A stretch of DNA of 64,000 nt. Source: Daphnia carinata. Taxonomy: Eukaryota. Shown in pieces: positions 1-64,000 of the stretch. The DNA is taken from contig NC_081331.1 in the NCBI RefSeq assembly GCF_022539665.2, positions 13,268,001-13,332,000 of the forward strand. The letters run 5' to 3'. Under the pieces are notes generated by a model. That model searched no databases. It had not been told where the DNA came from and worked only from the letters and a program-made list of their open reading frames with translations. Every line of letters starts with the position of its first letter. Positions within the stretch are counted from its first letter, which is position 1. The translations under genes and the position numbers were made by a program.

Positions 1-594
1 TAAAAAAGGTCTGAAGTGTAGTATCTAGCATTTTGGATTTAAGAAAAACTATAAAGATCTTTGGACATAGCTTATGATACACTTTGAAATCATGGAGCAA
101 ATAACTGTAAAAACATATGTGGAAAATAGTCCCACAAATAAAAATTGTTATCAAAATAAAGAACGATTTGTTAAATCAAAAACTGCAATAAAATCAAGTT
201 ATTTATTTTTTGCACCATTTCACGTTTTATGGCAACGTCGTCGGGTTTTCCGAAAATAAAAAGTGGAAGCACTACCTTCGAGTAGACGAGTTACCCTACA
301 TCGCTAAGCACACTGTTGGGACGTGGGAGCTTGGAAACGCGTCAGATATAGCGAAGTAGTAAAGCAAGGGGTGAATCTGTATTGTGGTTTTGTATCAAAT
401 AACTCGGATGTAAACTGGATCACTATCGTACCAATCGTTTATATTCCTTTCGTGTTGGATGTCTTAACTTTGCCGTTAGTTTTCGCGTCTACTACTTTAA
501 ATGGACTAAGTAATTCGAGAGGGGAATAGCATCGTGAGAGGCGTGAAGAGGATAGTTCTAAGTTCGAAAAGTGTTTTTTTTTTTAGTGATAGAA

Positions 595-3500
595 ATGGCG
601 TCCTTAATTTCACAAGATATATGGAAAACGTGGGAAACACATGGCCACACTGAATTGTAAGTCAGTGCATCTTAGGTTTGATTAGGAAAAAAATGAAGCA
701 ATCTGGAGTACATAGCTTCTTCATTGCTTGATTCATAAGAAAAACTTTGGTGTTTAGCAATTTAGAGATTTTTTAAATTGTATTTGATGAAGTGGCCCAT
801 TAAAATACTTTTCTGATTATTTGCTCTAGTATGAAACTGCTTGCAGGCTGGATTGGTTCAGACAGTAGTAGTCTTCCTTCCATTGATAACAAAGGTTTGT
901 CTCTAAATGATCTTGTGTTTCCTCATGTTATGTTATTATATATTTAGAGCTGTTTCGTGCCATATACGAGTTTTTTTGGCAAGCCATCAGAGGTGGAATA
1001 AAGAAGGATTTAGTTTTATCAGCCATTGGAGACATTTTGGTAAAATCCTTCAATTTTAACAATGTAATTGTATTCACAATTTAAACATTTTTAAAACAGG
1101 GTTTGCATGGTGATCTAGCATCAGTGACACTAGATGTTCTGAATGTCATTGATCATGAAACATTGGTAACTGAGAATAATGATGAAAGACAGAGATTGTG
1201 CAGCATGTTGAAGGAGCTGGAAAATTGGCTTAGTGATGCACTGATTAAAGAGCGGTTGGAAATTGATACCTTACAAGACTGCAGCTTACTAAAAACAAAA
1301 AAGATATTTTACACTCGTTTCATCAAAGTGAAGACAAAGTTATTTTACAAGCAGCAAAAGTTCAACCTTTTACGAGAAGAGAGTGAGGGTTATGCCAAGC
1401 TTATAACTGAACTCAATCAAGAAATAGATGATACAATAACTCCTCTATACATTTTACAAGTAAAAATTATGAATTTCCATTGGATAAAGAATTTTGTCTT
1501 TCAACGTGCCCTTTATTTGTAAAGGTTATACAGTCTTTAATTGGCTGCTTCAACTTAGATCCCAATCGTGTATTGGATGTTATTCTTGAATCGTTTGAAT
1601 GCCGGCCACAACTTCATAGTCGTCTTTTTGTTCCGCTAATTCGATCGTACATGTCCGATTCCCTGACTTTATGCGAAGTTTTAGGATTCAAATTTACGTC
1701 GTACGACCCGTCTTCTACGCCACGCTCTCTGTTCGTCATTACCGCGCTTTTACTGCAGCACGGTGTTATTCGCCTAGATGATATTTATCGTTGGCTTACA
1801 CCCAAAGACAGCGAAATCGAGGAATCTGCTGCCAAAGAATTAGCAGACGCTAAAGAATACGCTCGCCGAATGAACATCATCAGTGTACCGAAAGAAGATG
1901 ACAAAATTGAAGAATTAATTGAAGAAAGGGCACCGTACAACCAGAAGTTTGGATTATGCGAAGCTCTTCTTTCTATTGGAGCCTGGGAACAAGCTTCAAC
2001 GCTTCTTAAGCGTCACCCAGAATTCTTCGTTACATCATATCGCCCAATCTCAAACAGTGTCTGCAAGCTCGTCGATTACGTCATTGAGCCAGTTTATCGT
2101 AAACGATGTTGCATTTCTCCGAAGCTTCCAGGAAAACCCGTTTTGGCGGTCGGTGTATGGAATTTTCCCAAGACAGCCAAGGAAATGAGTGAATTGAGAG
2201 AAACAGCGTTTCCAATGCTTCTCTCTTTGGGACCGCATTTATATAATGATCCCGTCCTCCTCCACAAATTAATTCGCTTGTGCAATACTGCATTGGACGA
2301 TTGCGGGTTGAACAATTCGAAGAAAGTTCCAACCGAAATGGATTCACTATACTTTGACGTCCTAACTCTTTTTGATGTTGTCGTGTTGCCATCTCTCGCC
2401 CTTATGGAATCCAATTGTTGTGTAGCAGAAGAAGTCTGGAATGTTTTGAAGAAACTACCCTACGAGCACCGATATCGACTATATGGACTATGGAAAAACG
2501 ACACATTCCAGAGTCACTCGCTGCTCATCCGTCGTAAGGTAGATTGTGTCAAGCGCATTAAGTACATCATGAAGCGTGTGAGCAAGGATAACGTCAAGCC
2601 GACTGGCCGAGTACTTGGGAAACTGAGTCATAGCTGTCCTGGCTTTCTTTTTGACTACATCCTCTCCCAAATTCAAATTTACGACAACCTGATCGGACCT
2701 GTTGTGGATTCACTCAAGTACCTGACAAATCTTTCGTACGACGTTCTGGGTTATTGTGTTTTGGAAGCTCTTTCGAATCCGGATAAAGAACGCACTAATC
2801 ATGATGGAACCACCATTTCAATGTGGTTGACTGCGCTATCAGCGTTCTGTGGTGCAATTTACAAAAAGTACAACATGGACCTCACTGGACTACTTCAATA
2901 TGTTGCTAATCAGCTGAAGGCACAGAAGAGCTTGGATCTTCTCATTCTTCAGGTACTTTGGCCGACATGTTGTTCATTGTTTCTTCTTTTACAAGTATTT
3001 TTCAATAGTCAGAAACCATTTAAGGGGTATATTTCTGCTTTGAGTGAAATCATTGTTGCCTTTCATTAAATTTTGCATTTCTATCTAGGAAATGGTGCAT
3101 AAAATGGGAGGAATTGAAGCGTCTGAGGAAATGACCAAAGAACATATGGAAGCAATGCAAGGTGGTGAGCTGTTAAGAGCAGAAGCAGCTCATTTTGGTC
3201 AAGTACGAGTTACAAAGAAGGCCGCTCAGCGTTTAAAGGAAACTTTGCTAGAACATAATCTGGCAATACCACTTTGTCTTCTCATCGCCCAACAGCGCAA
3301 CTGTGTCGTTTACCGAGAAACACAGAATAACCATCTAAAGGTATTTTGGAATTTGATGTAGTAATTAGATTAATCAGCATATTGTAACCTTTTTAAAAAA
3401 TTTCTATTTTGTAGCTTGTTGGTAAACTTTACGACCAATGCCAAGATACTTTAGTTCAGCTTGGGACATTCTTGGCTCTGAACATGAGTGTCGACGACTA

Positions 3501-6500
3501 TGTTAGACGACTGCCGCAGTTAGGCTCTTTATTATCTGATTATCACATTCATGCTGATGTCGCATTTTTTTTGGCACGCCCGATGTTTGCCCATTCAATC
3601 AATTCCAAATACGATGAGTTGCGGCGGGCTGAAAAGAATTCTAAAAATCTTCTTCCAGCACAAAAGACGCAAAAGTACTTAGAGGTAAGTGTCCGTTTGT
3701 CCGAAGACTTCAGACAGATTAAACAATTTTAGCGTGAACTTATTTGTAGGCTGTGCGACTGGTCATGACTCCTATTTGCGAATCGGTCCGGCCCTTGTGC
3801 GCTCCTAGAGTGTGGGAAGATCTCTCTCCTCAGTTCTTTGCCACATTTTGGTCGTTGACCGTCTATGACTTGTCGGTGCCCAGCACTGCGTACGAACGTG
3901 AAGTGCAACGACTAAAATTGGCGATTCAACAGACAAATGAAAATCGGGACTTACCTGCCAGTAAACGAAAGAAAGAGTTGGATCGTTGTACGGCACTTAT
4001 AGATAAGCTTCAGGAAGAAGAAAAGAAGCAAAAAGATCACAATGAACGTATAATGGCTAGATTGACACAAGAAAAAGATGGTTGGTTCCTTTGTCGAGCA
4101 GCGAAATTAGCAAAAACAGAAACAATCACACAGTTCTTACAACTGTGTCTGTTTCCTCGCTGTGTTTTTACCGCTATCGATGCCTTATTTTGCGCCCGCT
4201 TTGTACAGGTATTATTGCATTTTATTATTTTTATTTTGTTGTTTACTTCATCTATGCATTCTTGGTTTGCAGCTAATGCACAATTTGAAAACGCCCAACT
4301 TTTCAACTTTAATTTGCTACGATCGCATATTTTGTGATATCACATATACTGTGACGTCATGCACTGAGAACGAAGCAAATCGTTATGGTCGCTTTTTGTG
4401 CGCCATGCTTGAGACTGTAATGCACTGGCATTCAAGCAAGAAGATATTCGACGAAGATTGTGCCAACTATCCAGGCTTTGTCACTAAATTTCGGGTCGGC
4501 AACCAGCCTTCAGAAACGAATGATCATGTTGACTTTGAAAATTATCGGCATGTCGTCCACAAGTGGCACCACAAAATTGCCAAAGCACTAGTTGTGTGCC
4601 TGGAGTCAAAGGACTATGTACAGATTCGAAATGCGCTGATTGTCTTGATACGTATCTTGCCATTCTTCCCCGTCATAACACCACTTGGATCGGTAAAATA
4701 GCCAACATGTTTCACACATGATTGTAGCATAAAATAATATGTGATTTTAAATAGGTAATTGATCGGCATGTTGAATCCGTGCGCAATGAGCAAAAGGACA
4801 AACGGCAAGACTTGTCAGCAATGGCGATTTCGTACAGTGGGCAGTTAAAGAATAAAAAAGCATCCATGATTCCAGAATACGACTTCCATCTTGTGAACAG
4901 GAAACCTGTAAGCTTCAAGTAAAAGATGTTGGTATTAAAATACAGATCATTTTTCCCGTTTTTAAAAGGTTACAAAGGCGGCTCCACAAAATGCCCATCC
5001 ACCTGCTGGAACCACAAATACTGCTACGCAACCCGAAAATGGAGTTTCAAAACACGAAGGAGTAAATGGTATGATTTGAAACGGTTCGTTTACGTAACAT
5101 TCAGCCTTAACCAACATTTATGCGCGATAGGAGTGGATAAAACATCGACGAACGCACAGGACACTCCTTCCTCTACGCAAAGCGAATCCCAATCGAGTAC
5201 CCCAGTGACCGCCGGTATGAACAAGGAGATCAAAAAGGAAACTCGGTAACTCATTTAATTCTGTACTAATCGAATAAATTTTAAACTCGATTGTGACCGT
5301 TAGAGAGACGAATAAAGTGAAAGAAAAAGAAAAGGACAGGCACAAAGACGTGGTTGAAAAGAGGGAGGAGACCAGCGATCGAACCAGAGAGAAAAGGACC
5401 AAAGAAAGGAAAGAAGACAAAGAAGAAAGGCCACATTCGGGCAAGGTAATAAGAGTCTACGCACACGTTATTGATACAGGTTTTAACTATGATGGTACTA
5501 GGCTGATCGTGAGGAGGAATGGACGGAACGTGACAGAGAAAATTACAACGGATCTAGCGTTGAAGCTACCGATCCCGACCGAGGTATGGTGTCTTTGTTT
5601 TGTTTGAAATCAAAATTTAACGCTGATTAATTTTTCTAGTAGATTCCAAACGCCGGAAGACGGATGCTAATTTAACCACCAAGGTTAGTATCAAGGCGGC
5701 CGACCTTGACCTTTGACTTCAGTCTGCGTCTTCGCTCTTCTCAAGCTGTCACTCAACGAAAACAAAAAAAAATCATATATATAAAAAAAAAAATTTATAA
5801 GCTGCGCCCGCACACCGTGTCTGCGACTTCTCCCCTGGTCGTGCGAGTGAGGCCCATTCGCTCACAGTAAACCAATCCGTCCACGTAGCGCCAAATGCGG
5901 GACAAGATCAAACCCAGTGTAGGCCACTCAGTCACATTGTCAACACGGAAGACATTCAATCGTAGAAGCTGTCTCGGAATCCCTTAATTTAAAAAAATCA
6001 TATTTGCCTGTTAATATCCCCGGAATGTCGGTGAATCGTAATGCGCCCCTCCATCCATGGAATAACTCACGTGCTTGTAAGACCGGAAGCCTTGTTTTTT
6101 GCAAGGAGCACACTTAAGCCCGGGTTGCTGTGCAGTCACGTCCGTTACAATTTCGGCATGGCGACGGAGTTGGTCAGATCTAGCAGTTGCATCTACTGTT
6201 GCATACGGATCAACAGCAGCTTCTTCGGCAGACATGACACTAACCGAGAACTTCCCATCGCCATCGAGGCAGAGCCAAGCAAAAAAATGTTTTTGTTTTG
6301 GATGAAAAAAACTGGTCGACCGATCACCCGACCTGCGCGGATATTTGGACTGTGATGTCGAATGCCCTCAGTGTCTTCGCGTGGCTGCGCACATCCCCTC
6401 ACATGCTCGGTGCTGGGGTAAGTTACGACCCAAATGATATTGGTAGGAGATCGTTGATGGGGACAGCGACAGAGACGAAAATGGAGCTGCTGCGAAAAGG

Positions 6501-7228
6501 GGAAAGTGTCCCGGATTTGTTGTACATTCTCGGCGTATCAGGCGTAAGGCAAAAATGTCTTCCTCTCCAATGTGTGAATATGAATTTCACCTCGCATGCA
6601 TTTTACCGTTCATGAAACCCCCTTGTTTCCCAAAGATGCGTCCAATTTGGTAAATTTAACACCTCGAGTTGTCGTTGCAGAGTCGTCCTTCTACTCCTGA
6701 ACGTGAACGTGAGCGCCGCCTGGAAAAGGCTGAGCGGAAGGAACGACGAAACATTCAAGAAACCGAAGAAGAACGACGCGAAAGGAAGGGCGAGCGCAAA
6801 AGGGTATGTACTTGTTAATTATTTATTTATTTTTCTTGGTGATTCAATTATTTTATTTCTATCTTCTTAAGGATCGACTGCTGGAGGATGCTTTAATGGA
6901 TGTGAAGCGTCGCAAAGAGGATGAACGAGAAAAAGGTATTTGAATTTACACTGTCTTTATTATTCGCTTCCTTGTTTCATGATAGTTTTTGTCATTTGAT
7001 AGCGAGATCTCCACGCCACGGAAACGGAAGTCCCTCGGATGGAAACGGGGACAGAAGAGTACACAACAGGGTATAGCAGCATGTTTTTATTTTAAGTGTT
7101 TAATGTCAGTATAGTTTATTCTTTGTATGTAGGAATCGCCTCTTTCACGCGAGGCTTCGGATCGGTCATTTGAACGCTCAGAGAGACCGGAACGAGCCCG
7201 TCGCTCCACGGATAGTAAACGAAGATGA
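595..7228 (+). CDS. THOC2: THO complex subunit 2 (TREX mRNA export factor), 19 coding exons, ~1463 aa
   Basis: Hand-assembled exons: 595-656, 830-894, 948-1039, 1100-1459, 1525-2952, 3089-3340, 3415-3684, 3750-4208, 4273-4692, 4755-4907, 4969-5068, 5131-5245, 5304-5445, 5502-5583, 5643-5683, 6681-6803, 6872-6935, 7003-7070, 7133-7228. All introns are GT-AG, the total is 4392 nt in frame, and it ends in TGA. Recognised THOC2 motifs: [105 protein letters not shown]. The tail is K/R/E-rich, and its exon boundaries are less certain. Confidence 0.95.
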
Positions 7229-7345
7229 GAAACGAGAAGTTAAAAACTGAAGCGTCTGCTCATATTTGTCATTTAAATTCTGTTTTTAGGGAATTGAATT
7301 TGTCATGTTAGATTCTTTCCTTATTGATTTCCTTGAGGCCTAGAC

Positions 7346-7351
7346 AATAAA
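7346..7351 (+). terminator. Candidate polyadenylation signal (AATAAA) of THOC2
   Basis: First AATAAA, ~118 nt after the THOC2 stop codon. Confidence 0.55.
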
Positions 7352-7949
7352 TTCATTTCATCGTACTAGGGTGTATAGTAAATCCATTTTCGTTGGGTCC
7401 TCTCCTGTTTTTAATCGACACAGCTTATGAGTATGGTTACACCAGAGGTGAGAGGAGATTTACAAAACACATAACATGAATGTGATTTTCAGAAAATTCC
7501 AATGACTGGGATTTTACAGATTTGTTAGAAAAAATTCCCATGGTAATTCACATATAAAAGCACGTCTTTTACGTTTATCTCAAAAACTTAACATGTCACG
7601 TAAAAATAAAGCTAATATTCGTGATTCTCGATGAATGTTGAATGCAAATCATGTATAACTAGTTGATTATTTGATATTTTTATGCAAACATGCCATATAG
7701 TTTCTTAAATAAACGTAAAAAAAAAAGTTAAGTTAAGGCTCTTACAAAAATTTTATTCATTCCCTTCCTTATTTCCTCACTTTTTACATTTTGTTCGGAA
7801 AAATACAAAATAGTCAACTTACTGTACATGGTTTAGATTCGAAATGTAATAAGAATCACGAATATGACCTTTGTTTTTCATTTAAACCCCAAGTTTTCGA
7901 AACAATGGTAAAAAAGGTGCTGCAGTATGAATATTCAAAATATTTCAAC

Positions 7950-8600
7950 AACGGGCAATTTGACGAGAAAACGAATAAGATTTTCGAAATCAGCATTAAA
8001 TTTTGAGTATCAAGTGTGATTTAGAACGATTTCCAAGCGATTTGGTATTTTGGCCGATTTTGACAAAAGTGGAAAGGCTATAGCCTTCCCACTTTTTCAT
8101 TTTTGACAAAAATCTAGATGTGGTTAAAAATGCATGATTCCGATTCTAAATCAAACGATAATTACGAAAAATGACTTTATTTTTATGTGGGGCGTATAGT
8201 TATCAAGTTATTTGAATTCAAAGTGGTGGTACTCGAAATCACTTTAATTTCGATTTATTCAAAAATTGTTAAGACCAACACGAAAACTAATATTTTATTG
8301 GGAACCAATCTTCATTTTGATTATATATTTAGTGAATTACAGGTGAAAAATATTAAGCACAGATTTTGCATAAGAGTCAGATTTCAAAAATAAGCCCGAC
8401 AAAATAAGCCCGACTTTCGTTAAAACGAATCTTTTTCCTAAAAGTCTAGATATAACAATTTAAAAACACTATTTACATTCTAAATTGGACGATGAATAGG
8501 GTGTTCCCTTTTCAGTTTCATTGAAATTACAAACAAGTTGAAAAAAACAAGACAACAGGAAAAAAAATGAAATACATAAAAAAGCCGGGATTATTTTGTC
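7950..8600. mobile_element. Degenerate MITE/foldback-like non-autonomous element (approximate bounds)
   Basis: A 32-bp palindrome with one mismatch at 8065-8096 (AAAAGTGGAAAGGCTA|TAGCCTTCCCACTTTT), weak inverted similarity of the flanks, and tandem AAAATAAGCCCGAC at ~8387-8414. The TAAGCCCGA core recurs at ~29790-29850. No transposase or target-site duplication identified. Confidence 0.4.
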
Positions 8601-9190
8601 GTTTGTTATTTTGTTATTTTTAAGCCTAACAAGCTACTATAATAATAAAAAGCCCAATGACAAGATACTTCAAGATATGACATCACATAATAAGGGACAG
8701 AAAGAATGAATTGTATATATTTTTTTCGTTGTTGTAAGCTTTTAAACGTTGTACTTATTTTTGTTTGTTTTTGCTGATGGGTAGTGTGAGTCGCTGTTAG
8801 AGGATGAGGCTCGGTTTTTGTTTGTCAACTTTGAGCAACTGTATCCTTTCCTCTTGGTACAAGCCACCGTCTCTCTCGATAACTTGACATCGCAAACAAA
8901 CCATTCTAGAAATACTAAGCCGAGACAATGAACAATTTCTGCGCGATTCCCTTGTATAATGACATCAAAGTGATATCGCAGTCAAGTGCGAGAATGACTG
9001 ATAAGCCGTGTTACTCATCACAAAATCGGACAGATTACATTATACCGTGATGCCAGTTGCAACTTTTATTATTTAGACTAAAATTGACAATTCTGTATGT
9101 GCATAGAGAAACAGCGGAATGACAAATCTCGATTGGTGAAATTTTTATTAATTAGAATATCTTTTTTGCCACTGTACTTTGAAGCAACAA

Positions 9191-9808
9191 TCAATGTCTG
9201 GTCTTGGCTGACTTGTTTAGAACCGGAGAACGGGTGCAGCCCGCCTTCACGGTTAAATTTTCAGGTTTGGACCAAGAACCATCCTCCTGAGCAAAAGTGA
9301 GTATCATATTAGTATTGAACATCAGCAATGTATTTGTGGCTTCATACTACCTTCAGAAAAACAACTTCCATTTCGGTCTCGAGCTGTAAGCAGTCGAATG
9401 TTTTTCCCTTTTTTCTGCTTTTGCAATAAAGACATTCCAGTTCGTAAAACATTGATGGGATTCGGTTAGTTTGCATATTTTCTTTTACAGTGAATGGACA
9501 TTCCATTGACTGCAATGCAGCAAAAAAAGAGAAAAATTACCTTTTTAAAAAGATATTGCTCCAAGACATATAGCGCAAATGTAACAACTGGAGGCCGGGA
9601 TGGTAAAATTTGAAGTACTTACATTGCCAAGTTCCCCAATCCTTTCAACTGAAGTCTCACTTTTTATTCTACTGCTCCTTGTAGCCATATGGCTGTTGTG
9701 AGAAGAACGGATTTTATTCGAACGGATTATGTCGCATCTTGACGGTAAGGGAAGTATGCAGATAGAGGAGGCAATTAGTAAAATTACAAAGGAAAATAGT
9801 CGCCACAT
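9191..9808 (-). CDS. Secreted small cysteine-rich protein, IL-17-like cystine-knot candidate, 3 exons, 146 aa
   Basis: Exons 9808-9623 (donor AAT|GTAAGT), 9509-9351 (acceptor TTGCAG, donor AAG|GTAGTA) and 9286-9191 (acceptor CTCAG, stop TGA). Both introns are phase 0 and the frame is intact. Protein: hydrophobic leader MWRLFSFVILLIASSICILPLPSRC...GELGN/SMECPFTVKENMQTNRIPSMFYELECLYCKSRKKGKTFDCLQLETEMEVVFLK/EDGSWSKPENLTVKAGCTRSPVLNKSAKTRH. The CPF..NRIP..E.EC..VKAGCT pattern matches the IL-17 family pattern CPW..NRxP..EAxC..VxVGCTC. TATA box upstream; AATAAA (minus strand) at 9149-9144. Confidence 0.75.
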
Positions 9809-9870
9809 GTTGGACTTGCTTCAGTAAAACTAAAATGGTAACTGGATGATAGTCGTTGAAGTAAGCTCGT

Positions 9871-10018
9871 TTTTATAATAATACCGGAAAACAAATTATA
9901 TTCACAGTTCTACAGGTTCTTTACATCCTAGATGGGTAGATGGAAAGCCCCTACCAGTTTTTATCCCCGTGCAGTAAGTTTCAAACGAAGTTTCCGTCCC
10001 CCCCTCCAGGGGCTTTCT
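9871..10018 (-). promoter_or_regulatory. Promoter of the IL-17-like gene: TATA box plus two NF-kB-like sites
   Basis: Minus-strand TATAAAA at ~9877-9871. GGGGCTTTCC on the minus strand at 9951-9942 fits GGGRNYYYCC exactly. GGGGCTTTCT on the plus strand at 10009-10018 has one mismatch. Confidence 0.5.
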
Positions 10019-10703
10019 TATCATGCACGAAGTACGGCGATAGCTTCGTGTAACGCCGTTTTTCTGCTTGGTTTCAATATAGCGTTTAATGGACGTTGGA
10101 GTTTCTTAATAATTTACAGTTTCCTACCAGCCCAATGATACTGAAATACTAGCCAATGCTTGACAACTTAAACATTACAAAATGAAAGTAAAGCTTCGCC
10201 AGAGAAGATTTCGAATTTAGCCTAAATTCTCTTTGCATTGCAATTTGTTGCAGAACATTCTCTCATCCCAATATGTCGTGGATAAAAGAAAGCAAATGTT
10301 CTTCTATCAAATTTATAGCTTCAGTGTGCTACCATTAATTCAGACCTTATGTATTGGCACCCGATTTACCTGTATGTTACATGATCTGTAACACTTATTC
10401 GCTAAGAGCCCGCGTAACTGAACGGCATCGAAGCATATCAAATCGATGCAAACTTGCAGCGCAGCATTCACGTATGTCGTTAAACATGTCAATCTACCGT
10501 TCTGTCAATGATAAAAATTACAAAATTCTGAACTCACTTCAAATCTACTTGACTGGAGCCAAATATCTAACCATTGACACATGAACTAAACTGTTACTGC
10601 TGGTATCTGAGAAGTGAGTAGAAAATTGCATTTTTTTGAGGATGAACTGTATTGCTGCTCATTAAACCAGATGTTAAGGGAGTACAGAGCACAATACTGA
10701 TGT

Positions 10704-11554
10704 TCAAGCAATGCTGCTGGAGTTGGAGGCAATCCTGGGCCATAGATCAGCACACTCCTTGGCAACAGGTCCAGTGATAGCTGATCCCTTCATTTCTCCT
10801 TTGTTATTTACTATCACTCCTGCATTGTCTTCGAAGTATATAAATACTCCATCCTTCCTTCTAAATGGCTTCCTCTGCCGAATAACTACTGCTTGCATAA
10901 CTGAAAGATAGAAAAATTAAAGTTAGATCAATTCCTCCTGGATTCAATAATGTTCTACATGAAACATGGCAGTGTCAATGCCGACAGGTCAAGCAGCTTC
11001 ATGGAAAAAGCTCTGAGTTTAAGACATTCTTTATTCTACCCTCTGAAAGTTATAGAATGGCAGAGAAACCACCATCCATTTTTTGCTGCACGAGGGTTAA
11101 CATGATAGGAAGTTTTCTAGTAGATTACCTTTTTTCCTCAGCTCTGGTTTACCCTTCTTCACTGTAGCAACGAACATGTCACCAACACCAGCAGCAGGCA
11201 AGCGATTAAGACGACCCTTGACACCATAAACTGCAATGACGTACAGGTTCTTTGCTCCTGATAATGAAAAAAATTAGCATACCAACGAATGCTTTAAAGA
11301 AAAATAATAGAAATGAAGACTACAAACCTGTATTGTCAGCACAGTTCATGACGGCTCCCACGGGGAGACCCAAAGAGATGCGGAATTTTCCACCCGCGGT
11401 TCCACCACGTCCTTGTCAAAACGATTCAGAAAATTGCAATTACACATTCTCAACAAACAGATTACATTGTAAATGTACACGATAACTAATAAAAGTAACG
11501 GATGTTTTAGATAAATGTCGATGAATTGACAGAGAGCATACCTCGCTTAGACAT
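10704..11554 (-). CDS. RpL23: 60S ribosomal protein L23 (uL14), 4 exons, 140 aa
   Basis: Exons 11554-11542, 11411-11328, 11257-11129 and 10900-10704, total 423 nt. Translation [42 protein letters not shown]...[73 protein letters not shown]. Confidence 0.98.
10970..11097 (-). ncRNA. Intronic box H/ACA snoRNA candidate in RpL23 intron 3
   Basis: On the sense (minus) strand: hairpin 1 closed by ACCCTC...GAGGGT, followed directly by the H box AGAATA (11037-11032). Hairpin 2 is closed by AATGTC...GGCATT, followed by ACA (10975-10973) plus 3 nt. Length ~128 nt, inside a 228-nt intron that is longer than the other RpL23 introns. Confidence 0.75.
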
Positions 11555-11565
11555 CTTGTTGGCCG

Positions 11566-11580
11566 AAAATGAAAGAGTCT
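11566..11580 (-). promoter_or_regulatory. TCT initiator / 5'TOP pyrimidine tract of RpL23
   Basis: Minus strand reads CTCTTTCATTTTC just upstream of GGCCAACAAG-ATG, typical of ribosomal protein genes. Confidence 0.6.
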
Positions 11581-14439
11581 CGAATTGAGAGTCGAGACGA
11601 AAAGAAGCAGGCGAAAAGATCGAACAGCGGTGTCAGATGGAATTATTCAGCCTTACTTTTCACAAAACATTTTGCGATTCATTCTCAAATAATAAACTAT
11701 GTTTAAAAGATTCACAGATTTTCTATTGAAAAACTTTCATAGCCAATAAAAAACATAAATTGTATCTGAAATATTATTAGTTAAATTGATGGAATTGATT
11801 GTTTAGGCGATGCATCATTCTAATACAAAGGGCTAGATGCCGCTACGCGTTACTGCTTTAACTTACCTTCGCTGGATGGCGTCTGCGAAAGATTTGATTC
11901 AAAAAACAATTTCCTCACTTAGCTTTTCAGTATTCTGGTTCTTCCTTTTTTTCAGTTAAACGGAATGACTTGCAGGGTCGTATTCTTTCATTTCAAAGAA
12001 AGGCAATTGCCTAAAAGTTTATTGGACAACTGTAAAAAAAATAAAATAAAAAAATAAGGCTGTCAGCACCGTAATCTAAGAATAACAAGTACAAATCGTT
12101 CCCATCTTGTTTGGGCGTGTGTATTTATTAGTCTCTGCAATACAAAGAAGGATGTCTGGTCTGGTTAGGTGGCAATCAGAATGATGAAACTAGGAACAGT
12201 AGACACAACAAAGAAGCCACGAAAGGTCATCGCCTATATAAAAAAATTGGAAGGAAGCGCGCCGCTAACAACAAATGGAGGACCATCTGTTTTGTCTCGT
12301 ACCCATTACACCACTTCCACTTCATCACCTCTATAGGGGGAAACAACCAGCTAGCCACGACGTTGGCATGCTTTTTCTTTGATTACATTTCGCTTTGCTT
12401 TTTCTCTCTCGTCTTGTCTGTTTCCTTACCCACACATTTGCTGTGGCAAGGTAAACGTGGAACTTCTGGTTTCGGATGTGGCCGACCGCAACCGTATAGC
12501 AGCAAGCCGACGAACAAACCGACGGTTGTAATCATCTGTTGTAGTTGACTAGTTCGCGGTGACAGTCGTGCCAACAAAAGGTCAAATCTGAGCCTATCTA
12601 TTTCCAGCAGTTCTTTTATATCTGCTGCTTTGCCTCGAATAAGCATCAACGCTTTTACAAGAATCGCTTGCGCTTTTCACTCTGTTCGATTCCTCCTCCA
12701 TTGCAATAATAAAAGCGATTGACACAACAAGGCACAAAGCAAATCTGCACCGTAGTTTTCAATCACCACCCGCACTTCCCCATACACAATACGGGATGAT
12801 GATTTAAAAAATAAAATTCGAACCTTTATGCACGTATGAAAACCAGAATCGATTCATGAAGGGCTTTTTGTGTGCGCACTCAGATAAAGATCCCTTTTTT
12901 TCTTTTCTACTTTTGCATGCGTGACAATAAATCAGTAAGCCGCAGAACGAGGAGGGGACGAGATAGATGTTGTTGCTGATGTAACAGGGGGGAGGAGAAA
13001 TTGAAATTCAACGATTTCTGACCTTTGGCTTTTTATGCTCATGTTCCCAATGACCGGCCGATATGGGCCGTAGTTTGTTGGCTTGTGACTATCATTGCCG
13101 AATCATCAACGAGATTCGATCGATCAGTGCCCATTCTGGCCAGCCTGTCGGCGCAGCACTCGCCAGATTAAAAACATTTTATTTGCTCGAGTCATTCCGT
13201 ATTGGACGTCACATGTTTCCAGTGCACCATGTTGAATGATACTTATTTTTTTGGGGAGAGGAAAACAATAAAAGAAAAAAATATACAGTGTAAAGAATTG
13301 TTTCTTTCTCGCTAAAAAAAACGAGGAACTGTATAAAATTTCAGCGGAAGCGTTTATCTGTTAAGGCCTAAAGTAAGGTTTCCTATAATGACAATTAAAG
13401 TTGTTGTTGAGACAGTCAGTATACTTTACTTTATTTAGTTTCAAGACGGTTTACGAGTCAACTGAACGATTGTGGTCACTGGAAGAGGCGGCGGACCGCA
13501 GGCCAAGTTTATACGATAAAAATAGTTAGTTTGTTTTTTTATTATTTTCTTCCGTTTGGTAAATAGCATAACAATACGTTATGGCTTGGAGTACTATTTT
13601 CCGCGTTGAATGTTTATAATAAAATGTGTATTGACTTGTCGAGCTGGCACTTTGGCACCGCCAGAAACATCTTCCTTTGAGGAAGATTTGCATTTTTCTT
13701 GGGACAGATGTTCCTCCGCATTCTGCATCACCTAGGTCTGTGCTAATTTTTTTGACAAAAGCAGCTTATTATGTTTTAGAATTTTGATTACACGTAACTA
13801 GCATCATTAGGCACCGTAAGAATAACCTCCATCGCAAACGAATTATAAACAAACAAACAAAACTACTAATTATTACGGGCCTATTTATCGTCATTCAGGC
13901 AGAGGCACAGCTCTTGTCATCAGTGCATAATCTTGTAAAAGTAGAACAAGAAAACCGAGAGCCGGATGTCGGTAATATCAGAGCAAGTGAAAAGCCTGCA
14001 TCGATAGGGTCTATAGATTGAATTTTATACCAAAAAAATATTGTGCGTTGTATCCGTAACGGCCCTAGCATGAAAAAGGAATATACGAGCCAAGCGCTAA
14101 ATACACATGACCATAGGCTGCCGAGTGATAGGGCGTTGGAGCGAGATGAATCTATTTGTTTGGTGCTCCACACGTCGGAATATAGAGGCGATACAAACCG
14201 TTGAGCCAATGAAAAAACGAGTCAAACGGCCAACAAACAGCCGTGCCAACAAGAATAGCTCACGGTGGAAATATAGCCGTGAATCCATCATTTGCATATG
14301 TAGGCCTTATACGTCTATCGCGCGCTGGCGCATGCACGTCATGACATCACGATGAGGCCATAAGAATGGACGGGGGGGTCCGCCTCGCCCACAGCACGGT
14401 TTCAACATCAGCTGCATGCACCATCGAGTCAAATAAATG

Positions 14440-14461
14440 CAACAACAACAACAACAACAAA
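14440..14461. repeat. (CAA)n microsatellite
   Basis: About 7 CAA units, seen directly. Confidence 0.85.
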
Positions 14462-16699
14462 CCACACACGGCGATGAATCGGCCAGACAGCGAAGAAAAT
14501 AACGAAGCCAGCACGGACGCATCAGCGCAGTGAGGCAGGGGAGAGAGAGATGAATGTATTAACATATCCACGATACGCCTATTGTTGGCTGTGATTACAT
14601 ATTCTGGCGTTTGCGTGATCATCGCCCCCTTCGCATTATTTTCCATTTCGGAACCGAGGGGAGTCGCAGCAGCAGCAACAGCAAGCGAACTCACGTTGCA
14701 CGCATCTCTGCCTTTTCTTTTTTTTTTTTTTTTTTGAGCTTATTTTTTTTTACATATCCCTCCCCATCCACGTATATAGCAAACGCCAGGGCATGGGCGC
14801 CCTGTTGTTGCATTATGTATCCACTGAGAAAATGAAATAGATACATAGATGGCGTGTGAACATAGCTGATTGGTTCCTGGTCCCTAAATCTCTTGACTGC
14901 CACAAGTATTATACCCTCCGAGCTATCTGCATAATGCGTCAAGTCTTTCAAGAGCTTCATTTCAACAAGTAAACTTTAAAAAAGAAAAACAAGCCCTGCT
15001 CGACAAGACAATAGTTTTGTACGTATATCGGCCGTGTAATGTAACCCACGATGATCCACTTTGTGCGAGCCTAAAACGAAACAAGACGCACAGTTGATGT
15101 ATTTATATGAAACCCCGCCAGTTACTTACACTATTTGTAGCCAGAGTTTTAGCAATTTCGGGAAAGAAAAGCGAGCGTGTGCATTGTGAAAATTTGAAAA
15201 TGTTCCCTTATTTGTTTGTCCAACCAATTAACAGTAAATCAAAAAAGTAAAGTGAAAAGCATGTGAATGGCAAACCGCGAGCTCGAAATAGATTTTCGAA
15301 TAATAACCCACCTGGTTGCCTGCCGGTGCTTGTTTGTAATAATAACGCACACATCGTGTGTGCAATGGCGTGCGTTTTTTCTTCGCTACAGAGCGTCGCG
15401 ACGCCATATTACGTCCTATTTCCCGCTAAATGTTATCAATACAAATTTAGCCAGTATATCCGCTGGAACCTATTACGAGCTTAGATTGTCACGCATCTCA
15501 CGCACCACCTATTCTATTCTGAGCAAGCACTTTCACCAACGTGCAAAGTGGTTATGTTGATCCAATTTTCTCGGAAGGTATAAAGAAGATAACAAGCGCG
15601 ATCAAGTCTTTTTTTTCTCATTTGTTTTTGTTTTGTTTTTCTGATTTGATTTGTCTTGTTATTTTTTTTTTTTTTTGTATTCACTTCTCTCGATTGCCAG
15701 CTGCTGATTATAATTGAAACGCATGCGAGTCGGGCTGACAGCTCGTTTTTCCATCGACTTCGGAAAGGGCGCCCTCCCATCGGCCAAGTTTTTTTTTTTT
15801 TTTTTTTTCCTGCCGTCATCCCATTTTTAGAAACGAGATATATATACTAAATCGGTATGAAATTGGATGACCCAAGATGGCCCCAGCTGATTGGCTATTG
15901 GCCCGCGGGATTATTTCTTTTTTTTTCTTCCTATCACGCACGCCGTCAGACATTCCTTTTTCGAATTGTATTATACTGTAAGGAATGAACGTGCATCGGG
16001 ACGGCTTCGGCCAGAGAAGGTAAGGTATGTGCCTATACTCAGAACAAGTCTATGTATACAAATTTACGCGTCACGGAATACAAAAAAAAAAAAAAAAAAG
16101 AAAAAGAGAGAGAGAAGAAAAATTAATAAAACAAGATGAAAATGGGAAAAGAGGAGAGAAGAGTAAGATTGGCTGACGGCGATGGCTTATTAAGTCGTGA
16201 AGAATAATAAACTCATAAGTTTTACAACGTTGGCTAGTGTGCTATCTTTCTGTACGTATAGAATAAAGATACGAAAATGCAGCGTGCAGCTGCAAATCGC
16301 ACAATACAGACAAGGTGTTCCAAACTTGCTGCAGGCAGCCGGATGTGATAACAGACGAAAAAAAAAAAAAAACACAACACCAACATATCATTGTGTTTCA
16401 GCTCGAATTGTTGCACGAAGTAAATTGACACACGCAGTTGATCGCTAAAGGCAAAAAAGCCAGGTGATTTAATAATCAGGATTATGCTTATACACTGCGA
16501 TGGTAATTCAGTTTTCTATTACGTTTTAAAATGCGCCGAGTTAATTCATTTTCCCCCTACTCAATTTTTTATTCCGGAATTGACAGGCGACGGATAAGAC
16601 CCCTCCCAGTTTCTAAAGAGAAATTACGTACACAAACCATCGACGATTTTTCAGATTGGGTTACCTCGAAAACGAAAAAGGTGGAAGTACGTCCTACGC

Positions 16700-16721
16700 A
16701 CACACACACACACACACACAC
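16700..16721. repeat. (CA)n microsatellite
   Basis: About 11 CA units, seen directly. Confidence 0.85.
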
Positions 16722-19700
16722 GAAAAGCACAATCGGATGGGTTAATAGAAATAAATGAAGAATATTATTTTGGTAAATCTATCCGTGAGCTGACGCGTAT
16801 ATCAGCTCGTTCCTATTCGATCCACAAATGGGGACAGAAGGGAGGGACACACACACAAAAAAATGTCGGTCTGATACGGTTTGTCATTAGTTGGCACAGA
16901 CACGTCCCATTTGTAACTGTCGGTTTGATCAATAGTCGGAGCCGCCGACGCTGCCGCCGCCACCGCAATGTTGAAAATGTTTCGTTTTCTGTGTCACTCG
17001 CTGAACATGTTTTTTTTTTATTTTTCCTCGTGCCGCCATAACTACCCTCTACATGCGAACGAATATTTTGATAAAGAAAATAAAGAAAACCTTAGTGTGT
17101 ATACTCTGTAATTACACGCGCACATGAAACACTTGCGGTATTTCCTTGTTCCGTTTATCATTAAGGAAAACTTCGTTTTTTTTTTTTTTTCATATTTTGA
17201 CGCGATATAAAGAAATGATTTTTAGTAGAAGAAGAAGAAAAAAACGCATTAAAAAAACAATGCGTTGGGGTATATACGGACAAGATATGAAGACGCTGAA
17301 GTTGATTGAACTGTCGGGTTTCGTACACGAGAAGAACTTTTCTTCGAAGAGAAATGGCTCGAAGAAAAAGAGGGAAAACAAAAATCCGAGGGAGAGGGGG
17401 GTTCCGAGACTCTCAAACGAGCCGGAGCAGCCACACAAAGAAGACTTGTTTCCTTATATATATTCACTTAAAGGTGTTGTAAGGAGGAAGAAAAAAAAAT
17501 ATATATATAAAAATAAAAAAGATGGAGGAAGAAAAAAAACAAAAAAACAAGAAAAGTTTCAACATCTTTACAAAAATTCGAATAAGGCCGACCTCATTCA
17601 TTACATGCAGTAGAGCTGTCTAAACGCGGGCAAAAGAGCGGTCTCCCTTCATCTTTGCCTTGTTTCTTGCCTTTTTTTAACCTTCGGTTTTTTTAGTTTT
17701 TTTTCAAAATTGAGGTGGGCCCACCTACTGCTATGCGCAGTACATCCAAGGCTCTGGAACCCCCCTCTCTTTCACAGCAGACGGATACATTTTGAGATTT
17801 TTTTTAGTGAGCCGAGTTTGGAATATCTGGTTGGGGCCACCCACATTGTTGAGGCCCTTATTATTGTTTAGAAGAAAATAAGGAAAAGGCTGGAAACCCA
17901 GAGAGCCGAGATGTTGGATGATGATGAGGCGTGTTCCTTGTATCTGCCGACGAAACAATCGGGCCCGGACGATCGCTGAGACGCTCAAGCTATATTTTTT
18001 ATTCTTCGTTGGACGACGGCGATGATGATGATGGTGTCTCCTTCTCTTTTCTTGGATGTATCGAGTCACGGAACACCCTACGGGCCTTATTTCACGTCTG
18101 CCAGATGATCAGCCTCCGCGAGTCTATAATCCAACCGTCTTTTTTTTTCCTTTTCGAAGAATAATTTTTTTTTTTTTTTTAACAAGTTGATATTAACAAA
18201 TTTAGATTCTTGTCTGTGTAATCAAGGTTTAGCTTAAACAGTGTTTGATATCAGTATTACAGGTGAACAATTTTTGCCAGTCGTTCTTCTTCCTGGAATT
18301 TTTCGACCAAGCGTGTTGTTGTGTTGCTGATTAAAAAGTTCATCAAGTTCATGGCTCCCGTACATGCCAACTCAATTATCTGAAATAAGAATTGTTTAGA
18401 AAGAGATGATGATGATACATTTTTTCTTTGTTTGTGGAGATGGGGGGGTTCCGTTTTTTTTTTGTTTTTTTTTAAGGGGAAGGTAAAGATGGCCGTTGTG
18501 CGCTAGATGATTGGTCGAGAGCGCAACTATAGGCTTACGTGTAGCATAAATTAGTTACGGGTTGGGGGAGCCATCAGGGCGCTCTATTCTCTCTCTCTCC
18601 CAACCATCAGTCCCTAATGATGTTGTAGGGGGCAGCACGTAATTAGGGTGGGTCGGTTGTTTGCTACGAAAAAAAATATATATATATGTGGAAGGTATCG
18701 CAGCGGAGAGGGTGGAGGGAGAAGCGAAACAACAACACAGGGCCATGAAAGGTTAAAAAAAAAAAAAAATCCAAAATATACAGAATAAATAAATAAAAAA
18801 CATGAGACCTAAAAGGCCGAGGCTGAAAAAGAAAAAAAAAAAAGAACGCGGATGGAATAATAAAGTAGATTCATAAACCAATCATGAAAGAGCTGCCGTT
18901 GCTGTCCTGGAAAACATAGACAGAGAAAATGAGAGCCACTTATCTCTTTTCGTTTGTATAGTTTTTAAGTCTTGCCAGAAACGCAATCATCTATATAGGA
19001 TTCCAGAATAACTGGCTCGTTTATTTTATTTTATTTTTTTCGAGAATAAAAACGAACAGTCGGTCTTATGTTGTTTCTTTTTTCCATTCTGACATTACTA
19101 TTTATATCTCTGTCTTTCTTATATTTTTTTTTTTACCTTTCCTTTTTCGAGTGCTGTTGTCCGCCATCTATCTAATGATCTGAACGAATAGAGAGGACTG
19201 TTGTTCTCTCGATGCCGCGGCCGTGTTATCATCATCAGTGGCAGCAACAAGAAAATAACAGAAGAATAGATTTTCTTTTTCAAAAATGCCTAGAGACAAG
19301 AGTCTTTTGCCTTTTCTTGTCGGGCGCTGTATACTAAACGAAACAAAACAAAAATTTCGTTTTTTTTTTTTCTTTCATTTCTGTCTCAATACACAAATGG
19401 AAAATAATCTAACGTTTACATTAGCGTATAGCTTGGCCATTGAATTGTATATTCTTTCACGTATAGATATATAAAATACATAGTCCTAGGTAATATAAGA
19501 AACGAACAAAAGCTATTGCGCTGCACGGTCATTTATTCTATGCCACCTTATTGTACAGAAAGAAAACAAAAATAATAATCATTTCTATTAATCAAGTTGA
19601 TATTCACAGGGCTCTACGATTATAGTCGCACAGTTTCGAAACACTTAGACAGTGTGTCTGCAATAAAAAAACTCTTGGATGGGCCGATTCAAACCACAAG

Positions 19701-22700
19701 GTGCGTAATTTACCAAACAAAACGTCTTTCTAAAGAAAGTCCTGACTTTTTCCTGTTTTTATATTTCCCAGACAAAAGGGGGGGAGAAACAAAAAATCGT
19801 TCCAACCATTTCACTTGTTATTACAGCTATCGTTTCATTAAAAAAAAAAAAAAGAAAGAAAATGCAGTAATTAAAGTAAATACACTGCTTCCAACGCATT
19901 ACGTTCTCTCCTGCAAGGCATCACTTTATAAGAGACTTGCAAATTGGCTGGTCATCATGTCCCTTTTTTTTCTTTGATACCATTTACTGATTTTCCACCG
20001 TTCTCTCTATAACGCAATACAAAACATTGCGTAAGAAGTGAAGCTTATAACGTAAGATTGCGCAACCTGCAATCGAGTTTTCGAAATTGCGAACAGGACG
20101 TGAATGATAGACTTCAACTTGGCTTTTAAGTCAGATACGATCAGACATCATTCGAGCTGAGCAATTGAATACATTGTGCTCTGAAACAAGAAACATGTGT
20201 TTTATATATTTAGAGAATCTCATTTTTCAGGCGAGCAATCTAGGCCAATCTTACGTGTTTCTAAGAACGTATGTTTTATTTAGGTTTTCTTTTTTTAAAA
20301 CTCAATTGTTGGGTAATTGCATTCGCAGCCAAAGCACACAGTGAAAAAAAACAATGGGAGACAATGAATGCATTTTCTAAAGGGAAAAGTAAAATGTCCG
20401 CCAATTGTTGATGATGGAACGTCATGGCGACTATGTCTATGGGCGAAATAAGAAGACACACAAGCCACGGCTATAGGAGAGTTTGAAATTGTTGAATGTT
20501 TTATTCCAACGGTGGAGTGAAAGCCAAAAGCCAAAAGACGCTGACAGCCAGCATGCGCGTTGTCCGATATAATGTATGCAAGCATTTGCCTATCAACTAT
20601 TTTGTGATAAAATTGATACATAAATACTGCGCAACCGCCCACTGTTCAGCAAATATTCAACGAGTATTTATTCACTGGAGAATTGAGGTCGGAGAAGTCT
20701 ATCTTATTCATTTCACCTGAAGAAACCATTAAAAAACACAAGAGTCGAAAAGAAGAAAGGTTCAGCTGCACCCATAAAAAGGCATCAGTGGGGAGTGCGG
20801 CGCGGTTGTTGTTGGATGATGATGAGTTCCTCGAGCCGGAGAACTCATTAGCATACAACACACCGTCAGCGATATTCGAAGAAGATATTTTCCGGCCCCA
20901 TCTTCTTCTTCTTCAATTTTTTTTCTTTTTGTTTGGCTCTCTCTCTCTGTTTTCTATTCTCTGTTTTTTTCTAAAAAAGAAAAAACATTTAACATGAATA
21001 GATAGGAAGACAAAAAGAGACCCTCTGAGATGATAGAGCCGAGTCGTGATGTTCTGACGTGATCATTACATACTATAGATGGATTGGCTCGTCTGGTTGC
21101 TAAAGTTTCGACGATGGCAAGAGTCGAAAGGCAAAGGAGGAGTCTCAAAACCGAGAATAGATAATATGCCAACCGTTAAGGGCGAGACAAGCAGGGGGGG
21201 GGGGGGGGGGTTCCGAAAATGTTGACGTTGGCTATACACACGCTGTTGTCTTTTCTCTTCGGACTTGTTTCCAATGTGCTTATAAAGATAACGAACTATT
21301 ACATTCCTTTTGGAAAAAGGAAAAAATTGCAGTAAATATACACATTCGTTCTCTTTTCTCTATCCATTCGGTTGATGTAACATCGACCAATCCAACGTTT
21401 ACACATACGCCGACGTGTAATATATGCCGAATACTTTAACGGGCACGAGTCGCCCTTTCTCCGCATTCAGATGAACGTCATGATAGAAACTGTAGAAGTT
21501 ATTAGCCAATCAAATCAACGATTGAATGTTTTTTTTTTTTGCTGCGCATATACAAAAAGGCAGCGTGCGTCACATTTGAATTCAACCATTGTCGCGTATA
21601 AACTCAAAAGAAAAGTTTCAATTTTAGCTTTAAAAACATTTTCTTATTAGAATTTCTTTTTAGGCCTGCAGCAACCAATTACCTGGGAACGGCCTAGTGA
21701 AAAATAACGAGACTGGGCCGCTTCCCAGTGGTCCTGAGTGTAAGCCCAATTACGTTATATACGTACAGTTGTCAATACGCCATCCTTTTTTTTCCTCCAT
21801 AAACTAGACTTTCCAACGACTCGGGTTCTTTTTTTTTTTTTCCCCTCAATTCTCCCAACATGCATAGGCTGTAATAGGTAGGACACACTGAGGGGGGTGC
21901 CTAACAACAGCGTGGAATGGTGGTTAAAGAAACGAATGACTGAGGAAGATACAGTGCCGTATATATCAAGCTATACGTTACAACTGTTACGTTCAAACGA
22001 CGTGCATGCACGCAACGGCCAGGCACTTCATCGAGACATCGACCAAAGAGAGCCAACGACACATGGACGATGGCAACTCACCTGGTGGCAATTCACGAGG
22101 CACCCCCAACCTGAGAGTATAAAGAAAAAGGGGGAGGAAAAACAAAATAAATGAAACGAGGACGAAGAGAGGGACCTGACGATGGAACTTCATGAACAAT
22201 TTAACAAGGGCCCTTTTTACTTGGGCGCTCTTCCCTCAAGGCATTGGCCCTTCAAGGTGGGGGGTTCCTTAGTTGCATACGTAGGCCCCAATGAGAAAAT
22301 GGTATCGTTCAATGCTGTCGTTCACAGCATGCATTTCATCGCTTGATGCATAGTTTTCACAGAAGAATGCGCAGTGTGTTAAGAAAAATCGAGAAGAACA
22401 AATGAAAAGAAAGCTAGAAATGATGGTAATGCGAGAGAGGTGACTCTAAATGAATTAAAAGGACTGGTTTCTCTTCTCCCTTTCATTCGTCCTAGTCGAC
22501 GTAGATGAGCTGTATCATGTGAAACAATTGCCGTTTGTCAACAGCAACGTACAAGAGCTCGCCTTTGTGTTGTATGGAAAAAGGGAACTTGGGCGGTCTA
22601 CCGATGGTGTTTCGATAAAACAACCATGTGATAATGGCCTGTTCTTACAGTGGGGGGAAACTATAGGACAGGTGATAACAAAAGGCTCTGTTTATTTCTT

Positions 22701-25535
22701 CTTTAAAAATGTCACTTGGTCAAACAGTTGCGGGACGGTCAATGTCGTTCTGCTATGTGCCTATAAATTTAACGTCGTCCTCGTGTCTTAGACTATACTA
22801 CCATTGGTGGTTTAATAATACAAATACTATATGAGAAGAAGAACATTTTCGATGGTAGAATTTCTTGTTTCCCAATATCCTCGAACGTTTTTATTTGATG
22901 GGGGAAGTACGGCCTATTGAATTCAATGTTTCTGTGTCAGGCTCGAGAGAAATAAACTTTCGAAACGGACGATGAGTTGGTTAAAATTCTGAAAACAGCA
23001 TGGCATATCTATAAGCGCTTTATTCCGCTATTTCTAGTAGGGATAGATTTAAAAGGACGCCATACAATTGCAAGCACAAACTGTTTTACAACCCCCAAAC
23101 TTTTTGCAATGAAAACGAGCATAACTGGCCAAAGTCATTATAAATATGAAAGCAGAAGAGTTGAGGTGGAGCCGTCAACTATCGATCAGCGGAATGATTC
23201 GAAAGGGGCGCCCATTAACAACAAACCGCATGCACGGAAAGGCAAATCGGGGTCTTGACATGTCAAAGGTCATCATCAATTGGACAGCACTCGTCGCTTC
23301 GTTTATATTCATCACCGCTGTGTGTGTCATCCCTTCAAAGGTATGCGCATACAAACTATAGGCATTTACCTTATATGGCTACGGTCAAACACACTCATGA
23401 GCCCTGTACAGTTTTTACCTTCCTTTTCTTTTCTTTTTTTTTTGAGGTTTCCTATATACATCCAACTGCAAATAGCTATGAAGTGCGCAGAGGGATTATA
23501 ATTAGTATCAGAAGGCTCAGCAGTGGCCGCCAGTCAAAATGTTGATGGTTTCCCTTTTTTCCCCCTTTTCCATCATCTTTCTTTGTGACCTGATGTTTTG
23601 GGATCCTTATCCTGTTGGCCTATACAGACCTACACTGTTTATGTATGTGCATAGACGCATTCCGTATATGTACACATAAAAACAATAATTAGTTCAGCTT
23701 TTTTTTCGGTTCACTGCCAGTCTCACATCTATTTGTCGGATATCGAAATAGAAGAGCCGATAAGACACGGTGGGTTTGTGTGGGCGGGGTCCTGTCGATA
23801 TTGGTGTGCATTTTGAGAGTTCGCCCTTTTTTTTTTTTTTTTTTTCTCTATACCAGGTGGATCCCCCTGAAAACAGCAACACACCGATACGACACGCTGT
23901 TGAATGTGACGGGTATTTTGTACACATATACACAGACAGTGTCACACAGTGACATGCTTTAAGAAAGAAAATTCAAAACATGGGATATAGGCTATATTGG
24001 CATTTCTTTCACAGTTAAATAGGATTTGGTTCTACGTGGCGGTCAGGCCGCATCGATCTGAAGACAGTTTTCCCAGTGTGTTTTTTTTTTTTTTTTTTCG
24101 TAGTTTAGTTCGGACAGTTTGGGTGGGCCATTGTACAAGTATAACTGGTGCAACCATATAGGCTGTATAATGTGATGGGGTCCACCCCGCAGTCAAAGGC
24201 TTTTCAACATGTGAGCGCGGGGCGGCATGTTGTGTCATTTTGCCTATACACAGATCGGCCCCCTTCGGAATAGGGCCCTTCTTTGAATTTTTTCTTCAAA
24301 GTTTTTAGTGGCTCTTGTGGTGCCCGCTCGATGGATTTATGATGATGGTGGTGCAGCGGTATACCATCCCGAAAAAGAGCAACACACAAAAACGAAATAT
24401 ATTTTTACGAACGAGTCAGTGGGGAAACAGATAAAAATAGAGAAAAGAGGAAGTCTTTTTTTCTTGTACAAGCTGCTGCTGTTGTTGTTGAAAAAAAAAA
24501 AGAACCTCAATAGAGCATTTGCTGCTGTTGGTGACAGTCAGGACGGAGGTCCAAAACCATATAAAAAGAAAGCGGTGCCGAAGTATTATGATCATTTGTT
24601 ATATTGAAAAAAAAAAAAAAAATAAGTCTGTTTTTGTTGTGTACGCCCCAAACAAACTAGAGTGACAATAGTGACACACATATACAAGCGGGGTCCTGTG
24701 TCAATTCAGCCGTTTGAACCGCTACCGCCGCTTCCTTTTTTTTTCACTTGAACACCTTTTATTTGTATTTTTTCAAGGCCTATGGGATATTCGTATGATA
24801 AGGCTATATAGATCTCTATTGATACGCGACTTTGCACTGGCTATACATAACAGCGGCTTTGGGGCCCCGTCAGCGCATCTCTACCGACTTGACCACACAA
24901 ACATGTTCCGATGCTGTTATAAACCGGTAATACCCCCAGCTGAAATCAAAAGAAGAAGAGAAAAATAAAAGAAGTCAGAGTTTTTTTTTTTTTTACTTTA
25001 TTTCTATAGATGCCTTTAGAAGGCCAGTATAATATTTACATCGTTACTATAAGAAAGAAGAAGAAGAAGAATCTGTGCGATATATCACTGACGTGTATAT
25101 AGCCGTGACCCCGTCGGTATCCTTTGACTTTTGGGCTTGTCTATACACACATACAAAAAGTAACGCAGCAAAAAGGCCATCACACACAACTGAAACGTCT
25201 AGAACAGCATATATATATATATATATATAGCGCATTGTAGACAACTTCCGTCTGGAAGCATTCAAAACATTCATTCAACAAAAAAAAAAAAAAAAAATGA
25301 ATTGCGATAGGTTAAAATGCGAAAGAAGTTCCTGGGTGGCGTGTTCTTAGTGATTTGTCTGATGTGTACAATTTTTTTTTTTGGACGTGTTAACTAATTG
25401 ACTCTCGTTGATCTCTTGCCACGGGTGTTTTTGTTTCATAATTTAGGGCTTGCAAAAGTTCTCTGTGCAGACACAGAGAAGAAGAAAAAAAAAAACAACT
25501 GACAGTTCAGAGAGTCACGGAATAACTCGTTACGG

Positions 25536-25544
25536 GACCACCCA
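25536..25544 (+). promoter_or_regulatory. Perfect Ci/Gli consensus site GACCACCCA
   Basis: Exact 9/9 match; one of five in the en/inv locus. Confidence 0.5.
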
Positions 25545-25782
25545 TGATGCCATCATAAACATCGTTGGCTGGCAGCGTAGATTCAATTTTCGTATGACTT
25601 GATTTTCCATCGCCCCGACCCGAGTGAAATGGAAACGAATTTGCATCACTAGAAGCTTTTTGGGAGAAAGATATAAAGACAACATATAGAAACGAAAGTC
25701 TCGTTCATACTTTCGTCGAGACTAATTGACTTGTAGTTGGAATTTTCAGCGATGTAAAATAACAAAAGAGAATATATATACG

Positions 25783-25787
<5 letters not shown>

Positions 25788-25816
<29 letters not shown>
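25788..25816. repeat. (TA)n microsatellite
   Basis: About 14 TA units, seen directly. Confidence 0.85.
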
Positions 25817-25820
<4 letters not shown>

Positions 25821-26220
25821 CTTTTCTTTTTATGATTTTATTTTTATTTTTTTTTTTTCATTTTCGGGTTCTCCGCTTCTTTGAATGTTGTGCCATTAAA
25901 AGAGCTCTGGGTGCTGTCGGCCCGAAGAAGAAGAAGAAGAAGAAAAAAAAAAAATAATAGGAGTGGCTGAGAATAAGAAGGCGAAGAAGGATAAGAGGGG
26001 AAAGGTGAAGGGAGACGAGGAAGAAAAAAAGATAGAGCCGTAGGTGCTTGGGCGCTTTTCTCTTCTTCATGCTTCTTCTTCTTCTTCTTGAAACTCCCTC
26101 TAAAAATAAAAATAAAATTTATAAAAAAAAATATGTAAAAAAAAAAAAAAAAAAAAAAAAGAAATAGAAGAAGTTCATGCGGTTGTGAATAACGCATTTC
26201 ACTCAGCTGGGGCCTCAGCT

Positions 26221-26229
26221 TGGGTGGTC
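26221..26229 (-). promoter_or_regulatory. Perfect Ci/Gli consensus site (TGGGTGGTC on +)
   Basis: Exact 9/9 match, flanked by three CTCAGCT(G/T)G motifs. Confidence 0.5.
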
Positions 26230-29200
26230 TCTCTTTCTCTCCTCAGCTGGTTCCTTGACTGTATAAATTATCATGCCCAGAATCCCGGCGCTTTAATTCT
26301 TATTTTTTCTTTTAAATTCTGATGTCTGACTGCCGCTGTTGCTGGTACGACGGCAAAGCTATCCAGTCATCAGGTATTCATAACCCGACCTGTTCTTTTT
26401 TTTTTATCTCTCTCTTCCTTACCTCCCTCTGTCTCTCCTCCTCTCTGCATCCAATCAACGCTGCTGCATGACTTTATAAAGCGCATCACGATTCTATCAA
26501 TTCTGTTATTTCTTTCTATGTTTTTTTTTTTGTTTTTTTTTTTTATTTTAAAGTCTGTCTCTTTTTCTTTCTTTTTCTTTTTGACTTGTTTCCTATTTCA
26601 GAATGGGTTGCATTTGAATTATTTATGCGTTATTCACCAACAACCTTTCTCTGTCGTTCAAATAGACAACAGCATCACGAAAAAGTAATCAATCAACTTC
26701 GATGAAACCTCACTGCTGTTAATTCGAAATTCCATTTGAGATGTATATGCATATTATATGTATATATATATATAGCTGTTTACATAGTCACTCTTGTCGC
26801 TATGTCGATGTTAACATTTTCCTCGGAATATTCAGTTTCACGCAGGGCTTGGCGGCCGCGTTTCTTTCTTTCACGGCGCTTTATACAGTTTCATATACAC
26901 ACGACTGTAGGCATCAGACTTTTCGAATTCAATAAAGTCATTTATTATTGAAATAGTTGTTGGGAGGGGGGGGGGGGGTTGAACCTTTCGAATTTCAAAC
27001 GCACCATCCGCTCGCGGGGTTATACAACATCGAATAAGAGAAATACTTGCGTTCCAATTGTGAATCATTCAGCGGTTCGATTTCGTGAAAGCAGCTGTAA
27101 CCCACAGTCCAGGTCAAAGTATATTGGCTATAGTACAGTATATATCTTATTTGTTTATAGACTTTGAAACGAATGCGCTATCAACAAAATACGTGGTATC
27201 GATGGAAATTCGTTTCAACATTGAAGTCGTTAAGTGACACCGCCGTGCGATCGAATTGCTTTTGAAAAATGCATTATTGGACTACGTATTCAAACAGTGC
27301 TTGCTCCGATGAAATTGATTTAAACGAAAAATGCTCGAATTCGATGGGAGTTGTGCATATTTCTCAATTGCATTTCAAAGACAATTCGATTGTCTTTGAG
27401 ATAAGAGCCAAAAAAGTTCAGGGTTCTTATATTTAAAACTCGTGTATTAGTTCTGCTCAGTGCTGATTGGGCGTTCTTCTTCTTTCCGCTGGCCGATAGG
27501 CTAAACAAGAGGCCCTGCATAGGCAGGAGGAAAAGCTGGTTCATTGTTAGGGCCCTTCTTTTTTTCGTTCCCCACGCATACAATTCACAGGGCAGACGGA
27601 GCACAAAAGATTAGGGCGGTTTGTTACCTGATTGGTTAACATAACTTTGGCGGCCACGAAGAGGGGAGGAAGAATCGAAAAGGACATCACAGTTCCCCCG
27701 TCCCTCCGCCGGTTATAAATCACTCGCCAGGAGGCACTCTCCAGTGGGTTCCGAAGGGGGGGTTCCGAGGCACCCCAATATGTTGAACTTTTTTTTTATT
27801 CTTTCTTCTCCCCCCCCCCCCCCCCCCTCACTAAAAAACTCTTAGCACACACACACACACACGGAAAACGAACAGATATGTAGGGGGAAAAAAAAAACGG
27901 GCTTCCTGCTGTGTCGCCAACATGGACGATGATGGACCCAACCAGCAAAGTATTCTGTCTGTGTGTACATCTTCTCTCTTTTCGAAATAAAAAAAAAAAC
28001 AGTCCGTGTGTTCTCTCTTTCTACATGAGCCGCCATCGTCGCTGACGACAACGAGCTGAGCGAATAGAATGCTCTTCTCCAACAAGGACGACATCAGTTT
28101 TGCCTGAATAAGAAAAGAGGGAGAAAGAAGAAGAAGAAGAAGATAAAAAAAAAGCCAACATGAAGGCGTTTAGGGACCACACCTGGAAGTCGTCGTCAAA
28201 CCTTTCAAGCGGATATCAAACAAAAGCCTCTTTTGTTCGAGACAACATAAATCGAGTTTTTGTAATAAAATACTTGCGTGCGTTTTGCTCGCCGTTTGGT
28301 ATAGATGTGTTCGTCTACAAGACGTTCTCCGTGTGTGTGTGTTGACTTGAGTATTTGAATTTGTTTAACGGTGATGGTATGTACGTTTCACTGAGCCCAA
28401 ATGTCCCAGACAAACTACCCAGCAGTTCTATATGCCGGCATTTCTATTGTTGTCAAGGTGTCGATTCTCTCTGCTGGCAAAAGGGTGAGGTACGACCACG
28501 AGCAGCATTGAAATCGGGGGGGACTTTTCAGCTTCTGCGCTCATTTCCCGTTTCGATTGTTACTAAACTAGGCCTAGCGCAACGCGTATTGTGAAATACA
28601 AGGTCTGTTTTTCGTTTGTGTTGTTCTTGTAAACTCGGAGAATCGTCGATGAAACTATGGCATTTTCAGTTAGTTCTTGAGACAATCCAAATGTTTAAAG
28701 TTTCTAGGACGTTAAAGATGGAATTATATTTGATCAGGGCGTCACATCGCGATATACTGAGGAAGTATCATTATTGTTCGATCGACAAAGGGAAATGAAC
28801 CTGAATTTGAACAAAAAAAAAAAAAAAAAAAATGAAACATCTGTACATGAAAAAGCATTTTGACCCGATGGCCTCGCGTAATTGACGTGCTGACTTTCTA
28901 TAGCTCCACTTCACTTATAACCGTGGGCTCATAATCACGATGGAGATGATGATGCAAGAACGGCGGCATGACCCCAGCAATCAATGAATAATTGAGACGA
29001 ATGTGTCCCTCCCCGCGCATCGTGTTACAACGCCGCTGCTAAACGTCATCAACTGCGTACACAACATAAACGCACGTTCGGGATACAATGCCTTCCTTTT
29101 TCCTTTTTTTTTAATGATTTTTCTTAAATAGCATTTTAATGCGCACATCCAACATTATAGACGTGGGAGTCTTTTCCGTTTTTTTTTTTTTTTTTTTGCT

Positions 29201-29419
29201 CTTTCACGCTTGCCAACGATGACAATCATGGCTGGCAGCGCTATAATGCATGTTGCGAGTAAATTGCTGATTAGACAGGTAACCTTCTTTTGTGTTTTAT
29301 GGTAATACGTTATCATTAAATGCTCGATTCCAGTTGACCTCCTTCCACCACATACCGATCTCCATATGGAAAGAAAATGAAAACCCACCAGATGGCATTC
29401 ATATTTCCTTTTTTGTTTT

Positions 29420-29975
29420 TCTCTCAGTCCATTCTCTCCGAATTTAGGCCTAGAATGGGAAATCATTTTCGAAAGCGGAAGACTCGAGATAAAACGCGTT
29501 TCAGGATTGTAAATTGTATGAGAACCCCATTTGATCTATACTGCTCTAGTTATTCATAAACGTGTTTGTGTTCCCTATGAGTTTTGGCGTGAACTATGTC
29601 GATTTTTTGAGCAAAACGGAATTAAAGAGGTTTTCAACGAAAGCTTTGAAAACGGAACTTTGAATGCGGATAACTCAAAAACTACAAGTCGTACGTAAAA
29701 TCGACGTCAATTTTCGTGATCCTCGTTGGATTCTTAATCGAAATCATGTGTAGTTTGTTCCATATTTTGATTTTGGCTAAAAAAAGGAATAAGCCCGAGT
29801 TTTCGGCCCGTTATTAAGCCCGAGTTTTCGGCCCATTATTAAGCCCGACGTTCTCGTGAAAAAATTTAGACCTTAAAATTTTAATTAAATATGAAAATGT
29901 GTACAGAAACTGAGATTTATTACGTATTTATTATGTCATACTTTCGCACAGTTATACGCAGTTATACGCAAATAA
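29420..29975. mobile_element. MITE-like or transposon-derived remnant with short tandem repeats (approximate bounds)
   Basis: Two and a half tandem copies of TAAGCCCGAGTTTTCGGCCC(G/A)TTAT at ~29790-29850, sharing the TAAGCCCGA core with ~8387-8414, plus a GCAGTTATAC duplication near 29950-29970. No coding remnant. Confidence 0.35.
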
Positions 29976-32900
29976 TAGCTCGTTTTTTTCACGTGATTCC
30001 GTAAATTAATGTAATATACCATCACTGGGTTGAAATGTCGTTCGTATTGCCGAAACAAAGTAACGTCAACCATCATTTACTGCAACTTGTTTGTCGCCAC
30101 CAATTCTGAAAAGAAATCAAGTACAGCCAACAAAACATTAAAGTGCGGTACTTTTGTGCGTTGGTGTTTGTTTCTATTCTTTTTCCCCGTCGATGTTCGA
30201 GGTCGTCGTCCATGCAATTGCAACGTATGGAATATAGACTGTACTTACTCCCGCTGCGTTATAGTTTCATAGATATCACGAGGAGCCCGCAATGCTCGGG
30301 CAGTAAATAAGATACTCCCCACAACTACTGTATACACCTCGCCAAACCGAAAGAAAAAAAATAATAATAAAAATACATGGCACCAGGTAGCCGTGGGAAA
30401 AAAGAGCGTTCGTAATCATTTCGTGGAGACAACGGCAAGGGGACCAATTAGGTCGTACGTAACACAAGTCATTTAGTGCAATCACCACACATACGTGATT
30501 TCTACATACCAACAGTATACAGTCTCACCATTATCACACGTATAGGCCTTCACAATGTGTAAAAAAGAAACAAACTTCGAACATCAAAGAAGCCTCACAT
30601 TTAAACAGCATTTCTTCTTCTTGAAATCGCCTAACTAGGCCAGTTGTGTTTTGAAGTTGTTCGGCCGAAAAGAGTAGGAGAATTTAGGAGCCCCCCTTTA
30701 AACCCCTTCATTAAAAATGCTTAAGCACTTTAGACTATACACAGGAAATCGAATACACGTACAGTATATGTATATTCGTATGCGTATAATGACACCTGGT
30801 ATTTATCTCTATCCTCGCTTTAAGTGGATATACGCAACAGGACCTGGAAAGGGAACAGAATAAGGCGATCTTTCAAATTGGTTAACAAGTCAGCAACCCT
30901 GTTTATGACCCTCATCCATGTAGCGCTATGGCAACGCATTTTGACCATTTCTTTTTGTCTCTTTAGAAAATGAGGGAGAGACGAAGAAAACTTAAGAAAG
31001 AAAGTCGACCTCTACTATGTTTTTCATTTATATCGCCTTTTATTTTCTGCATGTTTACGGCCAATCCAGGTGACGTGCTGTTGTTATATACTCGTTTTAA
31101 TGAGGCAAAAAAAACAAACGATGCTGGCACCAGGAACTCGCTTACTGACCCGCAGCTGAGTTTGCTGCTTTTCCACAAAAGACAGGGAGAAAACGAAGAG
31201 AGAGGGGGGGAGGGGGGGTTCCTCTTTTCATTTTTAGGCCCCACTTGCCCTTCTCGCTGTGAGAAATATTGCACGTAAATATTCAAGTTGCTGACTGCCT
31301 TTTAGGTTTTATGATTTAAAAAAATAAAAATGATTCAATTGATTTCAATTAGACGTCTCGTGATAATTTCGTGGATATTTCATTATGTGCAACAGATTGC
31401 CAATTTTAATGCAATGCTTTCAACTGTTATGGACAACGAATAATCATTATCCGTCTCCAAATGTGCTTTTTTCGCTTGATTATATATCCTTGTCGACGAT
31501 CTCATTTTGCTCTGAATAACCTTTTGCATTGTACTGTAGCACAACAATTGACAGCTACATTTGTTGCGAAGCGTTCCTCGTGCCAACTCGAGACTGTACA
31601 TTAAAAAAAAAAAAAACGGAATGAAATCATACGAAAGTCGTAAGCGCAATACGCCTGAATGACGTACGCGTTCAACGTTGACGAGTCGATTAGCTATATC
31701 CAACGTATAAGAATGGACCTATCTTATTACGGAGTTTTAATTGAAAAAAAAAAAAAAAATAAACAAACAAACAAGGAATAACATTATGTTGGGGATTCTT
31801 ATATAAGCACGACTTGGTCAAGGGCACGGGAGTTTTTTTTTTTTTTCCATTCTTTTGGCCTCACTGTTCGCACTCGTTCAGTACAAGGCCCGAAAGCGAC
31901 GACAAATAGCCCTGCGTATATTCGTCTGCAAAATCAAAATGAACCGATCAATCTTTTTACCCTTTCACATGTTGATAATCAATTGTGTGTAAACCGGTGC
32001 GCATATATATATATATATATATTTGATCTTCGCACAGCGTGAGGTACACGTGCGAGCAGAATAGGCGTGGTCTCTACCACCATTTCTGTGTGGAGTGTGT
32101 GTGTGTGTGTGACACGTAAAAAAGACAGATCCGTGTAAGCCGGTGATCCAAGGGAAATGAAAAAAAGGGGCAGGGGAAGCAAAAATGGTACGCCTAAGCT
32201 TCTTATTTGAATACGCAAAGAAGACATGACAACCGAGAGAAAAGGTAGAAGGTAAGCTGTTCATTGTCTTGCCTCGACACCAACCCATACGTCAGTCTTG
32301 ACTTTCGCGCGCATCTATGCTCTCTTGGCTATCACGTTAATCTCTTAATCCCCGTCCTCTGAGATGTAGCATTCCAACTCTTTCTCTCAAGAGTTTTAGC
32401 AAAATCTCGTTTTGTCTTTGAACCGAAATTCGAATTGTCTTTTGTTGACGTTGAGTTTTGAGGTCTTATTCTTCTTTGTTTGAGAATCCAATAGTTTCGG
32501 TAGGTAGACTCGATATTGCATTTTTTCGTTCGGTAAGGTGGAACTCAGGCCTCAGATTCAACAGTTTTCTCAAAAGCCATTTCTTTAAAATAAAACGGAA
32601 CATTTAAATTCCCCCACTTAAATAGTTTGCAGCAAATTGCTTTCAATTGAAGTTCCTCGTTTACTGAGCTGTCTGAGCGAATGTTAATTGAAAGGCATTC
32701 AAGCGCATGATCAGTCTTTCCTAATTAGAGCGTTAGTGACATGTACGAATGTGTTGGTTTGAACTTTTTTTTTTCTTTCTTCCTAATACAGAGCAGAACG
32801 TTTTTCTCTTTGAGGGCATATTTGATCTTTGGCCGTCGCGTTCTCCCCTTTCTAACTATTCCGAAATAATACGAGGCTTGAGCGGCACCCAGAATTTTCA

Positions 32901-35900
32901 ACATTCTTGGCCTCCTATAACGAAAAGAAAAAGGTAGACGGAGGAGGAGGAGCAGAGAAAAGAAGGAGAGGACCAAAGATGGCCGTTGAAAACAGGCAAG
33001 TCTGCTGTTCACCCATCAGCACCCAATAACCCGAAGGCACTTCACTCATTCCCAAAAGGTACTTTTACAAGAAGAAGGGAGATTTTCTTTTTCTTTAAAA
33101 AAAAAAATCCATCACAGATAATATCTATAAAGCTCTTCTTCAAACGATTGCGCACGGAAATTCAATCAGCGCTATTCTTTTTTTTTTAAACGCTGGCTAA
33201 TTTTATATCTTTATTTTATTAGAGAAACACACCGACAAGAAAAACAACCGCTAGCAGAAGAGAAAGAAAAAAAAAAAAAATTCCCTTACTGTGAATCCCC
33301 CCCCCCCCCATCATTATATGCGATTATTAAGAGTTGATGAACAAACTTGTTGTCTGAGAAAAAATATAAAAAATTGGCTTTTCCATCGCTATACGATGGA
33401 TGCGGAGTTGATGCGCGCAAAGTGAAGATCTGTGGGTTGTTTGTGTGTGGTCCTTCGAATTTTTTTTTCTTTGCCTTCAAGTGGGCGGTGTTTGGCGTGA
33501 CAACCTCCCGCTAGCAACGCACGGCAGGTCGTCTTCGATTCGAGTCCTAACATGGCCTCTCTCGGTTTTTTCACTGCGCGTTCCTTTCCTATGTTGTTCT
33601 ATCCATTTCTCTTTTCTGTTTATTTTCATTCCTTTTTTTTTTTTCACAGCGTTTTTTTTTCTTCTGCGACGAGCACAACATCCACCTTTCAACCGATAAA
33701 TCAGAATGCTCTTCAACAGGCGATGCAGAGAAAGAGCCCCACCCGCTGATTTCCCCTATCCATATAAGTCGAAAAGAAGAGCCGTTTAAGCCAATTTAGG
33801 ATGACAAGTCGCTAATTTCACCATTTCAATGGAAATTTTTTTTTCCTCTTCCTATTTAAGAAAAAAAAGGAGGGAGAAAGAAAGAAATGAGCTTGCACAC
33901 ATACACCACCACCAACCGATTGGAAATTGTTCAGTTGGGGGGGGGGGGGGGGGACATTTTGTGGCTGTTGGCGCTCTTCAGCTCTCCTTCTTCAATTTGG
34001 GATGTTGGACCTTTGATGGCTCTTTGGTCCGAAAAAACATGTTAGCGTCTAATGGGAATTCTTACATATCCTCCGAACCTAAACAGCGCGTTTGAATATG
34101 CGCAGCCTGTTAAGCTTCTTTTTTCAATGACCGCCATTCTATAACATTTCTAAGAGATACAGAATAATAAATACTCAAAATGTACATATTCAAAACTTGA
34201 CCTTTTCTATGATTAATAAGCAAATGGCTTAAACATGTTGGATAGTATGGGCGCGCCTGAGATGTAGACACCACTCTAAATTCGGCAGGAAAAATCGCCA
34301 TCAATCATCGCTCTGTGGTGCGCTTGTTAGAACCTGTGCGCCACGAAGAGCTTCCAAATGCTTGTAGCTCATCACACTCAATATATTTTGACCGTTTGTT
34401 CTATTTTCTACGTAACGTTGGCTGACGTCTTTGACGTTATTCTTAATGGCTCATAGTTGAGGGAACGTTTCAAAAGCCTTTCGGAAGGCCAACTCAAGGA
34501 ACTTGGCTTACGACATGTCAACCGAGGATTGCATAAAAACGGGGATTTTTTTCCCGAATACAATTTATGAAATGCACACCGGAATAAGTGGGCAAATAAA
34601 AACCGGATTTAGGACGTGAGAAAGGTTTTAGAACTATAATTCGTTGGCTGCCATCAGCTGTTACAATAAGCAACACCCATTTCTAATCGGAGAAACAAAT
34701 CAGTACATACATCAAACTCTTAAACACGAACCACTTAAAACATCGTGTCGTGCACAGTCCCGCCTTCCTTGCGCAATTGTCTTCCGAGTGGGCAAAACGC
34801 AGTTAACATTGCCAATAAATTTTAACGACGTCGAAAAAAAAAAAGAAGTCTTGCTTTTTAATCGGACGTTAATGTAGTTGAGGGATGGCATATGAGTATC
34901 ATCAGCAATACAACGATTCCGCGTACTTTAAAGTCGGCTGTAAATGAAACATCAAACACAAGTATCATAAAAAAAAAAAAATGAAATAAAACTTTGGTCG
35001 CTTGCCTTCATTGCCACGGTCGTCATTATACGATATCCAATGAAAAAAAAAGGAGCAGGTAGAAGTTTGGAATGCTCGGTGCAACGTACCGGTATATATA
35101 TACATATATATATATATAGTCATTATAGTTTAATGGAGATATGGTGCCGATAATGAAGGCAATAAAAAAACTACGAGGAACAATAACACGGCGGTCCTTT
35201 ATAGACATACTCGTTGGTCGTTCGTTTTCCAAAAAAAAAGACGATCGGCCTTTCTTTTTAACCCATTTTTTTTTTTTTTTGGGGTTTCCTTGACGGCGGA
35301 ATGTTTTCGTCCATTTCGCCGTTGTGAACCCTGAACTGTATAGTTACTGTATATGGTACTTTCGTTGCCCCAATTGTCATTATGTAGACCGTTTTCCAGT
35401 ACGGAATGTCTTTTGGTTTCAAATCCCAATAGGATCGCTGATTGCTTTTATTGACGGCGGCCGTTGGAGTTGGCGGCATTTTTTAAAGACGACCCTGCCA
35501 AATATTGCCAATAAACATGACGGTTTTTTGGCTTTTTAAGTTCAATTTTTGATCGATTTGTTTCACATTTTATCGATGCCCTTTCTTTCTACGTACAGTT
35601 CAAACAGGGAAATAGCTCTGGATGAAAATGTTTGGCCGTTTTTGCGCTCCGCACAGCCGAAATGGCAAATAACTTTGAAAAGATAAGCTCGATCATCAGC
35701 GGGTTAGGGTACTTGGCTATTTATTATTTTATTACGTTCCGCCAAAAAAAAAAAAACCTCTTTAACAACCATTAAAAGAAGTTAAGGTGAATTACACAGC
35801 GCTCGTTTCAAAAGTAGGAAATAAAGCAAAGCGAACTGCTCTGCCACCAAAGACCATTACTACATTGTGATCATGTTTCTAAATGACAATTATTGGGGAC

Positions 35901-38900
35901 TATATAAAATATTTTTTTTAAATCTGAGAGTCTATTAAAGATAATAAAAAAACTAGAGGCACTTATTGCCGATCGAATGCGTTATGGCCATCTCCGGTTA
36001 TAAACTGCCAGCACTGGCCGCCACCACCCAAATGTGCGGTGGTTGACGCTTGGCTGTGATAGCGGTGGGCTATTAGCCAAACACAAAAGGGTGGCTATAA
36101 AATCTATATATATTTTCTTCTTGTCTTTATAGTCCTATGACGCAGAGGGTCTATAGCTGAGCTTTAGTTGTAAATATATTCACTCCGGCCGATGTTTACG
36201 TGGTCGTATATAGACTCGCGGAATTGAAAGAAAGTCGATGCATCGGACTGCGCGTCTTGTATAGGTTGAAGAGCAACATTTTCTCACGGGCTTTTTTTCT
36301 TACTCGCTTTCTGGTGGCCTTCGCTTTCCCACCGTTAAATTAGAAGAAACTATATAGAGATTGAAACGTCGTCAAGCTGTCCAAAACGCCTACCTCCGAA
36401 TAGGATATTGCGCCTTTTGTTTTGTGAGTGCTGCCTATCTGTGCAGCGAGTCTCAGCCTTTTTTTTTTTTCTGAGCTGACAACAGAACCAAAAGAGGCTT
36501 CCCTTTTTTTTTTTTTTTTAGAATCATGTATTGCGGGTCATAAAAATAAAAAGGCAGTCGCACAGTTGCGGTCTTCTTCGATACGGTTGGACATCAGCGG
36601 ACAGCACACATTTTAGCTTTCTCCGTAAAAAATAAAAGGAATACGTATAAATTTAGTATGTAAATATCTAAAATATTTTAATTCAATAGTCTTCTTTCTG
36701 TCTATCTTGATACTGAATTTTTATTGGTATAAGGTAAAATGTTTTTGAGTCATACGTATCTTGTGTCGTTGCCGAACCATCGACGTATAGCGTACGTCAA
36801 AAGCTTATGGTTCGACTATAAAGGCAGCAATGCGAAGTTGAAAACAGGCTAAACGACAATAAGTCGAAGACTGTATGTAAAACAGGTTGTAAAAAAAAGA
36901 AGAAAGAACTTGGTTGAAGGGTTTATTTCCATTTTCATGCCAATGTTACTATATAAAGCATGTCGTACATGGTGTGGGCTGCTGGATGTCAACATCTTCT
37001 TTCTCTTCTATAGTTTCTGTTGCAAGCGCAGCGTATTCTCTTCCAACGAAGAAGGTTGTTGATAGCGCAACGTGACTAATTCGTTTCGAATATATGCCCT
37101 TCCAGGTGTCACCACAATTGACTGTGGCCCGACGTAATTTTACATGAAAGAAAGGTGGGCTGCATGGTTTTCTCGGCTAGCAATTGTTTATGGCTGCAAC
37201 CCAACGGTGTCAATAAAAAATTGAGGGGCTGTTGGGTTGATTGGATAAGAAAGAAACTCCTCTTTCGGGTTGTAAATAAAATGTTCCTCATCGGTTGTCA
37301 CTTGTACATCTATAAATATAAGACGGTGGTTTGTCTGTTTTGCTCTAACGTTTCGGGGCAAGCGGGCTGACGTGCAATTGGGAGAAGTCCAATCATAGTG
37401 TTGGTAATAAGCGCACCTGAAACCGCATCCGCCGTGGCTATTTTTAAGTATGTACCCCCACGGAGACGTTCTAGCTCATTCGGATGTGGAAGGCGGACGT
37501 TACTTGATAATTACAAGACAATACAAAGCCCAATCGAGTGTCGCGTCATTTGACTTGTTTACGAATCTCGATCAGCAAGTTGGCCTCAAGTATTGGTGGA
37601 AACCGATAGTGATCTCCACCTGGTTTGAACACCTTGGCTAACAGAGAGAATGAAAGGGGAAAACGTTGGAGCTCTGCGGTGAAATAAAAAACCATTTGAA
37701 GTGTTTATTTCGATTGTTTCTTGATGAAACGACCATATAATTTATACGATAGACACGTTTTCGCGTGGCTGGTAGGAGATGAAAGTGTTCAGTTGCAAAA
37801 GTGACTCAATAGCGGCATTTTTATTTCAAGGCATGTCCATTAGAAAAAGAGAAAGAAAGCTATAAATTCACGGTCAAATAGATTTCAGCAGTCCTAGAAG
37901 CTCCATGAGAGTGTTTTTCACGTGATATAAAGCATTCACTTCGCAAATGGTTTGTGACCGTTGGCAATTGTATCAATAGAAATAGGAATCAGCTGAAGAA
38001 GTGAGCAACTCGTTCTACAGTTTGTCCTTTCTCATTGCACAATTTTCAGTGGTCGATGGTGAAAACCAACGAAAGACATCCATCAAATCCCACACTAATA
38101 CATGATGTAAAAATCTCACAGCCTTTTTTGTTTACTTCTGAGTTGTCAAATGGAACAGTTAAAAGCAATACTCCCAAGTCACAATGTTTCGGCATACCAT
38201 TTTCAATTCTGTAGTTTGATGGGCACTGCGTCTGTCCTTGCGTTTTCTATACGCGTACTGTTTACACGTAGACCCATAGGTAAAAAAAAAAAAAAGTGGG
38301 ACCAACCAGGTTGTAAAAACCCGTGGCTAATATTGACCAGGGGAAGTCTTTGTACATATCTGTGTGTGACAGGCGAAAGAGAGAGAGAAAGGCTGAGATT
38401 TTATAGATGGAACTGTCGTTTCCCACAGTCACGTTGGCCAGGAGGTCGTATTTTAAAGCGATGGCAATCTGTAATATTTTGCGTCGAACTGAAGGCTACT
38501 CTTTTTGCAACATGTGCAACCTATTTTTTTTTTCCAGTCCCATCATAAAAAAACGTAGAAAAACAAAAGTTCAGTTGCATTTTCAACGAATGAAAATCAC
38601 GTAAAATGCATGAATTGAATATATTAAATAAGCAAGCGGCTGCGTTCAGTCGGTATCCACTGGATCACATAACCGAACAGCCTCAACTCATATTCTTTCG
38701 TCTATATATTCTTTTGCGGGATGTCACAGCAAGTGGGCAGATGTTCCCACTTGATTTCGACGTTTTATGTACACACAAAAGACACATATAAGCATCGCAA
38801 CGTATAACAGCATTTTCATTTGCGGTTTGCCCATCCGAATGGCTAGTAGCAGCTTCTTTCAACGTGTGTATACAGCAGCAGCTGGGTCCTAACCAAATAT

Positions 38901-41900
38901 AAAACATCTTCTGCCTTGTTCTCATTTCACCCCGTATGTGTAAAAGAAAGAAAAAGGCACACGATCTTAACGACCGCGGAACAGTTCCCAGCATCAGGCG
39001 CGTCGTTGCAAGCTGATTGCTTTTCTGTGTGCTATATCTTTTTTGTGTTTTTTTTTTTTTTCATACGAAGACGTCTGCTTGTCTCGTATAAGCCAAACTA
39101 CGGAAATGCTATCTGATCTATAAAAAATTTGATGACGCATTACTGAAAAACGTTGAACGTTTGTACCCACGCGCATTTCAGTGGGAGAACACACCTCATT
39201 AAAAACGAAATCGTTATAACCGTATAGCATTTAAATCTTTAAAGATCATAATCAGCTTGATGCCGTAACGTAACAGGCTTGGTGAAGTGATACTTTGTCC
39301 GTGTAAGTAATACACAAGCGCGTCATTTTATATCCCTCGTTTTGGGTGGTGTTCAATTTTTATACAGGAAATCAGTTTTACCCAAACGCATATAGTGATA
39401 TGTTTTAAATATGAGGTATTATATGGAGAAGGCGCGTGGCTGTCGTTACTGTCACCGCTGCCCATCAAAGGGGGAGAGACGTTACGTGAATGAGCAAACT
39501 GACACGCATGAAATCTTGGTCGCACTCGTCAAATGTGTCTCAGCGAGAGAGAGAGAGAGAGAGAGGCCCCCGTAGGTGACGTTTGAGTATAAAGAGAATA
39601 ACAAGTCACATGACGGAGAGTTCATCAGAGGCATCAACAGCAGCCGCGGAATGCTGGAATCATATATGCAAGGCAACGCTCGATCGCCAAGTCCCTTTTT
39701 CTTTTTTGAACACTCTCCTCATCTTTCTTTTCCCTTCACCCCATAACGGCCCTGTGTTTCCTCCTATTTTTCTCGTCTTCTTTTTTTTTTTTTTTACATC
39801 GACGAATATTTCAAAGATGTTTGATGGGCCATTCAAAACTTTCTCGCTTCCACACAGGAAAAGGACGAGACCCGACGTGTCGCTTTCGAGCACGTGCGTC
39901 GTTGACACATGAGTCTCATTTCAAATGCAGCGCTCGTTCACTAAACAGCCACGCAATACGCAGAGTTGAACACATTTCGTTAGGGAAAATCACGGATAAA
40001 AAAAAAACGCAAGGCATTCATTTAACGTCCAATTTCAATAAGAAAAATCAAAGAAGGAAAAATGCGCTGCGTGGGATTTAAAAAAAAAAAGTATAGCCAT
40101 TATTTGGGATAGAACCTAATTGAAGCGAGCGGGAGTTACGGCTCGAGTCTTCAAAAATAAAGTGAGTGCCTTTGGCAGAAGGCAAAAGAGCTAATCAAGG
40201 TATACTGTTGAAATAAACCATATTTCCTCAAATTGAAAGAAATAAGGAAGAACGAAGGGGAACGCCATGCCGCAAAATAAATTGTGCATCGTGAGCTTTA
40301 AACAGGTATGAGACGTGAGTTAGACGACAGAAAATTCAATTGAAAAGACGGACGAAAGAAAAAAAGAAAAAAAAATCCACGCGTGAATTGATAAAACAAC
40401 TTCCTGAACTAAATGATTTTTTTTTTTGTTCTGTGGTGCCTGCCGTTGTTGTTGTTTTCGTTCAGTGTTTCACGCGGGTGATGATTGCCCTGCCTTGTGG
40501 CTGAATATAACGTGGCCGCAGCGTTGTGTGGTCGGGACTGATTGGTTCGTTGACTCTCTTTCTTTAGCCAACACACACGAAGCAGACAAAAACAAGCGCG
40601 CAGACAAACAAATAATGTGAGAACCGTGTAATCACGCCGTCTCTCTCCCTTTCTCCCTCAATAAAAATATAAGACTCGAAAATGGTGACTCCCTTTTGTG
40701 GTGGCTCTTGCGCGCTTATAGCTTGTACCCACCATCACAGACTGGCAAGGCTATACAAAATAACATTCCACCAATCGGGACTGAACAAAGCATGACCATA
40801 AATAGTCTATGTCTGACTATGGGAAAAAAAACAAAAGAAAAAACAGAGAAAAAGAACGAACCCCGTTATTTGAGTCTCGCGCCCACTTCGATCCCAATTG
40901 TTTCTGGCCCGTTGTGGTTCTCTCGAGGTAGCTGATTGCACGAACAGATCACTTGCACGGACTTCCATCGCGTGAACAGAATACATCATTTTTTTTTTGT
41001 TCTTCTTTTTTAATCGCCATAAAAATAAACTTATAGCGGTTCAACAGACCAAGTGCTGTTGTGAGGTAACAAAGCATGTTATTAACTGAGCCATATATAT
41101 ACAGTTTAACGAGTCGGCCGCTTATCATCGATTACCCAATGTCAGGCTTATGGTTCGTACGATACGAATGTATTTCAGTTAAACTATGAGCCCTATAAAT
41201 CTAATGGCATCGACAGTATTTGCCTACTGTTTTTTGTTTTTCGTCGTCTAGTTTATCAGCGATAAATAGAGCCTGGTCATCCCAGGGTCTTCGAGACTCG
41301 AATACAAATGACTGTCCCATTTGCAACGCGTGACAGATGCATTGCAAACTATATAGCAACCTTCCGGCATATCGAGTTTAAAAAAAAAAAGCAAGTACAA
41401 CGCGGGAGTTTTATTGCACCTCGATTGCCAAAAATCCTCCATTGATGACGTATAGATAATTGTCAAGGTCTGCTCAGATTTTGTTTTATGACCTGAACCT
41501 TTTTTTTTTTGGAGGGGGCACTGACTGTGTATACGAAATCAACCAATTCTGTTAGCAAAACGAAAGTTAGAACGAAACAAAAAATGTATCTACTAAGTAA
41601 GGGATGTGTATAGAAGAAAAAAAAAAGGAGAATACAAATGGCAAGACATCAGTATAAGTGCAGGTGGGCCATTGTTCTGTCTAACCGAGCCACGACAAAT
41701 GTAAGGCTAAAAACCATGATGGGAGGGGAGGAAAAAGAAGAAAAAAAAAACACAGTGAAATGGATTTTTTTTTTTTATGGGACCCGGGGGTGAAAATGCA
41801 GTGCTAATCACCGCGATTTGTTGTAGCTACCTTAAGCTTGACGTCGACCCAACTTGAGTGCTCAACTCGACAAGTTACAGCAGTATAACTCAGGCCCGAA

Positions 41901-43787
41901 TTGAAGCACAAACCTTCCATAGGAAAACAAAAAAAAAAAAAAACTAGCGTTCGTCTACAACGATATATATCGTTTGTGGACGTGAGATGCCTGGATATTT
42001 TTATCTGAAAAAGAGAGGACACGTCTTCAGAATCTTTTAGCTTTGGGGGAAATAAAAAACAAACGGGTTTCCTTTTCGTTTGCTTTGGCTGCTGTTTCAT
42101 ATTGATAGGCCACCAGCTCCCTACTGTCCGATGTTGATGCTGATGCTGAAACAGAATAATGTGATGCCCACCCACAGAGCTGCCAGTTAAATAATCTCCC
42201 TTGTCTGCTAAGAGTATAGACTCGAGAAGCTCGTGTCCATGAAGTCTCCTATCGCTTGACGCTGACACAAAAGAAAAACAAAAGAAAAAAGAAATCAACT
42301 AAATTCTTTTTTTTTTTTTTTTTCTATTGTATACCATTTTCCCTTGAAGTCTTGTCACTATATTACTTGATACAGCTACCAAATTTACAAGAGCAAAACA
42401 TGTAACGTATTCAAGTTGTTCAGGATTATACAAGTAACTGCGAAGCTCAAAGCGAAACAGATCTAGAAAAATTGACTACGCAATATTGGGTTGTTAACTT
42501 CATCAACTGAATATTTTTATTCGGTTTCGAGTTGATGTACTAGGAATAGAACGTTTATGCCGGCCAACCTATGCCGCTGCTAGAAATGGTAGCAAACCAG
42601 TTAGTATAGGAGGACACACTTTGGTTTCTATTTTTATTCTATAGGGGCATAAACGAAGTAAAAAAGGAGCCGCTATATGACGATGATAATATAGAAAAAT
42701 ATGATGCCAAGACCGTCTACACAAAAGGATAATGTTTGTTGTGCAAGCATTTCAACCATAAAGGATATTTAGCGTTGGGAAAATAAAAAGAGATCTTACT
42801 CAGATTCATCGCAACCGCTACACAAAAAGGCTCTTTTGAAAAAGAAAAAAAAAAGAGCATCGCGTAGTCATAGGACATATATAGCACTGAGCGTCTGTCA
42901 CAACAATTCAATAGCCCTCCCCCCTGCTGGCCATACACCATCACCCTCCACAAGCAGGATCTACGTATAAGTATTTTATGTATGAACAAGAGTCAGATGC
43001 CATATGCCGACCATGATAGAACTATATCCTTATATAGAGGAGGGGAAGTCGAAAAATAGGGGGGATGTGATATCAAAAAAAAAAAAAAAAAGAGACAAGT
43101 TAATGCTGATGTAGAACTGCTGCGCACGGATCCTCTCCTTATACTCGAGCGATGAAACGCGCAACAGCTGCCGCAATAGTTATATCAGCAAACAATGCCG
43201 TGTGAATTGAAGGTTCTGTCACCAACACGAAATCGAACTGGTTATCATATTTATTTTTCGTCACATTCAAAAATGAGAAGCCTCAACGCGTTTGTTCGTA
43301 ACTTGCTATTTTTTTTTTTATAGCCTATCGAATGAGGTAACCAGCGGCACAGCTTGCAGGTATAGAGATCCAACGTTGGGCTGTACGTATTTGTTATGTA
43401 ACGAGGGATTTCAATGCGCCAATATGAAAGCTCTTTCTCGGACGGTGAATGTGTTCAATAAAAAATAAAATTGGCAACATCAGTGGAAGGATGTGTATTC
43501 CTTATTAGAGTTGTATACAACAAGTGAGTATGACTCGTATACGAGAGCACCGAGAACACCTTTATTTATATACCAGGTATATAAATATAAAGCTGGAATA
43601 TGCTGGCACCTTGTAAATTGATTTCTCTATTTGATCATTACATTTCGTTTGGTTTTCAGAAATGGCCCCGAAGGCCGGAACTGTAATGAAGATGAAAGAG
43701 TCGAAGCCGTCGACTTGATGTGCTGCCTTCAATAAATTGCATTTCACAGGCATTTCGAATCTCCTTTTGGTTGGTGCGCAAGCGCCA

Positions 43788-43796
43788 GACCACCCA
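43788..43796 (+). promoter_or_regulatory. Perfect Ci/Gli consensus site ~480 bp upstream of the engrailed ATG
   Basis: Exact GACCACCCA. Confidence 0.5.
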
Positions 43797-44274
43797 CAGC
43801 GTTCCTCCAAGATGAGGAACGCCGAGTCTCGGTTTAAAAAAAAAAATTTTTTTTTTACTTCTTTTTTTCTTTTTCAACTCGTATTCTTTATATTCTTGTT
43901 ATCAAAGTGATGAAGTCAACGAGGCTGAAGAGATAATTTTTGAGGCAGCCAGAGAAGGGAACCATCCCTTCTTTTGGATTGGACGAAAGTTGGACCAATC
44001 GTGAAAGTAAAAGAGGCGGTCACTTGCTCCAGCCGACTCCGCCTTTCTCCGTTCCAGCACTGGAGCCTTTTCTCACAAGTTGTTTTTAAGCCCCCGCCAG
44101 CTACTTGAGCTGTCGTCAGTCGTCGACAGCACTTGCTCCAAAGCACACATATCTCAATCAAGCGCACTAATTGGCTTCAAACTTGTCAGTTGTTTTTTGT
44201 TTTTTTTTGTACCGTCGCTTGGAGTGGTGTGTGTTCGTGCAAAATCGACAGCAAAAAAAAAAAAAAAAAAAAAA

Positions 44275-47200
44275 ATGGCAGACGTATCGCAACACCAACT
44301 TCTTCTCTCCGAGTGTTATCGAGGCTCCAGCCCACGAAGTGCCTCAACTCCAGGACCGGCGGCTCCTGACAGCCCGGCCAATTCGGCTTCAGGCCGCTTT
44401 TCAGCTTCACCTTCCGTCGCAGCAGCTTTGTTGTCACCATCCCTCGCCGGCGCCAACTGTTTCGCTCCAAACTACCACTATTCGCCCTACCATCATCATC
44501 ACCACGCAGTAAGCCAACATCCAGCAGCATTAGGTCTCATGGGTTCTTTCCTCAGTGTCGGATCTTACGCTCCGTACGCGGCACTTGCTGCCGCAGCGGC
44601 CGCAGCCGCTGCCGGCATGGCCGGTCACCTAGCACCGCCGCTAGCCCCTCCACCTTTGCTGCATCCGCTGAGCCGCCTGAGACAATCATCACCGACATCC
44701 CAATCCGTTTCCAGAGTTCTGCCCTTCTCAGTCGAGAACATCCTCAAGCCGGAATTCGGCCGCAATCATCCGTCCGCAGAATCGACTTCGACCGAGGCCG
44801 CGGATGACCAAGAAGCTAACCAACCTGAGCTCAAACCTTTAAACAGAGAATCGATCAAGAGGACAGCTTCGTCTGCATCCATCACGAGCCCTTCACTTGG
44901 TAGCAAACGCGTGAAATCATCCACTGCCGTCTCGCCTCCGCTGACGAACAAGAAAACACCTTCCGTTTCAATCAAAGCTGATCCAGCTGATCTATCGGGA
45001 CGTACCAGCAGCTGCACTGATTCCTCATCGTTCTCATCTGGCGAAGGAAGCAGCAACGGGAAAGACGGTGAGCAGTCTGGAGGCCCCACAGAACTACCTA
45101 CCGACCCAACCAAAATGACCGATCCAGCTAAATGGCCTGCTTGGATCTTCTGCACTCGCTATTCTGACAGACCTTCTTCTGGTGAGTTCCTTTCATTTGC
45201 ATACCGTCTACTGTATCATAAGGGTTTTAGCACCGCTAGGGCTTAGCATTTAGACTACGAGCCTAATGTCAATAGAATCAAACCTATTCCAGACGAGGAG
45301 TTTGTTTTGAACTGTTGGTTCGCATGCGATTTTTATGGCAAAGGAGCGTCCGATCAGATTTGAGCAGCTTCTCTTGCTTTCATTTGGCATTTATTTGTAT
45401 TCAAAGCCGGCCACGTAATCGCTCTTGAATGTAGCCGAAGGCGACTTTTGTTGGGCATCTTTGTAAATCTACTCGTACAGCTCGTCTCTTTCTGAGAATT
45501 TTGCTAGACGATTCTCCACACACACACACACACACACACAACGAAAAACCAATTGATTTTAATATGCGCGGGGCGAGTCATCAGAAAGGCTGTAAGCAAT
45601 TTAAAACCGTTATCGACTGAGCTCTACATGATGACGCCCCTCACTTGGTCGATGGGGTTCAGTAAAGTACAAGGAAAGTGACCAACACAAAAATCGATAT
45701 AGACTTCAGAGTTTGATTGTTTACGGTCTGGTTATAGGCCGTGTAGCGTATGATCCCTTTCGATCGGCAGAGTTTCAATGATTTTCAGTCTTACTAGTAA
45801 ACTGGTATGTTTTGTAACTGATATACACGACGTAGCACAACACATCCAAATAGAAAATAAAGAACACACAGCAACCAGGATTCTGCACATAAAACATATA
45901 GTTATAATCATACACTGCTGTGAGGGGGGGGGGGGGAGGCACGCCAGGGCAATTGTAGCGTGATTTACAGCTATTTTATATATCCCGCGACAGTCATTGT
46001 GGCTGCAGATCCCGGATGGTTTGCCATAGAACTGAAATGTCAGGCGAAAAAAAAAACAAGTGCTGATCAAGTCCTCAAACGTCTTTATAAATGCATTTCA
46101 AAAGGAACTCCTGCTGTTCAATATTTTTGTGTTGGTGACCCCACTGGCTATACACTCTCCGCGTCATACATAAAGAAAAAAGACATTTGTACGTAACACT
46201 AAAGAACTTTCTATTTTTTGAAATGAAGAAGGGGAGAGAGAGAGAGAGGGGACTGAATTGAAGGAAAAAGAAACGAGAGGTCACCATTGCTGGTTAACTG
46301 GTTTTAAAGGTTGGTCTGGTCACCAGTGATAAGGCCCTTAATATGTGAGCGCATGGGTGAGCACACGTCGCAACGGCGACAGCCCTATTCATACATGGTG
46401 GTGCGATATCTATGCCACCAACGCTGACTTAATAGAAATGTACGTGATTTTCACAACTAAAAGCAAACAAACTCAAGTTAATTTCTTTACACATTCAGAC
46501 TCTTGATTGCAATTAGAATTAGAATTTTTCAAAAATGTCATGCAGAGCTCGTTTTGCACAGGGTAGCACTGCAAATGCGAAAGATGCGAAGTTTATTACA
46601 GGTATATGACATCAATGTCCTTTTCCATACGGCCGCCCTGTGCGAACTCAATTGGCGTTTGACCTTTTTATTTTTTTTTCTTCTTAAAAACTGTGATGGT
46701 TATCTTTTTCATGTCTGTTGAGCTGGCGCTTTGGCCATGTTCAGGATAAAAAAAAAAAAAAATACGGGACAGCATGGGCCATAAAAATGTAGCGAAGAGA
46801 GACATATAGAAAGAGAGAAAGGCAAAGAGGGCTTATCAGCGACCATTTCAGTGATTGAATAAGAGAGACACAACACTGGTTGGAAAAGAGACGTGAAGAA
46901 GATATAACTTTTAGGCTTTTATTTCTGTGTGTATATTTATTTACATTTTTGTGCGCGCGTGTTTGTGTTGTGTGTGCGCCAAGTTGAAGGCGACGCGCTT
47001 TCAGAGGAAAGAGAGAGAGAGCCTCCCAAAGATAGCGACCACCCGGGCGACCAACCGACCTGACTCGCCATGTGAGGTTCTTCTTCTCCATTGCTTTTAT
47101 TCCCCTTTATTTTATTTATTTTTCCTTCTTTCGTTTCCAAGTTACCACGGGTTACAGTTTTTTTTTCTCTTTTAATTACGTTTTTCCTATCAACCCACAC

Positions 47201-49482
47201 TTCCGTGAGAGATTTTAATCGTCTAATTGGGTTAATTGGCGCTGAGAATTCACACATACGATTGCAGGATGCATAAAAAGATAACGACTAATTCATATCA
47301 AATCGATTGATTTGTCTTATATACTGTGTGGCTCCATTTTTGAAATCGTTTGCATTAATAGCTCGCTTTCGTAATGCATAGCAATCTCAAAATTGGCTGC
47401 CGCAGATTGCCATGATTAGGGCTTCAAAAATGATGAAATTTCCAGACGGCTTCTACCAGTGCCTCTTTCCCTTCTTTTATTTTAGCGCGTTATTCAAGTG
47501 ATCCCCTCGAAAGCGAAGAGGAAGCAAACTTAGCTAGTCGCCTGAAGCTTTCACTTGATGGATTAACTATGTGATCATATAGGGAATGGAACACGGTACA
47601 CGAGTCAGCCATATAGTTGGGGTCTGCATTTCGGAATGGGGGAACCCAGTAAAAAAACCAAAAAAAACAAAAAGAGCGTGTATCAAAACTAGACAGTGAT
47701 TAAGTTCGTCGGTTATTTGTACATGACAGCAACGAGGAGGGTTCTCTAGCAGGCTGCGTGTGGTTTTCAACTACAAACGTACAGCTGTTCTTATCAACCG
47801 TCACATGGAATTTCGCATGGCTGTCGCACGTATTATAAGGCAATGCCTTAATTAATACTTGAATTCCTTTCGAATAACTGCGCTAAAAGCAAATCGCAAT
47901 AGCGAACGATGTATTTTATTTTTGTATAAATAATTCCTGCTTCAATTTCGATGGCCGTGATGTGTTTGGGTGGTCTGTATTGGACATGAGCTTCCTTAGG
48001 CTTCGTCGATTATACCCAGCAGCAACAAACAATCTGAATCTGTTGCTGCTTCCTCTCGTGCAGCTCACCGGACAATTGCATCCATCTTCATCCGTATACT
48101 TTTCTGAGAGTTGAAAACTATTGTAAAAAAAAAACCTTGTGCGTATATAACTTCATCCACAAAGGTAGATGAAGCAATCATCATGACTCCCTTCAAAAGA
48201 CAGCCATAATGGCCCACTGTCATCCGCCTCTATAATTTTCTTATCTGGCATTTTCGGCTCAATCTTCTACGTTATTATTCTCTCTTAACAAGGCACGCTG
48301 AACCCGGGAGTCATTCCATAACAAAACAAAATAAAAAGGGAAAAAAAAAATGTTTCTGTGAATTCATGAACACTCCTCTCCTCCTAGTTCAAGTTATTAC
48401 CGACTGTACGATCTATGCAGCCGTGCATTGCATAGCATTTTATTTTCATTTTAATCTATTTGGCGATTTAAAAAGCAAATGAAGCTGTCTCGCATTTTTC
48501 CGAGTACGAATAAACTAGCGTGAACACAATTTGGCAATCATAATTCGTGGGTATAGTGGCACGTTGTCAAGACTCAGAATGTTGTGCCCGCTCATACGTC
48601 ATCCTATCAAAATGAATATAACTGGGAGAAGCCAAGATTTGTGTCGGAATTCCTTAGACGATAGATTGCAACGAAGAATTTGTCTGCTTGGAATGAGATC
48701 CTTTTGGATGAAACTTAAGGAGATGAAGATGATTGACGGTTGTACGACGTAACCAATATACACACGGCTGTATATACGCTCTCTTCGCATCAATCCATCT
48801 TACGAATCAATAACGATTCGTAAGCCATAACTGAGTCGTGTCGTATCACACTACACAAGTTTAAAAAAAAAAAAAAAGAGAAAGACCAACATTCTTGGAA
48901 TAGCTACAGAATTAAAGATTTTGGCAATCGGATATCTTTTTTCGATGGCGTCTTAACCTTTTGGGAAAGGCATCAAGTTGAGTCTATAGGATTTTCAGGT
49001 CAATCAACAAGTTTAGGATGGGCTATTCCGTTAGCATAATATTTATTTTCCTTAAGTGATATTTCTAAACAATAAAAAAAGGCAAGCTTAATAATGTTTC
49101 AATTATTCTTTATGTTTCAGGTCCCCGACTACGCCGCACCAAAAAGGACCGGAATGCCGAGGAGAAGCGCCCACGGACAGCTTTCACATCTGAGCAATTA
49201 GCTCGTCTGAAAAACGAATTTACCGAAAATCGTTACCTAAACGAGAAGCGTCGCCAAGAGCTGGCCAACGAGTTGCAATTGCACGAAAACCAAATCAAAA
49301 TCTGGTTCCAGAACAAACGAGCCAAAATTAAGAAGACCACCGGGCAGAAAAATCCCCTGGCACTGCAGCTCATGGCTCAGGGTCTTTACAACCATTCGAC
49401 CGTCCCAGTCGGCGAAGAAGACGAGGACGAAGAATTCTACGCTTCTCATCAGCAGCAACAAAGGGAGCAGCACAGTGAATAA
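44275..49482 (+). CDS. en: Engrailed homeodomain repressor (engrailed-like paralogue), 2 exons, ~422 aa
   Basis: Exon 1 44275-45181 (donor G|GTGAGT) and exon 2 49121-49482 (acceptor TTTCAG), total 1269 nt. EH1 [12 protein letters not shown] (from 44725), EH2 [19 protein letters not shown], homeodomain [21 protein letters not shown]...[17 protein letters not shown]5 [17 protein letters not shown]. No LSVG motif, and no RS microexon noticed in the intron. Confidence 0.93.
45517..45540. repeat. (CA)n microsatellite in the en intron
   Basis: About 12 CA units, seen directly. Confidence 0.85.
47967..47975 (-). promoter_or_regulatory. Perfect Ci/Gli consensus site in the en intron
   Basis: TGGGTGGTC on the plus strand. 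Confidence 0.5.
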
Positions 49483-50067
49483 AGACGCGATCGTGTGTGT
49501 CATCCTTCAATCAAAAAAATTATAAACGTCTATACGATTCACTCATCCAATTCGCCAAAGAAGATTTGTAGCCTCCAATTGAAACAAAAAAAAAATGTCT
49601 GGCTCTATTCTATAAAAACCTCTTCTCCATTTCTATACGTTTGCAACAGGACTAATGGAGATCGATTTCTTCTTCTCTCGAGATCGAGGTTCCCAACAGC
49701 TCTGGTTGTGTTGTTGTTGTGGAAAGCAGTATTTAAATAATTGTTTTTTCGTGCCATATTGTTTTCAATGTTGAATTTCATCTGCTATCGGTAGACCGAC
49801 ATAGTACATAGACCATAACAAAGCCTATTTTATGATCACATAATGACATGCCCAGTTGGACTTCCCTTTCCTCCTTTTTTTGTTCAATTACATATTGCAA
49901 ATGGTTTCTTTTTTTTTCATATATATAAATCTCATCTATTGATTCCTATCGTATTTTTTATCTTTGACATTCAAGAAAGTTCGCAATACTTTGTCGCGTT
50001 GTCCCCGTATGTACTCGGCCATTTTCATTTGTGTTGCACTTACGACATGCAGTGCTGTATATCTGTG

Positions 50068-50073
50068 AATAAA
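50068..50073 (+). terminator. Candidate polyadenylation signal of en
   Basis: AATAAA ~590 nt after the stop, following a U-rich 3'UTR-like stretch. Another AATAAA overlaps the stop codon at 49478-49483. Confidence 0.45.
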
Positions 50074-53000
50074 TTCTCAGTATTCCCAACGACACGTGAC
50101 TGTTGTTTTACTTGGCCAATTGAATTGTCAGCCGAGGAAAGGGTTGCATCGGAAATCAATATCTCGTCCTGCATCAACCTAATCAGTTTACTATTAAAAA
50201 TCAATTTTCGGGACTTTCACTTGCTTTGCTCGTAGACATCTGTATGGTCCACTAACTCCAATGCTAGTCGATGCTTGACGCGCTTGAATGTTGCGCTTTG
50301 TGGGTTAAGGTCATCTTGATGGCCACATTCAAGCATTTTTTTAAATGTCAAATTAAAACAGGGGAAAAGGAGCTGCTTTTTCCTGTTCATCGTTTAATAC
50401 ACATTGCGATATTTACTTCATTTTCTTTTTTCGTATAAAAGACGTTAATTGTTGGCCTATGATTTAGGCTGCTAATTTTATGAGTGTGGAGGATGATTTG
50501 AGACAGCAATATAGTTCGACTTTCATGCTTTCCATCAAGGGTCATATAAGGGTTTCAAAAATTGAATCTATATTATTGTACACGTTTGGGGGGGGGGGGG
50601 GGCAGCAAAAGGCACGCGAATATTTTGCCTCTGCTGTAGGTATAAATTGAAAGAATAAAGGCTCTACATGAAAAAGAATATGCCTTCATGTCCTGTAAAG
50701 GGCTTGGCATTTTTCTTTTTTACTGTCTGGAATGTCCTGTACAAAGGCATTCAGAGAAAAGCGCAGGGCGATTAGCGTGGTCTCTCTAGTCGCGTAGGTC
50801 GCCGCCGTAGCTAATCGATTAGGATCAAGCATCGGCCGTGTTCCTTTACCAGTGTAGGGGTGCCTCATAAGAATTTTTTTGAATCACCCAAAACCGTGCA
50901 GGGATGTAGACAGAAAAGAGGAGGAGACGGAGGAGGGCAATGCTTTTTGACAAGGAGTTTTCGTTGAGGCGTCCAAGCGTAGCTGACATGTTTGCCCCAA
51001 AACAGATCCGTCACAGCGTATTGGGACTAAATTGGCCTGTGCTGTGTACGAAATCTATTGAAACATGTTTCCAAACAAATTCGGCGTGCGAGCGCTATAC
51101 CCACTGGTCCCATTCTATTTCATTCTTTTCCACAATCAAAACGTTAACCCAGCCAAAACTTGTACCATTGCTACGGAACAATTGGAATAGTTCCAAGTAC
51201 CGTGTGCGATGAAATTTGAACGACAAAACTTTCGAATCCTGTATGGCCTCAAGAAGCAATTGCGCTTTTTCACGGAGGTCGATAACCCAACGTCACAAAT
51301 TAGAATACAATTGCTTGAAAAATCAATGTAACGAGCACATTGGTGTTCAACATTCATCCTGCAGCTCGATTGGATTGAGAAGGCTCGTAGCAACGAGGGT
51401 GGTCATCATTTCTGGTGCAGGAACATCAACGGCACTATAGAGTCTTTAGGATGTCCAAACGGGCCAAAGTGATGTGTTGATTTATGATGGCCTGTAAGAA
51501 ACATATATAGTCGCCTAGTCGCAGCGGTTTGAAAATGAAAAAAAACCATGGGAAAACTTACAAAGTTTTTTTTTTTTAGTCTACATAGTGTTTGGACGTA
51601 TATGGTCCCCTCGGCTATATGAGGTAGCCGAGGTACTGTGTCCAAATTGTTCCCGAGACATTCCTCCATGTGTATATGGGTACGGCACAGGACCTTGACT
51701 ATACACTCGAATTTGTCTAGAGCTTTTTATTGGGCCTGACCAACACCATGGGAGAAATTCACACACACAAAAAAGAGTACCTTTCATAAATCGCTTATTG
51801 CATTCCAGTCCAGCCCTCTTTTTTTTTTCTGTGTTTCACATTGGAAAGAGTTTATCTTTGTCCATCATCAGCCATTTAACCCTTGACTTCAAAAGGCATA
51901 CCTCGAACTCGTACATTTCTGTTTTTATTAATGATAATTTGATCTTGTCGCCCGCTTTTCTCAACGCAAAGTTCATCGGCTTCATTTGAACGTCTTGAAC
52001 GATCGAGCTCAACATTGACAAAGCTGAAATTTAAAAGGTAATATCAAGGCAATTCAAATGCGGCTCGGTTGAATAACATCCACGAATTGACTTGAGAGAA
52101 AGGCTTCACACAAAAAAAAAGAAGAACAAAAACTATTTGAAAATGTGTTACTTTCATACCTGCAGCTCTCCTCCCTCCACAATAAATAGGAAAAAAAGCA
52201 AGTGTAGGAGATGCTTAAGCTTGATTAGCCTGGAACAACAATTGACGAACTATTTTCCCATCAAACATTGAAGGTGCAGTTGCCGTGGAAGAACAAACGG
52301 TGGGTTTTTACCCTTTTCATGCTTTTTTAAAAGGAAAAAAAGGACCGTAGCTCCGACTAGACAAATATCGGGGATGGATACAGTGCCAGTTGAAAAAGAA
52401 AAAAGCAAAGGGAAAAGAAAAAAGACGGGTGTCAAACAAGGAGATTGGGGGAGGGTGGGCTGTGTGTATATCTCAGTGTGAGTCAGGGCAATGCATATAG
52501 CCCAGATGACAAGAAAGTGGTGAAACTTCCAAGGTGGTCTTCACGGTCGGCTGACTCTCACGCTTACCACAAACCTCCCCCATCTCGAACGACCACCGAA
52601 ACCACTAGCTCTCCTCCTACTAGTACCTCTGTCTCTTCTTACTGTCACCCAAGTGTCTCCCCTCAGCCCCTATTCCCACCCTTACCGCAGCCACCCACCT
52701 CTTCTTCTTATGAAGAATGGTAGGCTAATAGTTAAAGAAAAAAGCTAAACCGGTTCGTTTTCTTCTTTCATTTTACTCGCTTTGCTTCACCTTGTAATTT
52801 TTTTTTCTTTTCGATTCAGATGTCTCACCTAGCCTTGATATGATGTTACGTATAAGGGCGCACTCTTCACATTAAATGGGCTCTCGTAACAGTTGCAACT
52901 GCAAACAGTTTGGGTTTTACTTCACGAAAAAGAGCTTCCGTCTCGTTCACAAATAATAAATGAATTAAATTAAAACTTCTTACGTAATATTACGAAACAG

Positions 53001-55587
53001 AGGATCCTATTACACAGTTAAGCGCAAGCTAGAACGTATCAACATTTTTATTGAATCCACGTTGCTGTCCATCTGGGCGGTGCCTTCATCACCACTCGAT
53101 ACTCTTTCAAGTTGAGAGAGCTCATCAAAATTCTTGACTGACATTCTTTTTTTGTTTTATTTTATCCTGCTGTTGTTGTTTACTTTTCAAACCAACACCA
53201 CATAACACAAGTCGAGGGCGGAATGTGTATTTTTTTTTTTAAATGGCGCTTTTGAGCATCGGCGGCGGGATCTGATCTGTTTTGACGTGACGCACTCCAT
53301 CGTCTCCTTCGTTCTTTCTCGCCTTTCTTTTCATTTTTTTTTTTTCTTTTTTTCCCCCGATTTGTACAAATGCATAGCACCCAAGCGACCTCTATTGCCG
53401 CTGCGCTTTCGGCCCGCAGGTTGGCTGACTGGTGGCCGCTTGTTGCATTCCAGCGGATCAGAGCGCGAGCCGCTGTCACATTGGTGCGATGGCCTCACTT
53501 TGATGCCAGAACAAACATGGGGGCATGATCTATCAACTCTTCAAAAGATCTATCTGTGTACACACATCCGTTTTCCACTCGGATTCACTTCCTTTGATTT
53601 CACTCATGGATTGATCCGATACACGAGAGATTAGTTTGAAATAAACAGTATATATCTTTCTGACTTTTGATGAGAGAATTTCATTTCATTGCCCATTGTT
53701 TGAGAGATTTTCAAACACTTTGTCACATTCAATCGCGACGTACATTGTCTGAGAAGCTCAAGGAAAGCGGAAACATCTTTCTAAAATAAAACGCGTTTCT
53801 CTACCAATCAATGCATTCGAGCAGCGAAAATGCGTTAATGTTATTTGATAGAGTTTTTCGTTCGAAATTCGTTTGACGCTGGTTATAATACGTCAGCTTG
53901 TGTTGCCGCAGACACAACAGTCATGACGGAAATAAACAATTCCTGGCGTGAAATGATCCGGAATCACTTCCCTTTTCTCCATATGCCGAACTGCTATTCA
54001 CAGAAAATCTTCTGTTGGGTGCTAATGAGCTTTGACAGGAAGGAGAGGAGGGCGTGAGGGACCCTCCTGAAAGATGTTGGCATACCTCCATCGCGCCTCA
54101 AAGTATTACCTTACCCACCAAAGTCATCTCTTGAATGAGACAGACCCTCTTTCTTTTTTTTTTTTTTTTTGCTGTCCTATTATTTTCCAACCAATTTAGT
54201 CTCCCCACTGTCCGTCGCCAGTGTCTGCCAATGTATCTTGCGGAATGTTGGTTTGACTCCGCATGATTGCCCATTGATTTCTTTGAAAAAGGTATTTCAG
54301 GATTTAGGAAAATCTTTTTTTGTACATCTGCCAATTGACTGGCTAGGACTTGTTTTAAGACTTAGGGTTCTACGATTGAACATGTTCTATATATAGAGAT
54401 ATAGGAGATCTTTTGAAAATCTTGTGCGACACATAAGGGCGTCGTTTTAACTACGCAAGTCGTCTAATTAACGAGAGGCTCATGTGACACTTACAAACTG
54501 CGTTGTACACGTGATAGTGGAAACGCAACAACTGATGCGACTCGCCGCCTAAAACAGCAATCAGAGCCAACACGAAGGAACAACAGATATATCTTTGGAA
54601 GTTTTTTTGAAAAAAGAAAGAAAAACATGACTCTTGGACGATGCCAGAAAATGGGGGAGAAGGGGTGTCATTATTCTTAATATTCACGTTATTTACGTGG
54701 TAGATCCCACAAATTAGGGAACGCTCGAGAAACGTCTACAGTTTGATAGGCAGGATTTTCTTTCTTATATGACAACCTTTTCCCTTTCGAGAAATGAATC
54801 ATCAATTAGCGAATAAAAACAAAGTTTGTCTGCTAATATAAAGATTTATTGACTGCTGTTAATACGGCCAGGACAGTTGGCACTGAAATGCAGCGCTGGC
54901 AGTAAAAGTGACAGAAACGACCATCTAGTTGCTATACAGTATAAGCTAACAGATAATGAAGGCTTCCTCGTTCTCTCTATATATATATGTACTCGTATAG
55001 GGACTAAAGGAAGAGGAGAGCCAAACGTTTAGACCGTTTCTAAAAAGATATTTGCAGCTTTGGTATGCGTGAAACGGTGGGGTTTTCTGCTGGATCCACG
55101 CGCAGACGAGTGGCATTTAACACTATGGGTGTGTGACAGATGTCAGAGGAAACCAATGCCTACGGTCTATGCTTGGCTTCACTTTGCCAGCGCTTCTAAA
55201 AGCAACATCACCCTTCTAGGTTTTCTTCTCATTTAGGCCGTTGCTCTTTCCTGAACGCCAGACGACAAGAGAGGACCTCCAGCGTAGCGACAGTGCATCC
55301 GCATATCACGTTAATTACGACCACATATTTACAAACACATGTAAGTGATACATCATTTCGTTTCCAGTTTTTATTGCGGTTCTTCTATGGTAAAATTAAA
55401 ATGTACACAAAATTTACACAAACACATAAACGTGTCATGAGAAGAAAAAAAAAACAGATACTGCAGGTGCTAATGATTATTGATGGCCGTCATCAGTGGG
55501 TTTCTTTACAACAGTCTTTGCTCGTTATCGAAGCCTCTTCTTCTGGATCGTTTTGTTCATTGACAAAACGCAAATCGAAAAGGGTTT

Positions 55588-58500
55588 TTATTCTTGGTGT
55601 TGCATCATATCGTCATCGTCTTCTTCGTCCTCGTCCATTGCCATAGTAGAGTGATTATAGAGGCCCTGGGCCATGAGCTGCAGTGCCAACGGGTTCTTTT
55701 GTCCTGAAGCCTTTTTAATCTTCGCTCTCTTGTTTTGAAACCAAATCTTGATTTGATTCTCGTGTAGTTGCAGCTCACGCGCAAGATCTTGGCGGCGTTT
55801 CTCCGTTAGGTAGCGGTTTTCCGTGAACTCGGTTTTTAACCGGGCCAATTGCTCCGAGGTGAAGGCCGTCCTTGGGCGCTTTTCTTCAGCCTTGCGGTCT
55901 TTCTTTGTCCGTATCCGACGTGCCCTAGGACCTATATACATAAATTTATTCGACCAATTCTTCACTCCAATTGCAGCGTATCCAATTGGCAACGACATTT
56001 CATACAAAGCATTGGAACGAGAAAACGCATCCATTTCGTATACACAGAGAGGTGGGGGATGTCATCCTACTGGAATATCAATTGCTTATCATATTGTTAT
56101 CAATCAATTTGAACGGTGATAATTTAAAAGGCGTTGAAAGCGTCAACCTCGATATCACGAAAGATTTACATTCCAATTTTTAATATGACGTATGAAACTT
56201 TTATGACGACTCCAACAATGTGTCCCTTTCTATAGGATATTGTGCAACGATAGATCCGCCTTAAAAGAAATCGTTATCCGGCGAAAAATCCCGTAATGAC
56301 GTCTACAGCTGCTAATTTTTCTATTTATTGCGCAGTCAATTTCCATTGCTCAATTATCTTTTTTAGCTGAAAGATTCGATTAGTTGCCCAATTCGTAATA
56401 GAGTCATAGCCGTAGTTCTGCGAACGTAAATACTCCGCTTAAATGGTGGTGAACGCGACAAGAGGACAGCGGGAAAACTCAACGGGAGGCCATAAAGTCG
56501 GACCCGTTAGCTGCTTTTTTTTTAATTTCTGTATCTATCTTGCTCATGTGTTTTACCGCGTCCGAGATGCTGATTGCTCGATCTAGCTCGGTGGAACGGT
56601 ATAGGACTCAATTTCTAACTCCATTGCGTGTGTACAGCTTTATCGGATGCCTGGACAAAATGATTAACTCTGGACTAATGAATTCGTTTGGGAATGTAAT
56701 GGGACTTTGATATCGAAGCCCCGCTGTTAGCGTCCTTCTAGTTGTTTAATCTTTCCGTATATGTGTAATGACCCAATCTCTCTCTCTCTCTCTCTAATTG
56801 CAGAGCCATTTCCTCTTCGTTTGTAATAACTTTATCACGACTACCTTAACGAACTCGAATTACTTTTTCATATCCCCTGTTGCCCAAGCGTTCTCATTCT
56901 CAAGGCCACACACATAAACAACACATTCGTGTGTCTGCATGTATATGTAACGATGCAATCGTGCCCTACCTGAAAGCACACCTTATAGACCTAGCAACAA
57001 CAGCCGCAATCGTCCGTTAGCCACAAAACGAGTTTCGCAACCGACTTGATACAGATCCGTTTACGCTTTTGCTGTAATGCTACACGACACACGAAGTTAC
57101 TTTGCTTATGTACGGCATAGAAATGGGAGAAAATGAGACGTTTAGTTTAACCAGAAAACTCCCGTTGTTCAAACTCATTATGCTCATTAATTACCGATGA
57201 GTTGCAAACAGTCTTATATCAACCTCACTGATAGCGGAAATGATGGATGACATAGCCATCCGTGCTCCGGCAGAGCTGAATCTAATGAAATGCAGTTCAA
57301 TGGTACTGATCGAATGACAACGCAAAAATAAAATAAAAAAAATTCTAATAATAAAATAAAGGGAAAAAAAAATGAAATTTCTCGAAGTGTGAAAAAAGAA
57401 ATATTTTGTGGACTATACAGACGGAAGAAAAAGAGGAAATGACTAGATTAAAGCTGGCCTTGTTGCTTGCGCACAGAGTAACTAAATGTGGAAGACCACC
57501 CAACTGGTGCACAGCAGTGACGGTGGCGCACAATCAAATAAATAGTATAGGGAAAAGCAAAAGAAGAAGAGGGGAGCTATAGAACTTTACAATTACAGGT
57601 GACAGCGTCGTGGGCGCCGTGGCCGCCACGCGGGGCCAAGCGCCACGGGGAACATGACAAAGTGACGTTACCGCACCACTGGGGGGTGGGGGAGGGGGGA
57701 GGCTCGACCGCTTCTTTTTCCTTTTCATATAAACTAAATTATTCCCCAATAGATATTAAAGGAAAAAGAAAAACACTACTGGGAATTTACAAGGAAATTC
57801 GCTCAGCGCGTTCTTCTACACCCGATAGAAGCGAACAAATTCTGCGTATTAAGCGAATGTTTTGAATGCATTGAAATGTTACCTACATTTCTTGTTTTGT
57901 TTATCAATACACATTGTTATATAGAACCTATCACCGTTTTACCTGCGTACTTGAAGGTTTTTTTTTGGCATTTTGAACAGGTAAAACGAGCAATCAGAGG
58001 AATTGGATGAACTGAAATTCACTTACTTCTTCCTGCAAGGAGAGAGAATAAAAGAAAAACATAATTAATTGATCATTCAGGTTCATGTACAACATACGGT
58101 TTTAAGTTACCACATTAGGATAAATCGAATTTGTCTTTGTTTTTACTACTACACCAGAACGAATGCGTTTTCCTCAAAGTATACGTAACGAAAAAAAAGA
58201 GGTTGCGGTGATGACGACATTTTACGAAAATAAAATGATGTCATTTTTCTCGCTTGATATTTTTACGTTATTCTTTTTTTAGAAGGAAACTACTTTAACG
58301 TTTTATAGCCTACCCCCTAGGAGCATACGCACACAATATGGGTGGATGTCTCGACACTGAAATCGTTCTATACCATCTCTAAAGGGAGAGCGGAGTTGAA
58401 AACTGGGGAGCCAAATATTTGTGGTATGGCTGCCCCCTCATTCGAATATTTGACATCTTTTGAATGTTGAACGCCTAGCCATTCATTATCGCCATGCTCA

Positions 58501-61500
58501 ACATTTTGTCAGGACAATTTTCTAAGACTTCCTGTCTTTACAAGAAACGGTGATTATAAGGAGAGAAAGAAAATCTATAAATAAAAGAGGCTAAATAACG
58601 TAGACACGATGCTGTTAGGTTCTTAGTGGTTAACTTTGTAACAGGCTGCCGGCATTGCTAACAAATATCATTAAAGCGAAAAGCAGGGGGTTATTCACGT
58701 ATAATAAAAAATAAAGGAATGTGTTACGGAAAGTCTGGGTTTGTTTGATCAATTTCTAGTCCAAGACAAATTCTGTACATGCGTTTGCAATTCATTTATC
58801 GGTTAAATTCCCACGAAACCAAAAGTGTGGTTCTGCTGGCTGTTGCGCTTACATTTCACAACAACAAAAGAGACCTACCGCATCGGTGTCAACGCAAGAG
58901 TACTGTTGCCATTTGTTGCTATAGCATGACAATGACCGTCTATATAAACTAGTAATGCCATGCAAATGAAACTAGCGCCGAGCGTTTGCTTCTATATAGG
59001 GCTAAGGCTGTATGTAGTTCAATAAATATAAGAAACTGCAGCAGAAAAAAGTACGTGCTCCGCCGAGCGTGAATTACATCTAAACAACGATCGCTTTTGT
59101 GTCAACTGGAGAGCAGTTGGGTGAAAGAGTGGGAGGTCCAACACACAGTAATCACTCACCGAATAAAAGTGGGAGGTAAACAATTAAAATCTTTGGAGCA
59201 AAACAACTGATGGTCTCATTAAGAAACGAACGCACGCGCACACCGGTTTCTATTAAATTAAATCTCTTTTAAAACGAAAGGCAAACTGTAAAGAAAAAAA
59301 AGGCTTTCATACAAAATGTGAAGAATGCCAATAATGGCACCTTCTATATAGCTGTGGGGCTTTTAAGTTGAGCCTGTAAAAAGGTACCACCTAGGTAACG
59401 CAGTCAACTTCATGGTCCCGTGAACGTTAATTCATCAGCATGAGACAATTGAGTTTCATTCTGTTGCAGCCCTTACAATCATTTATTGTTGAATTGCTGT
59501 GTTGTTTTATCAGCAGCTAATGGTCAAACGATTTCCGGTTCTCATTCAAAACTTTCCAGAAGCATTTCGAATGGAATCACTCAACCTTAGACTTGAACAA
59601 ATGATTCAAACAGAAGCTAAATTTTTTCTTTAGCTAAAAGGTGGGGAGGAAGGCTTGAATAAAATCTACACGCAGAAGAGACCACCAATCAAGAGCAGTT
59701 CTGGCACTTGATCTTTCATTGCCTGTGCATCAAGCATATACGTAACTACGCATGGTTTCCGATGCCGAGGACATGATTCCTACGTCAAACAAGTCCTTAA
59801 GTATGGAGGGAGGTTGGGACAAATGATTTGTTTAATCGCCAAAAAGCAACATCGAACCGGAAAAGATGGATTGCGTCATTGATAGAAAAGTATTTCAGAC
59901 TGCCTTGTGCCATAATGATGTTTTGGCTCGTTTCCACTTTCGAACCCACAGTGGCCCGTGCAAGGTCGAACATTAGTAGATATTTTGGATCTAAATTGAA
60001 CTAGGCCCTAATTGATTCTTTCCAAGTGGCCTTGGTTGAACGCTATAAAAATAGTTTACAGCAGTTTAATGTTCACGACACCGATTCGTGTGTAGAATCT
60101 GGTCAAAATCCTGTTCTATTCTCTATCCTTGCCGTGACAATAAATTGATTTTATAATGCTGCATAAATAGGTTTTTTGTTTTTCGTCCGTTGAGAAATGT
60201 ATGGAGCGTGTTGAGTATTTAATTGGAAGCGACACGGGAGTCCGACCGTCTCTCCAGGCTGAGCTTTGGCAGAACACCACCGACTAGTCTTTGTCGGTTT
60301 CTGTTGCCCCTTCTCTTCCTTTTCTTGGCCACCCTCTTTCCGTTCGTCATAGTCTACATAGCACGTTCCTCTCTCCAGGCTACGTCTCTAATGCGCCATA
60401 ATAAACGCTTTGTCATCTCTAAAAAAATCTATTCATGAATTGTAAAGCTACCAACACCTGGATCCAGATAATCATTACTAAACGGACGCTTGCGCATGAT
60501 TTTTGACCTTATCTGGAAAACAATTTTTTTTGTGTGTAATGTTTTCCACCACGCGTGGCTATCATTAATTACTTGTATCAATTATCTTCTTTTCAATAGC
60601 ACAGTTGTCGATAGCCCTCGCATTTCATTTTTCTTTATACAAAATGCTTTTGATGTTCTGGGGCTTTCAAATCTTGGCCATAAGAGAAAATTCCTATCGT
60701 TTCCCTCTGGCATCAAAGTACAGACGGTGTCTTATATATTTTTGTAAAACTTTCCTTATTGATTAAATGCTACATGACTACCTTGAGAATGCCGCAATTG
60801 CAATTCTGCATATATATACGAAGTAAGGAGTAATCGCAAAGACTGAAATGGAAATGTTTCCCAATTAAGGGGGAAACAATGCAATACGATAGATCCTTTT
60901 TTGCTTATTCCATTATAATTTGTTATGTTCACGTTGTCGTAATGTAAGTTTGCTATACAACATGCAATATCAGATTGTGTTGCAATGAACAGGCACTCCA
61001 ACAACTGACGCAAAAAAAAGGACCTGACTTCCGAATGTATTTAATAGGTACTGTAGATGAAAAATTGGTTGCTATAATAGAGATGTACACTTCTAAAAAT
61101 TCCTTTTTCTTGTATAGTAACATATCTTGTGTTTGCATTTGAAAAAGCCATGTGTACGTATCGCCGCTAAACGCAAAAAAATCTCTTTCAAGATGAACCG
61201 GATTTCACAGCCACTTCTAAAAGTAGCGCCTAAGATATGAAAAAGAACACATAACTAGGGAAGCTCACGGCAACAGCTGTTGGCAATAAATCAAGTCTTT
61301 TTATCGAAACATGTTACTTGTCAAAATTTTGGAATTGAATGAAATCTTTTAGGCAAGAGCGTAAGCCCAAGAGAAGAAAAAGAAAATGTTTGACGCGGAT
61401 AAAGTGAGGCAACCCGAGTTGAATGAATGAGAATCTTTAAAAAGGTCGATCTTAACGATAATTCAAAGCCCCTACATTCAGTGTACACACATGTAACGTA

Positions 61501-64000
61501 CCGCACGACCAGCACAAGTCGCGGCGTGTAACTAGAACCTCTGTTTCTCCCCTCTTGAAGGGTGCTGGTAGATTTAATCATGTTGTCATATTTCGGAGAA
61601 GAAGTTGGGCCTTGAACAATAGGACATGCATGGCCACCATCAACTTTCACTAGAACATCATTCGAGCCGTGTCGCCTTTTCTTAAGCTATACACCTCATG
61701 CTCTATTGTGGATATTAATAGAAATCACCCAATGGCTGTGCAAGTGCAACAGAAAGCTAATTGCGCTTACGATGCGGAGTGAGGTATTCTAGTGACATAA
61801 GAGTTTCAAAGCAAAGGGGAAATGAAAACAAGTTTATCTTTATTTTCTTGTCCGTGAACTCATGTTCCGTGAAGTGACACACATTTAGCCACGAAATTCA
61901 CGAGCTGTAAAAGTTGAAATAATTCTATATAAACTTTGGGGGTTGATTAACGGTTCGTAAAAAACAAAAGTTTTACGACACCAGATGACACGGCACAATA
62001 AATTTGCCATCACGTAATTTTTGGGCGGATGTTATGTAAACAGACACTAAAAAAAAAGAAACAACCGAAAAGTTCCTTTAAAAAGAAACACCCTTCGTTG
62101 GGCAAACTTTTTAAAGACACCGTCGTCTTTTTACATAAAAAACATGTTCTACATAAGTAATGGAACGAAACTAGAAGATCGATTGTTCTGCATTTGTGAA
62201 ATTTGCAAAACCATCATCAACTTTCTGAGGCCTTATTTTATATCCTCCTCATTTTCGGATACATTTGAACCTTATAGGCCGCCCCTTAACTGATGGTTTT
62301 AGTAAATTGTGCGTTATTTTACATGATACGTTCACATAAAATAACCTTTCATCTGTCGTAAAGTACAAATGAATTCCATGAGACCAATGTGGGGAACTAT
62401 CGGTCTATGGTTAATGGTTTGCGCTTATAACTGTGTTAGTTAAAACTGTTAAAGGATTGTTACCGGAAGATGGGCGGTCGGAATATCGGGTGCAGTACAC
62501 CCAAGCTGGCCAGAGAGCTTCCTTGTCGCCGCCGCTTCCTCCTGATGACGATGTCTGCTGTTGATTGGCGCTTCCCCCGCTGGAGCCACCACCAGACGCA
62601 AGTTCGTTGTTGCCGACGGAACAAGTCGATCCACCAACCTGATGCGCATCAACAACGAAACAACTGATTAGCTATCTTACAATACAATGGATATTGAAAT
62701 CTGCCTTTATCTCAAAGCCGCTATTCTGTACAACTACAATTAAGGGGCCTATCGCCTTTTGCATTGCAATCACATAAGTGTCTTATGCTTTTTCTATACG
62801 GCAAATTTAACATGCAGTTTATTAGCAAAGATTTCCTAGAAAGGGAGAGCCCCGAGGCTTAATGAGACGGTGGTTTGACTGATCAGTGTTGAAAGTGATC
62901 TAATCAGTATACATTAATCAAAAGTAGGTGTGTACAATCGATCCTCATCGCTTGTTCCAAAAATAATTCATTCCTGATTGAATTCATGGCGCGAATCGAA
63001 AGAGAAAATAGAGCTTACGGAGACGGATCGAACCGGACTAGCAGACGAGTTATCATCGGCGCTACTTGAGTGAAGTGACGGGCTTTCTTGAGACGCTGAC
63101 TGTTTCTCGGGCACCAGTCCCGCACATAGTCGATGGCCGGGATCCGGAGGCGACGCCGAATTGCGAACACTCAGATCGATAGCTTTGCTTCCGGTCGGTT
63201 GATGGTGTCCCTTATGCAATTGCTGAGTTTTGGCCTTGGCGCTGGCAGCGGCGGTTGCCGATGCTAACGCAGTAAGAGGATGAGACGCCGCTTGCCGGTT
63301 GTCATGAGATCGGCCGGTGAGCGCACCACCAGACGGCGTTGGCTGGTGGGGTAACCAGTTCTTATGATTAGCACCGCCAAGATACTTGTCTGTGCAGCTT
63401 TCGACTAGATTCAGCGTAGTCGGGTGATGCTGCGCTTGATGAGCGAGCAACATGCTGTTGAGCGGATGCGGATGCGTGATTGCTTGCGCCACAGAGGCAT
63501 TATGAGCCGCCAGATGGTGTTGATGATAGTCAATTGATGAACCAGCAGCAGCAGTGGCAGCGAGGATCATTTGGCGTGCCGCAGCCAAGAACGGCAACTG
63601 ATGAAAAGCTCCCAAGAAACTTCCAGCAGCACTCGCAGAGGAATTCAACTGCTGCTGCTGCTGAATCAGCTGATGGTGATGCGTGTGAAACGCCACGGCC
63701 GCGGCCGATTCTGCCGGGTTCATCCGACCGAACTCCGGATTGAGGATATTGTCAATTGAGAATTTGATTATGTTCGCGGCTGATGCAACTGAGTCTTTAT
63801 CGTCTTCGGAAATTCCATTCATGTCGCGGTTTTCATCTTTGAGACTTTCAGGTGAAGCGAATTCATCGCCCGAGTGTTGATCCGCTGGTGGAGGAGTAGT
63901 TCCGCCGACACTTAGCTCTTCATCTGATACCAGGTTATCCGACTGATGATCACTTAAATTGTTGCTCTTGTAGTGTCTCAAACTATGATGACGAATCACG
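55588..64000 (-). CDS. inv: Invected-like engrailed-family homeodomain protein (5' end lies beyond the window)
   Basis: Exons >64000-63019 (donor TCC|GTAAGC), 62638-62464, microexon 58032-58027 and 55931-55588. Motifs: DEELSVG (63924-63904), EH1 [12 protein letters not shown] (from 63762), EH2 [22 protein letters not shown], homeodomain [21 protein letters not shown]...[13 protein letters not shown]5 [15 protein letters not shown]. The frame is open to the window edge. Confidence 0.92.
57494..57502 (+). promoter_or_regulatory. Perfect Ci/Gli consensus site in an inv intron
   Basis: Exact GACCACCCA. Confidence 0.5.
58027..58032 (-). other. inv: 6-nt RS microexon of invected
   Basis: Minus strand reads TTTTCTTTTATTCTCTCTCCTTGCAG|GAAGAA|GTAAGT: polypyrimidine tract, CAG acceptor and consensus donor. 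Inclusion gives G|GA AGA A|GT = Gly-Arg-Ser between RPSS and PR. Confidence 0.9.

Follow-up and report, generated by a model that had tools for sequence, protein, structure and literature searches.

The window, by which we mean the whole 64,000-nt stretch of Daphnia carinata DNA analysed here, very probably carries an intact three-exon gene for a small, likely secreted protein of the IL-17 family, which has two cysteines fewer than every full-length relative compared and so likely forms two knot disulfides, not three. The IL-17 family, the IL-17s of Daphnia and the T1C knot type described below were all known previously; what this locus adds is a further family member with an apparent loss of a knot disulfide.

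The gene lies on the minus strand and opens with an ATG at position 9808, from which three phase-0 exons, each divisible by three in length (62, 53 and 31 codons, followed by the stop), specify a 146-aa product with no internal stop. The coding part of exon 1 (9623..9808, minus strand; residues 1-62) encodes a hydrophobic N-terminus, a basic low-confidence linker and the start of a short helix that precedes the knot domain. Intron 1 (9510..9622, minus strand; 113 nt, phase 0) has a GTAAGT donor, a pyrimidine tract and a TTGCAG acceptor, and is followed by exon 2 (9351..9509, minus strand; residues 63-115), which carries the CPF and RIPS motifs, Cys66, Cys88, Cys91 and Cys102, and the first three strands of the IL-17 domain. 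Intron 2 (9287..9350, minus strand; 64 nt, phase 0) runs from a GT donor (GTAGTA) to a CTCAG acceptor, and exon 3 (9191..9286, minus strand; residues 116-146 and the stop) supplies the last strand together with Cys132. This is the three-exon, uninterrupted 146-aa model that a sequence-only reading of the stretch had proposed, and its GT-AG introns, open frame and collinear protein matches bear it out. The 87-aa exon 1 read-through reported there is likewise correct: the unspliced frame spans 91 aa from stop to stop and 87 aa counted from Met, terminating within intron 1 at 9545-9547.

Searching the D. magna counterpart against the window by tblastn gave three collinear matches on the three exons (E 3.8e-41), with 47/62 residues of exon 1, 34/51 of exon 2 and 16/31 of exon 3 identical to D. 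magna. We also built a family HMM from 18 full-length relatives, excluding the window protein, which scored the spliced product at 143 bits (E 3.5e-46) and the exon 3 segment alone at E 5.2e-5. Across six frames of the 64 kb, only the three exon segments rose above the inclusion threshold of this HMM, and no second family member was detected within the window. Judged by this conservation, the gene model is real and not a product of chance, its predicted splice junctions and both cysteine substitutions described below being known from a single assembly. For 9050-11200 no RNA run was listed, an outcome that counts neither for nor against expression. Averaged over nine residues from any start between residues 4 and 13, hydropathy at the N-terminus lies at 2.0-3.3, in a stretch conserved in D. 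magna, and exon 1 likely encodes a signal peptide.

Candidate regulatory signals flank the coding region; those upstream are matches to consensus patterns and were picked post hoc. A putative core promoter (9840..9877, minus strand) combines TATAAAA at 9877-9871 with an initiator-like TCATCC 30 nt below; above it on the same strand lie a strict kappa-B match, GGGGCTTTCC, at 9951-9942, a GGATAA at 9966-9961 and a STAT-like TTC-N4-GAA at 9989-9980. Strict kappa-B matches occur twice in the 64 kb, against 3.9 expected, and one of them is the match above the IL-17 gene. When the 300 nt above the TATA box were shuffled, a kappa-B match appeared in 46/2000 shuffles and kappa-B together with STAT in 9/2000. 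The other strict match (62844-62853, minus strand) likewise shares its 300-nt tile with a STAT-like site; such sites are found in 2/2 kappa-B tiles and in 47/213 tiles overall. Downstream, a candidate AATAAA polyadenylation signal (9144..9149, minus strand) begins 42 nt after the stop and a second starts at 9070, and the 190 nt after the stop contain no AU-rich pentamers.

The IL-17 gene sits between the genes for THOC2 and RPL23/uL14, with two engrailed-type homeobox genes farther along. THOC2 (about 1085-7230, plus strand), recognised by Pfam THOC2_N and Thoc2 above cut-off in a 545-aa exon, lies tail to tail with the IL-17 gene, its end about 2 kb from the 3' end of the latter. Apparently within a THOC2 intron, a stretch of about 1 kb (5690-6650) holds overlapping frames of 106-123 aa on both strands; two of these frames were scanned without a Pfam match, and the stretch may represent an alternative exon or what is left of an element. 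RPL23/uL14 (11553-10704, minus strand) is the immediate upstream neighbour of the IL-17 gene and shares its strand, and Rfam at gathering scores gave no match anywhere in the window, the RPL23 introns included. The homeobox genes (44011-49482, plus strand, and 55588-56061, minus strand) face each other, and both carry a Homeodomain and the Engrailed C-terminal signature. Within the long non-coding region at 17396-31222, GGGGGGTTCC is present seven times, possibly as a recurring regulatory or simple-sequence motif.

We then considered the family to which the protein belongs, for which Pfam and fold results on the window's own sequence come from exon 2 only and the full-length fold evidence from the 67%-identical D. 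magna protein. The sequence-only reading had named an IL-17-like ligand. IL17 (PF06083) is indeed the best Pfam match of exon 2 (E 2.8e-4), but at 21.6 bits it stays under the 24-bit cut-off, which the D. magna counterpart passes at 28.9 bits. The same family came out best for 14/14 relatives scanned, with 7/14 above cut-off. As a query, window exon 2 had no PDB sequence match and no usable Atlas match. A profile of 20 relatives run against PDB sequences returned 23 matches at E <= 10, of which 21 were IL-17A (E 1.2e-4 to 1.4e-3); two weak LIM matches from this search, as well as PHD-finger and plant LRR-kinase matches, were rejected as driven by cysteines or by RIPS. In the family profile, CPF (66-68) and RIP (78-80) of the window protein align with SPW and RYP of IL-17A, and the domain is C-terminal.

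The AlphaFold model of the D. magna protein (P0002) has a mean pLDDT of 70, mostly 80-95 over residues 51-130, and comprises four strands, with helices at 3-16 and 54-63. Foldseek with this model gave 37 matches at E <= 0.001, and the 40 matches listed were all IL-17A, IL-17F or IL-25 entries (5n7w_X was identified as IL-17A via the PDB profile search). Against 48,161 chains, VIA-align placed IL-17A first (Z 7.7, rmsd 3.1, 82 aligned); IL-25 scored Z 7.3 (rmsd 2.9, 80 aligned), the ligand of a Torso-complex structure, which we take to be PTTH, came fourth (Z 5.7, rmsd 3.4, 71 aligned), and NGF and a noggin complex followed at Z 5.2 and Z 4.7, all scores being below Z 8. The top three Atlas clusters were IL17, at 0.92. 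Folded alone, window exon 2 formed two strands and gave weak Foldseek matches, none at E <= 0.001, with all 35 rows listed being IL-17 (best E 0.25). The structure search thus found, for the D. magna model, a four-stranded cystine-knot fold nearest IL-17, in line with what had been read from the sequence. Taken together, the profile matches and the modelled fold of the D. magna protein support the view that the window gene encodes an IL-17-family protein.

The same three segments occur in gene models of five Daphnia species, labelled 'uncharacterized', 'hypothetical' or 'unnamed'; to call the gene hidden was therefore an overstatement, since its congeners' copies are merely unnamed. Closest is D. 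magna LOC116916222 (XP_045025465.1, KZS03506.1; 67% identical), followed by D. sinensis KAI9565852.1 (62%) and by D. pulex LOC124205696, D. pulicaria LOC124329217 and D. galeata CAH0099965.1 (each 45-48%); identity to full-length relatives other than those of D. magna and D. sinensis ranges from 21 to 48%. Exon 2 retrieved the D. magna protein, which in turn retrieved those of D. sinensis and D. pulex, and cluster look-ups added D. pulicaria and D. galeata. When 1.84 billion representatives were searched without a profile, 17 relatives, mostly unnamed, emerged at E <= 0.001. Neither the window's own protein nor a second copy from the same species appeared in the database searches, and an exact look-up of the 87-aa read-through was also negative. 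An exon 2 metagenome scan pointed to two loci in 102 stretches, which were dismissed as chance, being short matches among stop codons.

Introns are shared as well. P0001 and P0007, two read-through proteins of unspliced D. magna sequence, match the translated intron 1 of the window at 23/32 and 27/36 columns, indicating that intron 1 is homologous and at the same place in D. magna, and P0001 departs from the spliced sequence at the very residue of window intron 2. The spliced D. magna form is represented by P0004 as one continuous frame, found only in Logan assemblies (4 contigs), suggesting that its transcripts are spliced. Among the D. magna-like Logan proteins, P0001 reads through intron 1 in frame and P0007 does so out of frame, a difference apparently of one base in the pyrimidine tract, and D. 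magna could have a form that retains this intron. Because the tree places the window protein at an unresolved fork, in no well-supported clade, we base its presumed orthology to the Daphnia counterparts on identity and shared introns. These counterparts have the length class and motifs of the window protein and, in D. magna, the homologous intron 1 and an intron 2 at the same residue. They differ in that each has seven domain cysteines against five, and the window copy has a remodelled loop at 92-101, a long branch, and sequons at Asn125 and Asn139 in place of Asn46. In P0005 of D. sinensis the conserved N-R-I-P has become Y-R-N-P and the Pfam score falls to 21.9 bits; divergence at conserved sites is therefore not confined to the window lineage. 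Farther afield, the distant and unnamed P0019-P0022 (21-27% identity) keep the cysteine frame and score 15-20 bits against Pfam IL17, short of the cut-off; the subfamily is therefore not restricted to Daphnia, and annotation can easily overlook it.

The seven domain cysteines of the family are D. magna 67, 89, 92, 95, 102, 133 and 135, and the two that the window copy lacks are 95 and 135. Position 95 is Cys in 26/26 relatives aligned, these being what remained of 39 proteins once 11 near-duplicates and two read-throughs, exon-1-only or frameshifted, had been dropped, and position 135 is Cys in 18/18 full-length relatives, several of which are close kin. At the latter, which is the last knot cysteine (Cys 6), the window has Arg134 (CGT; 9230..9232, minus strand), one transition from a Cys codon. 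The former, the third motif cysteine and putative knot Cys 3, is missing from a remodelled lysine-rich loop (residues 92-101; 9393..9422, minus strand) and aligns with Arg94 (9416-9414) or a gap. The sequence-only reading passed over the fact that the terminal C-x-C ends in Arg and that the third Cys of CxxCxxC is absent. Of the 18 columns with 90% invariance or more across 13 non-redundant relatives, 16 are retained in the window copy, and those lost are precisely the two cysteines. Two random losses among the 18 columns would strike one of the three knot pairs with a probability of 0.02, or 0.14 if both were cysteines.

The knot bonds of IL-17 are 1/4, 2/5 and 3/6, and the type without 3/6 has been named T1C (PMC11087794, section 7). 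We mapped D. magna 67/102 as 1/4, 89/133 as 2/5 and 95/135 as 3/6, with 92 as an extra cysteine, so that the two losses fall on one bond. All six knot cysteines (type T1A) are present in 18/18 full-length relatives and incomplete in the window copy, which matches T1C: Cys66, Cys88, Cys102 and Cys132 are present and Cys 6 is absent, the bonds between them being predicted. The window copy therefore likely has two knot disulfides instead of three, and the loss of the cysteine pair appears recent and lineage-specific, within one genus. Invertebrate T1C proteins as described in PMC11087794 have likewise kept the 1/4 and 2/5 cysteines without 3/6; the window case differs in that its loss would be recent and inside one genus, with T1A congeners for comparison. 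Vertebrate IL-17A, IL-17F and IL-25 (type T2), the best structural and profile matches, share the P-W/F and R-x-P motifs and also have two knot disulfides only, but they have lost bond 1/4 (Cys to Ser) and kept 3/6, the opposite of the window copy, and are 16-24% identical. Sea-urchin IL-17 subfamilies without the two C-terminal cysteines (reported in PMC5457136) provide a further precedent for cysteine loss.

Assignment of both losses to one bond depends on the numbering. HMMER aligns the second motif cysteine (D. magna 92, window Cys91) with knot Cys 3 of IL-17A, the second cysteine of its knot ring, across a two-residue gap and against the mapping used; were Cys91 the knot residue, the lost upstream cysteine would be the extra one and the losses would not amount to one bond. 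Bond 3/6 would still be absent under either numbering, because Cys 6 is Arg. We regard this numbering as distinctly unlikely. P0020 lacks the middle cysteine at that column and keeps the third, while P0019 inserts two residues before the middle cysteine and preserves the C-x-x-C spacing. The last Cys of C-x-C-x-x-C is the knot residue, and a ring made of CxxC and CxC would probably be too tight for threading. Other invertebrate IL-17s show C-x-C-x-x-C (PMC4517768 supplement). It is barely credible that faulty assembly or a private allele accounts for the missing cysteines and that the species normally makes a full-knot protein: Arg134 is one base from a Cys codon and only one assembly has been read, but the second absent cysteine maps 180 nt from it, within a loop altered in frame at many points, so a single miscalled base would not suffice, and the two lost residues are predicted bond partners. 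Could the gene instead be decaying, its cysteines lost by drift under relaxed selection and its protein no longer signalling? The end branch of the window protein in the tree measures 0.54, against 0.026 for D. magna and 0.097 for D. sinensis, and it breaks 12/48 columns invariant in the five Daphnia, where each other species breaks 0-3 of 36-39, a comparison that is not symmetrical, two Daphnia pairs being close kin. Exon 2 is 49/53 identical between D. magna and D. sinensis, against the window's 34/51 with D. magna, and neither it nor exon 3 is better conserved than translated intron 1 (the 27/36 above). Yet the frame is open and the length differences from D. magna are whole codons throughout, whereas neutral substitution-only simulations kept the frame open in only 66/2000 runs at 33% change and 155/2000 at 25%. 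Retention of the 16 near-invariant columns has p 0.035 at a 67% background; these controls are rough, built without codon alignments, and recent relaxation is compatible with them. The changes moreover cluster around the lost cysteine, 8 of the 12 broken columns lying within D. magna 90-106 (8/14 Daphnia-invariant columns changed there vs 4/34 elsewhere; Fisher p 0.002, with the boundary set post hoc), and the gene has its splice sites together with TATA-like and poly(A)-like signals. The rapid change fits relaxed or positive selection, full decay appears less likely, and a gene that has ceased to signal is in our view very unlikely.

Two further alternatives concern what kind of ligand the protein is. 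The sequence-only reading had left room for a trunk/PTTH/noggin-like cystine-knot ligand, which would signal via the tyrosine kinase Torso and not belong to IL-17. These proteins have the cystine-knot fold in common with it, the Torso ligand ranks fourth in the fold search of the D. magna model, and Atlas clusters with mixed IL17/NGF/Spaetzle labels score 0.88-0.90; D. pulex may also have a Torso, and PTTH can use both receptor types (PMC11087794). But IL-17 comes first in Pfam, the PDB profile search, Foldseek, VIA-align and Atlas, the Torso ligand lies 1.6-2.0 Z units below the IL-17 entries, and PTTH, Trunk and noggin-like proteins are absent from the Pfam and PDB profile searches, which leaves this alternative a slim chance. 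An IL-17-domain neurohormone or developmental ligand like CFSH or PTTH, acting in sex, moult or growth, would depart from the cytokine reading set out below in physiology only, and is plausible without being probable. CFSHs are described as the only IL-17 homologues in decapods and bind IL-17R, and ecdysozoan IL-17s are said to be mainly neurotrophins, which runs contrary to an immune role (PMC11087794). Like the window protein, itself likely secreted, decapod CFSH is a secreted crustacean protein with a C-terminal IL-17 domain, and if Cys25 were retained the D. magna protein would have an eight-cysteine layout like that of type I CFSH (PMC6056722, PMC10604874). Its description nevertheless sets it apart: CFSH (Sp-CFSH) is made as a preprohormone of 223 aa that comprises a precursor peptide of 33 aa, a KR site and a mature chain of about 167 aa with eight cysteines (PMC6056722), whereas the window protein has 146 aa, a linker without KR, and seven cysteines in the precursor, of which five or six would be mature. 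RSSR at residue 44 occurs in the window copy only. No named database match was called CFSH, most matches being unnamed, a review lists branchiopods as without CFSH (PMC7924870), and candidate kappa-B and STAT-like sites lie upstream.

We propose that the hydrophobic N-terminus would direct the protein to the secretory pathway, with cleavage probably following S-x-C25, which every one of the five congeners retains. The four strands of the knot domain would be held by Cys66-Cys102 (1/4) and Cys88-Cys132 (2/5), 3/6 being gone, so that a T1C knot would have derived from the T1A type of the congeners. The spare Cys91 might link two chains as a dimer, or pair with Cys25 if this is retained in the mature chain. 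If it behaves as its family does, such a dimer would engage a single-pass FN3-SEFIR IL-17 receptor; IL-17Rs are listed for both D. magna and D. pulex, the latter also having a possible Torso (PMC11087794, Dataset S1), shrimp CFSH and lygus-bug PTTH bind IL-17Rs (section 11), and the CIKS/Act1 adaptor is reportedly absent from arthropods (section 5). As to physiology, we tentatively favour an infection- or stress-inducible cytokine over a CFSH/PTTH-like neurohormone, a leaning prompted by the kappa-B and STAT-like sites above the TATA box and by the fast evolution. Bolder, and unlikely, is the idea that the switch from T1A to a two-bond T1C in one Daphnia lineage was driven by positive selection, which rebuilt the loop as a basic receptor- or pathogen-contact surface of an NF-kappaB/STAT-inducible cytokine.

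The statement that such ligands are poorly characterised in crustaceans holds in part. The IL-17s of decapods are the CFSH hormones, which are well studied (PMC10604874, PMC6056722, PMC4888303), and IL-17s and receptors of Daphnia figure in surveys; the present gene, for its part, is unnamed in the papers found. One IL-17 has been catalogued in D. pulex (PMC4517768), but this entry, 125692, appears by eye to be a longer and different paralogue. Two IL-17s have been counted in D. magna (PMC8353272), to which the gene could not be matched, as nine terms for it had no match in the text of that paper's supplement. Of the three D. pulex IL-17 accessions in PMC11087794, none has been matched to it. 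Its counterpart may nonetheless be among the Daphnia IL-17s already catalogued. PMC6945601 mentions IL-17 only as a pathway-enrichment label. We found no paper naming any of six identifiers of the Daphnia genes, in a search that covered subscription journals thinly, and among the papers listed by our other literature searches there was no functional study of a Daphnia IL-17.

For the organism, these results would put a name to a conserved cladoceran gene that databases leave uncharacterized, in a genus whose genes are routinely knocked down and whose infections and sex determination are routinely studied by experiment. For the family, the window and D. magna copies form a natural pair, 67% identical, without and with one knot disulfide, and the cost of losing a knot bond is therefore directly testable. 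Were the switch indeed the work of positive selection, it would represent a change of knot class observable among close relatives, and the protein would be an arthropod IL-17 with an immune role, the known members there acting as hormones.
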